From contig CAYWJE010000001.1 of assembly GCA_964458525.1 (NCBI GenBank), positions 1 to 48,520 of the forward strand: a DNA stretch of 48,520 nt, in the 5' to 3' direction. The position numbers and the translations under genes were made by a program. Positions 1-48,520 of the stretch are shown here, piece after piece. Numbering within the stretch: the stretch's first letter is position 1; each line of letters starts with the position of its first letter. This stretch comes from an uncultured Verrucomicrobiota bacterium. GTDB taxonomy: Bacteria; Verrucomicrobiota; Kiritimatiellia; JAAZAB01. The notes below the pieces were generated by a model. It was not told where the DNA came from. It did no database searches and was given only the letters and a program-made list of their open reading frames with translations.

Positions 1-1
1 C

Positions 2-1216
2 CACCAGAAGCTGTGGGCGTGGTACGGAATGTGGGACCATGGCGACGTCATGCACAAGTTCTCCGGATGGGGCTTCGGCTGGAACTTTCCGCCCGACGTG
101 CTTGCGCGCCAGCTTGCCCTGCCTCCGCATGAGCGCAAGTCCGTGCCGAACGCGCGCATTCCGGACTGGCACAAGCAGACGGACTGGAACTTCGACAACG
201 GACGCTGGGGCTGGGGCAACACGGAGGGACTGCCGGGCCTCTTTCTGCAGATGCAGTATCTGCGCACCGGCAGGCGCGACCTGTTCTTCTCCGTCGAGGC
301 CATGGCCCGCCACACGCGAGACGTGGACGCGCGGCATGACGGACGATTCTTCGGCATGGGCACGCGCCACGGCATCCAGCACTGGAGCGACGGCGACCAC
401 GAGGAACGGCAGACTGTTCACTCGGAATGGCGCTTTCATCATTACCTGTCCGGCGACATGCGCAGCAGGGACTTCGCCGAACAGCTCGCGGCGGGCCGCT
501 ACACGCGAGGAGTAGTGTTCTCTCATGCCGACCACAGCGGGCGGCTTTACGGATTATTGACCCTGTGGGAAATGACGGGCGATCCGGCGCTGGGCGAGCT
601 GCTGCGCAGATACGTTCATTGCTTCATCGTGCCGGAAGGAATCGCGATCTGTCCGAAGGTCGCCTTCCCGCAGGTGAAGCGGCTCGCTGCGAAAGACGTC
701 AACGGCGACAGCATGTTCTTCCACACCTTCGGAGCGGCCCACGCGCTGATCGAGTATTACGAGCTCACTCATGACGAGGAACTCAAACGGGCGCTCGTGC
801 GGATGGCGGCAAGCCCCGCTCAATCTTCGGTCAACTGTCTTCGCAAGATCATCACCTTTGCGGCATTGAACGCTGACAAGCCGAAGCCGTTCGCGGATTT
901 GTTGAGAAAATGGATGAAATCGGAACACAGCTATTATCTTTTCAATATGGTGTCGGAATCTCGCAGGCACTGGACAGGCAAGACGGCCTTTGTGAGGCCG
1001 GGCGTGTCGAGTCTGTGGTTCTGGCTGGCGGACGCCCATTACCTGATGGCATGGATGGGAAAGGAGCCAAAGCCAACGGCGGCGGCGCTGAAGGATTTCG
1101 CCGAAATGAACGCCAACGGGCTTCATGACGACTGGCGGCCGGAGAGCTGGCAGTCTGAATACGACCGACCCGAGTTTCGCGAGTATCTCCGGGACCGGCG
1201 CAAGGAGAGAAAATGA
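2..1216 (+). CDS. L-family large protein, C-terminal ~400 aa only (5' end lies upstream of the window)
   Basis: The frame stays open back to nt 2 (HQKLWAWYG precedes the first ATG) and aligns with HHQKLWGWYGIWDYGD of the 1216-aa ORF at 24953..28603. Shared blocks: WNFDNGRWGWGNTEGLPG, FFSVEAMARHTRDVD, GTRHGIQHWSDGDHEERQT, and the tail WQSEYDRPEFREYL. A YetA/PL26-like lyase-type fold is only a recollection and is not verified. Confidence 0.8.
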   Translation, partial: HQKLWAWYGMWDHGDVMHKFSGWGFGWNFPPDVLARQLALPPHERKSVPNARIPDWHKQTDWNFDNGRWGWGNTEGLPGLFLQMQYLRTGRRDLFFSVEAMARHTRDVDARHDGRFFGMGTRHGIQHWSDGDHEERQTVHSEWRFHHYLSGDMRSRDFAEQLAAGRYTRGVVFSHADHSGRLYGLLTLWEMTGDPALGELLRRYVHCFIVPEGIAICPKVAFPQVKRLAAKDVNGDSMFFHTFGAAHALIEYYELTHDEELKRALVRMAASPAQSSVNCLRKIITFAALNADKPKPFADLLRKWMKSEHSYYLFNMVSESRRHWTGKTAFVRPGVSSLWFWLADAHYLMAWMGKEPKPTAAALKDFAEMNANGLHDDWRPESWQSEYDRPEFREYLRDRRKERK

Positions 1217-1301
1217 GCGGCGGCCTTGAATCGTGCGTCGAGAACCGGAGTGAACGGCGTCCCGTTGTCCGAGCTCCGAGCCGTTTCTTTCAAGAAAGGT
1301 C

Positions 1302-1330
1302 TTGCATTATTCGCCAAAGCGAGGTACTAT
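1302..1330 (+). promoter_or_regulatory. Candidate sigma70-type promoter upstream of the first FGE-fold cassette
   Basis: TTGCAT (1302-1307), 17-nt spacer, TACTAT (1325-1330), in the 280-bp gap before the ATG at 1496. Sequence pattern only. Confidence 0.3.
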
Positions 1331-1495
1331 AGAATGGACGGTTCAACGATAAGGGAAATTAAATGCAAGAGAACTGATAACCAGCTCTTGAAAAAGGGTG
1401 TCAAGCGGAAAAGAGGGGAAAGCACGAAAACCTGTCCCGCACGGCGGGAAGTCAATGGAACGGTCTGTTTTTTCGAAACAACGCGGAGTTGCGGC

Positions 1496-3148
1496 ATGAA
1501 CAGCTGCGGTCATCTTCGGAGTGCGTTCGCGGCGACCGCGCTTTGCGCCTGCGCCCTGCTGTTGTCGCCGCCTCCCGCTCAATCCAATAATCTTCGAGTC
1601 ACGAACGTGACGGCGGTCGTGAACGATGAAAGCACCGTGCGCATCGCTTTCGACGTGTCCTGGGAGAATTCCTGGCGGGATACGGACATCAATCACGACG
1701 CCGCATGGGTGTTCTTCAAGGTCCGCGAGGACGGCAGCGAGGTGTGGCTGCACGGCGTGCTCGATGCCGACCAGGTTCTTAATCCCACCGGTTTCACTGT
1801 GGGTTCCGGCACGGAGTTGGATTTCATCGTGCCGGAGGACAAGGTCGGTATGTTCGTGCGGCGGAAGAACGAGGGCTCCGGCCTCGTCGCTTCGACAAAC
1901 GTCTCCGCGCTCTGGAACTTTTCCTCAAACGGGCTGGCCAAGACGGCGCGGGTGTTCGTGCAGGCGTTTGCCGTGGAGATGGTGTATGTCGCCGAGGGTC
2001 CTTTTTATCTCGGCTGCGGCGCCCCGACCAACAAGGAGGCGGCTTCTATAACCAACGTTCAAGGCTCGTTCACCGACGGCGCGTGGACAGCGGGAACTCC
2101 CACAAATTTTCCATACCTCGTGACCTCCGAAAACGCCATCACCATGGACAACAGTCCCGGCAATCTGTGGGGGACTTCTTCCAGCGGCGAGGACACCATA
2201 GGTCCCGTCGGTGTTCTCTCAAACGCCTTTCCGAAGGGATATGCCCCCTTCTACTGCATGAAATACGAAATTACACAGGGCCAGTATCGTGATTTTCTCA
2301 ATACGCTTACCCGTGAGCAGCAGAACAAGCGGACCCAGACCCAGCTACCCGACAGCTTCGTCATGAAGGCATACGAGAACAATGATTGGACCGTGATAGG
2401 CCAACGCGTTGGCATTCGCTGTCCTGCCGTGGTGCCCGACCCGCCCGGGGTGATAACATTCGGCTGCGACGCCAATGCGAACAGGATATTCAATGAGCCC
2501 GATGATGCCGAGAACCGGGCATGCGGCAATTTCGGGTGGGGGGATATCGCGGCCTATGCCGACTGGGCGGGACTGCGGCCCATGACTGAGCTTGAGTTCG
2601 AGAAAGCATGCAGGGGTCCGCTGTCCCCGGTCCCGTGCGAATTCGCGTGGGGCAGCACGAACATCGTGGTCCTCTCGAGCCAGAACAACGACGGCACGGG
2701 CTACGCCACTGTCAGCGCGCCGGCTGGGGCAAATTGCTATTATGACAACACCATGAGCGGGCCGAGGCGGGTGGGTCTTTACGCAACGGCGAGTTCATCG
2801 CGGGAGCAGTCGGGCGGATCTTATTGGGGGATCATGGAACTGACGGGGAACGTGAATGAACGCGTGATTTCGGTCTCCCAGACGGCAGGCCGGTCCTTCA
2901 CCGGTCTGCACGGCGATGGAACACTGGATGGTTATGGAGATGCGGATGTGTCGGCCTGGCCGGGCTCTACGGCCGCCGGGACAGGAATGCGCGGAGGGCG
3001 CTGGCATTATACGAAGACATACGGACTGCACACATCGAACAGAGGCGCCGCGAACAAGGTTCATCCGAACCGTTACTATTCGAATAATAATGGTTGCCTG
3101 CCCGGCGCGCGGCACGTCCGCACGGCGCCGGCCGGGATCGGACCGTAA
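1496..3148 (+). CDS. Secreted FGE/SUMF1-fold protein, type A, with an unrecognised N-terminal module
   Basis: The ATG at 1496 is in frame with ORF 1226..3148 and starts a signal peptide (MNSCGHLRSAFAATALCACALLLSPPPAQS|NNL). FGE-sulfatase-domain hallmarks: EMVYVAEGPFYLG, FYCMKYEITQGQYRDFL, WGDIAAYADWAGLRPMTELEFEKACRG, ELTGNVNERV, GMRGGRW. Closest paralog is 42103..43710. Confidence 0.8.
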   Translation: MNSCGHLRSAFAATALCACALLLSPPPAQSNNLRVTNVTAVVNDESTVRIAFDVSWENSWRDTDINHDAAWVFFKVREDGSEVWLHGVLDADQVLNPTGFTVGSGTELDFIVPEDKVGMFVRRKNEGSGLVASTNVSALWNFSSNGLAKTARVFVQAFAVEMVYVAEGPFYLGCGAPTNKEAASITNVQGSFTDGAWTAGTPTNFPYLVTSENAITMDNSPGNLWGTSSSGEDTIGPVGVLSNAFPKGYAPFYCMKYEITQGQYRDFLNTLTREQQNKRTQTQLPDSFVMKAYENNDWTVIGQRVGIRCPAVVPDPPGVITFGCDANANRIFNEPDDAENRACGNFGWGDIAAYADWAGLRPMTELEFEKACRGPLSPVPCEFAWGSTNIVVLSSQNNDGTGYATVSAPAGANCYYDNTMSGPRRVGLYATASSSREQSGGSYWGIMELTGNVNERVISVSQTAGRSFTGLHGDGTLDGYGDADVSAWPGSTAAGTGMRGGRWHYTKTYGLHTSNRGAANKVHPNRYYSNNNGCLPGARHVRTAPAGIGP

Positions 3149-3220
3149 CGAGGTTGTTGAAGCCGACAATGCCGGTTTCCGGATGAAAGGGGACGGGCGC
3201 GGAATGAGCCGCCCGACAGA

Positions 3221-4819
3221 ATGAAAATGAATTCTACAACACTGGTGCTTGTGTCGGCGCTCTGGCTCTGCGCCGGAGCGGCGCGCGCGAATAATCTCCA
3301 GATTACGAACGTGACGATTGGCGTGCAGAACGACACCTCGGCCCGCATTCGGTTCGACATTTCGTGGGACAATTCGTGGCGCTACACGAACATCAACCAT
3401 GACGCTGCATGGGTGTTTTTCAAGGTTCGCGAGGAGGGCGGGGAGACGTGGGAGCACGCTTATCTCCATGCCGACACGACGGTGAACCCGGGCGGCTTCT
3501 CGGCAGGCTCCGGCTCCGAGCTCGATTTCATCGTGCCGGAGGACAAGACCGGAGTGTTTCTGCGCCGGCGGCAGGAGGGCGCCGGCGCCGTCGCTTCGAC
3601 AAATGTCTCCGTGCTGTGGAATTTCTCATCCAACAGTTTCAACAAGACATCGAGGGTATTCGTTCGGGCGTTTGCCGTGGAGATGGCATACGTCGCCGAG
3701 GGCGCATTCTATCTGGGATCGGGCGGCCAGACCAATATGGAAACGGGCTCCTTCACCGACGGCGCGTGGACCAGCGGAACTCTCACGAGCATACCGTATC
3801 TCGTCACATCGGAGGACGCGATAACCATCGGCAACAATCCCGGCCAACTGTGGGGCACGTCTTCCAGCGGGGGCGGCACGATCGGCGGGGCGGGCGTTCT
3901 CCCCGCCGAGTTTCCGAAGGGATATGCCGCCTTCTACTGCATGAAGTATGAGATCACGCAGGCGCAGTACAGGGATTTTCTGAACACGCTCACACGCGAC
4001 CAGCAGATCGCGCGCACGGCAAGCCAGGAGCCCGATTATTTCGCCGTGTCCGGCAGAACCAATCTGTATTTCAAGTCGGGCATCAGGTGTCCCTCGGTCG
4101 TTCCCGCCCCGCCGGAGCCCATAGTCTTCGGGTGCGACGGCAATGTGAACGGCGTGTTCAACGAGGTTGACGATTCGATGGACAGGGCCTGTCCGTATAT
4201 TTCGTGGGCGGACCTGGCCGCTTATCTTGACTGGGCCGGTCTGCGGCCCATGACTGAAATGGAATATGAAAAGGCATGCCGCGGGCCTGTTGCGCCGGTC
4301 CCGGAAGAATACGCCTGGGGAAGCACGATCATATTCCTTTTGAGCGATGAAGCCGATGACGGAACGGGCTATTCCACGGTCGGTTCACCAGAGAACGCCA
4401 ATTCTTTTTATAGCATTGTGAATGGCGTCGGACCAACCCGTGTCGGAATTTTTGCGACGCCAACATCATCGCGTGAGAGGGCCGGCGCCGCCTATTGGGG
4501 AGTCATGGAGATGAGCGGCAACATCAGCGAGCGGGCGATAACCGCAGGCAACGCGACGGGGCGAGCCTACACGGGATTGCACGGCGACGGGAATCCGGGC
4601 GCGGACGGAAACGCGGACGTCGGCGGCTGGCCCGGCGCCGACGCTGTCGGCACCGGCTATAAAGGAGTGTACCAGCAATATGTTTATACGGCGCTCAGGG
4701 TGTCCAGCCGCCAGATGGCTGCCTTAACCTATTCTCTGCGGGGGCCAAGTTCGAACGACGCGGGGAGAAAGAACGGCGGGCGCGGAGTGCGCAACGCTCC
4801 CGCCGGTGTGGAGCGGTAG
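3221..4819 (+). CDS. Secreted FGE/SUMF1-fold protein, type B, with the same N-terminal module
   Basis: Signal peptide MKMNSTTLVLVSALWLCAGAARA|NNL. Motifs FDISWDNSWRYTNINHDAAWVFFKVR, EMAYVAEGAFYLG, FYCMKYEITQAQYRDFL, WADLAAYLDWAGLRPMTEMEYEKACRG, EMSGNISERA. Closest paralog is 40461..42092. Confidence 0.8.
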   Translation: MKMNSTTLVLVSALWLCAGAARANNLQITNVTIGVQNDTSARIRFDISWDNSWRYTNINHDAAWVFFKVREEGGETWEHAYLHADTTVNPGGFSAGSGSELDFIVPEDKTGVFLRRRQEGAGAVASTNVSVLWNFSSNSFNKTSRVFVRAFAVEMAYVAEGAFYLGSGGQTNMETGSFTDGAWTSGTLTSIPYLVTSEDAITIGNNPGQLWGTSSSGGGTIGGAGVLPAEFPKGYAAFYCMKYEITQAQYRDFLNTLTRDQQIARTASQEPDYFAVSGRTNLYFKSGIRCPSVVPAPPEPIVFGCDGNVNGVFNEVDDSMDRACPYISWADLAAYLDWAGLRPMTEMEYEKACRGPVAPVPEEYAWGSTIIFLLSDEADDGTGYSTVGSPENANSFYSIVNGVGPTRVGIFATPTSSRERAGAAYWGVMEMSGNISERAITAGNATGRAYTGLHGDGNPGADGNADVGGWPGADAVGTGYKGVYQQYVYTALRVSSRQMAALTYSLRGPSSNDAGRKNGGRGVRNAPAGVER

Positions 4820-4891
4820 AAAAAAGAGGTATAAGGGACTGCGGGGTTTCAGCCGGGCAGCCTGCGGTCAGCAGCTCGGGCACCCAGCCGG

Positions 4892-5596
4892 ATGCCGATG
4901 AAAGACAGAGCCATGAACATGCGATTAAGATTAATTATATCTCTATCGGTTGGCTTAGCCGCCGCATCAGCCTGGGCGGGAGCATGGAGCACCAACTTCG
5001 TCTGCTTCCGTGGAGGCTCCTACGACGGATGGGGCGAATGCGTCACGACCAATTCGATCGGATTGGGCGGCGGAGTGTTGACTCTCTCATCGGGGGCTGA
5101 TCAGTCGTTTGCCTGGTCAGACGCCGAAGCGGACCTCGCCGCGTTTACGATCACCGTTGTGGAGTCGGGTGTGCCGCCCGCGGTGACCAACGGAGGCGCA
5201 CTGCGAATAAGCGTGCCGTCAGGTTGGCAATGCCGTTTCAGCCCCGCCGTCACCGCGCCCGCGTTCGGCGGAAGCGCCGCCGGTAAGGTGAATTCCTCGG
5301 TATCCTATTCCGGGAACGGAGACAGTCTTATAGTGACAGCTGTATCCGCATTCGACGAGGGCGACATTCTCACGATAGACGGCTTGAAGCTCCTCGATAT
5401 GGCGTTGTGCTCGCCCGGTCCGAGGCGATTCGAGCTGGAGTTCACGGGAGACGGACAAAGGGACGCGTACGATCAATGTCTGACCTCGATAACAGTTTCA
5501 TGGCCCGGCGGATTCTACGACGGCTGGGACAGCTGCATGCCTGACGACCCCATGCACTTCTGGAAACCCAGGGGTGTCTTGATCATGTCCCAATAG
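4892..5596 (+). CDS. Small secreted protein S1 (unknown family), partner of the FGE-fold pair
   Basis: Signal peptide (MNMRLRLIISLSVGLAAASAWA). Paralog of 43791..44471. Shares SWSTNFVCFRGGSYDGW, VTAPAFGG.AAGKV, FTGDG.RDAYD, WPGG.YDGWD and the C-terminal FW.PRG tail. The start could be ATG 4892, 4898 or 4913. Confidence 0.7.
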   Translation: MPMKDRAMNMRLRLIISLSVGLAAASAWAGAWSTNFVCFRGGSYDGWGECVTTNSIGLGGGVLTLSSGADQSFAWSDAEADLAAFTITVVESGVPPAVTNGGALRISVPSGWQCRFSPAVTAPAFGGSAAGKVNSSVSYSGNGDSLIVTAVSAFDEGDILTIDGLKLLDMALCSPGPRRFELEFTGDGQRDAYDQCLTSITVSWPGGFYDGWDSCMPDDPMHFWKPRGVLIMSQ

Positions 5597-5642
5597 CCAA
5601 GACCTTGATTCGAAATCACACCAAATAAATCTGCAAAAGCCA

Positions 5643-5670
5643 TTGACATTTCACCGCGGAAGATTAAGAT
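5643..5670 (+). promoter_or_regulatory. Candidate sigma70-type promoter for the ceramidase-like gene
   Basis: TTGACA (5643-5648), 16-nt spacer, TAAGAT (5665-5670), in an AT-richer 145-bp gap about 70 nt upstream of the ATG at 5742. Confidence 0.35.
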
Positions 5671-5677
5671 ATCAAAT

Positions 5678-5695
5678 TAATTGTACGTACAATTA
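5678..5695. promoter_or_regulatory. Perfect 18-bp palindrome TAATTGTACGTACAATTA (operator-like site)
   Basis: Perfect dyad read directly from the sequence. It starts 8 nt after the putative -10 element, so it would cover the transcription start region. Confidence 0.4.
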
Positions 5696-5741
5696 GCAGG
5701 CGTTTCTGTTCCGGCCAAATTAATTGATGAAGGAGTCAAAA

Positions 5742-8012
5742 ATGATGTCGCGAAAAATACTCTTTTCCATGGTGGCTTTCGTCTCTTTCACTTTTCTTGG
5801 CGCCGTCCGCGCATCAGAACTGCTGGTCGGCGCCGGCGAGGCGGACATAACGCCCGACAGGCCGGTGGCTCTCAGCGGGATGTTCCGTACCCGTATTTCA
5901 ACGGCGGTCGTTTCGCCGGTCACCGTCAATGTAATAGCCCTCGAATCGCGCGAGGACGGGAAGCCTGTGGATCAGGCCGTCCTCGTGTCCTGCGACCTGG
6001 TGGCCATTCGACCGGGCATTCTGGACGGGTTCCGCGAATACATGAAGGGGCGTCTGCCGGATCTCGACCTTGACAAAATAATACTTGCGGCGACACACAC
6101 ACACCAGGCGCCGGTGATGCTTCAAGAGCGCTTTCAATCCTATGGCGACGCCATGCAACCGAAGGAATATGTGCCGTTCCTTTACGAGCGCATGGGAGAA
6201 GCCGTCGAGAAGGCGTGGAAGAGCAGGGCGCCGGGCTCCGTGGCATGGGGATTGGGCCACGCCGAGGTAGCGGTCAGCCGCAGGCCGGTCTTCAAGGACG
6301 GTTCCGTCGGCGGCGGCAAGATGAGCGATCCCGATTTCAGCCACCTTGAGGCGGCATCGGATCATTCGGTGGGCGTTCTCTCCTTTTTCGACGCCAAGAC
6401 GAACCTGAAAGCCATTGCTATCAGCGTGCCCTGTCCCGCCCAGGCTTTTCAGAGCAGCCGATGCAGTCTGATAAGCGCCGATTTCTGGCATGATGTGCGT
6501 GAACTGCTCAAGAAAAGCTACGGGAAGGACCTCTGCGTGGCCGGCTTCGCGGCGCCCTGCGGCGACCAGGGGCCGGGCGCGCTCCGTTCCGGGAGCGAGG
6601 AGCGCATGGCTAAGCTTCGGGGCCTGCCGGAGGGCGGCGACTTTCCGTGGCTCCAGCATCTTCAGGGCTGGGAGCGGACCGACATGCTCGGCAAGCTCGC
6701 CCGCGCCCAGGAGATAGGACGCCGCGTCGCCAATGCCGTCGAGGATGTCCTGCCGGTCATGGCGAAGGATATCCGGACCGATCCTGCCTTCCTGCACACC
6801 GTTCACCGATTCGATCTGCGGAGCCTGGAGGTGAAAGAAGAGGATTTTGCCCGCATAACGGCGGCGCTCGAGCAGCTGGCCAAGAAGGACAAGCTGAGCG
6901 ACGCCGAATACACGCGAAAGGACTCTTATGAACGCGTGATAGAACGTTACGAGGCGCAGCAGCAGGGCAAGCCGCAGGTTTGCCCCGTGGAAATGCACAC
7001 GCTGCGCATAGGCGACATGGCCATCGGCACCACCCCGTTCGAGCTGTTCACCGATTACGGCACGCGCATCCACCTTGCGAGTCCAGCCGGACAGACGTTC
7101 CTGATGCAATTGGCCAACGCCACCAAGGACTTTCCCGATTACGGCGTCTATTTGCCCACGCGGCGAGCTGTCGAAGCTCGCGGCTACGACGGGTCCGTGG
7201 AATCCAACCTGATCGGCCCCGAGGGCGGGGACATCCTGGTGGAACGCACCGTCGCCGCGTTCAACGAGCTGTGGATGGCGCCGGGCGTTCTCGATGCTTT
7301 CAGGAAACAGAGCGAGGAGAAATTCATGCTCGCGGATAAGGCGGACCCTGCCGGCTGGTTCCAGGTTGATATCAAGCCGTTCTGCAACGTCAACCTGTAT
7401 TCCACGAACGGAGTCGTCGCGCCGGTCCAGTTCTACGCCATCGGGACCGGCCGCAGCGATTTCTACGGCGTGCCGACGGACATCATCGCGCCGGCCGACA
7501 ACGACAACCGCACGGCGATAGCCTTGACATCCAAGCGTTTTCAGCTGCCGGGCGCGAAGGATGTGAAACAACCCGCTCCCAGCGAAACCGCGCCGGCGAA
7601 AGACGCGGATGCGATCATCGGCAAGGCTGGAACCGATGTCACGGTCGGAAGGAAGGCCGATGCGCTGTTCTTCCTGTACGCTACCTACTACACGCTGCCC
7701 GAGGGCGAGCAGTATTTCCGGGTGAACTATGACGACGGCACGTCGCAAACCATACCATTTGTCGGCACGAAGCAGTCGGGCGACTGGTTCCATGTTGACA
7801 AGAGAGTCTACTCGGAAGATGTCCGCCACGTGCTGATCCCGCAGAAGGACCCGTGGCACAATCGTTCCTTCTACTGCATGCACATGATGCAGTGGAAGAA
7901 CCCGAATCCGGGCAAGGAAATCAAGTCCGTGACGCTCAAGTCGGACGAGCAGGCCGACATGGCGATATTCATCGCAGCCGTGACGGGATATGCCGGGAAA
8001 CAGACGAAATAG
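5742..8012 (+). CDS. Secreted neutral/alkaline-ceramidase-like hydrolase with a C-terminal beta-rich domain
   Basis: AAGGAG lies 6 nt before the ATG at 5742. Signal peptide MMSRKILFSMVAFVSFTFLGAVRA. N-terminal LLVGAGEADITPDRPV and ILAATHTHQAPV resemble the neutral ceramidase family GxxDITP and HTHxxP motifs. The ~230-aa C-terminal domain is unassigned. Confidence 0.6.
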   Translation: MMSRKILFSMVAFVSFTFLGAVRASELLVGAGEADITPDRPVALSGMFRTRISTAVVSPVTVNVIALESREDGKPVDQAVLVSCDLVAIRPGILDGFREYMKGRLPDLDLDKIILAATHTHQAPVMLQERFQSYGDAMQPKEYVPFLYERMGEAVEKAWKSRAPGSVAWGLGHAEVAVSRRPVFKDGSVGGGKMSDPDFSHLEAASDHSVGVLSFFDAKTNLKAIAISVPCPAQAFQSSRCSLISADFWHDVRELLKKSYGKDLCVAGFAAPCGDQGPGALRSGSEERMAKLRGLPEGGDFPWLQHLQGWERTDMLGKLARAQEIGRRVANAVEDVLPVMAKDIRTDPAFLHTVHRFDLRSLEVKEEDFARITAALEQLAKKDKLSDAEYTRKDSYERVIERYEAQQQGKPQVCPVEMHTLRIGDMAIGTTPFELFTDYGTRIHLASPAGQTFLMQLANATKDFPDYGVYLPTRRAVEARGYDGSVESNLIGPEGGDILVERTVAAFNELWMAPGVLDAFRKQSEEKFMLADKADPAGWFQVDIKPFCNVNLYSTNGVVAPVQFYAIGTGRSDFYGVPTDIIAPADNDNRTAIALTSKRFQLPGAKDVKQPAPSETAPAKDADAIIGKAGTDVTVGRKADALFFLYATYYTLPEGEQYFRVNYDDGTSQTIPFVGTKQSGDWFHVDKRVYSEDVRHVLIPQKDPWHNRSFYCMHMMQWKNPNPGKEIKSVTLKSDEQADMAIFIAAVTGYAGKQTK

Positions 8013-8013
8013 T

Positions 8014-8043
8014 GGTAGGGCGCGACCGCCGGGCGCGCCGTCC
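8014..8043 (+). repeat. REP-like GC hairpin element, copy A
   Basis: GGTAGGGCGCGACCGCCGGGCGCGCCGTCC, immediately after the stop at 8012. GGCGCG and CGCGCC form a 6-bp stem. Related copies at 15879..15910 and 44636..44663 (opposite strand). Confidence 0.5.
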
Positions 8044-8103
8044 GAAACCGCCTCCGCGCGCGAGCGGTGTTTCCGTCGGATAGAAACACGGATATCAGCG
8101 ACC

Positions 8104-9141
8104 ATGACAGCTCAACAAACAAACCTGAATCCGATCGTATTTCCCAAGGAAAAATGGCTTCGCGCGGACGCCGGGGCGTTCGGTTTTGACAGGGGAACGC
8201 TCGATCTCATCGCGGCGAAAATGCGGGAAGCCAAGGCCAATGGAGTATTGGTCCGCGACGGTCGCCTGGTAGCGGACTGGAATTTCGGAGGGCCGTCCGG
8301 CAAGCGGTTTGACATCCAATCCTGCACCAAGACGATCACATCCCTGGCGGTGGGACTCGCCATAGGCGACGGCCTCATTCCTTCCGTTGACACCCCCGTA
8401 AAGCAGTGCAGGCCCGATTTCGAGGCCGGGCCGTTCACGGATGAGATCACGTTTCGTCATTTGCTGACCATGACCGCGGGCATCGTTCAGACCATTCGCT
8501 ATGGCACAAGCCAGGATAAGAATCTGCCGACCGAATACGCGCGCCCCGGCACACGCTACAACTACCTCAATGACCAGTCAAAAGCGCTGGCCGGCGCGTT
8601 GACCTACATCTGCGGCCGCGAATTGAACGAGTTTATGAACGAGAAGCTCTCAGCGCTGGGCGCGGCCATGAAATGGGGATCGGAGCCGGAGTGGGATCCC
8701 GACGTGGTGACGGCCGACGGCAGACGAGTGCGCGCGAACTGCGGCTATTCCCGCGCTCATTTCTCGGCATCCGATCTCGCCCGGATAGGCCACCTCTACC
8801 TTCAGAAAGGAGCGTGGGACGGCAAAATTATCATCTCGCAGGATTTCGTCGCGCAAAGCCTGACGGCCAATCCGATTCCCTCGAGCGAGAGACGCGAGGT
8901 GGGCGAAGACGGGCTGATTCTCACGGGCGGGTATGGGTTCGCGTGGAGACAGCACGAATGCGAAGGCGTCATCACATGGGGCATGCATGGTTACGGCGAC
9001 CAGTTCTGCGTCATCATTCCGGAGCACAACGTGGTCATGACCAAACTGAGCGACTGGCGGGATAAGAGCACGTGGATCGGCAACGCGACCTTCTATCCCC
9101 TGTTGATACAATCCCTGAGAGGGTCCGGCGCCGGGAATTGA
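8104..9141 (+). CDS. Beta-lactamase-fold serine hydrolase (class C / PBP-like family)
   Basis: The ATG at 8104 is in frame with ORF 7990..9141. S-x-x-K motif in FDIQSCTKTITSLAVGLAI and a downstream Y-x-N candidate (TRYNYLN). No obvious signal peptide. Confidence 0.65.
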   Translation: MTAQQTNLNPIVFPKEKWLRADAGAFGFDRGTLDLIAAKMREAKANGVLVRDGRLVADWNFGGPSGKRFDIQSCTKTITSLAVGLAIGDGLIPSVDTPVKQCRPDFEAGPFTDEITFRHLLTMTAGIVQTIRYGTSQDKNLPTEYARPGTRYNYLNDQSKALAGALTYICGRELNEFMNEKLSALGAAMKWGSEPEWDPDVVTADGRRVRANCGYSRAHFSASDLARIGHLYLQKGAWDGKIIISQDFVAQSLTANPIPSSERREVGEDGLILTGGYGFAWRQHECEGVITWGMHGYGDQFCVIIPEHNVVMTKLSDWRDKSTWIGNATFYPLLIQSLRGSGAGN

Positions 9142-9152
9142 AGGAAAGGAAA

Positions 9153-11474
9153 ATGAGCATGAAGCGGAAATTGATGTTGAACTCGTGTTTTCCGGCATCC
9201 TGCCTCGCGGTTGCCGCCTGGCTGTGCCCCCTCTCCGCGCGCGGCGCCGAGCCGCCGATCCGGGTTGACGACATCAAGGGAGTCTACATCGAGGGCGCTC
9301 CGGGCGGCGTCGAGGCGGGAGCGCGTTCCGCGCTGATCAACGGCATGCGCGAGCTTTACGATGTTTCGCTCAAGGGGCTTGACGCCCTGCCGGAAGAGGG
9401 CGCCGTGATCATGCTCGGCGGTGAGGCGGCGGTGAAACACGGGCTGGCGAGCGAGAATGAGTTCCGGGAAATCACGCCCGGCGGTTACATCATCCGCATC
9501 CGCGGCAACAAGCTGGCGATTGCCGGCGCCAACCCGTACGCGACCGGCCATGGCGTCAACGACTTCCTCGAAAAGATCGGGAAGCGCGTTTACAGCGGGG
9601 GCGGCGGCGGAACCCGCAGTGTCATCCGCACGGACAAGCCGAAGACGCGCGACCTGCCCGCCATGGATATCAGCGCCAAGCCGGCTGTCCCTTACCGCAT
9701 ATACGTCTCGCGCCCCGAGTGGGCGGAGGCCGACAAGGCGCTCGATGCCTTGAATCCGGAACTGGCGGGAAAGACGGATTTGTGGGTGGATCATTCCGCC
9801 GGGTTCCTCGTGCCGAAGGATGTCTACTATGACAAGCATCCCGAATATTACGCCATGCAGGCGGACGGCAAGCGAATCCCCAAAAACGCCTTTTCATATC
9901 ACCGCACGGCGTTGTGTCTCTCCAATCCCGATGTCACCCGCATTTCGATCGAGCGGATGCTCAAATGGGTGGAGCTTCAACCCGACAAGATCTACTTCCC
10001 GGTGACATACGGAGACATAGGGCTCTGGTGTCAGTGCGAGAAATGCAAAGCGCTCGACCCCGCTCCCGGCGAGAATGCCGCGCGCCTGCTGACCTGGGTC
10101 AACGCCGTGGCCGGCGCGGTCGGCGAAAAACATCCGGACAAGATATTCATGACCTTCGCCTACGCCGGCTCGGACAAGGCGCCTGCCGGAATCAAGCCGG
10201 CAAAGAATGTTTGGGTGATCGCCTCCGTGGGCATGGGCGGCAATTCGTTTTTCGATCATTGCCTGGCGACCGGGCGGCTCAAGCGCGACATTGACAAGCT
10301 GGCCGGCTGGCTGAAAATCGTTCCCGGCCAGGTCGCCGTGTGCGAGTACTTGAGCGGAGTCTACATGCCGGCCCTGGTTGATTCGACCGCGGGCAGGATG
10401 CGATGGTACGCCGAAAACGGAGTCAGGGGGGTGATCTTCTCGTTCGGCAATCCGGTCGGGTTCCAGCCGTTGTGGAACTACGCCTATCCGCGCCTGATGT
10501 GGGATCCGAACCAGGACACGAAAGAGCTCGCCCGTGATTTCGCGCTCAACTATTACGGGCCGGCCGGCAAGGACATTGCCGACTATCTTGAGCTCGTTCA
10601 CGATCGCTATCACGAGACGCTGAAGATTCCTGTCGACATGCCCGGCAAGTTCTACAGCAAGGATTTCACCGAAAAGGCAATAGCAGCGCTCAAGAGAGCG
10701 CGGGATGCCGTGAAGGATGACCCGTCCGTTCACAAGGAAATAAGCGATGAAATGAAGATGTTCGTGCTGGACTGGATGGTCAACCCTGCATCGAAGGAGT
10801 TCGACGAAAACGCGAAGACCGATCTCGGACGCCAGCTCGACAGCCTGTTGGATCTGACGGAAACGAACGAAGCGGCAAGGATATCGTTCGGGCGCGAGGT
10901 GCACAGGACCGGCCTCGCCGCCGAGAGCTCGAGAAAGGGCGCGCTGGCAGTCGTCGAGTCGTGGCTGGAGGAGAAGAATCTTCCCAAGCCGAAGGGGATT
11001 CCCGTTCAAGGCGGAATCCAGCTTCCGGCGGAGGTCTTCATGTATGCCGGCTTCGGTCCTGCCCTGTATCACGGCGGCCACGTGGCTGCGCCTTGTCCGG
11101 AGAAGATGGCCGTTGCCGTGTACGTGAAGGGCAACTCCCAGAACCGCAGCCATCGCATGGTGGCGGAGTTCGAGCTCGACAAGATCGAGGGGGACGGCTC
11201 CGCGCGCCTCGATATCCACGGCCAGGACTGCGATCACGATGTTGACGTTGCTGAGATCGAGGCGCTCATGAACGGAACCTCGATATTCAAGGGGCCGGTC
11301 ACCATGGTGAAATGGAACTGGTCTCAGCAGAGCTTCGACATTCCGAAGGGCATTCTGAAAAAGGGACTCAACACGCTTGAGGTCAGGAACGCGGCAGATC
11401 CGGCCGGCGTCAAGAACTGGCATGACCGCTGGTTCATGCTGACCGATGCAACCGTCAAATTCACAGGTAATTAA
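9153..11474 (+). CDS. Secreted DUF4838-like protein (GH20-like-N/TIM-type glycan enzyme family) with a C-terminal CBM-like domain
   Basis: ATG at 9153 after GGAAAGGAAA. Signal peptide MSMKRKLMLNSCFPASCLAVAAWLCPLSARGA. Block HPEYYAMQADGKRI...LCLSNPDVTRISIERMLKWVE...WCQCEKCKALDP (C-x-C-x-x-C), which I recall as typical of DUF4838. Paralogs at 20145 and 21989. Confidence 0.6.
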   Translation: MSMKRKLMLNSCFPASCLAVAAWLCPLSARGAEPPIRVDDIKGVYIEGAPGGVEAGARSALINGMRELYDVSLKGLDALPEEGAVIMLGGEAAVKHGLASENEFREITPGGYIIRIRGNKLAIAGANPYATGHGVNDFLEKIGKRVYSGGGGGTRSVIRTDKPKTRDLPAMDISAKPAVPYRIYVSRPEWAEADKALDALNPELAGKTDLWVDHSAGFLVPKDVYYDKHPEYYAMQADGKRIPKNAFSYHRTALCLSNPDVTRISIERMLKWVELQPDKIYFPVTYGDIGLWCQCEKCKALDPAPGENAARLLTWVNAVAGAVGEKHPDKIFMTFAYAGSDKAPAGIKPAKNVWVIASVGMGGNSFFDHCLATGRLKRDIDKLAGWLKIVPGQVAVCEYLSGVYMPALVDSTAGRMRWYAENGVRGVIFSFGNPVGFQPLWNYAYPRLMWDPNQDTKELARDFALNYYGPAGKDIADYLELVHDRYHETLKIPVDMPGKFYSKDFTEKAIAALKRARDAVKDDPSVHKEISDEMKMFVLDWMVNPASKEFDENAKTDLGRQLDSLLDLTETNEAARISFGREVHRTGLAAESSRKGALAVVESWLEEKNLPKPKGIPVQGGIQLPAEVFMYAGFGPALYHGGHVAAPCPEKMAVAVYVKGNSQNRSHRMVAEFELDKIEGDGSARLDIHGQDCDHDVDVAEIEALMNGTSIFKGPVTMVKWNWSQQSFDIPKGILKKGLNTLEVRNAADPAGVKNWHDRWFMLTDATVKFTGN

Positions 11475-11514
11475 CCTCATCGTCGAAGAACTGCGAAGAA
11501 AAACAAGAAATGCA

Positions 11515-11538
11515 GACAGGATGACAGGATTATCCTGT
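11515..11538. repeat. Left bracket of the GxxExxY cassette: GACAGGAT GACAGGAT T ATCCTGT
   Basis: Two direct GACAGGAT octamers followed by the inverted copy ATCCTGT. It mirrors the right bracket at 11956..11995. Confidence 0.6.
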
Positions 11539-11566
11539 TGATCTTTGATCCAGAAAGCCAAGAGCC

Positions 11567-11941
11567 ATGGAATGCCGTGAGATTACGCAAAGGATAATCG
11601 GTTGTGCATATCGGGTATACAACACGATGGGCTTTGGCTTTCTGGAATCCGTGTATGAAAAATGCCTGCTGATTGAGTTGACGAAGGCTGGATTAGATGC
11701 AAAGACTCAGGTGTGCATTCCTGTGATGTATGACAATCAGAGTGTGGGTGATTTCACCGCGGCCTTGGTGGTCGAGGGGAAAGTAATAGTTGAGCTGAAG
11801 TCCGTTATGAGTCTTGCCAAGGCGCACGAGATTCAGTTGGTCAACTATCTAAGTGGCGACTGGAATCCCGGTGGGATTACTCATCAACTTCGGGGAGACG
11901 AAAGTGAAGTGAAACGAAAGGTTAGAAAGTTGACCAACTGA
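11567..11941 (+). CDS. GxxExxY family protein (PD-(D/E)XK fold), probably degenerate
   Basis: ITQRIIGCAYRVYNTMGFGFLESVYEKCL contains the eponymous G-F-L-E-S-V-Y motif. KVIVELKS is the E-x-K block. The C-terminal part is read out of frame over ~20 codons (see findings). Visibly lower GC than the neighbours. Confidence 0.7.
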   Translation: MECREITQRIIGCAYRVYNTMGFGFLESVYEKCLLIELTKAGLDAKTQVCIPVMYDNQSVGDFTAALVVEGKVIVELKSVMSLAKAHEIQLVNYLSGDWNPGGITHQLRGDESEVKRKVRKLTN

Positions 11942-11955
11942 ATCGGGGATGGATT

Positions 11956-11995
11956 GACAGGATTTCGATAAATCAAGTTATCCTGTTATCCTGTC
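11956..11995. repeat. Right bracket of the GxxExxY cassette: GACAGGAT-N16-ATCCTGT T ATCCTGTC
   Basis: One GACAGGAT followed by two inverted ATCCTGT copies. Its reverse complement reproduces the left-bracket arrangement. Confidence 0.6.
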
Positions 11996-12040
11996 CTTCT
12001 TTCTTGGGTTGCGGGTTCGCCCGCTTTGGGAGGATGGTAT

Positions 12041-13492
12041 ATGAAGAAGAAGCATCTCTACATCGCACTGGCCGCCATCGCGGCCGCAACGGCGGGGATA
12101 ACGGGGGGCAACGCCATGATGTGCAACTGCAACAGGGCATACGATTCCGCGATGCGCCGCGCGCGGGGCTGGCAGCTCGGCTGGTATCCCCTGTTCTCGC
12201 GGGTGCGCGAGGATCTCATGTTTCAGAAGGGGGACAAGATAGAGATATTCGCCTTCATTTTCAACCGGCCCATCGCCGGCTCCTGGAAGATCTGCCGCAA
12301 CGGGGTGAAAGAGCCGTTCATGAAGGATATGCCGATCGAGATCGGACCGGATCACTCGCTGCGAATGGTCGTTCCGGATGACAAGCTCACGCCGGGTTTC
12401 TACGACATCTATTTCACGGCAACAGCGACCGGCAAGTCCAATTTCACCGGCAGGGCGACCTTCGGCTATTGCGCGGATGAGATTCCCGCCGTTGATACCT
12501 GCCCGAAGGACCTGGCTGAGTTCTGGAAGAAGGCGGTGAAGAAGCTCGACAAGGTTCCGCCGAAAGCCGAGCGCGCGGCCGTGCGCGAGATGTCCGCAGA
12601 AGAGATTGACGCGTACAATATCACGGAGGCGTCCATTCCCGAGCGGTATGATCCGAAGGGCGTGAAGCACGATAAGATCAAGGTGTTCAAGATTCAGTTC
12701 GACGCCCCCTACGACAGCGCCGACGGCCGGCGCCGCTATCACGGCTGGCTCGCCATGCCGGCCGGCGAGGGGCCTTTCCCCGGCCTGCTCGTGCTGCCAG
12801 GCATGGGAAACGCATCCCTGCCCATCCCGGCCGAGCACGCCCGCCACGGCTACGCCGCGCTCATGCTCCAGATTCACGGATTGGAGGTTGATCTGCCCGA
12901 AGAGAAGTACACGCTTCCAAATGAAGCCGGCTACGGCGGACAAGGTCCGCGGAAGAAGGGGCTGGAAGACGACTATTACTATTTCGTCTACCAGGCCTGC
13001 GCGCAGGCGGTCCGCGTCCTCGCGGCCCAGCCGGAGGTTGACGGAAAACGGATAGGTGTGTGCGGCGGCTCGCAGGGCGCGCACCTGGCGGTGGCGACCG
13101 CGGCAATCGCGCCGGAAATCAAGGCTTCGGCGAACGTTCTCTGCCACTGGGCGAACTGGCCCATGCGTCTGCACATCGAGGAGCTCGACAAGGCCAAGGC
13201 GCATGGCCTTGACAAGCCCGTTCCGCCGTTCGACCGCAAGAACGAGCTTCACAACCACATGAGCTACTACGATCCGATGAACCTGGCGACGCTCGTCACT
13301 TCGCCCGCTCTGATGGGCCTGTGCCTGAACGACGCGCCAAGCCCGATCTCAACGGCGTACCCGGTCTTCAAGAACCTGGCGGCGAAGGAGAAGGAGCTGT
13401 TCCTGAGCGTGGGCACGGATCACGATCTCATGTTCATGATAGAGACGGAAGCCTTCAGGTGGATGGATAAGCATCTCGGCGCATCAAAGTAG
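12041..13492 (+). CDS. Acetyl xylan esterase / cephalosporin-C deacetylase-like (AXE1/CE7-type) alpha/beta hydrolase
   Basis: GGAGG before the ATG at 12041. Signal peptide MKKKHLYIALAAIAAATAG. Family-typical EFWKKAVKKLDKVP, FPGLLVLPGMG, and the nucleophile elbow GVCGGSQGAHLA (GxSQG). Confidence 0.7.
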   Translation: MKKKHLYIALAAIAAATAGITGGNAMMCNCNRAYDSAMRRARGWQLGWYPLFSRVREDLMFQKGDKIEIFAFIFNRPIAGSWKICRNGVKEPFMKDMPIEIGPDHSLRMVVPDDKLTPGFYDIYFTATATGKSNFTGRATFGYCADEIPAVDTCPKDLAEFWKKAVKKLDKVPPKAERAAVREMSAEEIDAYNITEASIPERYDPKGVKHDKIKVFKIQFDAPYDSADGRRRYHGWLAMPAGEGPFPGLLVLPGMGNASLPIPAEHARHGYAALMLQIHGLEVDLPEEKYTLPNEAGYGGQGPRKKGLEDDYYYFVYQACAQAVRVLAAQPEVDGKRIGVCGGSQGAHLAVATAAIAPEIKASANVLCHWANWPMRLHIEELDKAKAHGLDKPVPPFDRKNELHNHMSYYDPMNLATLVTSPALMGLCLNDAPSPISTAYPVFKNLAAKEKELFLSVGTDHDLMFMIETEAFRWMDKHLGASK

Positions 13493-13501
13493 GAATGACA
13501 T

Positions 13502-15802
13502 ATGAAAGCACACCTGCTCCGCGGAAACGCACGATTGCTGGCGCTCGCCGCCCTCATCGCGTTCTCCGGCCGCGCGCGAGCCGGCGATCCGGCGCCCCTG
13601 TTCGATGTTCCGCGCCTTGACGGCATCGAGATTGACGGCGCCGCCGCCGACTGGGGCGAGAGCGGGTTCCGCGTGGAAATGATCCAGGATCGCTCCGGCG
13701 AACACAAGCGGCCTGACGATATTGACGCGCGGTTCCGGCTAGGATGGGACAAGCGCGGCCTGCTCCTGCTGCTGCGCGCGCGCGATGACGCGCACATCGA
13801 GAGCGACGATGTCTGGTCCCTCTACGAAAACGATTCCGTGGAACTCTTCGCGGCCGTGAAACGCGGCTCGGACGATCTCTACCAGGTCCAGATCGGGCCG
13901 GGAATGGATGCGCGGCACGGCGAGCCCAGGCAGGCTCTCTCGGATTTGCGGAACAACCCGGAACTGAGGAAGCAGCCGCTCGTCTTCGTCGCCAAGCTCG
14001 CCAGGGACGGCGACAGCTACGCGCTTGAAGCGCTGCTCCCCTGGGAGAATCTCGGCATCGAGCCCGGCGACGGCGTGGAGCTCGCCTTCCAACTGGTGGT
14101 GAACGACAACGATGGAGACGGCCGGATCACCAGGCTGCAGTGGTTCCCCGGCTCGGGGACGGTCTCGGACAGCAGCGTGAGCCACCGCATCCGGCTGGCC
14201 AAGGCGCCGGGCCCGCCCGTGCTCGCCGCCGCATTGTTGTCGTACGAGGGGACGGACAAGCTGCGCGTCTTCATCGTGGCGGACGAGAAGCTGGACGGGA
14301 CGGAAGTCGGGATCGTGGGCGCCGACGGCGCCCGGCTGGCCGCTGTTCCCCTCAAGGCCAAAGGGGGCCGGGCCCGCGGCCAGGCGATACTGCCTTATCC
14401 GCTCCCGGAATCGGCAGGAAAACATCTACTGATGCTGGCCGACGGGAAACAGGTGGGAACGATTGACCAGCAGCTGATGCCGCCGCCGGCCCCGGCGAAA
14501 GGACAGAAGGACTTCGGCCGCGGCATGGCGAGGACGATGACGCTGCTGGCGACCAGCTCGCCCGAGAAACGCAACCGCGTCAAGATTCTCTTCTACGGCC
14601 ACCACATCACCGTCGGAGAATGGTGGAAAATTCTCGCCGCCTCCCTGCGCAATCGCTATCCCGACGCCGACCTCGTGGTTCACAATCTCACCGTCAGCCC
14701 CTATGGCTCGCCGCCGCGCATGGCGGTCCACAAGGTTTATCCCATGTATCCGGACCTCGTGATCCTCCATGTGATCTCCGGAACGGAGCCGGGCGGCGAG
14801 ATGGAGCGGCTTGTGGCCGACATCCGCCGCAGAACGACGTCCGAAATCATGCTCTGTTCGCATCTGCTGACGAACTGGAAAGCCGGCCAGGGCGACGACG
14901 CGAAGACGGATGATCACAAGGAGCGCGACAAATCGAGCGCGGAGATTGCCGCGCTGGCCGCGAAATACGATTGCGAGTTCGTGGATATACGCGGCGAATG
15001 GCGGCGCTACATGGACGACAACAACCTGAACTCCGAAGAATTGATGTACGGGGGACAGAACAACCTCAACACCCTCGGAAATGTGATCATGGAAATGATA
15101 TTTGCCCGGCATTTCCAGCACAACAGCGGGTTCCCCGTCAAGCTCGCGAATGCCGTGAGCGAGCAGCCCGTGAAGCCTGAAAAGGACGGCTCGATCAAGA
15201 TGGAGTTCCATGGGAACAGGATTGACCTCCTGCCCGGCGCCGTCGGAGCGGGAGAGAAGCGAGGCTCGGCTCGGATTCTGATTGACGGCAAGCCGCCGTC
15301 CGAAAACAGCCGGCTCTACGCCATATCGGTGCCCGGCAAGCCGCCTGTCGGCTTCTGGCCCGCGATCAAGCGGGTCTCGCACGAGAAACCCCTCGTGGTC
15401 GAGGACTGGACCCTGAGCGTAACCGACTCGACGGAACACGGCGGCGAGTTCCAGTTCGAAGTCGTCGGCTCGGTCACCGGCCCGGACGGAAGCGGGAACA
15501 ACAAGGAGAAATTCGTCTCCAAGTCCGGCCGCGCGATCATCGAGCCGGGCGATTGGGCCATGCTCGGCAATCTCGGCGCCATCCTGAAGGAGGGCCGGAA
15601 GATAGAGATATCATGGTCGGTCCTGCCGCAGTTCCTCGACGTCTACACTGCCCCTGACATCGAGCATCCGGCGCTTGACCATGCCGTGACCGTGGCGCAG
15701 GGGCTGGAGAACCGCAAGCACACGCTCGAAATCATCCCGAACGGGGATGGCGCCGTGCCCATCGAGGCGGTGCGGATATATCGCCCGCCCCTGGCAGAGT
15801 GA
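13502..15802 (+). CDS. Secreted CBM9-like domain + SGNH-like domain protein, catalytic motifs degenerate (putative pseudoenzyme)
   Basis: Signal peptide MKAHLLRGNARLLALAALIAFSGRARA. CBM9-like blocks: DGIEIDGAAADWGESGF, DSVELFAA, YQVQIGPG, ALLPWENLGIEPGDGVELAFQLVVNDNDGDG. The SGNH block I position reads ILFYGHHIT (no Ser). Paralog of 17723..20050. Confidence 0.7.
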   Translation: MKAHLLRGNARLLALAALIAFSGRARAGDPAPLFDVPRLDGIEIDGAAADWGESGFRVEMIQDRSGEHKRPDDIDARFRLGWDKRGLLLLLRARDDAHIESDDVWSLYENDSVELFAAVKRGSDDLYQVQIGPGMDARHGEPRQALSDLRNNPELRKQPLVFVAKLARDGDSYALEALLPWENLGIEPGDGVELAFQLVVNDNDGDGRITRLQWFPGSGTVSDSSVSHRIRLAKAPGPPVLAAALLSYEGTDKLRVFIVADEKLDGTEVGIVGADGARLAAVPLKAKGGRARGQAILPYPLPESAGKHLLMLADGKQVGTIDQQLMPPPAPAKGQKDFGRGMARTMTLLATSSPEKRNRVKILFYGHHITVGEWWKILAASLRNRYPDADLVVHNLTVSPYGSPPRMAVHKVYPMYPDLVILHVISGTEPGGEMERLVADIRRRTTSEIMLCSHLLTNWKAGQGDDAKTDDHKERDKSSAEIAALAAKYDCEFVDIRGEWRRYMDDNNLNSEELMYGGQNNLNTLGNVIMEMIFARHFQHNSGFPVKLANAVSEQPVKPEKDGSIKMEFHGNRIDLLPGAVGAGEKRGSARILIDGKPPSENSRLYAISVPGKPPVGFWPAIKRVSHEKPLVVEDWTLSVTDSTEHGGEFQFEVVGSVTGPDGSGNNKEKFVSKSGRAIIEPGDWAMLGNLGAILKEGRKIEISWSVLPQFLDVYTAPDIEHPALDHAVTVAQGLENRKHTLEIIPNGDGAVPIEAVRIYRPPLAE

Positions 15803-15878
15803 AGACAGGCGTTGCGAGCAAGTGAATAGGGCAACGAGATGGAAAGTCAGGAATGATCAGATGCTCATGGTGTGGCAA

Positions 15879-15910
15879 GGTAGGGCGCGACAGTCCTGGC
15901 GCGCCGTTCC
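15879..15910 (+). repeat. REP-like GC hairpin element, copy B
   Basis: GGTAGGGCGCGACAGTCCTGGCGCGCCGTTCC in the 225-bp gap after the stop at 15802. About 27 of 31 positions shared with copy A, with the same GGCGCG/CGCGCC stem. Confidence 0.5.
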
Positions 15911-16027
15911 TCCACGCTGGCCGGCCTGGCAGTCCGGCCGCACCTGGCGCTCCAGGATGCCCGGCTTTCGCATTTCGGGTCCATTTGGGGCATGCAGCAG
16001 TCACAAGGCGGCCTTAAGAATGCAAGG

Positions 16028-17701
16028 ATGAGTATGATGCGGCATAGGTGGGTTCAGAGAAGTCTTTTGAGATCAACCTTCATATCGTTGACGGCCATCG
16101 CGCTTGTTGCCTTGGCGGGTCAGGCGGCAGGCGAGGAGCAGCCGCTGAACCTGCTGGGCAATGCGTCGTGGGAGTTCAGCGTTGACGGCGGCGAATCCTT
16201 TTCAAGGGAGATCCCCGTTATCCCCGCCATGCCGTACAGGACCACGTACCCGATCACGGCTCGCGCGGTTTTCGAGGTGTCCGCCAAGGACGCCCCGGAC
16301 AAGAATGCCGCTCTTGAGTTATTCACCGGCATTCCGTACCTCTGGCGCCCCGAGTACGACCTGAACGGACACGGGTTCGCGCCGCCTCTCAAGGATCTGC
16401 TTCCAAACCTGCCCGTGGACCGGTCTTTCCTCGACGAGGGACGCAACACGCTCACCGCGACGTTCGCCGCCCGCAACGACAGGACCGGCTACACCGGCGA
16501 GAAGCGCGCCGCGGAACCGATCCGGCTGAGCATCGAAAAATGGTCGCTCCTGGTCCTGCCCCAGAAGGCGCCGGAAATACTTAACGGCCCGGTCATTGGC
16601 GCAGTCGGCGCGGGTTCGTTCAGGCTCGCCTGCCAGTTGACCAGGATCGCCGAAGTGCGGGTCTTCAACGCCGGCGGACGCGACAAGAATCCCGTCGCCG
16701 TTTCGCCCGCGGGCATATTCCACAACCTGAAAGTGCCGTTCGAGAAGCCGGGCGCGCCGATGCATTACAGGATCGTCGCGGGCGATGGGGACTACGCGTC
16801 GGAAATGGAAGGAAAGGTGACTCCCTTCAGCCTCGACATCAAGAATCCGCGGTTCGCGCTCTTCAGCGACAGCCAGATGAGCGAGAGCAGGCCGCAGGCA
16901 ACAGCCGGAAAGTTCAAGCTCGTGTGCGACGCCATCGTCAAGCAGAAGCCCGACCTGGTCGCGTCCTGCGGAGACCTGGTGTGCGGAGCTAACTATGACA
17001 CGCAGTGGTTCACTTTCTGGAACGAGCACTTCTTCGTGCCCGCGAGGGAAATGCTGGCCTCTTTTCCGTTCTACACGGTCCAGGGAAACCACGACTACGC
17101 GCCCATGGCCGGGAAGCTGTTCCCGACCCCGCCTCTGCCCTACAAGCTGGACGGCACTTACCTGATACCGAACTGGGCGCAGCGAATCGGGCCCATGCTG
17201 CTGATCGGGATCGAGGGCGGGCAGAACTGGTCCCCCGAGGCCTGTCACTATCAATGGCTCGAAGAGACCCTGGCCGGCGCCGGCGACGCCAAGTTCATTT
17301 TCCTCCTGAGCCATTATTCGCCCTGGACCTCCGGAAGCCACGGGAAGCTCGGTTCCGACGGAATGCCGGTCGAGGGGCCGATGCGACACGCGAAGGAATA
17401 CGTTCTCCCGCTGCTTCAGAAATACGGCGCCACGGCCATGATGGCCGGGCACGACCATTTCTACGAGCGCAGCGAACCGCCCGGCGGCGTGACCGTGATC
17501 ATGAGCGCCGGCGCGGGCGGGCGGTTGGCCGGGAAATACACGGATGCCGAAAAACAGAATCCCCATTCGAAAGTCCATTCGTCGGCGCTCAACTACAGCT
17601 TGTTCGAGGTCAACGGGGATGTCTGCAAGATGACGGCTTTCAACGTCGTCACCGGCGAACCCATAGACACCCGCGAGTGGAAAGCCAGGAGCGCCAAATA
17701 G
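16028..17701 (+). CDS. Secreted metallophosphoesterase (calcineurin-like / purple-acid-phosphatase-like architecture)
   Basis: Metallophos motifs: FALFSDSQ, SCGDLV, YTVQGNHDY, LLSHYSPW, GHDHFYER. Signal peptide MSMMRHRWVQRSLLRSTFISLTAIALVALAGQAAG from ATG 16028. The ORF track also allows 15992. Confidence 0.75.
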   Translation: MSMMRHRWVQRSLLRSTFISLTAIALVALAGQAAGEEQPLNLLGNASWEFSVDGGESFSREIPVIPAMPYRTTYPITARAVFEVSAKDAPDKNAALELFTGIPYLWRPEYDLNGHGFAPPLKDLLPNLPVDRSFLDEGRNTLTATFAARNDRTGYTGEKRAAEPIRLSIEKWSLLVLPQKAPEILNGPVIGAVGAGSFRLACQLTRIAEVRVFNAGGRDKNPVAVSPAGIFHNLKVPFEKPGAPMHYRIVAGDGDYASEMEGKVTPFSLDIKNPRFALFSDSQMSESRPQATAGKFKLVCDAIVKQKPDLVASCGDLVCGANYDTQWFTFWNEHFFVPAREMLASFPFYTVQGNHDYAPMAGKLFPTPPLPYKLDGTYLIPNWAQRIGPMLLIGIEGGQNWSPEACHYQWLEETLAGAGDAKFIFLLSHYSPWTSGSHGKLGSDGMPVEGPMRHAKEYVLPLLQKYGATAMMAGHDHFYERSEPPGGVTVIMSAGAGGRLAGKYTDAEKQNPHSKVHSSALNYSLFEVNGDVCKMTAFNVVTGEPIDTREWKARSAK

Positions 17702-17722
17702 GTGCCTTATGGAGGAGTGAAG

Positions 17723-20050
17723 ATGAATTCAGCAAGACGATCATATGCCGGCGGATTTTGCGCGGTACTGCTGGCCGCCGTCCTCGCCGCGAACCGCGCC
17801 GATGCCGGGAATGCCGCGCCGCTGTTCGACGTGCCGCGCGTGGACGGCATTGGTGTTGACGGCAAGCCCGACGACTGGGGCGAGCGCGGGTTCCGCGTGG
17901 AGATGATCCAGGATCGCACCGGCGAACACAAGGAGCCGAACGATATTGACGTCCGGTTCAGGCTCGGCTGGGACGAGCGCGGCCTGCTGGTTCTGCTCTC
18001 AGTCCGGGATGACGTTCATATCGAGAACGACGAACTTCCAAAGCTCTACGAAAAGGATTCCGTCGAGGTCTACGCGGCAACCGAACGCGGGGCAGCCGAT
18101 CTCTACCAGGTCCAGATCGGGCCGGGCATGGATCCGCGCCGCGGCGAGCTTCGTCATATCTTCTCGGATTTTCGCAAGGACGAGAAACTCGCGAAGGAGC
18201 CGCTCGCCTTCACCATCGAGCAGAAGCGGGCCGACGGCAGTTACGCGATGGAGATGCTGCTGCCCTGGCGGAACCTCGGCATAAGTCCGAAGGACGGCGT
18301 GGAGCTCGCCTTCCAACTGGTGGTGAACGACAACGATGGAGACGGCCGGATCACGAGGCTGCAGTGGTTCCCCGGCTCGGACACGGTCTCGGACAGCAGC
18401 GTGATCCACCGCATCCGGCTGGCCAAGGCGCCGGGCCCGCCCGTACTCGCCGCCGCCTCGTTGTCGTACGAGGGCGCGGACAAGCTGCGCGTCTTCATCT
18501 CCGCGGACGAGCGGCTGGACGGCTCCGAGATCTCGATCGTCGGCGCGGATAAATCGAAGCTCGCCGCGGTTTCTCTCAAGGCCAAAGGGGGCCGGGCCCG
18601 CGGCGAGGCGATCCTGCCGTATCCGCTCCCGGAATCGGCGGGACGGCATCTCATGATGCTGGCCGATGGAAAACAAGTCGGAACCATTGACGAGAAGCTC
18701 ATGCCGCCGCCCGCCCCGGCAAAAGGACGGAAAAACTTCGGACGCGGCATGGCGAGGACGATGTCGCTGCTGGCCGCGAGCACGCCCGAAAAGCGCAATC
18801 GCGTCAAGATTCTGTTCTATGGCCAGTCCATAACGGTCGGCGACTGGTGGAAGATGCTCACCGCCGCTCTTCGCAATCGTTATCCCTACGCCGACCTGGT
18901 GATCGAGAACCGCGCGATAGGCGGGTTCGGGTTCGATGCCCTCCTGCGCACTGCCGAATACGACGTATACTCTTTCTATCCCGACCTGGTTATCCTGCAG
19001 GCATACGGCGCATCCATGCCGGGAGAGGACGGCCCCCTGGAACGGCTCATAACGAACATCAGGAAGAGGACCGCCGCGGAAATCATCCTTTGCTCACATC
19101 ATGTGTCGCACTGGAGAATGGATCATGGCGAGACTCCTCAGTACCTGAAGGATGACGCTAAATACCAGGATGATATGGACAAGGAGAGCAAGGCGATCGA
19201 AGCGCTTGCGGAGAAATACGATTGCGAGTTCATTGATGTCCGAAACGAATGGAAGCGTTATATGAAGGATAACGACATCAATTCGCGCGATCTGCTCTAT
19301 GGCGGACATATTCATCTGAACACACTCGGCAATCCGATCATGGCAATGCTGTTCGAACGTCATTTCCAGTACAACCCGAAGTTTCCATTCAAGTTTCCCG
19401 ATGCCGTCGCCACTCAGCCCGTGAAGCCGGAAAAGGACGGCTCGGTCAAGCTGGAGTTCCATGGCAACAGGATTGACCTCCTGCCCGGCGCCGTTGAAGC
19501 GGGAGACAAGCGCGGCTCCGCCAGGGTTCTGATTGACGGCAAGCCGCCGTCCGAAAATCCGCTCCTCTATGTCCCGACCCGTCCAAGCAAGGCGCCCGGC
19601 GCGTTCTGGCCCGCCTTCATGCTGGTTTCCCACGCCAAGCCGCTGATAATCGAGGATTGGATTCTGCGGGTGACCGCATTCGCGGAAAAGGAGCGCGCGT
19701 TTGAGTTCGAAGTCAAGGGATCGAAGACGGGACCGGACGGAAAAGGCGGCAGCAAGGAGAAATTCGTCTCCAATTCGGAACGCGTGATCATCAAGCCGTC
19801 CGACTGGCGCATGTTCGGCAGGATTCCGAAGGACATGATGGCGCCCGGAAAGGTCGAGGTCGCGTGGTCGGTTCTGCCGCAGTTCCTCGATGTGTACACG
19901 GCCCCGGATATCAAGGATCCGGCGCTTGACCATGCCGTGACCCTGGCGCAGGGACTGGAGAACGGCAAGCACACGCTCGAAATCATCCCGAACGGGGACG
20001 GCGCGGCGCCCATAAAGGCGGTGCGAATATATCGGCCGCCGATGAAATAG
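17723..20050 (+). CDS. Secreted CBM9-like domain + SGNH/GDSL-type hydrolase (motifs retained)
   Basis: GGAGG 7 nt before the ATG at 17723. Signal peptide MNSARRSYAGGFCAVLLAAVLAANRADA. Same CBM9-like blocks as 13502..15802. SGNH positions: ILFYGQSIT (Ser), NRAIGGFG (Gly), GGHIHLNTLGN (His). Confidence 0.7.
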   Translation: MNSARRSYAGGFCAVLLAAVLAANRADAGNAAPLFDVPRVDGIGVDGKPDDWGERGFRVEMIQDRTGEHKEPNDIDVRFRLGWDERGLLVLLSVRDDVHIENDELPKLYEKDSVEVYAATERGAADLYQVQIGPGMDPRRGELRHIFSDFRKDEKLAKEPLAFTIEQKRADGSYAMEMLLPWRNLGISPKDGVELAFQLVVNDNDGDGRITRLQWFPGSDTVSDSSVIHRIRLAKAPGPPVLAAASLSYEGADKLRVFISADERLDGSEISIVGADKSKLAAVSLKAKGGRARGEAILPYPLPESAGRHLMMLADGKQVGTIDEKLMPPPAPAKGRKNFGRGMARTMSLLAASTPEKRNRVKILFYGQSITVGDWWKMLTAALRNRYPYADLVIENRAIGGFGFDALLRTAEYDVYSFYPDLVILQAYGASMPGEDGPLERLITNIRKRTAAEIILCSHHVSHWRMDHGETPQYLKDDAKYQDDMDKESKAIEALAEKYDCEFIDVRNEWKRYMKDNDINSRDLLYGGHIHLNTLGNPIMAMLFERHFQYNPKFPFKFPDAVATQPVKPEKDGSVKLEFHGNRIDLLPGAVEAGDKRGSARVLIDGKPPSENPLLYVPTRPSKAPGAFWPAFMLVSHAKPLIIEDWILRVTAFAEKERAFEFEVKGSKTGPDGKGGSKEKFVSNSERVIIKPSDWRMFGRIPKDMMAPGKVEVAWSVLPQFLDVYTAPDIKDPALDHAVTLAQGLENGKHTLEIIPNGDGAAPIKAVRIYRPPMK

Positions 20051-20144
20051 TTCGTCAAAATCTTTGTTGGCTGAACGGAATGGACAAGGGAGGTTTCCTC
20101 AAACCCCTTCCGGACTTCTTCCAGGCCGCTTAAGGGATAAGGGA

Positions 20145-21965
20145 ATGAGTATATCGGATATGCCGGATCAACGGGTCGCGGTCGTCGCAGGCACGGTTCC
20201 AATCGTCGGAATCCGGCACAATTCCGGCGCTCCGGCGCCCGTGAAGTTTGCCGCCCGCGAACTGCAACGCTACCTTGAATTCATCCTCGGCAACCGCCTT
20301 CCTATTCACGAAGGCGAACCGGAGCCGGGCTGCTTTTTCATAGCCGAGGCGGGATCCGATCCTTCCGCTTCATCCGTGCTCGGAACAACCGATGACGGGC
20401 GACACGATCATGCGGCGGTCAGCGTCGCTGGCGGCTGCGTCCTGCTGGCGGGCGAGAATCCGATTTCCGCGTTGTTCGCGGTCTATGATTTTCTCAAGGC
20501 ACGCTGCGGCGTTCGTTTTTTCGGAGTTGGTCCGGAACACGAATACGTGGTGAAGCGCGATCGCCTCGCGCTGCCGGCCGAAGGGGACGTTCTGCGCCAG
20601 GCATCTGATTTCGCGTTGCGCGACTACTGGACAAGCAGCTTGGAGACGGCGGACTTCGCCGTGAAGAACCGGCTCAATATGGTCTCAATGGGCAGCGCTC
20701 CCAAAGGGGACCGCCTGAAATTCCTGCGCGATCGCGGCGTGATAATTCGCGGGCCGGGCCACATCTGGAGCTCCTTCGTGCCGGATGCCGCACTCTTCAA
20801 GGACCATCCCGAATTCTTTCCAATGAACAAGGACGGCCAACGCGAGATGAGCAAGCGCACCGCCTGTTTTTCGAACAGGGAAGTGAACAGTATATTCCTC
20901 GAAAAACTCAGGGGCTACCTGCGAGCCAACCGTGAATGGGATATTTTCGCCTTCTGGGCGGAGGACGTGCCGGACCCGGTCTACTGCCATTGCCCGGAGT
21001 GCGCGAAAATAACTTTGCGGGACTGGTATATGATTCTGGTGAACCAAGCCGCCCAGCTGGTCGCGGAGGAGTTGCCGCGAGCCCGATTCGAGTTCATAGC
21101 CTACCATGGAACACGCAACCCGCCCGCCGCTGTGAAGCAGATCTACCAGGGCGGACAAAACATGATTCTCAATCTCTGCATCGGCTACAGCCGCGACATC
21201 TATCATCCGCTCGCCTCCGCCACCCACGGGAGCGCGGCTGTCTACGAGATGTACCGGAATTGGCGGAAGTACCTCGATGAGGTCGGTTTCAAAGGACAGA
21301 TACTGCTCATGGAATACTACAACCTCTGCGAGGGGCCGAATCAGGGGCCGCGCGGCCGCGCGCTGCTATGGCCCATGGAGGTGATACGCGAGGATACCCG
21401 ATTCTACCGCGCCGACAAGATTGACGGCCTGGGCAACTGGGTCTGTTTTGAACGGCTTTCCTGGCCAAGTCCTTTCTGTCTTTGGGCCTGGCTCCAGCTC
21501 TACACCGACTGCGATCGCACGATCGAGGAGCTCAAGGACGATTTCTATCCGAAATATTTTGGAGACGCCGGATCAATCGTGCGCCGGTATGCCGATCTGC
21601 TCGAGTCCGCCATGCATGAGCGCGTCACACCCCGCAACATCAAGGCGGTGGAAAGTCTTGCGAAAATACTTGACGAGCCGAATGCCCCCATGCCCGCCGA
21701 TATTGCGCGCAGGATAAATGCGGTGCGCATTCATAACCAATATTGCGTAATGCTCAAGAGAATTTATCAGGCGTTCATTGATGATAACGTCGGACAATGG
21801 CAAGAGCTGGAGAAGCCGTTCCGCGAATTTTTTGAAGTGACGCACCGCCAGGCGCTGACAGGCGAAATGGATATTCCTCCGCATTGGGCAAATTCATGGT
21901 ACGACTACTGGGCCAAAAGCGAGAAGTCGCGAAAACAGCTTGTGGAGAATCCCGCCCGCCGCTGA
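20145..21965 (+). CDS. DUF4838-like protein without an obvious signal peptide
   Basis: The ATG at 20145 is in frame with ORF 20064..21965. HPEFFPMNKDGQRE...ACFSNREV...YCHCPECAKI (C-x-C-x-x-C) is collinear with the other two DUF4838-like paralogs. The N-terminus MSISDMPDQRVAVVAG is not hydrophobic. Confidence 0.55.
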   Translation: MSISDMPDQRVAVVAGTVPIVGIRHNSGAPAPVKFAARELQRYLEFILGNRLPIHEGEPEPGCFFIAEAGSDPSASSVLGTTDDGRHDHAAVSVAGGCVLLAGENPISALFAVYDFLKARCGVRFFGVGPEHEYVVKRDRLALPAEGDVLRQASDFALRDYWTSSLETADFAVKNRLNMVSMGSAPKGDRLKFLRDRGVIIRGPGHIWSSFVPDAALFKDHPEFFPMNKDGQREMSKRTACFSNREVNSIFLEKLRGYLRANREWDIFAFWAEDVPDPVYCHCPECAKITLRDWYMILVNQAAQLVAEELPRARFEFIAYHGTRNPPAAVKQIYQGGQNMILNLCIGYSRDIYHPLASATHGSAAVYEMYRNWRKYLDEVGFKGQILLMEYYNLCEGPNQGPRGRALLWPMEVIREDTRFYRADKIDGLGNWVCFERLSWPSPFCLWAWLQLYTDCDRTIEELKDDFYPKYFGDAGSIVRRYADLLESAMHERVTPRNIKAVESLAKILDEPNAPMPADIARRINAVRIHNQYCVMLKRIYQAFIDDNVGQWQELEKPFREFFEVTHRQALTGEMDIPPHWANSWYDYWAKSEKSRKQLVENPARR

Positions 21966-21988
21966 TTTGAACCTAAGGAGACTGAATA

Positions 21989-24211
21989 ATGAATGAATAT
22001 GAAATATCGCATGTGTTGCCCGGCATCCGACGATCTTCCGCCGCTCTGTTGGCCGCGGTCGCCCTGGTGGCGCTCGCGGCCGGCCCGGCTCGATCCGCCG
22101 CCGAGACAGCGGCGGATCTGGCGAAAATGACCGCCATAGTGACCGGCGCCGCCCCGTCGCCCGTTGAACTTCGAGCGGCATCCCAGTTGAGCGCCTATCT
22201 CTACAAGATGTGCGGGGTCAAACTGCCCGTGGAAAAGCGCGGGAAGACGGAGTTGGACGCGACCGACTTGATACTGGTGGGCGCCGATGCGGCGCTCGCG
22301 GCCGGCTCTGTCACGGCGGACGAGCTTGAAAAAGTGCGATGGGACGGCTACGTCATAAAGGCCGAAAAAGGACGCATCACGGTGGCTGGGCCGCGGGACC
22401 AGGCCACGTTGTACGGCGTGGCCGGTCTGCTGGAACGGCTCGGATGCCGGTTCTACGGCTCTTTTGAGATCGTCCCGCAGCTGGATAGTTCCGAGGTGGC
22501 CGCATTCTCCATATCCGACAAGCCGGCAATGGAGTTCCGGCGCGTCAATATGTCGAATTGGACTCTTAAGACGTCCGGCGACGATATAGGCGACCCGAGA
22601 GAAGCGACGAACCCGGCGCTGTTCACAAGCGAGGCGGGGTCCGATCTCTGGATTGACCACACCGCCGGCTACCTGGTTCCTCCGGAATTATACTTCAAGG
22701 ATCACCCCGAGTACTACGCGCTTGTGGATGGAAAACGCGTGAAATCCACCCGCAACTCTCCGCATCACAGGGTCACGCTCTGCCTCTCAAATCCGGATGT
22801 AACGAGAATTTCCATCGAGCGCGCGCTGAAATGGATCGAGGCGCAGCCCGAAAAGCGCTTCTTCGCGATCACCTACGGCGACACGGACGCGCAGTGCCAG
22901 TGCGAGAATTGCCGCGCCCTCGATCCGACGCCCGGCCGGCATCAGGACCGATTGCTTCACTGGGTGAATGCCGTAGCCCGCGCGGTCGCGGAAAAACACC
23001 CCGACAAGGTGATTCTCTCGTTCGCCTACGGAAACACCAGGTGGCCGCCGGAGAAGACCTTGCCTGAGCCGAACGTTATAGTGCTCTATGCGCCTTTTTT
23101 CGGGGTTTCGACAATCTGCCGTAGCCACCCATACTACATCGGCGCCAACAGCCAGCCGGCGGCAAGGGAGATGGAGGACTGGTTCAAACGCGCCCCGCGC
23201 AACCTCGGCATCTATGAATATTCGCTCGGCCCCGCGATTAAGATGCGAGCCTATGAGAAGAAATTCAAGTTCTGGGCCAAGCGCGGTTTTCGCGGCTTCT
23301 GGGAGTGCGGCCAACCGGACAAGCTGAGAGGCATGGAGACCTTCATTAAAGCAAAGCTCGCATGGGATCCCTCCCTCGATCCGTTGGAACTCGAGAGGGA
23401 ATACTGCGAAGCCTGGTACGGGCCGGCGGGCATGGATGTCTCGGAGTTCCTGGCCTGCGTCTTCGCCGTCTTGGGGGACGACCGCGACGAGTCCTATCCC
23501 GGAGAACGACCCTGCGTCGAAAAGGGGCTTGAGGCTTTTGAAAGGGCTGCAAAAGCCGCGGCCGGAACCGAGTTCGAAAAACGCTTGAAGGATGATTCCG
23601 ATCTGGCCACCTGGGCCGCCGAATTCGAAAAACGATTGGCGGCCATGAAGCAAGCCGAGGCTGCGGCGCCTGCTCCGACGAAGGCGCCGGACGCGGAAAA
23701 GCCCGAACGCACGCTCAGCCTCTCGAAGTCCACTCCGATGCGGCGCAGCGGTTTCAAGTTGGACGCCGAGTTTACGCCTTTGAAGACGATTCTTGTTTCA
23801 GGCGATCTTGATGAAGATTACAAGGCCGCGCTCGCTCTGCGGAAGTATATCGAGGAAACATACAAGGTAGCGCTGCCTGTTGAGAGGAACTCCGTTGAGA
23901 TCAGCGAAAACACGCGCGAGGCCATCCTGGTCGGAAGGAAGGCCGCTCTCGCGTCCGGGCTTGTCGCGGAATCCGATTTCGAAGCCGCAGGTCCCACCGG
24001 CGTCGTCGCCAGGGGGCGGGACGGTCGCATCGCTTTGGCGGCGTCAAAGGATAAGAACATCAGCGATGCCGTCGAGGGGTTCATTCACATTGACCGCGCC
24101 CGCCGGCCTGTCGCGGGCGGCTGGCGGATGACGACGTTCGGATGGATTCGCGAGTTCACGCTTATAGACCGGCCGCCGTTCGGCCCGGTCCATCCGGCCG
24201 GCTCCAACTGA
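21989..24211 (+). CDS. Secreted DUF4838-like protein
   Basis: Signal peptide region RRSSAALLAAVALVALAAGPARSA. HPEYYALVDGKRV...LCLSNPDVTRISIERALKWIE...QCQCENCRALDP is nearly identical in pattern to 9153..11474. Confidence 0.6.
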   Translation: MNEYEISHVLPGIRRSSAALLAAVALVALAAGPARSAAETAADLAKMTAIVTGAAPSPVELRAASQLSAYLYKMCGVKLPVEKRGKTELDATDLILVGADAALAAGSVTADELEKVRWDGYVIKAEKGRITVAGPRDQATLYGVAGLLERLGCRFYGSFEIVPQLDSSEVAAFSISDKPAMEFRRVNMSNWTLKTSGDDIGDPREATNPALFTSEAGSDLWIDHTAGYLVPPELYFKDHPEYYALVDGKRVKSTRNSPHHRVTLCLSNPDVTRISIERALKWIEAQPEKRFFAITYGDTDAQCQCENCRALDPTPGRHQDRLLHWVNAVARAVAEKHPDKVILSFAYGNTRWPPEKTLPEPNVIVLYAPFFGVSTICRSHPYYIGANSQPAAREMEDWFKRAPRNLGIYEYSLGPAIKMRAYEKKFKFWAKRGFRGFWECGQPDKLRGMETFIKAKLAWDPSLDPLELEREYCEAWYGPAGMDVSEFLACVFAVLGDDRDESYPGERPCVEKGLEAFERAAKAAAGTEFEKRLKDDSDLATWAAEFEKRLAAMKQAEAAAPAPTKAPDAEKPERTLSLSKSTPMRRSGFKLDAEFTPLKTILVSGDLDEDYKAALALRKYIEETYKVALPVERNSVEISENTREAILVGRKAALASGLVAESDFEAAGPTGVVARGRDGRIALAASKDKNISDAVEGFIHIDRARRPVAGGWRMTTFGWIREFTLIDRPPFGPVHPAGSN

Positions 24212-24291
24212 GAACGGATTCATCCCGCTGGACGGCCGCGGGAATGCCGGACGATTGCGCTTGTCACTGTAACAAACAGGGGGATAAAACC

Positions 24292-24852
24292 ATGACTGCA
24301 GCGGAATACATGGAAAAAGCCGATTCATCGGCCATCAGATTTCTGGCCACCAAGCCGACGATGATCGTCACGAGTCTGCATGAAAATTCGAAGGTGAATG
24401 CCGGCGTTTTCGGCGCCTACACCAATCTCTCGAGCGAACACGTCGGCGTTGCCGTGTCGCCACGCGCGGACACCTTCAAAAACATCCTGCGCTCCGGCGA
24501 GTTTGTGATCAACATCCCACCGGCTTCGCTGGTCAAGACCATAAGGATATTGGCGCACAACTATCCGCCGGGCATAAGCGAAGTCGAGGAGGCCGGTTTG
24601 ACGCTCAGGCCGGCGGTGACGATCAAGACGCCTTCGATCGCCGAGTGCGTCGCCGCGGTCGAGTGCGTGTTCGATCGCGAGATGCCGACCGGCTCGCACC
24701 ATTTTGTGATCGGAAGAGTTACCGGAGGGTGGATAAGGACTTCCGTGGCGACCGACGAAGGCCGGCTGGACATTTTCAAGGCGCAAGTGTTCAAGGATTT
24801 CTCTTATCCGAAGCCGCTGTACGTCCTGCCGGGCGAAGTCGTTCAGGGTTGA
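24292..24852 (+). CDS. Flavin reductase-like domain protein
   Basis: ATG at 24292 after AGGGGGA. PTMIVTSLHENSKVNAGVFGAYTNLS...GEFVINIP...HHFVIGRV resembles the flavin reductase-like FMN-binding split-barrel family. Confidence 0.5.
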   Translation: MTAAEYMEKADSSAIRFLATKPTMIVTSLHENSKVNAGVFGAYTNLSSEHVGVAVSPRADTFKNILRSGEFVINIPPASLVKTIRILAHNYPPGISEVEEAGLTLRPAVTIKTPSIAECVAAVECVFDREMPTGSHHFVIGRVTGGWIRTSVATDEGRLDIFKAQVFKDFSYPKPLYVLPGEVVQG

Positions 24853-24952
24853 GCAACTGCGCCGAACCGGATGTGTACGTTGGAATTCGGAGCTCAAGCC
24901 CTTGTTCCCGGCGGAAGCACGGCCGGCGCGGCTTGAATGAGGCGAAATTAAG

Positions 24953-27900
24953 ATGCAAACATTCATTAATATGGAGCGAAGCGCGGACGGAACAAGGGTT
25001 GACACGGGCGGAATGCATTTTGAGCTGGGCGACGATTGCGTTCTGCGCCATCTGCGCGCGGGCAATAAGACGATCGTGGCCGAAAACACCGCTCCGCTGC
25101 TCTCCGCATGGATATTCGAGTCGCGCGATTATGACGGACGGCGCGATGCCGCTTCCGGCGCTGCGATCAGAGGAAAGTGGCTTCCAGACAAGCACGTCTG
25201 TTCGATGGAAGGCGGACTGTTTCGCGCCGAATACACCGGCCGGATTGATTTCGGATCGGGTGATGCGCTGGAGTGCACGGTACGCCTGGGCGCCTCGGAT
25301 GGAAGCGCCCTGCTCCGGACAACCGTAGGCGTTTCACCGATTGGCTCCTTTTTTAACCGCTTCATCCGCGGGGTTTCTCTGCATGTTCCGCTCGTCCTCG
25401 ACCGCAGGAAACGTGTCCGCCAGGCCGGCGACCGCGGAGTGCGTTGGAACACTCGCCACTGGTATCAATTCTGTGTCGGAACACGCGGCGAGTTGATGGC
25501 CGAGCCGGAGCATAATATCTGGCGGCTGTTCGCGACGGACCAGAACACGGCCCGCGATTTTCATATATGGCGCGCCGAGAGTCCGGCGACCTGCGCGCTT
25601 ACGATGCAGCGCGGCATCCGCGCGCCGGGCTGGATGGCGGCGCATGATCGGGACGGCGGCCTGGTCTTCGGATATCGCGGTTTCGCGGAACGCGCCCCGA
25701 AATCGTTGCGGGTGGACGCGGAAAACGGCGGCGCTGCGGAGATTTGTCTGTGGCATGAGGGGCTTCCGGCTCTCGACGTCCGCGCGCCGGATGCCGCGGC
25801 GGTGTTCGGCGAACCGCACGTGTGCGGCTGGCAATTTTTTGAAGGCCAATTCGATGAAACGCAGCCCGCGCCGGAACTCGAACAAGCTTTGAGGCTTACC
25901 TGCGCCGACAGCCCGAGCGCGAACAAACCGTTTGAAGTCCTTCCGTCGGACGCGCCGGCCGCCGATTCGGAGGCGCCATTGGTGTCCGGCGGCGTGCCGT
26001 TGCCCAGAGGCGCGCTCAAGGACGCCTCCAATGTGCGGTTGCGCCGAGACGGGTCGGATATCCCGCTACAGAGCCGCGCTCTCGGATATTGGCCCGACGG
26101 CTACATCAAATGGTTGTTGCTCACGTTTCCGGCGGATGGCGGCGAAACGGACGGCGCGGACGGGGAAGGGGAAGCTTTGTCGTTCGATCTGACCAGGCGA
26201 GATGGAAGCAGGCGCGGTTACCGCCTGGATTATGGCGGCGACGCCCGGTCCGGCAAACCCCGCGTCCGGCTCGAAGCGGAGATGAAAGAGGCGAATACAG
26301 TCTCAATAGATACCGGTCCTTTGCGCTTGACCATTCGTCCGGGCGAACGCTGGCTGGCCTCCGCCGTGTTCCAAGGCCGCGAGATGCTCGCGGACGGCGG
26401 CGCTCGTTCGTTCGTGGATTTTCTGCGCGTCTCGGATCCATATAAGTGCATGACGACCCATGCCCAGGGCGAGCCGGACGACGGCCCGTTTGCCGCTGAA
26501 ACCGCGGAGTTGGAGGAGGCCGGCCCCTTAAGGGCCGTTGTGCGCATTGAGGGCAAAACGACCTCGCGTGAGCCGGCCCGCGTTATCATCCGCATCGAGG
26601 CCTATGCCGGACGCTCGACTGTTCGCATATTTCATTCGGTCGAATTTCTTCATCAGGATCCGCGCGCGGCGTTCGTGCGCCGGATGGGCATCGAGCTGCC
26701 GTTGACGCCGATGGAAGACATCCGCGTCAGCGTGGGCGGAGAGACCGGCGCCAGCCCGGCGGCATCCTGCGCAAGCGCCGGATTGATTCATCACAGCCAC
26801 CTTGGATACCGGGCATGGAGCCGACGGGAAGGCGAGCGTTTCATGCGCACCGATGAGATCAAGAACCGATCCCGCGGCTGGATCAATCTGCGCGGCGGTT
26901 CCGGCGGCATTGCCCTGATGCTTAGGAACATGTGGCAACAGTTTCCCAACGAACTGATCGCCGATACCGTCGAACCGCGGCTGACCGCCGGACTATGGCC
27001 GGAGAGCGCGCCGGTTATGGACGTGCGGCGCTACTCGAACTATCCGCACCCCAGCCAGGGCGAATGCACTCCGCCGGGTTTCAGTAACTGGGTGGCCGAA
27101 CGTTATTACGGACACGACCCGTTCGTCGGCGTCTCGAAGACGCACGAATTGCTCCTGTATTTCCACGGATCGGACGCCGACGAAGCGAATATAGACGCCA
27201 TCGCCGCCGATTTCAACCGGCCGCCGCTGGTCTATTGCGGCGGCGATTGGTATGTGCGGACTGGCGTGATCCTGCCGCAGTCTTCTCCGTCGAGCGCCGA
27301 CTTTCCGCTGATGCACGCCAATCTCGATCATTACGCCCGATTCTGGCTCCATCACCAGAAACTCTGGGGCTGGTACGGCATCTGGGACTATGGCGACATC
27401 ATCCATATGTATAAATTCGGCTTGGGCACGATCGTGCCTGATGATAAGCTGGTGGAACTTATAGAACACGGCGAATGGCGCACGGCGGCCGATATCAAGA
27501 CCGGGATTGACGCAACTGAATGGAAAGTCCGGGATTACGCCCCAGACAATGAATGGGCCTTCGACAACGGACGCTGGGGCTGGACCAACACCGAAGGTCT
27601 GCCCGGCATGTTCATGCAGAACCAGTACATGCGCACGGGCGACCGCGAGATATTCTTCTTTGCCGAGGCCATGGCGCGTCATTCCCGTGACGTGGATATG
27701 CGCCATGCCGGCAGGTTTTTCGGACGGGGCACGCGCCATGGCGTGCAGCACTGGAGCGACGGCGATCACGAAGAACGGCAGACCACGCATTCCGAGTTCC
27801 GGTATGTGTACGCGCTGACCGGCGACAATCGCTGCCGTGATGTCGCGCGCAGGCTGTTCGACGGTTTTTATTCGAAACGCGATTTGCGGCAGCATGCGGA

Positions 27901-28603
27901 CCACAGCGGCCGGTTGCAGGGTCTGCTGGCCTGGTGGGAAATGAGCGGCAGCCGAGATGTCGCGGCTATGATTGCGAAATACGTGCCGGCATTCATCTTG
28001 CCGGACGGCATAGTCGAATCGCCCGAGGTCTGCTTCTCCGACATGACCTGCTTGTCAAGGGATCCCGGCGACATCAATGCCGGCAACATGTTCTTCTGGA
28101 CCTTCGGCGCCGCCCACGGACTGCTGGAATACTATTACCTGATCGCCGGAGACACGGAGTGCGCCGCGTTGGCCGATCGGCTCCGCAATGCGCTTGTTCG
28201 ATCGGCGGAACACGCGCTGGACGGCTCGCTCCCACGCAACCTGCTCAAGGCCGTGGCCTTTGCCGCCCGTCACGCCGATGACCCCGCGCCTTTCAAGGAA
28301 CGTCTGCGTCAAGAGGTGAAAGATGAACCCTTCTTCACCCGGGTAGTTCCCCATGATCCCGAACAGTATTCCGGAGCGCGCGGTTATATCCGCGGCAACG
28401 TTTCCGGCTCGCTGTTTATCATGAATGCGATCGTCTATCTGCTGTCCGCGCTTGACGGCGAGCCGGCAGTGGCGTACAATGAAAATCAAGAGTTTCATAA
28501 CGGCGGTGACGGACCATTTCACGCATCCGAATTGAGCTGGCAATCGGAATACGACCGGCCGGAATTACGGGAATATCTGCAAATCCGATATCCGCAACCT
28601 TGA
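24953..28603 (+). CDS. L-family large protein, full length (1216 aa), no signal peptide; possibly a YetA/PL26-like lyase or hydrolase fold
   Basis: Long ORF with coding-type composition. Paralogous to 2..1216 and 31563..34022. Blocks: GGVPLPRGALKDASNVRLRRDGSDIPLQSRALGYWPDGYIKWLLL, WAFDNGRWGWTNTEGLPGMF, FFAEAMARHSRDVDMRH, HWSDGDHEERQT. The functional family is recalled, not verified. Confidence 0.75.
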   Translation: MQTFINMERSADGTRVDTGGMHFELGDDCVLRHLRAGNKTIVAENTAPLLSAWIFESRDYDGRRDAASGAAIRGKWLPDKHVCSMEGGLFRAEYTGRIDFGSGDALECTVRLGASDGSALLRTTVGVSPIGSFFNRFIRGVSLHVPLVLDRRKRVRQAGDRGVRWNTRHWYQFCVGTRGELMAEPEHNIWRLFATDQNTARDFHIWRAESPATCALTMQRGIRAPGWMAAHDRDGGLVFGYRGFAERAPKSLRVDAENGGAAEICLWHEGLPALDVRAPDAAAVFGEPHVCGWQFFEGQFDETQPAPELEQALRLTCADSPSANKPFEVLPSDAPAADSEAPLVSGGVPLPRGALKDASNVRLRRDGSDIPLQSRALGYWPDGYIKWLLLTFPADGGETDGADGEGEALSFDLTRRDGSRRGYRLDYGGDARSGKPRVRLEAEMKEANTVSIDTGPLRLTIRPGERWLASAVFQGREMLADGGARSFVDFLRVSDPYKCMTTHAQGEPDDGPFAAETAELEEAGPLRAVVRIEGKTTSREPARVIIRIEAYAGRSTVRIFHSVEFLHQDPRAAFVRRMGIELPLTPMEDIRVSVGGETGASPAASCASAGLIHHSHLGYRAWSRREGERFMRTDEIKNRSRGWINLRGGSGGIALMLRNMWQQFPNELIADTVEPRLTAGLWPESAPVMDVRRYSNYPHPSQGECTPPGFSNWVAERYYGHDPFVGVSKTHELLLYFHGSDADEANIDAIAADFNRPPLVYCGGDWYVRTGVILPQSSPSSADFPLMHANLDHYARFWLHHQKLWGWYGIWDYGDIIHMYKFGLGTIVPDDKLVELIEHGEWRTAADIKTGIDATEWKVRDYAPDNEWAFDNGRWGWTNTEGLPGMFMQNQYMRTGDREIFFFAEAMARHSRDVDMRHAGRFFGRGTRHGVQHWSDGDHEERQTTHSEFRYVYALTGDNRCRDVARRLFDGFYSKRDLRQHADHSGRLQGLLAWWEMSGSRDVAAMIAKYVPAFILPDGIVESPEVCFSDMTCLSRDPGDINAGNMFFWTFGAAHGLLEYYYLIAGDTECAALADRLRNALVRSAEHALDGSLPRNLLKAVAFAARHADDPAPFKERLRQEVKDEPFFTRVVPHDPEQYSGARGYIRGNVSGSLFIMNAIVYLLSALDGEPAVAYNENQEFHNGGDGPFHASELSWQSEYDRPELREYLQIRYPQP

Positions 28604-28639
28604 TTGACCGGACGCTTTTGATGATAATGGAGGAGAATC

Positions 28640-31360
28640 ATGAGACAGTTGCAGGCTGAACAACATTCGGGAGGATCGCGCAAGTTGATCGCGGCGGTCG
28701 TCATGCTGTCGTTTCTGCTTGCCGACGGCGCTTTGGCCGCCGCGAAATACTGGATCGGTCCCGCTTCAGGAAGCTTTGCGGCCGACGCTCACTGGTCGCT
28801 GTCGTCGGGCGGCGGAAACGACACCACGGCGCCGGGCTCGTCCGATGTCGCCGTGTTCGACGACGGCGGCGCGGCTGATTGCAGCATTGATTCCGGCATC
28901 ACCGTACAGGGTCTGGAGATACATAGCGGGTATTCGGGCTCGATCACCCAGTACGCGGGCGCGTCCATTGGCGTCGGGACATCCGGCTACGCCCAGGCCG
29001 ACGGGTCATTCGCGGGCGGGAACGCCGATTTGACGACCGAATATTTCACCCTTTCCGGCGGCGCGTTCACCGCGCCGGCGGGCACGCTCAATATTCAGAA
29101 CACCTCCGGCGGCTCCGCGAACAAAACCAACTTCACCTGGACGGGCGGAACTTTCAGTCATAACGGCGGAACCCTGCGATTCAGAACCTGGCTTGCAGTC
29201 AACAGCTATCCCATCCACACCATCAATCTGAACGGCGGCTCGCTCACCGTGAACAACCTCATAGTCACCGGCGGTAATTATCCCGCCTATGGAAGGCATA
29301 TGACATACAGTCTGGGCGCGGCCGACAAGTTCATCGTCGAGGGCGACCTGACCCTTGAGGGCGATGTGCCGGCGAGTCAATATGCGACACTGTATTTATC
29401 GAACGGCGTTATTGAAGTTCACGGCAACTTGACCGTGAACCCCGGGATACTCGGCGGAACCACCGCCGTGAAATTGGTCGGCGCCGCGGATCAGACGTAC
29501 ACCTACACAGGCGGCACTAATCAGAACAGCATTGAGATAGACAAAACGGCGGGAAGTGTCAGCCCCGCGCCGGGAACGACGGATTTCCCGGCAAAGGCAC
29601 TCACGCTCACGCTGGCCGACGGCGCTTTTATCGCGCCCGCCGGGTTGTTCGAGGCCTCTACCAGCTATGTTCAAAATGACGGCGTTTTCACTCCGGGCGC
29701 GGGCGACGTGAGCGTGGGGTCCTTCACTCTCAACGGCGGCACATTCACCGCGCCGACAGGCATCATGGCCATCGCATGCACAACAGCCGGCGCAACGGAT
29801 GTATTCGCGCTGGCCGGTGGAACATTCAATCATAACGGCGGAACCCTGCGGTTCAGCTCCTGGTTCTCTTCCTTGGCCTCTATAATTCACGGTATTGTTC
29901 TTAACGGCACGCTGACGGTGAACAACCTTGAGTATACCGGCGGGAACACACTTTTCGGCGCCACCCGGTATGTGAGTTACAGCCTTGGCGCCGCGGACAA
30001 GTTTATTGTTGAAGGCAACCTGCTGCTGGGAGAGGATTGGGATCGTGATCCGGACGCCTTGAGCAAAGCGGATAACGGGAGCATTGAGCTTTACGGTAAT
30101 TTGACAGTCATTGGCACCCCGGCCATCGGCGACAGTCATGGCGACGGCCCGTCCGGGACAGCCGGCGGAAGCACCGTTCTTAAATTACTCGGAGACGCGG
30201 ATCAGACCTATACTTATACTGGCGGGATCATTCAGGACGCCTTGGAAATAGACAAAACAGGCGGCTCCGTTACGCCCGGCCTTGAAGGGATGGATTTCCC
30301 TGCCAAGCTCTTCACCCTCACCAGCGGCGAATTCACGGCGCCGGGCAGACTGTTCAGCGCTTCCTCCGACTACGTCCAAAACGGCGGCGTTTTCATTCCA
30401 GGCACGGGCGATGTGAGCGTGCAGAACTTCCACCTGAACGACGGCACGTTCACGGCCCCCGCCGGAACGATGTCCGTCACGAACACATACACAGGCAGCA
30501 GAACGATATTCAAGCTGGCCGGCGGCCAATTCATAGAGAATAACGTCTCAATGGAATTCAGGTCCTGGGTCAGAATTAATTCTTACTGGGTCAACACTAT
30601 TGACCTGGGCGGGACGACCGTGACCGTGAGCAATCTTGTTTTCAGCGGCGGCAATTGGATGAATCAACCCAACTGGACCGTTGCCTACGCGCTTGGAGCG
30701 GACGATACGCTGGTTGTCCGGGGGAACTTGCTGATGGAGAGCGACATGTTGAGAGATACGAACGCCAAGATTCGCGTGGATGCCGACCTTGACCTTCATG
30801 GCGATCTCGCCGTGAATCCCGGAGTCTACGGCGGAGCCGCTTCAATCAGGTTTTTCGGAGACAGGGCGCAGTCCTTGACGCAGACCGGCGGCACGCCGCC
30901 GACTAACTTATGGACTCTGGACAAGAGCGGCGGAAGCCTCTCACTCGCCACCGACTTTTCGATGTCGGGCAAGACGCAGGATTTGTCGTGGGTGCGCGGG
31001 ACTCTGAACCTCAACTCGAATGTTCTGAGCGTGGGCCGGAACGTGACCGTTGACCCCGGCACGGGCGCGCTGGGCGTGACGGTTGCCGACGCGGCCGCTG
31101 CCGGCAGGCTCGTGGTCACCGGCGCGTTGACAGGCATAGAGAAGCTGGACCTGAACGTGGCGGTGACGGCGACGACGGAAGAAACCGCGGGGCGAAGCTA
31201 CGTGATACTCAGCAACAACACACCGCTTGCCGCCCAGTTCGCGGCCGTGAAGTGGCCGGGCGCCTGGCGGGGCGAAGTTGACTACACCGGCAATGGAGGA
31301 CGTGAGGCGATGCTGTTCAATCTGCAGAAATCGCGCGGAACGAAGTTCATATTCAGGTGA
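28640..31360 (+). CDS. Secreted repeat protein (beta-helix / adhesin-like) with a C-terminal (P)RG tail
   Basis: GGAGG before the ATG at 28640. Signal peptide KLIAAVVMLSFLLADGALAAA. N-terminal KYWIGPASGSFAADAHWS. Three ~230-aa tandem repeats. Ends LQKSRGTKFIFR. Confidence 0.75.
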   Translation: MRQLQAEQHSGGSRKLIAAVVMLSFLLADGALAAAKYWIGPASGSFAADAHWSLSSGGGNDTTAPGSSDVAVFDDGGAADCSIDSGITVQGLEIHSGYSGSITQYAGASIGVGTSGYAQADGSFAGGNADLTTEYFTLSGGAFTAPAGTLNIQNTSGGSANKTNFTWTGGTFSHNGGTLRFRTWLAVNSYPIHTINLNGGSLTVNNLIVTGGNYPAYGRHMTYSLGAADKFIVEGDLTLEGDVPASQYATLYLSNGVIEVHGNLTVNPGILGGTTAVKLVGAADQTYTYTGGTNQNSIEIDKTAGSVSPAPGTTDFPAKALTLTLADGAFIAPAGLFEASTSYVQNDGVFTPGAGDVSVGSFTLNGGTFTAPTGIMAIACTTAGATDVFALAGGTFNHNGGTLRFSSWFSSLASIIHGIVLNGTLTVNNLEYTGGNTLFGATRYVSYSLGAADKFIVEGNLLLGEDWDRDPDALSKADNGSIELYGNLTVIGTPAIGDSHGDGPSGTAGGSTVLKLLGDADQTYTYTGGIIQDALEIDKTGGSVTPGLEGMDFPAKLFTLTSGEFTAPGRLFSASSDYVQNGGVFIPGTGDVSVQNFHLNDGTFTAPAGTMSVTNTYTGSRTIFKLAGGQFIENNVSMEFRSWVRINSYWVNTIDLGGTTVTVSNLVFSGGNWMNQPNWTVAYALGADDTLVVRGNLLMESDMLRDTNAKIRVDADLDLHGDLAVNPGVYGGAASIRFFGDRAQSLTQTGGTPPTNLWTLDKSGGSLSLATDFSMSGKTQDLSWVRGTLNLNSNVLSVGRNVTVDPGTGALGVTVADAAAAGRLVVTGALTGIEKLDLNVAVTATTEETAGRSYVILSNNTPLAAQFAAVKWPGAWRGEVDYTGNGGREAMLFNLQKSRGTKFIFR
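29045..31130 (+). repeat. Three tandem ~226-235-aa coding repeats inside the 906-aa protein
   Basis: Units start at 29045 (FTLSGGAFTAPAGT), 29723 (FTLNGGTFTAPTGI) and 30428 (FHLNDGTFTAPAGT). Each contains GGTF.HNGGTLRF..W, (L)TVNNL..TGGN, YSLGAADKFIVEGNL, TYTYTGG...EIDKT.GSV.P. The end of unit 3 is approximate. Confidence 0.6.
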
Positions 31361-31562
31361 ATCGGCGGAGCGGAAAGAATTGAACCGAGAAGGCGCAAGG
31401 GGGGAAGGTTTGATGGACGCAGCGCAAGCTGTCGCGTCCGCGTTCCCGGGAATCCCGTCAAGAAAATCTTAACTGCCCGATTCAGGTTGAACGAAGCGCA
31501 GGCACGTGAATTCGAACAAATCCGCGAAAACGGCAAACCGCGCGAGGGAAGGGAAGGCAAAT

Positions 31563-34022
31563 ATGACATTTGTTGCTTCAGTATGTGTGGAAGAGACGCT
31601 GGGAATTGAACGTATCCAAGAACCCGTGCTTGGGGGAATTCCCGTTGCAAAAGGACAGATCAGGCAGGAACGGGCAGGACATTTCGTTCTGAAGAATGCG
31701 CATGGCAAAGGGTTTCCTTTCCAGGGTTCGCCGGCCGCTTATTGGCCTGATCGGTCCGTGAAGTGGCTGCATCTGTGCGGGCAGCTCAACCTTCAGGGCG
31801 GAAAACGCAATATGTTTACGGTCGAGGCGGACGAAAATGAGCAAGAACCGGATTTTACAGCCGAAGGAGGAGATCGCTTTATCAGAATCCGGGGAGGTGT
31901 CCTCGATGTAAACATTGGCGCCGACGTATGCGAGATTCTTACCGTCAGTGATACGGCAAGCGGCAACATGCTTGTGAAGTCGCCGGGGCTTTCCTTCCGC
32001 ATGTCGGCCTGCGGTCCGGAACGCAGGAATACGAGGGAGCTTGCCTTCGAACTCGATCCTGGGATGCCGCGGCTCGTGGTTGACGGGCGGAACCGCAAGG
32101 TGGTGCGTCTGTCCGGCCGAATGTTGGATTCAGGGGCGAGAGAAATAATGCTCGTGAGGCTCTTCGTCGAGGTCTTTCGGAATGTCTACAGGATCGGAAT
32201 CCAACCCGTTTTTATTTTTACAGGTATTCCCGAGGAAGATCTGATTGTCGGATCCGAACTCGTCGTTCACGGCGCAATGGGATGCAACGGTCTGCATTAC
32301 TCGTTCGGCAACAGCAGGGGAAGTGGATACTCCGACCGCGTTCGTCCCTACGAACTCGGACCCAGGTGGCCGCAAGCTCGTCAACTGCAGTTGGGTTCCA
32401 CGTTCTATAAAACGGAAAAACGCGTATCGCCCCGAGGGTCATGGGTAAAAGCCCTTGAAGGATCTCGCGCGCAGGGATGGTGTCATCTCGGCGATGCAGA
32501 TAAGGGCATTACAGCGGCAATGCGCTACTACTGGCAGGAATACCCCAGGTCTCTGGCTGTTGACGCGGATGCGGGCACATTGACGTTTGGCCTGTGGCCG
32601 GTGGAGGCTGAACCGCTCGACATGAGGCGGTATTCTCCGACTTCGCACGGCCCGTGTTCCTATCGGCCGGACATCATGATCTATGAATCCGGTTCCGGTC
32701 CTTTCCCAAGCCGCGAAATGGGGTCGGCGGGTACAGCCAAGTCACATGAACTGGCCTTGAATTTTCATGCTGCCGGCGCCGATGACATAACGGAACGTGC
32801 TCTTTCATTTATCACCCCGTGCCGGATCATGGCTGACCCCGGCAGTCTGGCGGAGAGTCGGGTCCTCGGTCGGCTGGTTCCGATGGACAAACCCCGGCCG
32901 AACGCCTCCGACAAATGGATCAGCAGGGCGATGGACTTCTATGTCGCGGAGCGGGATGTGCGTGGATGGTATGGTCAGATCGATTTCGGCGACGTGATGA
33001 TGCGTTATCGTGCCGAGACGGACAGGTGGGCTTTTGATGAGGGCGGGCGTGCATGGATGAATACCGAACTCAGGCCTGACTACGGCATGTGGCTTAATGC
33101 GCTTCGCGCCGCGCGGTCCGACTGGCTGGAAGCCGCCATCGAGATGACGCGGCACAACCGGGACGTGGACATGTACCATGCAGGCCCCCTGAAGGGCTTT
33201 GGTTCCCGCCACAACGTGAGCCACTGGGGCTGCCAGTGCAAGGACAGGCGCATAAGCATGCCGATCTCACATCGGCTTCACTATTTCCTGACCGCCGATC
33301 CATGGACCTTGGAAGTGATTCGCGAGACAGCTTCGACACTGGACGGAAGAGGGACGATAGAACATGAACTGGCGCCTTGGGGAACATCGGTTGTTTGCAC
33401 GCGCCACGTTCTGTGGGAGCTGAGCGGAAAGGAAGAAGACGGGAAGGTTGTAAAGAAACTCGCCGACCTGATGGTAAATGCGTTCAATCCTGATGGCGCG
33501 CTGTATGCCCGCCTGAAGCTCGATCCGGAGACCGGCGAGGGAGACATCTTCACGGATGAACAACTTTCGAATACCACTTTCTTTTACGCATTCGGCGGAC
33601 AACATGTACTGCTCGAGATGATTCAACTCCTGAACCATACCGGTCTGTCCCGGGCTGTTCTCCGACATGTGGAGTATCTTATAGGCGTGGAAGAGAGCTC
33701 AAATGAGACAACGATAGGCACAAACCCTATTCCGCTCCTCTCCTATGCTCTTGAGAAGACCGGCAACAAAGCCATCGGGGAGATAATTGACAGGATTGTG
33801 GCGGGAAGGAATTTCACGACCGTATCCGCCGGAGGGGAGGGAATCCTGGATGAGCCTCCACATCGGATCGCTCCGGATGTTCCAAACAGTATCAACTTCA
33901 CGGGGGTCATAGGCACTTTCCTGCAGATGATCCCCTACCATCCGGCATCACGATCACACGACGGGAAGTCCCCGGGCAAAAAGAACGAGTATGAGGACAA
34001 ATCCCAAAAACCAGATTGTTGA
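31563..34022 (+). CDS. L-family protein, short divergent paralog (about 820 aa), no signal peptide
   Basis: The ATG at 31563 is in frame with ORF 31506..34022. GGIPVAKGQIRQERAGHFVLKNAHGKGFPFQGSPAAYWPDRSVKWLHL aligns with aa ~340 onward of the 1216-aa paralog. WAFDEGGRAWMNTELRPDYGMW and MTRHNRDVDMYH align with its C-terminal blocks. Confidence 0.7.
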   Translation: MTFVASVCVEETLGIERIQEPVLGGIPVAKGQIRQERAGHFVLKNAHGKGFPFQGSPAAYWPDRSVKWLHLCGQLNLQGGKRNMFTVEADENEQEPDFTAEGGDRFIRIRGGVLDVNIGADVCEILTVSDTASGNMLVKSPGLSFRMSACGPERRNTRELAFELDPGMPRLVVDGRNRKVVRLSGRMLDSGAREIMLVRLFVEVFRNVYRIGIQPVFIFTGIPEEDLIVGSELVVHGAMGCNGLHYSFGNSRGSGYSDRVRPYELGPRWPQARQLQLGSTFYKTEKRVSPRGSWVKALEGSRAQGWCHLGDADKGITAAMRYYWQEYPRSLAVDADAGTLTFGLWPVEAEPLDMRRYSPTSHGPCSYRPDIMIYESGSGPFPSREMGSAGTAKSHELALNFHAAGADDITERALSFITPCRIMADPGSLAESRVLGRLVPMDKPRPNASDKWISRAMDFYVAERDVRGWYGQIDFGDVMMRYRAETDRWAFDEGGRAWMNTELRPDYGMWLNALRAARSDWLEAAIEMTRHNRDVDMYHAGPLKGFGSRHNVSHWGCQCKDRRISMPISHRLHYFLTADPWTLEVIRETASTLDGRGTIEHELAPWGTSVVCTRHVLWELSGKEEDGKVVKKLADLMVNAFNPDGALYARLKLDPETGEGDIFTDEQLSNTTFFYAFGGQHVLLEMIQLLNHTGLSRAVLRHVEYLIGVEESSNETTIGTNPIPLLSYALEKTGNKAIGEIIDRIVAGRNFTTVSAGGEGILDEPPHRIAPDVPNSINFTGVIGTFLQMIPYHPASRSHDGKSPGKKNEYEDKSQKPDC

Positions 34023-34080
34023 ACCATCCCGAAAAATCTTGACCGCCGAATGTCGATCGAACAACGGGAGCAGGGCGCAG

Positions 34081-37071
34081 ATGAAATTACAGAAAAGAGC
34101 AATTTGCATAATGCTGTTTCTTCTTCCTTCCGTTGTATTGGCGCAGGACTGGTTCGTGCCGAATGATGGTGACGGTGACGGCCGCTCGTGGGTTTCCGCG
34201 GCATCGCTGGCCAATGCGCTGGCTTCAGCTGATGACGGCGACGTGCTATGGCTGGCGGCCGGAACATACCAGGGCAGTACGTTCAGCCCGGGAAACAACA
34301 ATCTGAAGCTCTACGGCGGATTCACCGTCGGAATGACGCAATTCGAACAGCGCGACTGGGAAGCCAACAGGACGGTTCTCAACGGCGAGGGCGTGCGCAG
34401 GGTGCTCTCTATCTCGCTGGACGGGATTCTTCTCGACGGGCTTGTGATCAGCAACGGCTTCTGGTCGAGCTCCAACGATGCCGGCGGCGGGATACGAAAG
34501 TCAGGCGTGGGTTCGCTCACCGTTGCAAATACCGTTTTCTGCAACAACAGGTTCACGGGCACCGGAAGAAACGGAGGCGGTGGATATTTCAGCGGCGGAT
34601 CGGTCACGCTTACGAATTGTTCGTTTATCGGCAATATCGGAGCGCAATACAACAGGGGCGGAGGTTTCTACGCCACCGGCGTGAACCTTGTTGTTGAGGA
34701 CTGCCGTTTTTCGGACAATCGAACCGGCAGTTCAAACGCAGGCGGCGGCGCTTTCTATGTCACTGGCGGAACGCTTGACGTCCGTGCCTGCGTGTTCGAT
34801 GCCAATGTGATCGGAACGTGCTCGACTTCCGACGGCGGCGCGGTGAGCCTGGCCGGAGCGCTTTCCGCGACATTCAGAAATTGCGTATTCAACGGAAACA
34901 GCGGCGGCAGAGGCGGCGCTATTGCAGTGTCCCTCAGCGAGGAATCCACAACTACGGTGGAGAATTGCACTTTCGCCAACACGAACAAGGCCGGCTATTA
35001 CGGCGGCGCTGTTTTTGTCGGGTCGGGAATTGTGCGTGTGAATAACAGCATCCTTTGGAACAACAGCGCGCAATACGGGGCGGAAATCTATAATGGCGGC
35101 GGCGCGATATCAGTCGAGTTCTGCTGCTTAAGCGCAACCGGGGCGGGTGCGCTGAGCGGCTCGGTTTCGATGTTGAGCTGCATCACCGAAGATCCTCTCT
35201 TTGCCGGAGGCTCCGACTTTCATTTGCAGAGCTCGGAGGGCAGATGGGATCCCGATTCAGCATCCTGGACCAGCGATGCAGGACAGTATAGTCCCTGTAT
35301 TGACCGCGGTGATCCCGAGAGCGATTACTCCCGCGAGCCGACTGAGCACGGCTACAGGGTCAACATCGGCGCCTATGGTAACACGCCGTATGCGTCAAAG
35401 AGCCTCGCTGTCGTTGCGCCTGTCGTCGAAAACAGGCCTGCGGCGGTGGCTTATAACACCGTCAGGATGAACGGCGAACTCATCTCGGGCGGACAGGCGC
35501 GCGTTACGATCTGCTACGGCACGAGCAACGGCGGAACAACGATTGAGAACTGGGAGAAACAGACGGAGACGCTACCCTCGCCGCGAACCGGCGCCTCATT
35601 CTCTGTTGCGGTCGGAGACCTCATGCCGGATACGCTCTACTACTTCAGATGCCTCGCCTTCAACGCGGCGGGCACTAACTGGGCCGTTAACGCAAGCACA
35701 TTCACCACGGGGGCGGCGGCCCCTTCGGGCGGCCCCGGAATAATCCACGTGAATGGCGCGGCAACCGGTCCTGAAACGGGAAGGGATTGGATAAGCGCAT
35801 TTCGCACAATCCGTGAAGGGGTTATGGCAGTGAACGGAGAGTCGAATGAGATCTGGATTGCACAGGGACATTATGTCGAGGGAGGCACACTGTCGGTGAA
35901 TAAGAGCATGAGTATGTATGGCGGTTTTGCCGGGGTGGAGACGATCCGGTCTCAGCGCGATCTCGCGAATGCCCCGGTTCTCGACGGAGAAGGTTTATAC
36001 AGCCTGATCCGGGTCAGCTTCGACGGCGTGGTTCTTGATGGCCTGATTCTGAGCAACTCCTTCTCATCAACCTTGGCAAAACTTGGAGCGGGAGTGCACA
36101 AGACAGACAACGGAGTCCTCACCCTCGCAAACATCACGTTCACGGATAACACATTTTCCGGAACAGGGGCTGCCGGGGGTGGCGGACACTTCAACGGCGG
36201 ATCGGTAGTCCTCACAAACTGCGTGTTCATAAAGAACTCAGGCGGTTCTTACAACTCCGGCGCAGGCTTCTATGCAAACGGAACAGACCTGATTCTCAGG
36301 GATTGCCGCTTCATCGCCAACGACTCCGGAGGATGGGACGGAAAGGGCGGCGCAATCTATGTCACTGGCGGAACGCTCGATGGCTCCGGTTGCATATTCG
36401 AAAAAAACGTGGCCGGCCCTTCGGTCAATTCCGGAGGCGGCGCAGTATATGCGACCGGAGCGCTTTCGCCGTCGTTCAGAAACTGTGTATACATGGGGAA
36501 CTACAGCAAGTCCGCATCAGGCAGGGGCGGGGCGCTCCGGGTGGCCATTAGCGCGGGGCAAACCGCCACGGTTGAGAACTGCTCCTTTACCGAAACGAAC
36601 AGGGCGATGCTTGGAGGAGCGATCTTTGCTGAATCGGGCGTTTTTCATCTGAAGAACAACATTTTCTGGAACAACAACGCGTATACGACCGGCCACGAGT
36701 TATACGCCACAGGCGCCGTCACTTTCGTGACCTTTTCGTATTCCTGTTTCACGGGAACGAACGAACCGCATGTTGTCAAGGAGGGCGGCGCAGTGATTGA
36801 ATTGAATGAGGGAGTCATCACGGGCGATCCTCTTTTCGCAGCAGCCTGGGACGCGCATCTACGCAGCCGCGGTGGACGCTGGGATGATGCCGTCCAGGGA
36901 TGGGTGGAGGATATCGACACAAGCCCGTGCATTGATGCCGGCGATCCGGAAGACCCGGTGGGCGGGGAGCTAAGACCGAACGGCAGACGGATCAATATGG
37001 GCGCATATGGAGGCACTGCGCAGGCGTCCATGACGCTCGTGCCGCGCGGCTCAGTGTTCGGCACGCGCTGA
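34081..37071 (+). CDS. Secreted right-handed beta-helix protein with Pmp-type GGA(I/V/F) / FxxN repeats, internal duplication, central Fn3-like domain, C-terminal (P)RG tail
   Basis: The ATG at 34081 starts signal peptide MKLQKRAICIMLFLLPSVVLAQ. Repeated GGGAFYVTGG, GGAIAV, GGAVFV and F.NC.F / F.DN.F motifs. The two halves are collinear (start 34141 and 35740). YYFRCLAFNAAGTNW is Fn3-like. Ends LVPRGSVFGTR. Confidence 0.75.
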   Translation: MKLQKRAICIMLFLLPSVVLAQDWFVPNDGDGDGRSWVSAASLANALASADDGDVLWLAAGTYQGSTFSPGNNNLKLYGGFTVGMTQFEQRDWEANRTVLNGEGVRRVLSISLDGILLDGLVISNGFWSSSNDAGGGIRKSGVGSLTVANTVFCNNRFTGTGRNGGGGYFSGGSVTLTNCSFIGNIGAQYNRGGGFYATGVNLVVEDCRFSDNRTGSSNAGGGAFYVTGGTLDVRACVFDANVIGTCSTSDGGAVSLAGALSATFRNCVFNGNSGGRGGAIAVSLSEESTTTVENCTFANTNKAGYYGGAVFVGSGIVRVNNSILWNNSAQYGAEIYNGGGAISVEFCCLSATGAGALSGSVSMLSCITEDPLFAGGSDFHLQSSEGRWDPDSASWTSDAGQYSPCIDRGDPESDYSREPTEHGYRVNIGAYGNTPYASKSLAVVAPVVENRPAAVAYNTVRMNGELISGGQARVTICYGTSNGGTTIENWEKQTETLPSPRTGASFSVAVGDLMPDTLYYFRCLAFNAAGTNWAVNASTFTTGAAAPSGGPGIIHVNGAATGPETGRDWISAFRTIREGVMAVNGESNEIWIAQGHYVEGGTLSVNKSMSMYGGFAGVETIRSQRDLANAPVLDGEGLYSLIRVSFDGVVLDGLILSNSFSSTLAKLGAGVHKTDNGVLTLANITFTDNTFSGTGAAGGGGHFNGGSVVLTNCVFIKNSGGSYNSGAGFYANGTDLILRDCRFIANDSGGWDGKGGAIYVTGGTLDGSGCIFEKNVAGPSVNSGGGAVYATGALSPSFRNCVYMGNYSKSASGRGGALRVAISAGQTATVENCSFTETNRAMLGGAIFAESGVFHLKNNIFWNNNAYTTGHELYATGAVTFVTFSYSCFTGTNEPHVVKEGGAVIELNEGVITGDPLFAAAWDAHLRSRGGRWDDAVQGWVEDIDTSPCIDAGDPEDPVGGELRPNGRRINMGAYGGTAQASMTLVPRGSVFGTR

Positions 37072-37233
37072 CTTAATGCCTTCCGGTTGTTCGATAAACA
37101 TGATGCCGGGATAATATCCCGATCAGAATCTTGCGCTGCGGGCAGCCATAGCCAGTCGGCCATGAATTGAGTTGCCTGCCTGTGCGTGTCGTACACAGAC
37201 AGGTCAAAAAAATCTTGGCTGCCGGATTCAGGG

Positions 37234-38202
37234 TCATTCATCATGCAGGCTGCAGGGGTTGCTCCAGACTTGGGCGACAAGCATCCTTCGTTCCTCCGCG
37301 GAAAGGGGATTGTAATTCCTGGCAACAGCTATATTCTCGCGCAACTGTGCCAGCGACGATACTGCGGGAATTGCCACGGTTATGTCTTCGCCAAGAGCGA
37401 AACGCAATAACTGCAATGATGAAGCGCGGCCGGATCCTTCGCCCACGAGATTAGCTGGATCGCGTCCTCCAAACACTTTCATTGCTATGATGCCGATATT
37501 TTTTCGCCGTGCGGCAGGCACTTGTTCTTCAAGCGCCCGGCTTGCCCGCTTCGTCGGGTTCACAAAACACATAAAAGTATCGAAGTCGTCATACATTTCA
37601 ATGCATTCCTTGACGGTTTCAAATTCGGGATGGCCTGTCATGCCTATAAAACGTATCGCTTTCTGCTCTCGCAAAGAACGCAAAGCCGCAAGGACTCCAT
37701 TTGCTTTGCCTAACGCGGAAACGTTTTCGTCGCGGTTAATATGATGGATTTGAACCAGGTCGAGGCTGTCTGTGCAAAGTTCTTTTAGATTACTTTCAAA
37801 TTGCCGCATCGCACCATCATATGTCCGGTCTTTAATCTTGCCGGCTATGAACAGGCCGCTGCGTTGACGCGTGCTTGTTATCATACTTAAATGTTTTTGA
37901 CAGCGTCCCGGATAAGTGTCAAAAAACTTGATGCCCGCAGCTATCGCTTCATTTAAAATTTGTTCGACACGGTCTGTTTCATCGGTCTCGGAAATCCACC
38001 ATGCACCGCCTAAACCAAGGACCGGAATCATTATATCCGTGCGTCCCAGCCGTCGCTGCGGCAATGGACGTTGCCGCAGGGCGCTCATGCCTATCTCGAA
38101 AATAAGTGGACTTAAGGGTAGTGCCGCGCCTGCGGCAAGACCAGCACGAAGAAACGAACGGCGGGTAATACCTTTATCGCGCAGTTGTTTTTCTGATTTC
38201 AT
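37234..38202 (-). CDS. Tat-exported aldo/keto reductase
   Basis: The only supported minus-strand gene. The ATG at 38202 gives MKSEKQLRDKGITRRSFLRAGLAAGAAL (twin-arginine motif). AKR-like RRLGRTDIMIPVLGLGG, AAGIKFFDT, HPEFETV. Visibly lower GC than flanking genes. Confidence 0.7.
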   Translation of the reverse strand: MKSEKQLRDKGITRRSFLRAGLAAGAALPLSPLIFEIGMSALRQRPLPQRRLGRTDIMIPVLGLGGAWWISETDETDRVEQILNEAIAAGIKFFDTYPGRCQKHLSMITSTRQRSGLFIAGKIKDRTYDGAMRQFESNLKELCTDSLDLVQIHHINRDENVSALGKANGVLAALRSLREQKAIRFIGMTGHPEFETVKECIEMYDDFDTFMCFVNPTKRASRALEEQVPAARRKNIGIIAMKVFGGRDPANLVGEGSGRASSLQLLRFALGEDITVAIPAVSSLAQLRENIAVARNYNPLSAEERRMLVAQVWSNPCSLHDE

Positions 38203-38447
38203 GTCAGCAGCGTCTCCAAGGGTAACCTTCACTCCTACTCCCGACCTCCCGGAGAGTCGGGACTTCGAGGTCGGAGCCCTGTTGCCTTCAGGAAGGGAAA
38301 GTTTGCCACGAAGAGGCACAAAAATACACAAAAAAGGGGAACTTCCCTATTCCATCCCGTTCCGCGCTCGCCTGAACGTTGGCAACCAACTCCAAAAACA
38401 TATTGTGAAATGAAGACACTACCATCCCACAGAAATGATGGGATAAC

Positions 38448-38532
38448 CGCGCAGAGGCGCAGAGTGGTAAGTAATGTATGGACAGTATAGAGACTGATTT
38501 CTCAGATCTCTGCGCCTCTGCGCCTCTGCGCG
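38448..38532. repeat. 17-bp inverted repeat with tandem CTCTGCGC octamers
   Basis: CGCGCAGAGGCGCAGAG (38448-38464) is the exact reverse complement of CTCTGCGCCTCTGCGCG (38516-38532). The right arm is three tandem CTCTGCGC units (38508-38531) and the left arm is two GCGCAGAG units. Confidence 0.6.
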
Positions 38533-38862
38533 AGATTGTATTTCGTCGGTTCATTCATCCCATAGGCTTCAGGCTACGGCGCTTTGTGACTTCCCGCCTT
38601 GCGGGACAGGGTTTTCAGCAGAATCTCATTCTGACTCCTGAGTTCTGAATGCTGAGTAGTTACCAGAAAACAACAATCACCTGATTTCGTCACCGGCTCT
38701 TCCGTGAGGCAAGACCGGGGACTCCGGACATCTTGAACCTGATCGCAGATGCGCCCGACGCGGTGGAGAAGTGTAATTCAAAATGCAGCAGCAAAAAAAA
38801 AGGAAGCTTTCCATGCCGGAAATCATCATCCCTCAACACACATTTTCTGTGGTCAACAATCA

Positions 38863-38889
38863 TTGACGGGGATCAAATGATGATATAAT
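38863..38889 (+). promoter_or_regulatory. Candidate extended -10 promoter for the Gfo/Idh/MocA gene
   Basis: TTGACG (38863-38868), 15-nt spacer, TGATATAAT (38881-38889: TG-n-TATAAT), in an AT-rich stretch about 87 nt upstream of the ATG at 38976. Confidence 0.4.
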
Positions 38890-38975
38890 ATTGGAACAGA
38901 ATCGGATAGATAATCGGCAATTCTTTGCGGCCACGCGGCACAGCTCGACAACTACAACTGGAAGGGGAACAGGCA

Positions 38976-40295
38976 ATGGCACCAAAAAGTAAGATGGGAA
39001 ACAAACCGATCAAATATGGCGTTCTTGGAATAGGTCGCGGTCAAACATTCATGGGCGACGCTGCCAAGGCCGCGGGCTTCGAGCTAGTAGCCATCTGCGA
39101 CCAGCGCGAGGAGGCCGTGATGAATCTAGCCAAGTCGCGCGGAATAGCCGGGTACACGGATTTCGACAAGTTCCTGGAGCACGATCTTGACGCGGTCGTT
39201 CTCGCGAACTATTTCCACCAGCATGCGCCTTACGCCGTCAAGGCGCTTAAGGCCGGTAAGCACGTGATGAGTGAGTGCGCAGCGTGCCACACGCTCGGCG
39301 AGGGAGTGGAGCTCGTGCGCGCGGTCGAGAAGACCGGCAAGGTCTATATGTTCGCCGAAAACTACGCTTTCACACCCGCCCGCCAGGAGATGCGCCGCGT
39401 CTTCCAGACCGGCGACCTCGGTAGGTTCATGTACGGCGAGGGGGAATATGTTCACTCGATGGCTGCCGATTCCGGCAACTCGATCAGCCCCGGCCTACGC
39501 CACTGGCGAAACTGGAATCCCGCTACGTATTACTGCACGCATGCTCTTTCCCCGATCATGTATATCACCGATGTCCGCCCGGTAAAGGTTAATGCCTTCA
39601 TAATCCGCCAGGCGCCAGATGATCCTGTTGCGGCCATCCGCCCCAGAATAAGCGATGCAGCATCAATGATAGCGCTGCGGATGGACAACGGAGCGGTGGT
39701 CAAACTGCTTCAGGTCAGTCTTCGCGGGCACGGCGGACCTACCCGCATCCATTGCTCCCGCGGCGCGATGACCGATTCCGGAGGACAAATCAATATCATA
39801 CGCGAGCAGTACCACGAGAAACTGGTTCACCCGAAGAGCCTCAGCTACACCCCAAACTTGCCGAAGCTCGACGCGCAGACTGAAGCGGCGGCGCGCGGAA
39901 GCGGGCACGGGGGCGGCGATTTCTGGATGATGTACCACTTCGGACAGGGAATCAGGACCGACACCCCCCCGTTCCTCGATGTGTACCGGGGCGTCGCGAT
40001 GTCGATCGTCGGAATCCAGGCGTGGCGCTCGGCGCTGGACGACTCGAACACGTTTGTCATTCCCGATTTCAGGAAGAAAGACCAGCAGAGGAAATATGCG
40101 GGGGACGACTGGTCACCCGATCCCGACCGCCGCAGGCCCGGCCAGCCGCCGAGCAGCATTGACGGTTTCCGCGATCCTGATCCGCGGGCGCTGAAGCGCG
40201 CCATCAAAACATGGAAGAACAACGGACATACCGCCGAAACATGGAAACAGATGGGCTACAGTCCCCGCGAAATAGCAAAGATGACAGGCAAATAG
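38976..40295 (+). CDS. Gfo/Idh/MocA-family NAD(P)-dependent oxidoreductase
   Basis: ATG at 38976 after GGAAGGGGA. Rossmann start IKYGVLGIGRGQTF. DAVVLANYFHQHAPYAVKALKAGKHVMSE matches the family pattern D.V.I.TP...H......AL.AGKHV..E. Confidence 0.7.
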   Translation: MAPKSKMGNKPIKYGVLGIGRGQTFMGDAAKAAGFELVAICDQREEAVMNLAKSRGIAGYTDFDKFLEHDLDAVVLANYFHQHAPYAVKALKAGKHVMSECAACHTLGEGVELVRAVEKTGKVYMFAENYAFTPARQEMRRVFQTGDLGRFMYGEGEYVHSMAADSGNSISPGLRHWRNWNPATYYCTHALSPIMYITDVRPVKVNAFIIRQAPDDPVAAIRPRISDAASMIALRMDNGAVVKLLQVSLRGHGGPTRIHCSRGAMTDSGGQINIIREQYHEKLVHPKSLSYTPNLPKLDAQTEAAARGSGHGGGDFWMMYHFGQGIRTDTPPFLDVYRGVAMSIVGIQAWRSALDDSNTFVIPDFRKKDQQRKYAGDDWSPDPDRRRPGQPPSSIDGFRDPDPRALKRAIKTWKNNGHTAETWKQMGYSPREIAKMTGK

Positions 40296-40460
40296 CAGCT
40301 GTTTAAGAGAGCCTGTTTCATAAAACCTCGTCACCAATTCAGGTAATAGTCGATTTTGAGAAAAACGAAGTCTGTGATTGTGTATGCATACATGTACGCA
40401 CAAGTTGAACGGAATGAGGTTCGGTGCGGCTGATTTTATTTCACATCCCGAGCCGGGGAA

Positions 40461-42092
40461 ATGGTTGGATCAATTCCTGAGAACCTTATGAGAACGGGAT
40501 ACAGGGCTATTACTTTTCTGTTGATTGTCGAAGCGCTATCTGCCTTTACGCGAACGGCGCACGCGAACAACTTGACGATCACGAACGTCACGTTGAGCAT
40601 ATGCGATGACAGCAACGCTTTTGTGCGTTTCGATATTTCATGGGAGAACTCCTGGCGCTATACGAACGTCAACCATGATGCCGCGTGGGTCTTCTTCAAG
40701 GTCAGGGCCGAGGGAAGCGACGTCTGGAATCACGCCTATCTCGAGGCCGATGCGGCGCTGAACCCGAGCGGCTACTCAGTCGGTTCGGGAACGGAGCTGG
40801 ATTTCATCGTGCCGGAGGAAAGGACTGGAGTATTTCTGCGCCGCAGGGCGCATGGCGTTGGCAATGTTGGTTCCTATAATGTGAAGGCGTTGTGGAAATT
40901 CGCCTCGAATGATATTCCCAGGACATCACAGGTGTTCATACAAGCATGCGGCATTGAAATGGTGTATGTTGACGAGGGCGCGTTTTATCTAGGATCAGGC
41001 GGCCAGACCAATATGGAGATCGGCTCATTCACCGACGGCGCGTGGATCAGCGGGACTCTCACGAGCATTCCGTATCTGGTCACATCGGAGAACGCGATAA
41101 CCATCGCCAATAATCCCAACGAGCTGTGGGGGACATCGAGCAGCGGGGGCAGCACAATCGGCGGGGTCGGCGTTCTCTCCAACGCTTTTCCCAAGGGATA
41201 TGCCGCCTTCTACTGCATGAAGTATGAGATCACACAGGCGCAGTACAGGGATTTTCTCAACACGCTCACCCGCGACCAGCAGATCGCGCGCACCGCCAGT
41301 CAAACGCCTGATTTTTTTGCATTAACCGACAGAACCACTCTTTATTTCAAGTCGGGCATCCGGTGTCCCTCGGTTATTCCCGACCCTCCGTCCCCGATAG
41401 TCTTCGGGTGCGACGGCAACGTAAACGGCATCTTCAACGAAGTTGACGATTCTATGGACAGGGCCGCTACGCATGTCTCCTGGGCGGACCTGGCCGCCTA
41501 CCTGGACTGGGCCGGCCTGCGGCCCATGACCGAGCTTGAATATGAAAAGGCATGCCGCGGGCCGTTACAGCCCGTGCCGGAAGAGTACGCCTGGGGCAGC
41601 ACGGTCATCTTCAATCTGGCTACTGAAGCCGATGACGGCACAGGCTATTCGACCGCTTCGCCGGAAAACGCCAACTCGTTCTACAGCATCGTTGACGGCG
41701 TTGGCCCCACCCGCGCAGGAATTTTTGCGACGCCAAATTCCACTCGCGAGAAGGCGGGCGCCACCTATTGGGGCATCATGGAGATGAGCGGGAACGTCAG
41801 TGAGCGGTTTGTGTCCGCGGGGAATGCGACGGGTCGGGCCTACACAGGACTGCACGGCGACGGGAGCCTGGGCGAGGACGGAAACGCGGATGTTGACGGC
41901 TGGCCCGGCGCCAACGCGGTGGGCTCCGGCTATAGAGGCGTGTACCAAGAGTATATTTACATGGCGCTCAGAGTGTCCAGCCGCCAGATGGCAGCCTCGA
42001 CCTACTCTCTACGGGGGCCAAGTTCGAATGACGCGGGAAGGAAGAACGGCGGACGCGGAGGACGAAACGCGCCCGCCGGAGTCGGGCCTTGA
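40461..42092 (+). CDS. Secreted FGE/SUMF1-fold protein, type B (second cassette)
   Basis: Signal peptide ...MRTGYRAITFLLIVEALSAFTRTAHA|NNL (the start may instead be ATG 40488). FDISWENSWRYTNVNHDAAWVFFKVR, EMVYVDEGAFYLG, FYCMKYEITQAQYRDFL, WADLAAYLDWAGLRPMTELEYEKACRG. C-terminus SNDAGRKNGGRGGRNAPAGVGP as in 3221..4819. Confidence 0.8.
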   Translation: MVGSIPENLMRTGYRAITFLLIVEALSAFTRTAHANNLTITNVTLSICDDSNAFVRFDISWENSWRYTNVNHDAAWVFFKVRAEGSDVWNHAYLEADAALNPSGYSVGSGTELDFIVPEERTGVFLRRRAHGVGNVGSYNVKALWKFASNDIPRTSQVFIQACGIEMVYVDEGAFYLGSGGQTNMEIGSFTDGAWISGTLTSIPYLVTSENAITIANNPNELWGTSSSGGSTIGGVGVLSNAFPKGYAAFYCMKYEITQAQYRDFLNTLTRDQQIARTASQTPDFFALTDRTTLYFKSGIRCPSVIPDPPSPIVFGCDGNVNGIFNEVDDSMDRAATHVSWADLAAYLDWAGLRPMTELEYEKACRGPLQPVPEEYAWGSTVIFNLATEADDGTGYSTASPENANSFYSIVDGVGPTRAGIFATPNSTREKAGATYWGIMEMSGNVSERFVSAGNATGRAYTGLHGDGSLGEDGNADVDGWPGANAVGSGYRGVYQEYIYMALRVSSRQMAASTYSLRGPSSNDAGRKNGGRGGRNAPAGVGP

Positions 42093-42102
42093 GGGATGTG
42101 AT

Positions 42103-43710
42103 ATGAAATCATTGATGAGAATGGTTCTTGCCGCGGCAGTGAGCCTCGCGGCTTGCGGCGCGCGCGCAAACAATTTGTCCGTCACAAACGTTACGATAAC
42201 CGTGCGCGACACCACCACGGCCTGGATTCATTTCGATATTTCATGGGAAAACTCCTGGCGCTACACGAACGTCAACCATGACGCCGCGTGGGTCTTCTTT
42301 AAGATCAAGGAGGACGGAAGCGACGTATGGAATCATGCAATACTCGAGGCCGATGCGGTGATAAATCCCTCCGGCTACTCGGTTGACTCGGGGACGGAGC
42401 TGGATTTCATCGTGCCGGAGGACAAAGTCGGTGTGTTCGTACGGCGTAAGAATGAAGGTGATGGAACGCTGGATTCTTCGGGCGTGTCGGTGTTGTGGAA
42501 TTTTTCCTCCAACAGTCTGCCACAGACGGCGCGGGCGTGGGTGAAGGCCTGCGCTTTCGAGATGGTGTATGTCGTTGAAGGACAGTTCTATCTCGGCTGC
42601 GGCGCGGAGACAAACAAGGTGGTCGGCTCGTTCACCGACGGAGCGTGGACTGCCGGCACACCCACTAGTTTTCCATTTCTCGTTACATCGGAGGACGCGA
42701 TAACCATCGGCAACAATCCCGGCGAGCTGTGGGGGACATCGAGCAGCGGGAATAGCACGATCGGCGGGGCAGGTGTCCTCTCCAACGCTTTTCCCAAGGG
42801 ATATGCCGCCTTCTACTGCATGAAGTACGAGGTCACACAGGGCCAGTACCGCGATTTTCTCAACACGCTCACCCGCGACCAGCAGATCAGACGGACGCAG
42901 ACCCAGATCTCCGATGCCTTCGTCATGAAAGCATACGAGGATAGTGATTGGACCGTAATTGGCCAACGCATTGGCATACGCTGTCCTTCCGTTGTCCCCG
43001 ATCCGTCGGCAGTGATAACCTTCGGCTGCGACGGCAATTCGAACGAGATATTAAATGAGCCCGATGATGCCGGGAACCGGGTATGCGGCAACTTCGGCTG
43101 GGGAGATATCGCGGCTTATGCGGACTGGGCCGGTCTGCGGCCCATGACCGAGCTTGAATTCGAAAAAGCGTGCAGGGGCCCGCTGCCCCCGGTTCAGTGC
43201 GAATACGCGTGGGGCAGCACGAATATCGTTGTCCTGGCGAGCCAGAACGACGATGGCACAGGCTACGCCACCGTTAAGACTCCGGTGGGGGCCAATTGCT
43301 ATCATGACATCTCATTGAGCGGGCCAAGACGGGCGGGGCTATACGCGACGGCAGCTTCCTCGCGGGAGCAATCAGGAGGCTCGTACTGGGGGATAATGGA
43401 ACTGACCGGCAATGTCAACGAACGCATCATCTCGGTGTCGCGGACGGAAGGCCGATCCTATACAGGATTGCACGGCGACGGCGTGCTGGATAGCTATGGC
43501 GACGCGAGTGTGTCAGGCTGGCCGGGATCCACCGCCTACGGCACCGGAATGCGCGGCGGGCGATGGTATTATGCAAGCACGTGGGGACTGCACACATCGA
43601 ACAGGGTCTACGCGAACGCCGTTCAGCCGAATCGTTTACATTCCAACAACAAGGGCTGCCTGCCCGGCGCGCGGCATGTGCGCACGGCGCCGGTCGGGGC
43701 GGGACCTTGA
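42103..43710 (+). CDS. Secreted FGE/SUMF1-fold protein, type A (second cassette)
   Basis: The ATG at 42103 lies 10 nt after the previous stop and is preceded by GAGGGA. Signal peptide MKSLMRMVLAAAVSLAACGARA|NNL. FVMKAYEDSDWTVIGQRIGIRCP and GCLPGARHVRTAPVGAGP match 1496..3148. Confidence 0.8.
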   Translation: MKSLMRMVLAAAVSLAACGARANNLSVTNVTITVRDTTTAWIHFDISWENSWRYTNVNHDAAWVFFKIKEDGSDVWNHAILEADAVINPSGYSVDSGTELDFIVPEDKVGVFVRRKNEGDGTLDSSGVSVLWNFSSNSLPQTARAWVKACAFEMVYVVEGQFYLGCGAETNKVVGSFTDGAWTAGTPTSFPFLVTSEDAITIGNNPGELWGTSSSGNSTIGGAGVLSNAFPKGYAAFYCMKYEVTQGQYRDFLNTLTRDQQIRRTQTQISDAFVMKAYEDSDWTVIGQRIGIRCPSVVPDPSAVITFGCDGNSNEILNEPDDAGNRVCGNFGWGDIAAYADWAGLRPMTELEFEKACRGPLPPVQCEYAWGSTNIVVLASQNDDGTGYATVKTPVGANCYHDISLSGPRRAGLYATAASSREQSGGSYWGIMELTGNVNERIISVSRTEGRSYTGLHGDGVLDSYGDASVSGWPGSTAYGTGMRGGRWYYASTWGLHTSNRVYANAVQPNRLHSNNKGCLPGARHVRTAPVGAGP

Positions 43711-43790
43711 CGGTGGAGCAAACGATGACTAGCCGGCGGGCAGGGAACGCGGATTTGGAATTTCGTTCCGTGTTGTGCAAAAGGTATTTT

Positions 43791-44471
43791 ATGAACTTAC
43801 GATGGCTATTAATGATACCGATTGCCCTGGGCATCATGTCCACTCCGGCCCGGGCGCAAAGCTGGAGCACAAACTTCGTTTGTTTCCGCGGCGGGTCGTA
43901 TGACGGATGGGATGAGAGCATGAGCACCAACTCAATGGGGCTTGGCGGAGGTTCCGTTTCTCTATCCTCGGGAAGCGATCAGACACTGAACTGGTCGGAC
44001 ACCGAGGCGCCGTTACAGACAATGACCGTCTCGGTCCTTGACGAGGGCACCCCGCTGGTCATCACCGCCGGCGACACGATCCGCATAGATGTGCCTGCGA
44101 ACTGGGAGTGCCGGTTCAATATTTCGGTGACTACTCCCGCCTTCGGAGGCGGAGCCGCCGGCAAGGTGAGTTCCGTCGTTACCTATTCGGGAGACGGACG
44201 AACATTAATAATGCATGTGACTGCGGACTTCCGCAATGATGACGTTCTGACAATAGGCGGAATCAAACTCGTCAACCTCCCAATGTGCCCGCCGGGAGGG
44301 GCGAAGCTGGAACTCGATTTCACCGGCGATGGAAACAGGGATGCCTATGATGAGTATTGGCTGCTTCTGAGTGCCGTATGGCCCGGCGGATCGTACGACG
44401 GCTGGGATGAAAACAGGACCTCCGACCCAAAGCGTTTCTGGAGGCCAAGAGGCACAATACTGATGTGGTGA
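43791..44471 (+). CDS. Small secreted protein S2, paralog of 4892..5596
   Basis: The ATG at 43791 is in frame with ORF 43563..44471. Signal peptide MNLRWLLMIPIALGIMSTPARA. SWSTNFVCFRGGSYDGWDES ... WPGGSYDGWDEN ... FWRPRGTILMW. Confidence 0.7.
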   Translation: MNLRWLLMIPIALGIMSTPARAQSWSTNFVCFRGGSYDGWDESMSTNSMGLGGGSVSLSSGSDQTLNWSDTEAPLQTMTVSVLDEGTPLVITAGDTIRIDVPANWECRFNISVTTPAFGGGAAGKVSSVVTYSGDGRTLIMHVTADFRNDDVLTIGGIKLVNLPMCPPGGAKLELDFTGDGNRDAYDEYWLLLSAVWPGGSYDGWDENRTSDPKRFWRPRGTILMW

Positions 44472-44635
44472 CGAGCATTCGCGCCACGGTTTTGCGGGAC
44501 TGACAGAAAAAGCAAAACACATGCCTGCCTTCGCGAAGGAGGAAGGTAACAAATCAAGGAGTCAGAACCGGATGGTTTTTGGGCCATTTCGCATTCTGAC
44601 TACTGACTCCTGGTAATATACTCGGCGTGTGTTTG

Positions 44636-44663
44636 ACGGCCGCACAGGCTGTACGGCCCTACC
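44636..44663 (-). repeat. REP-like GC hairpin element, copy C (inverted orientation, diverged)
   Basis: The reverse complement reads GGTAGGGCCGTACAGCCTGTGCGGCCGT. It shares GGTAGGGC, ACAG, CCTG and GCCGT with copies A and B. The stem is GGCCG/CGGCC rather than GGCGCG/CGCGCC. Confidence 0.35.
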
Positions 44664-44866
44664 ATCAATGAGAATGGCAGGGCGGGCAGTGCTTACGCAC
44701 AGGCGCTACAGGCGGGTGCCGACCCTCCCACCAAATACGGGGCGGGAAGGACGGCTATGCAAAACGCTTGGCAAGCATTCTGCCGTCCGCTGGTATATTC
44801 AAATGCACGGAAAAATCTGACGGTATGCCATCAGAGGCCGGACTGACTCCTGAGTGCTTACCAAAT

Positions 44867-45303
44867 ATGAAGACGAACGGTATGTATCGGACACTTACAG
44901 CCGCGCTGCTGCTGACCTTGGCGTGTCAGGAGAGGAGATTCTTATTACAGATGCCGTTATGAAGGCCGCATATTCGTGTTTTACGGGAACCAACGAGCCG
45001 TATATTGTGACAGAGGGAACCGCATCAGTTGAATGGAATGAAAGGAACATCACAAACGATCCGCTATTTGCGGCGACAGGGGACGTTCATTTGCGCAGTC
45101 GCGGCGGACGCTGGGACAACGCAGTCCAGGAATGGGTGGAAGATGACGATATCAGCCCGTGCATTGACGCGGGTGATCCGGAGGACGCAGTTGGCGACGA
45201 AACCAGGCCGAACGGGAACAGGATCAACATGGGCGCCTACGGAAGAACCGCGCGGGCGTCCAGAACATGGAAGCAGCCGAGGTCAATCATAAGTATTTAC
45301 TAG
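44867..45303 (+). pseudogene. Remnant of a Pmp-type beta-helix gene: signal peptide (one frame) + C-terminal module (another frame)
   Basis: The ATG at 44867 encodes MKTNGMYRTLTAALLLTLAC..., stopping at 44962. A different frame from ~44929 reads GEEILITDAVMKAAYSCFTGTNEPYIV...DPLFAATGDVHLRSRGGRWDNAVQEWVEDDDISPCIDAGDPEDAVGDETRPNGNRINMGAYG, collinear with the last ~125 aa of 34081..37071. Confidence 0.6.
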
Positions 45304-45317
45304 AGGCTCGACATAAG

Positions 45318-46298
45318 ATGACCACAAGCGATATCAATTGGTTCCGGCAGTGCGGCTGGGGCGTGATGGTGCATTACCTCGCTGAGCCGGCTGGCTCCTG
45401 CGACAAGCCCGATATGAGCGTTGAAAAATGGAATTCGCTGATAAATGCGTTTGATGTGGACGGACTTGCGCGACAGCTTGAAAAGGCGGGAGCCGGGTAC
45501 CTGATTATCACGCTGGGCCAGAATACCGGGTTCTACCTGGCCCCCAACGAAACCTACGACAGAATAGTGGGGCGACAGCCGAGCCGCTGCTCGCGGCGCG
45601 ACCTGGTGGCGGACCTTTCGCGGGCGCTGGCGGCAAGGAATATAAAGCTGATGGCGTACCTACCATCAAATGCTCCAATTTTTGACCCGCTGGCTGTTGA
45701 AAAATTGGAGTTCGCGCCGGCCTGGCCGAACCGCGATCCGCTTTGGTGCGGACTGAAGGCGGGTGATATCAAGCCGGTGGAGGGCGTGGACTCCCGACTG
45801 AGCCGGTTTCAGCGGCATTGGGAGGCCGTTATCACAGAATGGTCGCTTCGATGGGGTAGAAAAGTTGCAGGGTGGTGGATTGACGGCTGTTATCATGCTG
45901 ATCTGATGTATGATTTCCAGGATGAACCCAACTGGCAAAGCTTCATAAGGGCGTTGAAGGCGGGCAATCAGGATGGCATTGTCGGGTTCAACCCGGGCGG
46001 AGGTCACTTCCCCCTGCATTCGGCGACACCACTGGAGGATTTCACCGCAGGCCACGATCCCGGCAAGTGCTTGAACCTGTGTGCCGGGCCAAAAGTCTCC
46101 GGAGTGCAATGGCATTCATTGTGCCGATTGGGAACAAGCTGGGGCGGGGGCGAGCTTCGTTTCTGTAACAATATGGTAAAAGGTTACACCTCAGAGGTCA
46201 TATCCAGGGGCGGTGTCATAACCTGGGATGTGCCAGCGGGCGAAAACGGGCTTCTGCGCGAGGAATTCGCGGCTCAGTTGGAATGTCTCGTGCTATAA
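45318..46298 (+). CDS. GH29-like (alpha-L-fucosidase-fold) protein, cytoplasmic
   Basis: The ATG at 45318 is in frame with ORF 45267..46298. WFRQCGWGVMVHYL, FDVDGLARQLEKAGAGYLIITLGQNTGF, RRDLVADLSRALAARNIKLMAYLPS and KVAGWWIDGCY are collinear with GH29 blocks as I recall them. The HHDGF block is not conserved, so the assignment is weak. Confidence 0.5.
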   Translation: MTTSDINWFRQCGWGVMVHYLAEPAGSCDKPDMSVEKWNSLINAFDVDGLARQLEKAGAGYLIITLGQNTGFYLAPNETYDRIVGRQPSRCSRRDLVADLSRALAARNIKLMAYLPSNAPIFDPLAVEKLEFAPAWPNRDPLWCGLKAGDIKPVEGVDSRLSRFQRHWEAVITEWSLRWGRKVAGWWIDGCYHADLMYDFQDEPNWQSFIRALKAGNQDGIVGFNPGGGHFPLHSATPLEDFTAGHDPGKCLNLCAGPKVSGVQWHSLCRLGTSWGGGELRFCNNMVKGYTSEVISRGGVITWDVPAGENGLLREEFAAQLECLVL

Positions 46299-46373
46299 TG
46301 CCTTTATTGTTTTAACAAAAACCCGTCACGGATTCAGGATAATCCGACAAGACACCGATAGGGAAGTTGGTTC

Positions 46374-46631
46374 ATGAAACAAAGATGTATGGTTTTGTCT
46401 GAAACGTTCGCATTGATCTTGGCGACCGTGCTGGGAGCATCGGCCGCAGACTGGTTTGTGACAACCAACGGGACAGGCTATGGATCCGGTTGGGAGGATC
46501 CAACCAACAGCATCCAGGGTGCGATTGACGCGTCCGATCCCTCGTCCAGCTCGCCCGTGACCATCTGGGTGTCGAACGGCGTTTACGAGGCCATTCCTCC
46601 GCCCGCCGGCACATTCCTTCACATATGGTGA
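46374..46631 (+). pseudogene. Truncated 5' fragment of a beta-helix protein gene (85 codons)
   Basis: Signal peptide MKQRCMVLSETFALILATVLGASA, then ADWFVTTNGTGYGSGWEDPTNSIQGAIDAS...TIWVSNGVY. This matches the N-terminal pattern of 34081..37071 (QDWFVPNDGDGDGRSW...ALASADDGDVLWLAAGTY). It stops after 85 codons, before any beta-helix repeats. Confidence 0.45.
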
Positions 46632-46666
46632 CGGGATTGCGGAAACAAATGCCAAGAAGCAGGTTT

Positions 46667-48466
46667 ATGAAAACAGCATATCTATCAACGGTACTGGCCG
46701 GCGCCTGCGTACTTGCGGCGTCGGCTCAAACGAAAGCACTGGAGGGTTGGCTCATGCAGGATAGCGGAATTGAAATTGAGACTGACAACTGGCTAGAAGA
46801 AAAGAAGGAACCTGTTCCGGATATCAAGCCGAAGGAGCTGTTCAAGGCGAAGCCGGCGCGAGCTGTCTCCACTTTTGAATGTATTGGCCTTTACTGGACT
46901 CCTGAAGGCGGCGGTGAGAATGTCACGTGCATGCCAAAATATCGTCCGTCGGACGCAGCCGAGTGGAAAGAGGGATTTCCGCTCTGGTTTGACTCACGAG
47001 ACAGAGAATACCGTGGCTCGCTCGTTCACTTGAACCCGGGAACAACATACGAGATCGAACTGGCTCTCGCCGGATCCGGAGTTAAGACAAACATCCGGGC
47101 CGCGACATGGAGCGAAGATTTCCCAATCTCTGAAACCGTACGGGTGGACGAGATGTCATCCGTGCCACTTGTGATAACCAAAGGCGGAACGCCGGACGGC
47201 TATATCCTCTACGCTCCGATTGAAGGAAAGGCCGCAGTCATAGAAGGCGCCGACAAGCTCAGGCAATGCGTTGAAGTGCGTGCTTCCTATGTGATCGTTC
47301 GCGGGCTTACGCTGAAAAGTCCCGCCGTGCACGGCATTCTGCTTGCAAGAGATGTGCATGATGTTGTTATCGAGGAGTGCGACATAAGCGGCTGGGGACG
47401 CATATCGAAGGACGGCTACGGCTTTGAGATGGATGCGGGTATTTTTGCCGCCGGCAACGAGAACAAGCTCTATTCAGCGCATTGCGCGGTTGAGAGAGCA
47501 ATCATACAGCGGAACAGGATACATCATCCCCGTTCAGACGCCAACAGCTGGGCGGAGAAGCCGCGCCCCGGCAGGTCGAGCACACACCCGGAGGGTCCGC
47601 AGGGCATAGTTCTGGGCGCCAGCGAGGGCAACCACGTCATCCGCTTCAACGAGATTTTCTCGGATGAAGAGCATTGTTTTAATGACGGAATGGGCGGGTG
47701 GCATAACTACAGTGAGCGCGGGTTCCCGAACCGCGACACGGATATCTACGGGAACATAATCCGCAACTGCTGGGATGATGCAATCGAATCGGAGGGCGCG
47801 AACTGCAACGTACGAATATGGGGCAATTTCCTTGACACCACGTATGTCGCCATCGCCTGCGCGACCACCTCGATCGGTCCGCTCTACGTATGGCGAAACG
47901 TGTCGGGCGTGGCACGCGGCAGCCTGAAGCCGCCCTTCCACGGGGGGTTTCTCAAGACGAGCAACAGAAAGGGCGGCGGAAAGATATATGTCTTCCACAA
48001 CATAACGCTTCAACCGCCGCCGCTGCCGGGAACGACCCATACCCGCGGCGCCACGCTGCTTCTCGGCTGGTGCCCGATGCTGAACGTGCTGAGCCGGAAC
48101 AACATTCTGCACGTCAACGATTCTGAGCCGGAAAATCGCTATTCCATCAAGGAGTTCCCGGGTAGCGGTCAGGGCGATTACGATTATGATCTCTACAGCG
48201 GACTTCTCATCATTCCAGATGGAAACGAGAGCCACGGGATAAAAGGTGTTCCGGTGTACGAATCGCCGGTGGTCTCTGAACCAGTCGCAGCATCCTGCCG
48301 ATTCACACTAGCGGAGTCCAGCCCCGGCCGCGGCGCAGCCGTGCGGCTGCCGAATTTCAATGACAATTTCTCAGGCAAGGCGCCTGACATCGGCGCGCAC
48401 GAGTCCGGATCGCCGCCCATGGAGTTCGGAGTTGATGCATACAGGAAAGCCGCAGTCAGCCAGTGA
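46667..48466 (+). CDS. Secreted right-handed parallel beta-helix (pectin-lyase-fold) protein
   Basis: Signal peptide MKTAYLSTVLAGACVLAASAQT (ATG 46667; 46649 is also possible). Beta-helix-type blocks: VIVRGLTLKSPAVHGILL, VVIEECDISGWG, IIQRNRIHHPRSD, GNIIRNCWDDAIESEGANCNVRIWGNFLD. Confidence 0.65.
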   Translation: MKTAYLSTVLAGACVLAASAQTKALEGWLMQDSGIEIETDNWLEEKKEPVPDIKPKELFKAKPARAVSTFECIGLYWTPEGGGENVTCMPKYRPSDAAEWKEGFPLWFDSRDREYRGSLVHLNPGTTYEIELALAGSGVKTNIRAATWSEDFPISETVRVDEMSSVPLVITKGGTPDGYILYAPIEGKAAVIEGADKLRQCVEVRASYVIVRGLTLKSPAVHGILLARDVHDVVIEECDISGWGRISKDGYGFEMDAGIFAAGNENKLYSAHCAVERAIIQRNRIHHPRSDANSWAEKPRPGRSSTHPEGPQGIVLGASEGNHVIRFNEIFSDEEHCFNDGMGGWHNYSERGFPNRDTDIYGNIIRNCWDDAIESEGANCNVRIWGNFLDTTYVAIACATTSIGPLYVWRNVSGVARGSLKPPFHGGFLKTSNRKGGGKIYVFHNITLQPPPLPGTTHTRGATLLLGWCPMLNVLSRNNILHVNDSEPENRYSIKEFPGSGQGDYDYDLYSGLLIIPDGNESHGIKGVPVYESPVVSEPVAASCRFTLAESSPGRGAAVRLPNFNDNFSGKAPDIGAHESGSPPMEFGVDAYRKAAVSQ

Positions 48467-48520
48467 ACCTATAAGGAGCAGTTCATCCGCTCTCGCGGCT
48501 GAACTGCTCATATTAACTTC

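Follow-up and report, generated by a model that had tools for sequence, protein, structure and literature searches.

Two cassettes of secreted FGE-fold proteins and a conserved small neighbour in an uncultured Verrucomicrobiota bacterium

Introduction

Catalytic FGE carries two copper-binding cysteines in its C-terminal segment (C336 and C341 in the human protein), and the fold is also found in PorK/GldK and GldJ of type IX secretion and gliding, which are non-catalytic envelope proteins with a small partner. Closer to the locus described here are the variable proteins of diversity-generating retroelements (DGRs). C-type-lectin domains of the FGE-sulfatase type are well established among DGR targets (PMC5758913, PMC8144416), with TvpA of Treponema denticola as the exemplar (category b targets; Wu et al. 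2018, PMC5758913). For cellular DGRs, targets located over 100 kb away from the reverse transcriptase (RT) have been documented (PMC5758913).

Here we analyse a 48,520-nt stretch of contig CAYWJE010000001.1 from an uncultured Verrucomicrobiota bacterium (hereafter the window), which contains two three-gene cassettes, A1-B1-S1 and B2-A2-S2, with all six ORFs on the + strand.

Two A/B/S cassettes and the fold of the A and B proteins

The genes of the two cassettes and their principal features are as follows.

1496-3148, + strand: A1, secreted FGE/C-type-lectin-fold protein of 550 aa, in the order signal peptide, N-terminal beta-sandwich, FGE fold (ORF, PF03781, AlphaFold, Foldseek)
1586-1990, + strand: N-terminal beta-sandwich of A1, aa 31-165 (modelled strands 34-165; homolog entropy)
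2978-3130, + strand: C-terminal tail of A1, aa 495-545, homologous to the variable region (VR) of DGR-targeted homologs (aligned to VR and template repeat (TR) in L005 and L019)
3221-4819, + strand: B1, paralog of A1, 532 aa, same architecture with a different insert region and tail
4649-4801, + strand: VR-equivalent tail of B1, aa 477-527, without cysteine
4892-5596, + strand: S1, small secreted partner, 234 aa (ORF, motifs, AlphaFold, Foldseek)
5012-5032, + strand: GGSYDGW motif of S1
5507-5527, + strand: GGFYDGW motif of S1
40461-42092, + strand: B2, 543 aa, 77% identical to B1
41922-42074, + strand: VR-equivalent tail of B2, aa 488-538
42103-43710, + strand: A2, 535 aa, 76% identical to A1
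43540-43692, + strand: VR-equivalent tail of A2, aa 480-530
43791-44471, + strand: S2, 226 aa, 53% identical to S1 (most likely start, set by homology to protein P0123)
43890-43910 and 44385-44405, + strand: the two GGSYDGW motifs of S2

The original prediction, made from the DNA alone, had described an A/B/S cassette present twice with the A and B order swapped, tightly packed and with every product secreted, and in these respects it was accurate: the six ORFs lie at or very near where it had placed them, the intergenic gaps measure 72 and 72 nt at locus 1 and 10 and 80 nt at locus 2, and all six proteins have signal-peptide-like N-termini. For S2, the start at 43791 is the most likely one, judging from its homology to P0123 (71% identical); the alternatives are the NCBI call at 43812 and the opening of the ORF at 43563. 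The four A/B genes bracket a 35-kb polysaccharide-degradation cluster.

A and B constitute one family, comprising a signal peptide, a conserved N-terminal beta-sandwich and an FGE-sulfatase (C-type-lectin) fold. All four proteins match the Pfam FGE-sulfatase profile PF03781 at 36.7-44.5 bits (A1 at 41.8; curated cutoff 23.3), and the AlphaFold model of A1 (pLDDT 90, pTM 0.91) retrieves with Foldseek the FGE structures 6muj, 2q17 and 1y1e at E ~1e-6 and pFGE (1y4j) at E 1e-5, in agreement with the FGE fold first proposed for A and B. The N-terminal beta-sandwich of A1, which gave no Pfam match in a profile search, is conserved family-wide (NNL.VTNVT, FD.SWENSWR and NHDAAWVFFK); N31, F52, D53, W56, W60, R61, D68, A69, W71, F73, K75 and W84 are near-invariant across 115 homologs (entropy <=0.3 bits).

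The sequence blocks by which two types had been defined were recovered and separate A (FVMKAYE..DWTVIGQR, GCLPGARHVRTAP) from B (FKSGIRCPSV.., SNDAGRKNGGRG.RNAP). Protein identity is 76.4% for A1/A2, 77.0% for B1/B2 and 52.7% for S1/S2, as against 58-60% for A versus B. In the N-terminal domain the four A/B proteins are equally far from one another (61-69% identity). Across residues 286-550, identity ranges from 31 to 61% when the types are compared with each other and from 76 to 85% inside each type, and the tails of A and B share 31-35%; on these alignments, the A/B distinction is confined to the C-terminal half. In a tree of 36 family members, A1, A2, B1 and B2 form an exclusive clade in 100/100 bootstraps, which makes the A/B split a duplication peculiar to this lineage. 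The two types are thus separable within the window but are not conserved types beyond the lineage.

All three pairs (A1/A2, B1/B2 and S1/S2) show dN/dS of ~0.18-0.2, which marks them as functional genes. Similarity between the two loci is restricted to coding DNA, with flanks and spacers sharing nothing, and dS between the duplicated genes is 0.8-2, indicating an old duplication. The swapped gene order had been taken to argue against a simple segmental duplication; given the age of the duplication and the loss of flanking homology, the order says little.

S is a new family that adjoins FGE-like genes across lineages

S begins with a signal peptide; its beta-sandwich core, possibly cohesin/Ig-like, has a GGxYDGW motif on either side, and a hydrophobic strand closes the protein at the C-terminus. 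When S1 is modelled alone, AlphaFold resolves the core (aa 60-200) at pLDDT ~95, with the motifs and tail below 60 and disordered. Foldseek searches with the core returned weak cohesin/Ig-like matches, among them the cohesins 2xdh, 4n2o, 2zf9, 2vo8 and 4iu2 (E 5e-4 to 1e-2, TM 0.27-0.47; best hit 2xdh at E 5e-4, TM 0.27/0.39); Ig-like domains of integrins and pilins score about as well. No Pfam (including cohesin) or NCBIfam model matches S, and a full-text literature search for the GGxYDGW motif returned nothing. S is a new, undescribed family, and the initial impression that this architecture is not a described system agrees with our failure to find any description. Within the window the motif occurs in S1 and S2 only. 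Small S proteins combine n core modules with usually n+1 motifs, and giant proteins repeat the core up to 21 times.

Beyond the window, ~26 S-bearing loci remained after redundancy was removed, drawn from other genomes and from metagenomes. In ~21 of the 26, S and an A/B-like gene lie side by side on one strand, and S so proves to be a conserved neighbour and not a chance ORF. The adjacency occurs in Lentisphaerae, Victivallales, Kiritimatiellia, Verrucomicrobiota and Elusimicrobia. A locus holds 1-3 FGE-like genes, most commonly one, with 1-2 S genes; S is sometimes doubled or fused. The three-component A+B+S unit originally envisaged was not borne out by these loci, which pair S with one to three FGE-like genes instead. 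The conserved unit is a non-enzymatic secreted protein of the FGE/C-type-lectin fold together with S; the pairing of A with B arose by duplication locally.

Could A, B and S nevertheless act independently, without forming a complex, their adjacency reflecting tandem duplication and operon inertia? FGE-like genes do occur without S nearby (L005, L035, L036 and L037 are among the many such cases), so that the fold does not require S and a dock specific to S cannot be what the common N-terminal domain provides; the copy numbers of both genes also vary freely, and the A/B split is itself a recent local duplication. Against this, the adjacency is retained at 40-50% protein identity across at least five lineages and in either gene order (F then S, S then F, where F is the FGE-like gene), and in the metagenomic contig L019 it persists although an entire DGR has inserted between F and S. 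Moreover, of the real gene families only FGE-like and S recur in a majority of the 14 loci compared (12-13); an ABC-F ATPase is present in 4. We therefore regard independent action as unlikely.

Close homologs are DGR targets

Full-length homologs of A and B are DGR variable proteins in Ca. Velamenicoccus archaeovorus (L005) and in L019; these targets are 44-47% identical to A/B, with B1 as the best tblastn hit. L005 encodes bAvd and an RT; its TR occupies 8419-8550, and homologs 44-46% identical to A/B over nearly their full length carry two VRs at their 3' ends. In L019 the order is F gene, RT, TR, S. The TR/VR comparisons of both loci served as positive controls for the adenine-bias test on the A/B tails: mismatches fall at 17/38 TR adenines versus 1/94 other positions in L005, and at 15/30 versus 3/122 in L019.

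The A/B tails, that of A1 included, align with the VR and TR of both loci; the DGR hypervariable region corresponds to the C-terminal tail, in which the two types diverge most strongly. Among 115 homologs, the tail has a framework, GFRGG..RVSDR..R..G.R.VRTAP, interleaved with sites of 3.2-3.9 bits entropy. By homology, the A1 tail would be a ligand-binding surface.

One alternative is that a DGR located in another part of the genome acts remotely on all four A/B genes and continually rewrites their tails. The repeat structure of L005 and L019 proves close homologs to be DGR targets, and the distances documented for cellular DGRs would accommodate a distant RT. Three S-linked homologs with no RT nearby are adenine-biased relative to the L019 TR, with mismatches at 17/28 adenines versus 13/116 other positions in L007_F, 20/28 versus 18/116 in L008_F and 18/30 versus 18/121 in L018_F; and most differences between the A1 and A2 tails align, by eye and uncounted, with the Asn-coded variable TR positions of the homologs. 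The window itself speaks against this reading. No RT (RVT_1) or bAvd was matched among the window proteins scanned, and no TR-like second copy of any A/B tail occurs within the window. None of the A1, A2, B1 and B2 tails shows adenine bias against either the L019 or the L005 TR (for A1, mismatches at 10/30 adenines versus 45/121 elsewhere). The A1 and A2 tails differ at many synonymous, non-adenine-derived positions and hence cannot share one current TR, and the B tails, at 84% identity and dN/dS ~0.12, are conserved and not diversifying. Ongoing remote diversification is accordingly a distinctly unlikely account of the four genes.

The A/B proteins lack the FGE catalytic cysteines

B1 and B2 contain no cysteine beyond residues 353 and 365, respectively, and A1 and A2 have one each in that region (534 and 519), inside an insertion carried by ~5 of 115 homologs. 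With the correspondence judged by the motif GG.W ... R.VR.AP, the A/B proteins are without the FGE catalytic cysteine pair. The NCBIfam models for EgtB, SenA and GldK score 11-22 bits on A/B against cutoffs of 350-420, and sulfatase (PF00884) has no match among the 20 neighbouring proteins scanned.

Alternatively, A and B might be catalytically active members of the FGE/EgtB/PvdO superfamily with the GGxYDGW peptides of S as their substrate, which would make the cassette a protein-modification system. They share their fold with peptide-modifying oxidases, FGE itself recognises a short linear motif, the S motifs resemble a substrate peptide in being highly conserved, duplicated and disordered in the model, and the FGE-like and S genes are tightly linked. 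Yet besides the missing copper-binding pair, there is no DinB domain or iron-ligand signature (cutoffs of 360-420 for the EgtB and SenA models), and many family members are without S. Within the family, variability peaks in the segment that matches the FGE active site, and in homologs DGRs mutate this segment; a conserved active site is incompatible with such a pattern. We consider an enzymatic role very unlikely; the A/B proteins are not enzymes in waiting and belong to a C-type-lectin-fold family diversified by DGRs.

A GldJ/GldK/GldN-like envelope complex of two FGE-fold paralogs and a small periplasmic partner, which the PorK/GldK and GldJ precedent and weak local matches to the NCBIfam GldK model might suggest, is highly improbable: the GldK model reaches 13.7-17.2 bits where 350 are required, over only ~40 residues, no GldL, GldM or GldN homologs occur in the window or related loci, B2 is not a lipoprotein since its signal peptide contains no cysteine, all four A/B proteins have a cleavage-type site of Ala/Ser-x-Ala/Ser followed by NNL, and the phyla carrying FGE-like/S pairs are not known to have type IX secretion.

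Proposed function

Given the fold, the missing catalytic cysteines, the kinship with DGR targets, the conserved pairing of FGE-like genes with S and an origin of A and B within this lineage, we lean, with modest confidence, towards each cassette being a secreted non-catalytic ligand-binding module with S as adaptor and with specificities hard-wired by duplication. A and B would be ligand-binding heads, probably at the cell surface to judge from the signal-peptide-like N-termini of A/B and S, and the last ~50 residues of the FGE fold would provide a hypervariable binding surface, using the same segment and scaffold that DGRs mutate in close homologs. S would bind these lectin-fold heads as an adaptor or anchor, holding or presenting them at the cell envelope. 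The private duplication would have produced head types A and B, differing mainly in the binding half, and a second, cassette-level duplication would have yielded four fixed specificities, with no retroelement detected in the window. The heads may capture glycans or other surface ligands around the polysaccharide-degradation cluster. PVC-superphylum genomes are rich in carbohydrate-active enzymes, so this context may be background.

A broader and more doubtful proposal is that the FGE-like head and S form an unrecognised, widespread two-protein surface-receptor platform of PVC bacteria and Elusimicrobia. S might dock and display interchangeable C-type-lectin heads through its duplicated GGxYDGW motifs and terminal strand. 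The binding sites of these heads would be diversified on line where a DGR is present, as in L019, or off line through gene duplication, as in the window, and GGxYDGW might also be a general docking tag on other passengers, such as the Big-repeat protein in L015. If so, S would be the first conserved structural partner of DGR variable proteins.

Comparison with known systems

Compared with PorK/GldK and GldJ/GldN, the A/B proteins differ in scoring far below the cutoff, in not being lipoproteins, in having no accompanying GldL/GldM/GldN genes and in belonging to other phyla. In EgtB/OvoA/SenA the N-terminal domain is DinB-like, whereas that of A/B is modelled as an all-beta sandwich. The fold itself is common to A/B, FGE (SUMF1) and pFGE (SUMF2), and pFGE further resembles A/B in being without the catalytic Cys pair and in coexisting as one of two paralogs. 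A/B are nevertheless only 13-17% identical to these proteins, carry an extra N-terminal domain, show a hypervariable tail where FGE has its active site and lack sulfatases among the 20 neighbours scanned.

Among the Foldseek matches of the S core, cohesins recur at weak scores, and other Ig-like folds score similarly. Like the cohesins of scaffoldins, the core is repeated, up to those 21 copies in giant proteins; no dockerin-like partner for S was found. Nor does S resemble any of the four DGR accessory classes (avd, HRDC, MSL and CH1) named in the parts of PMC5758913 drawn on here.

The nearest likeness is to the FGE-type variable proteins of DGRs (TvpA), which share with A/B the PF03781 domain, the lost catalytic cysteines, secretion and C-terminal variable sites placed between GFRGG, RVSDR and R.VR.AP framework residues. 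A/B differ from such targets in that the window has no RT, Avd or TR and their tails show no adenine bias against the known TRs; their diversity comes from gene duplication (A/B, twice), and the family is set apart by its conserved N-terminal beta-sandwich and its neighbour S.

The two cassettes and their purifying selection

The original prediction of two three-gene cassettes with swapped A/B order holds: the six open reading frames (ORFs) and their coordinates agree, and the diagnostic sequence blocks separating type A from type B are found in the proteins.

Genes of the two cassettes
1496-3148, + strand: A1, locus 1, ORF of 550 aa
3221-4819, + strand: B1, locus 1, ORF of 532 aa
4892-5596, + strand: S1, locus 1, ORF of 234 aa
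40461-42092, + strand: B2, locus 2, ORF of 543 aa
42103-43710, + strand: A2, locus 2, ORF of 535 aa
43791-44471, + strand: S2, locus 2, 226 aa, start set by homology

The S2 frame is open from 43563, and the start at 43791 was picked via a homolog. A1 is also carried by the read set SRR11702755. Intergenic spacers measure 72 and 72 nt in locus 1 and 10 and 80 nt in locus 2. Protein identity is 76.4% for A1/A2, 77.0% for B1/B2 and 52.7% for S1/S2, with 58-60% between A and B, and dN/dS lies at ~0.18-0.2 in each of the three pairs, indicating purifying selection on the full set of six genes. DNA similarity between the loci is restricted to coding DNA, with none in spacers or flanks, and comparison of locus 1 with locus 2 recovered no homologous flanks or breakpoints that would account for the swapped order. 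The sole non-coding similarity between the two cassette regions is a 28-nt inverted match (93% identity) of 1427-1454, upstream of A1, to 38614-38587, ~1.8 kb upstream of locus 2. A promoter and terminator scan, uninformative for a host that is not sigma-70-typical, returned no convincing terminator within either cassette and a promoter-like site 3' of S1.

A lineage-specific and mosaic split between A and B

Neighbour-joining analysis of 36 members of the family recovered three groupings as monophyletic in 100/100 bootstraps: A1+A2, B1+B2 and the four proteins combined. Given this four-protein clade, the A/B split is private to the lineage and reflects no conserved dichotomy. The difference between the types is restricted to the C-terminal half, where the types share ~51% identity across the insert region, 57-61% across the FGE (formylglycine-generating enzyme) core and 31-35% across the tail (the last ~50 aa). 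The FGE halves group by type; the N-terminal domains are equidistant, at 61-69% identity, and carry no type signal.

N-terminal domains
1586-1990, + strand: A1
3290-3694, + strand: B1
40566-40970, + strand: B2
42169-42573, + strand: A2

Values of dS are 0.93 for A1/A2, 0.76 for B1/B2 and ~2 for S1/S2. The A/B N-terminal domains reach ~1.55, which implies a history that is both mosaic and old. This pattern of sequence divergence points to recombination, gene conversion or different rates as its possible source. As a conjecture, the order swap may have arisen by differential loss from a three-head array like that of locus L006 (F F F S, where F is an A/B-like gene elsewhere).

An FGE fold that has lost its catalytic residues

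The FGE fold originally assigned to A and B is borne out, all four proteins scoring above the curated cutoff of Pfam PF03781 (FGE-sulfatase) over ~residues 235-520. The AlphaFold model of A1, built from an alignment of 119 homologs (pLDDT 90, pTM 0.91), opens with a helix that is the signal peptide, continues as an all-beta sandwich (residues 34-165) and then adopts the FGE fold. Foldseek matched the model to solved FGEs (E ~1e-6) and to the non-catalytic paralog pFGE (E 1e-5), with EgtB and OvsA as weaker structural matches; it returned no convincing match for the N-terminal sandwich and no meaningful match among BFVD viral structures. The N-terminal domain alone, used as query in a word-indexed search, retrieved four short fragments only.

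Catalytic FGE requires two copper-ligand cysteines in exactly the C-terminal segment where A and B have lost them. B1 has no cysteine beyond residue 353 and B2 none beyond residue 365; A1 and A2 each carry a single cysteine in this segment (residues 534 and 519, respectively), within a six-residue insertion present in ~5/115 homologs. A phmmer search of the C-terminal 111 residues of A1 against the PDB, run for FGE active-site alignment, gave chance cytochrome c matches only. With the EgtB, SenA and GldK models of NCBIfam, whose cutoffs are 350-420, A/B reach 11-22 bits, and no sulfatase gene was found near the cassettes among the 20 neighbouring proteins scanned. On these features, neither A nor B qualifies as a catalytic FGE.

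A family of retroelement targets

A1 has over 5,800 protein matches at E <=1e-5. The best 120 of these, with the window's four excluded, are mostly full-length and ~37-53% identical to A1; their named hosts are Omnitrophota, Elusimicrobia, Lentisphaerae and Kiritimatiellia, and several are co-located on one contig. Two homolog loci, L005 and L019, possess the canonical structure of a diversity-generating retroelement (DGR), placing A/B in a family of DGR targets. In L005 (Candidatus Velamenicoccus archaeovorus), bAvd and an RVT_1 reverse transcriptase (RT) lie between two A/B homologs, and the 132-nt template repeat (TR, 8419-8550) has copies at the 3' ends of both, with mismatches between TR and variable region (VR) at 17/38 template adenines versus 1/94 positions elsewhere. 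On the metagenomic contig L019, a homolog with its VR at 2309-2460 is followed by an RT (2510-4249), the TR (4308-4459) and an S gene (4646-5311), with mismatches at 15/30 adenines versus 3/122 positions elsewhere. The VRs of both loci align to the A/B tails.

Aligned tail segments
L019 template: GFRGGNWNNANAYARVSDRNNAANVNANRNNNNGSRAVRSAP
A1 tail: GMRGGRWHYTKTYGLHTSNRGAANKVHPNRYYSNNNGCLPGARHVRTAP
B1 tail: GYKGVYQQYVYTALRVSSRQMAALTYSLRGPSSNDAGRKNGGRGVRNAP

Across 115 homologs, the tail consists of a conserved framework (entropy 0.1-1 bit) alternating with sites of 3.2-3.9 bits. We also considered S as the substrate of an FGE-like enzyme, an idea not adopted as the main reading because the would-be active site is this hypervariable region. 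According to PMC5758913, FGE-sulfatase C-type-lectin domains are an established DGR target class, exemplified by TvpA, to which ~19% of curated DGRs belong; VRs systematically sit in C-type-lectin folds (PMC8144416).

The L019 contig (6.9 kb, spanning F, DGR and S) bears a perfect 102-nt terminal direct repeat (1-102 and 6798-6899), suggesting either circularity of the molecule or an assembly that looped through a repeat. It also has coding sequence for a DruA-like protein at 5908-6810 and, at 126-734, for an IS66-type N-terminal fragment (DUF6444).

In principle, the A/B genes could be acted on by a DGR in another part of the genome, and several S-linked homologs are adenine-biased though no RT lies nearby: mismatches to the L019 TR fall at 17/28 adenines versus 13/116 positions elsewhere in L007_F, 20/28 versus 18/116 in L008_F and 18/30 versus 18/121 in L018_F. 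The window's own sequence makes a remote DGR quite improbable here: it holds no RT among the proteins scanned and no second copy of any A/B tail, and its tails show no adenine bias against the L005 and L019 TRs (A1 tail versus TR, 10/30 at adenines and 45/121 elsewhere). The many synonymous differences between the A1 and A2 tails imply that no single template is common to both, and the B1/B2 tails are conserved at 84% identity. Within this one 48.5-kb contig, the evidence favours A and B being fixed paralogs.

S proteins and their apparently portable motif

Neither S1 nor S2 matches any Pfam or NCBIfam model. Alignment of 33 small homologs resolved their layout into a signal peptide, an F.GG.YDGW motif, a ~135-aa core, a second motif GG.YDGW(D) and ~10 variable residues leading to a terminal strand, G-T-h-x-h-x-[R/Y/F]. 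The AlphaFold model assigns core residues 60-200 a pLDDT of ~95 and both motifs and the tail values <60, as would be expected of, and consistent with, segments that fold on a partner. Foldseek gave repeated weak matches of the core to cohesin and Ig-like folds (best 2xdh, E 5e-4); a cellulosome-like cohesin-dockerin system is not supported because the GGxYDGW motif, confined in the window to S1 and S2, is absent from the window's enzymes.

A profile search over 1.84 billion representatives recovered 655 clusters. A small S protein that has n cores usually has n+1 motifs plus the same C-terminal strand; giant proteins contain as many as 21 copies of the core module and lack the GGxYDGW motif. 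These giants (P0127-P0276; 1,400-4,100 aa), some with only sub-threshold BppU_IgG-like similarity in Pfam, appear to form a repeat family that lacks a model; its large members are presumably located at the surface. At locus L015, a Big-like repeat protein (1-1899) carries RF.GG.YDGWD twice (aa 252 and 604) and a GTIFVFK C-terminal strand as in S, and the next gene (1899-3155) is an S variant with fn3-like insertions. As motif and tail punctuate this Big-repeat protein, they constitute a portable element, and by sequence they look like a tag on different passengers. Literature searches found nothing on the GGSYDGW, YDGWD or GGxYDGW motifs, and a broader search found no relevant FGE/PVC literature; neither Pfam, NCBIfam nor the searchable literature describes the S family, its motif or its pairing with FGE-like heads.

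Conserved adjacency of S and FGE-like genes

Exact-protein look-ups, one species-representative genome scan and one metagenome scan (with a profile from a 10-sequence alignment) yielded ~26 S-bearing loci once duplicates were removed. Adjacency is conserved: an A/B-like gene adjoins S on the same strand in ~21/26, a tally that takes in both window loci and L019, where the DGR lies between F and S. The order is mostly F then S, at times S then F, or F-S-F. Most remaining S loci are truncated by contig ends, L015 being clearly without an FGE-like gene; conversely, L005, L035, L036 and L037 have FGE-like genes without S. Labelled hosts of S loci are Lentisphaerae, Victivallales, Kiritimatiellia, Verrucomicrobiota and Elusimicrobia. 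Each S locus holds one (commonest), two or three FGE-like copies and one or two S copies, or one fused double. All-against-all comparison of the ORFs of 14 loci found FGE-like genes in 12 and S in 13, the only real gene families in most of them. The proposal of A+B+S as a three-component unit therefore survives in part: S does neighbour A/B-like genes, but the usual F copy number is one and the A/B split is the lineage's own.

The next family, an ABC-F type ATPase, occurs within 10 kb of the module in 4/14 loci (L003, L013, L016 and L018) and may represent chance synteny. On the 263-kb contig of L003 (6236-20553), an ECF sigma factor and a FecR-like anti-sigma gene stand ahead of a module F', F, S, F, which precedes two ~1,100-aa proteins with HZS_alpha beta-propeller domains, an arrangement suggesting that the module belongs to a larger envelope cluster whose expression is regulated.

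Genomic context and candidate ligands

Between locus 1 and locus 2 lie ~35 kb of carbohydrate-active genes.

Inter-cassette genes
PcRGLX-like lyases
DUF4838 proteins
CBM9 + GDSL esterases
AXE1 esterase
Beta-helix protein
Fucosidase-like protein

GH2, GH95 and apiosidase genes occur near related loci. This context provides a weak hint of glycan ligands for A/B, weak because PVC-superphylum genomes are rich in carbohydrate-active enzymes. Metagenome-assembled genomes of the PVC superphylum are the closest relatives of the organism.

The block at 5724-40295 is dense, on the + strand and internally paralogous, with three full or partial PcRGLX-like proteins (one more at 29-1216), three DUF4838 proteins and two CBM9+GDSL proteins. 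Three large ORFs, at 5724-8012, 28640-31360 and 46625-48466, have no Pfam match. Just 3' of S2, a 149-aa ORF (44854-45303) resembles the Disaggr_assoc domain solely at that domain's C-terminal end; the C-terminus of the beta-helix protein (33991-37071) matches the same part. The ORF may be a truncated or duplicated fragment. Directly 3' of S in L008, a 968-aa GH71-FGE fusion (6352-9258; canonical FGE-sulfatase domain, E 2e-46) physically joins a lectin-fold domain to a glycanase.

Proposed function and comparison with known systems

On balance, we lean towards a reading in which A and B are secreted, non-catalytic binding heads whose specificity would reside in insert and tail, with S as an adaptor or anchor whose terminal strand and disordered motifs would make the contact with them. 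Four fixed specificities would thereby serve the organism in place of a retroelement-driven repertoire.

Uncultured bacteria encode cellular DGR targets in abundance, few of which have a known ligand or a known mode of mounting on the cell. The presence of S beside a DGR-target family in at least five lineages offers a concrete handle on both. The window would show such a scaffold where the retroelement has apparently been lost or is absent, with specificity fixed in paralogs adjoining polysaccharide-degradation genes, making plant or algal glycans candidate ligands. Neither Pfam nor NCBIfam has a model that matches the S family, the GGxYDGW motif or the core module. Even if the A/B-S partnership is not physical, a useful re-annotation stands: such "formylglycine-generating enzymes" are not enzymes.

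Compared with catalytic FGE, EgtB/OvoA and GldK/GldJ, A and B fail on the defining features of each. Unlike active DGR targets, they have no TR or RT within the window; their closest known counterparts are nonetheless the FGE-type C-type-lectin variable proteins of DGRs, of which TvpA is the exemplar.

Follow-up and report, generated by a model that had tools for sequence, protein, structure and literature searches.

Four proteins encoded in the 48.5-kb stretch of DNA analysed here (the window), A1, B1, B2 and A2, have the fold of formylglycine-generating enzymes (FGE) and probably act as binding proteins, not as enzymes, alongside a motif-bearing partner; the binding and the complex with the partner are read from sequence and genomic context. 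The genes form two cassettes, in the orders A1-B1-C1 and B2-A2-C2, where C1 and C2 encode the putative partner (Table 1). New here is the linkage of genes of this family to downstream genes for secreted proteins that contain the motif [YFW]xGGxxxG.

Table 1. Positions of the two cassettes in the window, with the domains and motifs discussed in the text (VR, variable region; SP, signal peptide)
Feature	Position (nt)	Strand	Description
A1	1496-3148	+	550 aa; SP, N-terminal beta-sandwich and FGE-type C-type-lectin fold
A1 N-terminal all-beta domain	1586-1990	+	Residues 31-165; motifs FDISWENSWR, NHDAAWVFFK
A1 FGE-fold (C-type-lectin) domain	2228-3145	+	Matches FGE by hhalign and family profile
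A1 VR-equivalent loops	2999-3103	+	Residues 502-536; equivalent to the Cys336/Cys341 loop of FGE
B1	3221-4819	+	532 aa; architecture as A1; VR-equivalent loops at 4670-4774
C1	4892-5596	+	Secreted, 234 aa; beta-sandwich module between two motifs; tail ...KPRGVLIMSQ
C1 motifs	5006-5032; 5501-5527	+	FRGGSYDGW; WPGGFYDGW
B2	40461-42092	+	543 aa; second type-B paralog; VR-equivalent loops at 41943-42047
A2	42103-43710	+	535 aa; second type-A paralog; VR-equivalent loops at 43561-43665
C2	43791-44471	+	Second partner, 226 aa; tail ...RPRGTILMW
C2 motifs	43884-43910; 44379-44405	+	FRGGSYDGW; WPGGSYDGW

All four proteins match the Pfam family FGE-sulfatase (PF03781) at 36.7-44.5 bits, where the gathering score is 23.3 (E-values: A1, 1.3e-10; B1, 1.1e-9; B2, 2e-11; A2, 4.7e-9). 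A1 is 76% identical to A2 and 60% identical to B1. The AlphaFold2 model of A1 (pLDDT 90, pTM 0.91) found FGE-fold structures as its top 31 Foldseek matches (E~1e-6, TM-score on target 0.5-0.57); most are FGE enzymes, and the others are OvsA, pFGE/SUMF2 and CalU17. Residues 250-458 of A1 align with human FGE at a probability of 96.6% (hhalign), and the family profile matches FGE chains in the PDB at E~4e-8. The C-terminal 110-116 residues alone gave chance cytochrome c matches or none when compared with the PDB by phmmer, and a Foldseek comparison of the A1 model with viral structures gave nothing meaningful. The N-terminal domain, with beta strands across residues 34-165 in the model, has a family entropy of 1.64 bits and numerous near-invariant residues. 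It had no match in Pfam or NCBIfam, and when used alone as a homologue query it retrieved just 13 short proteins or fragments, which were uninformative. The N-termini of all four proteins have a hydrophobic core, with Kyte-Doolittle means of 2.4-2.6 for the best 10-residue stretch, followed by an A-x-A/NN cleavage site that is conserved across the family, and residues 15-18 of A2 form a canonical lipobox, LAAC. In the A1 model, a low-confidence helix at residues 7-21 precedes the first domain, which begins at residue 34. The Sec signal peptides assigned to all four in the first-pass annotation are thus borne out as signal-peptide-like N-termini, a call that rests on hydrophobicity, the cleavage-site motif and the AlphaFold2 model.

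Human FGE has two catalytic copper-binding cysteines, Cys336 and Cys341, which form a CxxxxC motif after the GGS block. The first-pass annotation reported that the four proteins have no such pair after their RGG block, and this was confirmed. Between the GxMExxGN anchor and the C-terminus (106 residues), A1 and A2 have one cysteine each (C534 and C519) and B1 and B2 have none; CxxxxC was found in 0 of the tails of 89 anchored family members. The peptides quoted in that annotation are present exactly as given: GMRGGRWHYTKTYGLHTSNRGAANKV in A1 from nt 2984, GYKGVYQQYVYTALRVSSRQ in B1 from nt 4655, GYRGVYQEYIYMALRVSSRQ in B2 from nt 41928, and GMRGGRWYYASTWGLHTSNRVYANAV in A2 from nt 43546. The first of these begins 2 nt ahead of the start that had been assigned, and nt 3148 is the final base of the stop codon. 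The human FGE sequence used for comparison was validated against PDB 1y1e. Its Cys336/Cys341 loop falls on the first variable stretch, where the family varies most (the variable-region-equivalent stretch has an entropy of 2.8 bits vs 1.44 for the lectin core). In an anchored pairwise alignment the cysteine loop pairs with variable Asn positions and a gap in the template-repeat peptide of Velamenicoccus, the one sequence for which this alignment was sensible, those of A1 and B1 being too low-scoring to trust. When the tails were aligned with human FGE by MAFFT, the FGE tail was misplaced, and that alignment was discarded. The earlier statement that the window has no sulfatase ORF also stands: a search of the window's 20 other large ORFs for PF00884 sulfatases came up empty, and none of its ORFs longer than 300 aa has the PROSITE sulfatase signature. 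The same signature occurs within +-10 kb in one of 84 related loci. The absence of the Cys pair, and the finding that the family varies most at the equivalent of the FGE active-site loop, support the conclusion that A1, B1, B2 and A2 are not formylglycine-generating enzymes. The earlier proposal of a non-catalytic binder with a C-type-lectin fold is the best reading.

The family of A1, B1, B2 and A2 has 5,878 matches at E<=1e-5 with full-length coverage, which are spread over many phyla and occur in the PVC group, Omnitrophota, Elusimicrobia and Bacteroidota. The layout is a conserved N-terminal beta-sandwich joined to an FGE-type C-type-lectin fold, and the best relative in the genome collection is 48% identical. 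Some members are encoded as targets of a diversity-generating retroelement (DGR) with a template repeat, a reverse transcriptase (RT) and Avd (loci L004, L023, L036 and L087). The variable region in these relatives is the last ~44 codons, which correspond to 2986-3148 of the window. The targets of L004 and L087 are 44-47% identical to the window proteins over ~90% of their length, and the A1 loops (residues 502-536) align with both the variable and the template repeats of these loci. L004, from Velamenicoccus, has two variable regions, one template repeat, an RT and bAvd, and all 16 mismatches in each variable region are at template-repeat adenines; L023 and L036 resemble L004. In L087 and its near-duplicate L088 the gene order is family gene-RT-Avd-template repeat-C, with a family protein 47% identical to the window proteins and a C protein 49% identical to C1. 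DGRs are found at only ~5% of the loci examined (four among the first 84 and, in addition, L087 with its near-duplicate L088), and most of the family therefore works without a DGR. The variable loops are set in an invariant scaffold (R499, G500, G501, S514, R516, R526, G537, R539 and R542).

By function, the closest known relatives of the family are the DGR variable proteins with an FGE-sulfatase domain, the TvpA-type or category b targets (Wu et al. 2018, PMC5758913). Targets of this type lack FGE activity, and the literature regards them as ligand binders (PMC5758913; PMC5006420). TvpA-type proteins, named for TvpA of Treponema denticola, share with the window proteins the fold subclass, loops at the extreme C-terminus, an RGGxW...R...R...R scaffold and the lack of FGE activity, and some have N-terminal extensions of unknown function. 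The window copies, in contrast, are accompanied by neither a template repeat nor an RT nor Avd, and evolve as ordinary genes. TvpA is also too distant to be recovered by the family profile or by Foldseek of the A1 model, so that the tie to DGRs depends on the DGR-linked members within the family and not on a solved structure. Neither the N-terminal beta-sandwich nor the motif-bearing partner gene is mentioned in the DGR and Omnitrophota papers searched. A literature search on DGR plus Omnitrophota found nothing, and two preprints on Omnitrophota giant proteins mention neither FGE nor DGR.

The 48.5-kb window contains no template repeat, RT or Avd. When all four C-termini were compared with the window by blastn, only the paralogs were found, with mismatches of every base type, mostly at the third codon position. 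The variable-region-equivalent stretches of A1 and A2 have 26 mismatches, 15 of them at third positions, and the mismatch rate equals that in the rest of the gene. B1 and B2 have tails of 89% protein identity in which DNA changes are mostly synonymous. Given the lack of these DGR parts in the window and the preponderance of third-position divergence, the paralogs look like copies of fixed specificity. Even so, of the 11 aligned A1/A2 differences, seven coincide with the 13 template-repeat Asn positions among 48 (p=0.004); B1 and B2 show no clustering of this kind.

C1 and C2 are encoded directly downstream of the family genes, on the same strand, and each has two [YFW]xGGxxxG motifs. The first-pass annotation overlooked this third gene in each cassette, and with it the A-B-C / B-A-C arrangement. 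C1 is 53% identical to C2 and 40% identical to homologs at the related loci L001 and L085. In the predicted model of C1 the core is ordered and the motif-bearing ends are disordered. With weak Foldseek scores, the beta-sandwich core of C is similar to the folds of adhesins, cohesins and pilins, and the C module is present in 644 representative clusters. The linkage of the two kinds of genes extends well beyond the window: [YFW]xGGxxxG occurs in the ORF directly downstream at 46 of 82 related loci vs 36 of 1557 control ORFs (odds ratio 54, p=3e-44). In a reverse search that began with C, a family gene adjoined it in 13 of the 14 metagenome loci found. A C-type tail is also found on family proteins themselves, as natural fusions (P0047, P0058, P0086 and P0092). 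The evidence for a complex of the A and B proteins with C consists of this gene linkage and these fusions, and suggests that the proteins may act together. Bacteroidota partners have a type IX secretion system (T9SS) type A C-terminal sorting domain in 7 of 10 cases. Tandem copies of the motif are often many in the linked secreted proteins, and its variants include GGSYDGW and GGNGRGD. A literature search with the motif 'GGSYDG' found no papers.

The favoured reading, binding proteins that act with C, can be cast as a mechanism. The C-terminal loops (2999-3103 in A1) would form the binding surface, at the place where FGE holds its two copper-binding cysteines, and the same loops are rewritten by DGRs in some related bacteria but probably not in this genome. 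A and B would represent two fixed specificities, each duplicated across the two cassettes. Each cassette closes with the gene for a small secreted C, in which F/W-x-G-G-x-Y-D-G-W motifs bracket the beta-sandwich. A conserved part of A and B, either the N-terminal domain or a surface of the lectin domain, may dock on these motifs, and C, or in other phyla a T9SS cargo protein or a giant adhesin, may serve as their carrier or anchor at the cell surface. The A and B proteins are thereby predicted to bind a ligand, to form a complex with C and to be located at the surface. Genes for polysaccharide degradation surround the cassettes. More tentatively, the cassettes might be two copies of an undescribed two-part surface system that crosses phyla, in which an FGE-fold reader is docked on a motif carrier. 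The tips of the readers would be hypervariable and sometimes DGR-mutated, and docking would be through a conserved domain on aromatic-x-G-G-x-(G/Y)-x-G-(D/W/Y). The carriers would be small C-type proteins in the PVC group, T9SS type A cargo in Bacteroidota and a giant adhesin in Omnitrophota, and readers that have only a Sec signal could piggyback on the carrier for export or anchoring. The cohesin-dockerin/scaffoldin system is alike, as an analogy of mechanism only, in having a carrier with one to many short docking elements that is encoded beside the subunits displayed; the two are unlike in that they have no sequence relationship, and docking here is a prediction.

Could the proteins be enzymes after all? 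Their similarity to FGE (human SUMF1; S. coelicolor, T. curvata), which residues ~245-460 match best in both sequence and structure, their Pfam match, the presence of OvsA and EgtB among their best neighbours, and the public labels 'formylglycine-generating enzyme' or 'SUMF1/EgtB/PvdO family nonheme iron enzyme' would all suit a genuine FGE, or an EgtB/OvoA-type sulfoxide synthase, that uses substitute residues. We give this reading almost no credence. Besides lacking the cysteines, having a hypervariable loop in their place and having no sulfatase partner, the window proteins differ from FGE in being secreted and in their extra N-terminal domain and several insertions. The NCBIfam models of EgtB and SenA score 15-22 bits vs cutoffs of 360-420, over ~40 residues, and an identity with PvdO was rejected (E=1.2). 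The DinB-like helical domain that marks EgtB, OvoA and SenA is not present in the A1 model; the iron-binding His triad of EgtB has no place because the N-terminal domain is all-beta and not a DinB helical bundle. A new kind of enzyme is also unlikely. In that case the substrate of the FGE-fold domain would be the F/W-x-GG-x-Y-D-G-W or Y-x-GG-x-G-x-G-D motifs in the protein encoded alongside it, modified after translation in parallel to the modification of CxPxR in sulfatases by FGE. Such an activity would be in keeping with the tight cross-phylum linkage to motif-bearing secreted proteins, often with many tandem motifs, and with a fold that includes the peptide and small-molecule oxidases FGE, EgtB and OvsA. 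The lectin domain outside the variable loops has, moreover, many conserved polar residues (e.g., GRAFTGLHGDG), which could equally be assigned to an unrecognised active site. However, a conserved active site at the position of the FGE loop does not fit, because that loop is hypervariable and is DGR-hypermutated in some members, and no Cys pair, DinB domain or cofactor-binding motif was found.

If an active DGR elsewhere in the genome acted on the window from a distance, the loops at 2999-3103 and 43561-43665 would be live variable regions and not fixed ones. Remote targets are known from Treponema (PMC5758913), and other members of the family are DGR targets. The clustering of the A1/A2 differences at template-repeat Asn codons also suits this reading, and A1 has kept three consecutive AAT codons (nt 3083-3091). 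The DGR components are, however, missing from the 48.5 kb, the B1/B2 loops are conserved, and a 23-nt sequence taken from the 3' end, where A1 and A2 are conserved, had 0 exact matches in the metagenome collection, a set that does not contain the source genome. Differences between A1 and A2 within the region, both synonymous third-position ones and ones in scaffold codons, also count against a shared template repeat, because sharing would homogenise them. These points make remote targeting improbable. Even less probable is a structural scaffold role in a secretion or motility machine, in the manner of the FGE-fold lipoproteins GldJ, GldK and PorK of the T9SS and gliding apparatus, which the first-pass annotation had offered as the closest analogy. 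These too are exported FGE-fold proteins without FGE chemistry. They have the Pfam domain in common with the window proteins and match them weakly (GldK model TIGR03525, E 0.002-0.03 over 30-40 residues; PorK chains in the PDB against the family profile, E~0.1-0.2 over the C-terminal ~40 residues), and in Bacteroidota relatives the family gene adjoins a gene for T9SS cargo. Yet the GldK scores are 13.7-17.2 bits vs a cutoff of 350, PorK is missing from the Foldseek list for the A1 model, in which FGE enzymes rank first, and no gld or por genes (including porL/M/N and gldL/M/N) are found in the window. On these scores and this neighbourhood, membership of the PorK/GldK families was rejected, and the analogy was not sustained. 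The architecture is also different, and the family occurs in phyla not known for T9SS (PVC group, Omnitrophota and Elusimicrobia). The variable C-terminal loops have no counterpart in GldJ, GldK or PorK; hypervariable, DGR-targeted loops suit a binding protein better than a ring scaffold.

As a rule, proteins of the family carry the label 'formylglycine-generating enzyme required for sulfatase activity' or the label 'nonheme iron enzyme', and such annotation is almost certainly wrong for thousands of proteins of the PVC group, Bacteroidota, Omnitrophota and Elusimicrobia. With the active-site loop of FGE and the variable region of DGR targets at corresponding places, the family constitutes a natural series, from hypermutated members to frozen ones such as those in the window, which lets the gain, loss and fixation of DGR targets be studied. 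We know of no established answer to how DGR targets that are neither lipoproteins nor phage proteins are exported and displayed. The conserved pairing with motif-bearing secreted proteins provides a handle on the export and display of cellular DGR-type binders, and the motif peptides FVCFRGGSYDGWGE and VSWPGGFYDGWDS are candidate docking partners for A1.

The four window paralogs with an FGE-type (formylglycine-generating enzyme) C-type-lectin fold, A1, A2, B1 and B2, lie in two cassettes, each with a gene for a small secreted partner protein (C1 or C2), and the gene order is swapped between them: A1-B1-C1 (1496-5596) and B2-A2-C2 (40461-44471). Identity is 76% between A1 and A2, 57-60% between A and B, and 53% between C1 and C2. 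Judged by the family alignment, the true starts of the paralogs are at their signal peptides; the longer ORFs beginning at 1226 and 41800 result from read-through upstream. The closest relatives come from metagenome-assembled genomes of Verrucomicrobiota, Kiritimatiellia and Lentisphaerae; the G+C content of the window is 58.8%.

Coordinates of the window cassette genes and of the related loci compared
Feature	Sequence	Coordinates	Strand	Description
A1	window	1496-3148	+	family paralog
B1	window	3221-4819	+	family paralog
C1	window	4892-5596	+	small gene after A1-B1 pair
B2	window	40461-42092	+	family paralog
A2	window	42103-43710	+	family paralog
C2	window	43791-44471	+	small gene after B2-A2 pair, paralogous to C1
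Q[YF]xGGxGRGD partner (examples among L014-L082)	L045	11443-11892		
	L069	2807-3238		
	L061	5085-7235		
	L065	11613-12749		
Complete DGR cassette	L087	789-5308		family gene with variable region, RT, Avd, C-like gene
Template repeat	L087	4294-4459		

All four paralogs exceed the gathering score of Pfam FGE-sulfatase. The high-confidence AlphaFold2 model of A1 (pLDDT 90, pTM 0.91) has an all-beta N-terminal domain (residues 34-165) and, after it, the FGE fold, with FGE enzymes as top structural matches (E~1e-6) and OvsA, pFGE and CalU17 next. The first-pass annotation had claimed that the catalytic cysteine pair is missing and had proposed a profile alignment as a check; a profile comparison with human FGE (reference sequence identical to PDB 1y1e) aligned A1 residues 250-458 with 96.6% probability. 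One Cys in A1, one in A2 and none in B1 or B2 follow the shared G-x-x-x-x-x-GN-x-x-E anchor, in line with the claimed lack of a pair, and the CxxxxC motif is found in 0 of 89 family tails downstream of this anchor. In FGE the catalytic cysteines lie in a loop, whereas in the window family this loop is hypervariable and the counterparts of Cys336 and Cys341 are gone. When the Velamenicoccus template-repeat peptide RGGNWNNDTS---NARVSDR is aligned with the 20-residue FGE stretch containing the cysteine loop, Cys336 comes to lie opposite a variable Asn and Cys341 opposite the gap. The peptides quoted by the annotation are exact in the window (GMRGG of A1 begins at nt 2984), and its remarks on sulfatases and secretion were borne out: neither a sulfatase domain nor a signature was found in the window, and the N-termini of all four paralogs are Sec-signal-like, with an AxA|NN site conserved across the family. 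The signal peptide of A2, not those of A1, B1 and B2, contains a canonical lipobox, L-A-A-C (residues 15-18; window 42103-42171), so A2 may be a lipoprotein. FGE-fold proteins lacking the cysteines are common and known; the earlier observation is therefore correct but ordinary.

The family is homologous to proven targets of diversity-generating retroelements (DGRs). At E<=1e-5, A1 finds 5,878 proteins, of which the top-scoring are 40-55% identical over 85-100% of its length; scanning one genome per species gave no fewer than 578 relatives, spread over Verrucomicrobiota, Kiritimatiellia, Lentisphaerae, Planctomycetes, Elusimicrobia, Omnitrophota, Bacteroidota, Ignavibacteria and Calditrichia. 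Databases name family members 'formylglycine-generating enzyme' or 'SUMF1/EgtB/PvdO family nonheme iron enzyme'. In L004 of Ca. Velamenicoccus archaeovorus, the key locus, the homologue P0076 (44% identity to A1, over 90% of its length) and a nearby second copy lie on either side of bAvd, a 132-nt repeat and an RVT_1 reverse transcriptase (RT). Located between Avd and RT, the repeat matches the final 132 nt of each gene except for 16 A-to-N mismatches, all at its own adenines; L004 is a textbook DGR with two variable regions. Loci in Omnitrophota (L023) and Elusimicrobia (L036) have the same arrangement. Two near-identical G+C-rich metagenome contigs, L087 and L088, have the order family gene-RT-Avd-template repeat-C, with a family protein that shares 47% identity with each of the four window proteins and a C protein 49% identical to C1, which shows that the module of family gene and C also exists in diversified form. 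FGE-sulfatase-domain proteins are classed in the literature as the largest group of DGR targets, and TvpA is reported to have the FGE fold, to lack FGE activity and to be a presumed ligand binder (PMC5758913; PMC5006420).

In every DGR-linked case the variable region comprises the last ~44 codons, the exact equivalent of window 2986-3148. In an alignment of 119 family members no part varies more than this stretch, whose entropy of 2.8 bits equals that of the signal peptide (lectin core, 1.44 bits; N-terminal domain, 1.64 bits), and within it R499, G500, G501, S514, R516, R526, G537, R539 and R542 form an invariant scaffold. The DGR-linked loci L004, L023, L036 and L087/L088 possess template repeat, RT and Avd, whereas the window has no RT, no Avd and no additional copy of any of the four C-termini. 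The window genes could still be targets of an active DGR elsewhere in the genome, which is unlikely: a shared template repeat would homogenise non-adenine positions, which has not taken place, and paralog mismatches in this stretch involve all base types, with 15 of 26 (A1/A2) and 11 of 15 (B1/B2) at third positions, the same pattern as elsewhere in the genes. The sequence evidence thus argues against current diversification of the window copies. The loops of B1 and B2 are 89% identical in protein, and their differences have no bias to the Asn positions of the L087 template repeat. That repeat has Asn (AAY) codons at 13 of 48 positions, where seven of the 11 aligned amino-acid differences between A1 and A2 lie (hypergeometric p=0.004). 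Two further peculiarities of type A are an insertion of six residues, SNNNGC, and the scaffold GLHTSNR, unusual in that the family has ARVSDR there. We read A and B as two probably fixed specificities, the putative binding residues of type A having drifted, or having once been diversified, at exactly the DGR-targeted positions.

Neither C1 nor C2 matches a Pfam or NCBIfam family. Both are made up of a signal peptide, F-R-G-G-S-Y-D-G-W, a ~135-residue module, W-P-G-G-x-Y-D-G-W and a ~25-residue tail, in which [KR]G[TS] and then a short hydrophobic strand at the end are conserved. In the C model the beta-sandwich core, which has weak likeness to adhesin, cohesin and pilin modules, is ordered and the motif-bearing ends are disordered. 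The module occurs in 644 representative clusters, with as many as 21 repeats in proteins that reach ~4,000 residues, some of them with PKD domains; bracketed by [FW]xGGxYDGW it is found in C1, C2 and at L001, L008, L010, L012, L013, L035, L085 and L087. P0121, on a separate 1,717-bp contig, is 100% identical to C1 over 232 residues, so the same or a very close strain was sampled elsewhere.

Linkage of a motif-protein gene to the family gene is general. Across related loci, the same-strand ORF directly 3' of the family gene has [YFW].GG...G in 46 of 82 cases; among the other ORF segments, used as control, the figure is 36 of 1,557 (odds ratio 54, p=3e-44). C-like proteins take the downstream place in PVC bacteria and Elusimicrobia (L001, L008, L010, L012, L013, L035, L085). 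In Bacteroidota, Ignavibacteria and Calditrichia they carry Q-[YF]-x-G-G-x-G-R-G-D right behind the signal peptide, often in tandem with a repeat unit of 23-28 residues; seven of ten such partners scanned end in a type A sorting domain of the type IX secretion system (T9SS), and those of L045 and L069 consist solely of signal peptide, motif, linker and sorting domain. DGR-linked loci conform too: the giant ORFs that come after the L004 and L023 cassettes start with motifs (...AQA|QYKGGRGDG...FAGGSGDGWD and FTGGSYDGYG). The L004 ORF (12686-21553) encodes a protein of ~3,000 residues or longer right after the DGR cassette, with QYKGGRGDG / FAGGSGDGWD directly behind the signal peptide. Conversely, the C profile picked out 14 metagenome loci; a family gene lies next to C in 13 of them, and the contig of the other is too short to tell. 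In P0047, P0058, P0086 and P0092 a C-type motif and tail are fused to the C-terminus of the family protein itself. At L001 (6236-20553 of a 263-kb metagenome contig), an ECF sigma factor and a FecR-like anti-sigma gene precede the family-gene/C cassette, and two HZS_alpha-domain proteins of >1,100 aa follow it, the first beginning FHGGPGIG.

By analogy with other DGR variable proteins, the C-terminal loops would bind ligand; a conserved part of the family protein would dock on the partner's motifs, and the partner would carry or anchor the binder at the cell surface. A glycan or particle ligand is plausible, but no more than that, given the surrounding genes: the 35 kb between the cassettes (C1 stop 5596, B2 start 40461) holds a ~35-kb polysaccharide-degradation block, bounded by them at both ends, with three PcRGLX-like, three DUF4838, two CBM9+GDSL, AXE1, a fucosidase-like gene and others. 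The main rival to such a surface binder is a new enzyme acting on the partner motif, which would agree with the strong conservation of other lectin-domain residues, but speaking against it, conservation in the family is lowest in the FGE active-site region. A true FGE, an EgtB-like enzyme, a PorK/GldK-like scaffold and an active remote DGR target are weak or fail by their defining features. The window proteins are accurately placed in a DGR-target family, of which they are DGR-independent members, and not with GldJ/GldK/PorK, to which the first-pass annotation likened them. In the literature searched there appears to be no description of the conserved N-terminal domain, of the A/B/C cassette or of the pairing with motif-bearing carriers across phyla, and a full-text search for the motif gave no match.

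Three further window proteins, of 762, 906 and 613 aa (5724-8012, 28640-31360 and 46625-48466), have no Pfam match at E<=0.001, and at least two of them have hydrophobic signal-like N-termini. A lone small gene of the PD-(D/E)XK nuclease family (PDDEXK_3; 11567-11941) lies inside the glycan-degradation block. A secreted right-handed beta-helix protein of 1,026 aa (33991-37071) has an apparent internal tandem duplication, its halves being near-parallel in sequence and each ending in a disaggregatase-like segment.

Follow-up and report, generated by a model that had tools for sequence, protein, structure and literature searches.

Does the repeated placement of a large protein without an export signal beside genes for secreted proteins bearing a short C-terminal tail mark a partnership between the two, and to what family does the large protein belong? 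The question is raised by a 48,520-nucleotide stretch of DNA (the window), in which the first-pass annotation recognized three paralogs of a single family, here called L. The open frames, their mutual homology and their Pfam matches uphold all three, and relate them to PcRGLX, the exo-rhamnogalacturonan lyase of Penicillium chrysogenum. The copies and the predicted domains of copy 2 are:

2..1216, forward strand: L copy 1, the C-terminal 404 residues of a long-type PcRGLX-like protein, its 5' end cut by the contig end
24953..28603, forward strand: L copy 2 (1216 residues), a PcRGLX-like enzyme of the long type that lacks a signal peptide
24953..25882, forward strand: extra N-terminal domain of copy 2 (residues 1-310), a second beta-supersandwich, predicted duplicate of the central PcRGLX domain
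25982..26137, forward strand: RIFT barrel of copy 2 (residues 344-395), matching PF19501 at 2.7e-10, containing YWPDGYIKW and aligned to PcRGLX residues 23-70
27275..28600, forward strand: (alpha/alpha)-toroid of copy 2, matching PF21346, with a GTRHGVQHWSD block identical to that of PcRGLX
31563..34022, forward strand: L copy 3, short type, 819 residues from the ATG at 31563

Both complete copies match PF19501, PF21345 and PF21346, in that order and above the gathering scores (40.4, 111.7 and 113.7 bits in copy 2; 30.4, 71.4 and 191 bits in copy 3, where PF21346 reaches 5.6e-56), and the fragment of copy 1 matches PF21346 at 104 bits (1.3e-29). The metagenome-assembled genome (MAG; 87% complete) has no PF21346 match beyond these three; NCBIfam models gave no match to the L proteins. 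When the PDB was interrogated by sequence, PcRGLX was the sole match, copy 2 retrieving 5xq3 and 5xqo at 1e-27 and copy 3 retrieving 5xq3 at 6e-43 with a Tyr-Glu pair kept. An AlphaFold2 model of residues 330-1216 of copy 2 (pLDDT 82.7, pTM 0.88) found, in a Foldseek search, full-length matches to PcRGLX chains only (5xqo, E 6e-30, TM 0.68). The extra N-terminal domain, modelled separately (pLDDT 83.6), also retrieved 5xq3 (E 1.9e-17, TMq 0.71); it contains a partial PF21345 match at residues 188-268 and an invariant basic motif, RLPL..KRKR..Q.GD.G..W.TRH. The predicted architecture is a RIFT barrel, a beta-supersandwich and an (alpha/alpha)-toroid, to which the long type adds the duplicated N-terminal supersandwich. 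A first guess that the family was of YetA/PL26 type, made from a WPDG..KW motif and a toroid-like C-terminus, has thus proved right by Pfam, by PDB sequence search and by AlphaFold and Foldseek.

Conservation extends to the putative active site. The GTRHGVQHWSD block is identical to that of PcRGLX in both long copies, and the Tyr at chain position 437, which the substrate complex 5xqo has as Phe, aligns with the Tyr-Glu pair invariant in the short type (15/15 sequences). In the long type a profile alignment places Y718/Y719 opposite the Phe position of 5xqo, the length of the loop differing. From the Phe variant in the PDB, the Tyr at this position is a candidate catalytic residue.

Judged by sequence and predicted structure, the L proteins are distant relatives of the fungal pectin-cleaving lyase PcRGLX (polysaccharide lyase family PL26), new members of an enzyme family that is known but little studied. 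Just one PL26 enzyme is characterised, and the published sequence network of the family forms one single component even at 1e-179 (PMC10461819). Against that figure, the L proteins match PcRGLX at E-values of 1e-27 to 1e-46, and they may lie outside curated PL26 or at its edge. Within the window, copy 2 is 45% identical to copy 1 (E 1e-108) and 25% identical to copy 3 (E 6e-37). The full-length orthologs of copy 2 share 50-63% identity with it (about 60% for those from Pirellulales and metagenomes), and the nearest database relatives of copy 1 (P0054 and P0055) share 61-64%. As far as sequence comparison can tell, the three genes are anciently diverged members of a PcRGLX-like (PL26-like) superfamily, the paralogs representing ancient subfamilies. 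The idea that the L copies arose by recent duplication in place was considered and rejected, each copy being closer to outside orthologs than to its neighbours.

The first-pass annotation had further remarked that neither complete L protein carries an N-terminal hydrophobic segment, amid products that are nearly all exported. The first part of this stands: by a crude hydrophobicity rule and inspection by eye, copies 2 and 3 both lack a signal peptide. The second part needs qualifying, since three other products of the window (flavin reductase, MocA oxidoreductase and fucosidase-like protein) also have, by eye, no obvious hydrophobic leader. In copy 2 a TGA stop lies four codons 5' of the ATG, which is preceded by GAGG, and the 100-bp upstream spacer contained no in-frame or frameshifted leader. 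The open frame of copy 3 has alternative starts at 31506 and 31563 and ends at 34022; it lacks a leader from either start, and its N-terminus from the ATG at 31563 is shared by 14/14 orthologs, all of them leaderless. The short type, leaderless in all 15 sequences, is a constitutively leaderless and presumably cytoplasmic subfamily. Long-type orthologs have a Sec or Tat leader in about 22 of 27 cases and none in five (by eye), so that copy 2, being leaderless, differs from most of its orthologs. Leaderlessness as a hallmark of the whole family was accordingly rejected; it holds for the short type only.

What such enzymes might do is best approached from the genes around them. Esterases, DUF4838 proteins and oxidoreductases abound in the 48-kb locus, among them:

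9072-11474 and 20064-21965: two further DUF4838 proteins (Pfam)
21989..24211, forward strand: DUF4838 protein (Pfam)
38925..40295, forward strand: GFO/IDH/MocA oxidoreductase (Pfam), from a family also seen repeatedly near L orthologs

Related associations occur elsewhere. Short-type orthologs in other phyla have DUF4838 genes beside them, joined at one locus by a MocA gene; one long-type ortholog directly follows genes for a PL11 rhamnogalacturonan lyase and a Tat-exported MocA protein; and in several unrelated loci a GFO/IDH/MocA or ThuA gene is found no more than two genes away from an L ortholog. We propose that the L genes form part of a sugar-polymer degradation locus. Their products would most likely cleave an acidic complex glycan in exo fashion, probably as lyases, and the short type, presumably in the cytoplasm, would finish off imported oligosaccharides. 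The window has no PL11, PL4, GH28 or other pectin-type genes, nor was a transporter seen in it that would feed a cytoplasmic enzyme; an unsaturated-uronyl hydrolase of GH88 or GH105 was not found in the MAG at its 87% completeness. Because of the missing hydrolase and the missing pectin-type genes, neither uronate-lyase chemistry nor a pectin-like substrate is proven. Pointers on cleavage of the PL26 type go both ways, with PL11 beside one long-type ortholog on one side, and on the other no pectin-type genes in the window and no GH88/GH105 seen in the MAG. A promoter and terminator scan of positions 24000-38500 yielded no more sites than shuffled sequence, and an Rfam scan of the window gave no match.

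The same neighbours invite another chemistry, in which the L proteins would not be uronate lyases and would take part in oxidoreductase-assisted glycoside cleavage through keto-sugar intermediates, together with GFO/IDH/MocA or ThuA-type partners. The recurrence of these partners in unrelated loci and in the window, the failure to find GH88/GH105, and the single characterised enzyme on which PL26 rests (PMC10461819) would all accord with such a route. Nevertheless, a proven lyase shares the Tyr and the putative active-site block, one ortholog stands beside a PL11 rhamnogalacturonan lyase, and the missing hydrolase is weakened as an argument by the incompleteness of the MAG. MocA genes are, moreover, very common in the carbohydrate-active enzyme (CAZyme) loci of these phyla. 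We regard the keto-sugar route as quite improbable.

There remains the placement of the tail-bearing genes, of which those downstream of L genes are:

4892..5596, forward strand: S1, a small secreted protein ending in the tail KPRGVLIMSQ before the stop codon; third gene 3' of copy 1
28640..31360, forward strand: a secreted repeat protein of 906 residues ending in KSRGTKFIFR before the stop codon; 36 bp 3' of copy 2
33991..37071, likely start near 34081, forward strand: a Pmp-like right-handed beta-helix protein of 1026 residues, matching PF13229 at 4.8e-22 and ending in VPRGSVFGTR before the stop codon

That each L gene is followed by such a gene had been claimed for all three; it is true immediately downstream of copies 2 and 3, but behind copy 1, at a distance of about 280 bp, come two tail-less genes, A and B, with S1 only third. 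When the 26 genes of the window were shuffled, at least two immediate pairs of L and tail-bearing gene arose with p of about 0.05. The neighbours are a mixed group. The 906-residue protein has no Pfam or NCBIfam match. S1, also without an NCBIfam match, is 52% identical to a second S1 (43563..44471), which is the fourth tail-bearing gene and has no L gene upstream. The 1026-residue protein has a choice-of-anchor-Q-like end, with a weak match to NF041518 at residues 977-1006, and is homologous to tail-bearing beta-helix neighbours of L genes in relatives; depending on its start, its gene overlaps copy 3 or lies some 59 bp beyond it.

One way to account for the threefold adjacency, raised at the outset as an alternative, is as a relic of local duplication of a unit comprising an L gene and a tail-bearing gene, and indeed all three L copies and 4 of the approximately 12 tail-bearing open reading frames of the MAG occupy this one 48.5-kb contig. 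We consider such a history highly improbable, for the nearest kin of each paralog are orthologs in other genomes and not the copies next to it: mutual identities among the L copies are 25-45%, against 60-64% to proteins of other genomes. Nor are the downstream genes homologous to one another, a direct comparison of the 906- and 1026-residue proteins as possible duplicates revealing no similarity, and the cassette behind copy 1 is a different one, found also where no L gene is present.

The adjacency had instead been taken to suggest a functional coupling, and the neighbourhoods of homologs bear directly on this. In genus g11, 6 of 15 L genes lie beside a same-strand tail-bearing beta-helix gene of choice-of-anchor Q type, against roughly 4% expected from gene counts; three different L subfamilies are so placed, at distances from a 4-bp overlap to an 85-bp gap, and the order of short-type L gene followed by beta-helix gene is found both in the window and in a second locus (G010:C14). 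These figures favour a specific two-part system, in which the L enzyme and the adjoining tail-bearing surface protein act as a pair and their repeated adjacency has been selected. An example of such a pair would be a beta-helix protein for surface capture or endo-cleavage and an L protein for exo-cleavage. Yet the adjacency is neither conserved in orthologs nor particular to L. In three related genomes, the 6 of 15 L genes adjoin genes with both the tail and the choice-of-anchor Q motif, and control DUF4838 genes of the same genomes do so at a similar rate (6/29 by a strict count, 8-9/29 by a loose one); choice_anch_Q genes number 50-82 per related genome. Over all relatives sampled, L adjacency to tail-bearing beta-helix genes falls to 6 of 38. 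Elsewhere no tail-bearing gene comes after the orthologs: the ortholog of copy 2 in genome G020 precedes leaderless, tail-less proteins, orthologs of this long copy have unrelated downstream genes, and L orthologs in other phyla keep other neighbours. The beta-helix neighbours are themselves not mutual orthologs (34 bits between the 1026-residue protein and the 566-residue protein of G010), and S1 and the 906-residue protein have unrelated folds, the latter lacking any homolog among 40 relatives. A dedicated pair is in our estimate unlikely, and the proposed coupling is unsupported: L belongs with a family of catabolic enzymes, and the conserved partners of that family (DUF4838 and, in one locus, GFO/IDH/MocA) explain the locus.

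Our preferred reading is that tail-bearing surface proteins, especially Pmp-like beta-helix proteins of choice-of-anchor Q type, are scattered through the carbohydrate-enzyme loci of this bacterial family generally, and would adjoin L genes for that reason and not because L needs them. The adjacency would then be a general habit of such loci, without special partnership. Taken as a whole, PcRGLX-like glycan enzymes whose tail-bearing neighbours are owed to the locus, this explanation is in our judgement probable. The excess of 6/15 over some 4% expected makes some functional link between the beta-helix proteins and CAZymes, L included, plausible. As a more tentative extension, which we hold rather unlikely, large glycan-cleaving enzymes (PcRGLX-like, DUF4838 and perhaps others) may systematically have operon-linked surface partners in the tail-tagged Pmp-like beta-helix proteins, and an uncharacterised pathway of glycan catabolism may be marked by the module of PcRGLX-like, DUF4838 and MocA genes that is conserved across phyla. 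If true, this would amount to an organisation resembling a polysaccharide utilization locus, with a surface binder or depolymerase plus an enzyme, which is not known to have been described for this phylum.

Two well-conserved bacterial subfamilies are hereby defined, and offer good biochemical targets in a large PL26 family with a single characterised enzyme: one always leaderless and linked to DUF4838 genes (at one locus to a MocA gene too); the other with a duplicated N-terminal supersandwich and variable export signals. With tail adjacency seen as a trait of the clade's carbohydrate-enzyme loci, the beta-helix surface proteins take over from the L proteins as the more interesting question.

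Among known systems, bacterial proteins annotated as YetA-like or "exo-rhamnogalacturonan lyase family protein" have the same Pfam families as L, and the latter NCBI name is borne by two short-type orthologs from Armatimonadota. A control search with PF21346 returned matches in Bacillus subtilis, presumably YetA, and in Bacteroides thetaiotaomicron. In the literature searched, no biochemical characterisation of proteins so annotated was found (PMC10461819). The family of PcRGLX itself (CAZy PL26, EC 4.2.2.24; PDB 5xq3, 5xqg, 5xqj, 5xqo) is characterised by cleaving Rha-(1,4)-GalA through beta-elimination, starting at the reducing end. The L proteins resemble PcRGLX in their three-domain architecture and fold (TM about 0.68 both ways for the copy 2 model), in the WPDG..KW motif of the RIFT barrel, in the GTRHGVQHWSD block of the long copies and in the Tyr-Glu pair of the short copy. 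They differ in sequence, with a Foldseek identity of 16-17% and sequence-search E-values of 1e-27 to 1e-46; in provenance, PcRGLX being a secreted fungal enzyme whereas the L proteins are bacterial and leaderless in their complete copies; in the extra N-terminal supersandwich and conserved ...LRIKHPQP C-terminus of the long type; in the HWGCQCKD that stands in place of HWSDS.. in the short type; and in a locus that is not of pectin type. With choice-of-anchor Q beta-helix proteins that bear C-terminal sorting signals (NF041518), the 1026-residue protein and the L neighbours in relatives have in common a D.G[AC]YE module and a short terminal tag; in these neighbours the tag is a seven-residue G-[ST]-h-h-x-h-[RH], distinct from the PEP-CTERM, LPXTG and T9SS domains, and the likeness is a feature of the neighbour proteins and not of the L proteins.

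All three L genes of the window (the whole of contig C1, in a MAG of 3.46 Mb, 359 contigs and 87% completeness) encode proteins that match Pfam PcRGLX domains above gathering scores. The RIFT barrel (PF19501), central beta-sandwich (PF21345) and alpha/alpha-toroid (PF21346) are all present, in order, in copies 2 and 3, and the three L copies account for every PF21346 match in the MAG. Their open frames are:

Copy 1, 2-1216: 404 aa, truncated at its 5' side by the contig end
Copy 2, 24953-28603: 1216 aa
Copy 3, 31506/31563-34022: 838/819 aa, with two possible starts

Sequence identity is 45% between copies 1 and 2 (E 1e-108) and 25% between copies 2 and 3 (E 6e-37); copies 1 and 2 are designated the long type, and the subfamily of copy 3 the short type. 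Across several phyla the long-type C-terminus is nearly invariant (SWQSEYDRPEL.EYLRIKHPQP, ending the protein; window 28540-28603; orthologs P0005-P0050), copy 1 and a side clade having a basic C-terminus instead (..REKPRAR or ..RDRRKERK).

The first-pass annotation placed a gene for a secreted protein with a (P)RG-type C-terminal tail after each L copy. This is accurate for copies 2 and 3, where the tail-bearing gene follows immediately, and inaccurate for copy 1, which is followed after ~280 bp by two FGE-fold genes lacking such a tail. The proteins concerned, with tails shown up to the stop, are:

906-aa protein, starting 36 bp past copy 2: ..KSRGTKFIFR
1026-aa beta-helix protein, overlapping or close behind copy 3: ..VPRGSVFGTR
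S1, third gene downstream of copy 1: ..KPRGVLIMSQ

A second S1 gene (43563-44471) has no L gene upstream. When the order of the window's 26 genes was shuffled, at least two immediate pairs of this kind arose with p ~0.05. Four of the ~12 credible tail-bearing ORFs found genome-wide lie on contig C1, which is therefore enriched in both families. Elsewhere in the window, the only clear minus-strand gene (37234-38331) encodes an aldo/keto reductase that matches a Tat signal weakly, and 46625-48466 (plus strand) a 613-aa exported protein that lacks a tail and whose match to a right-handed beta-helix is weak. Local duplication of an L-plus-tail unit, suggested earlier as a source of the adjacency, is not supported, since copy 2 shares 60% identity with proteins of other phyla and copy 1 61-64% with the orthologs P0054/P0055, as against only 45% between the two copies and 25% between copies 2 and 3, and since the 906-aa and 1026-aa proteins proved unrelated when compared.

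Nor was the functional coupling proposed for these gene pairs borne out when neighbourhoods of L homologs were inspected in 40 related genomes, none of which contains a homolog of the 906-aa protein. Among these relatives the closest ortholog of copy 2 (46% identical, genome G020) is followed by genes for leaderless, tail-less proteins, and in other phyla the neighbours of long-type orthologs are unrelated. A single pattern recurs: genes of three L subfamilies in one genus, g11, directly adjoin genes for Pmp-like beta-helix proteins, which end in a choice-of-anchor-Q module (D.G[AC]YE) and then a terminal G-[ST]-h-h-x-h-[RH]. These adjacencies, by genome and contig, are:

G010:C14, beta-helix downstream of a short-type ortholog
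G010:C11, equivalent to G024:C6
G024:C14
G010:C137
G024:C22

Tail-bearing beta-helix genes flank 6 of 15 L genes in G010, G024 and G017, and 6 of 38 when every sampled relative is counted; choice-of-anchor-Q beta-helix genes number 50-82 per related genome and nine in this MAG. DUF4838 genes, taken as a control in the same three genomes, showed adjacency in 6/29 cases under the strict motif, or 8-9/29 when slightly looser tails were allowed, these neighbour statistics deriving from closely related, phylogenetically non-independent genomes. Set beside the L rate, the control rate shows that beta-helix adjacency is a general trait of carbohydrate-enzyme genes in this clade, not one specific to L genes. 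At these rates for PcRGLX-like and DUF4838 genes, tail-bearing choice-of-anchor-Q genes in G010, G024 and G017 directly adjoin large CAZyme genes at a frequency far above that predicted from a ~2% share of genes (loci L039, L042, L044, L047-L049, L074, L076, L079, L087, L090 and L093). A general layout of surface partner plus enzyme may exist in this clade.

A catabolic context, which the annotation itself had held would speak against coupling, is apparent for both types. Short-type orthologs of other phyla adjoin DUF4838 genes in three of six loci (the P0074 locus counted once), with a GFO/IDH/MocA gene downstream in one of the three and a CBM9 protein nearby in one; all three families occur in the window. 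On metagenome and Armatimonadota contigs (L070, L071, L101) a short-type gene lies beside one or two DUF4838 genes, with GFO/IDH/MocA in one locus; a short-type plus DUF4838 (plus GFO/IDH/MocA) module is common to this window and other phyla. DUF4838 itself is very largely expanded in G020, with ~100 matches in 3.9 Mb, whereas three further genomes from that bacterial family have 7-13. MocA or ThuA genes occur close to long-type orthologs, and one such ortholog lies directly behind a PL11 rhamnogalacturonan lyase gene and a Tat-MocA gene. No GH88/GH105 gene was found in the MAG (87% complete), and no pectin-type gene in the window; the substrate and lyase chemistry of the L proteins are matters that we infer.

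Signal peptides were called from a simple hydrophobicity rule together with visual inspection. As first noted, neither complete L protein has an N-terminal hydrophobic segment. Copy 2 starts at ATG 24953, preceded by GAGG and, four codons upstream, by a TGA stop, and no leader is encodable in the 100-bp spacer behind the flavin-reductase gene. Copy 3 lacks a hydrophobic N-terminus from either start; that from ATG 31563 (MTFVASVCVEETLGIERIQEPVLGGIPVAKG) agrees with 14/14 orthologs (40-48% identical), none of which has a leader, and by this common N-terminus the short type is, as judged from sequence, a constitutively leaderless subfamily. By eye, ~22 of 27 full-length long-type orthologs (35-63% identical; Pirellulales, Armatimonadota, WS1 and others) carry a Sec-type or Tat-type leader, and five start directly at the mature domain, like copy 2. 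An N-terminal long-type fragment from genome G012 (42% identical) has a leader; the N-terminus of copy 1 is lost at the contig end. In the long-type orthogroup (P0006-P0068), Sec leaders occur alongside leaderless forms, one Tat leader (P0010, RREFIGG) and a lipoprotein-like anchor (P0063), and about half of the members have an extra N-terminal LamG domain.

The family first suggested, that of YetA/PL26-type exo-rhamnogalacturonan lyase-like proteins, was confirmed by Pfam, PDB sequence search and AF2/Foldseek. By sequence the sole PDB match is PcRGLX, the PL26 exo-rhamnogalacturonan lyase (5xq3/5xqg/5xqj/5xqo; E-values: copy 2, 1e-27; copy 3, 6e-43; a long-type profile, 4e-46). For the AF2 model of copy 2 residues 330-1216 (pLDDT 82.7, pTM 0.88), PcRGLX is the only match along the entire length (E 6e-30; TM 0.68 in both directions), and the hits ranked after it share just the supersandwich. 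Residues 1-310 of copy 2 (pLDDT 83.6) form a second PcRGLX-type central supersandwich (5xq3, E 1.9e-17, TMq 0.71), whose invariant basic motif, RLPL..KRKR..Q.GD.G..W.TRH..QF (aa 146-175, window 25390-25480), could provide an additional site for anionic glycan binding. In printed alignments, chain position 437 of PcRGLX is Tyr in 5xq3 and Phe in the substrate-complex entry 5xqo, a difference from which we take the Tyr to be probably catalytic. An invariant Tyr-Glu of the short type aligns with it in 15/15 sequences; Y718/Y719 of the long type do so in an alignment less secure than that of the short type. PL26 has one characterised enzyme, and its members resemble one another much more closely than the L proteins resemble PcRGLX (PMC10461819); for this reason we file the L proteins as members of a PcRGLX-like superfamily, with CAZy PL26 a putative assignment only. 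The GTRHGVQHWSD block of PcRGLX is identical in the long copies.
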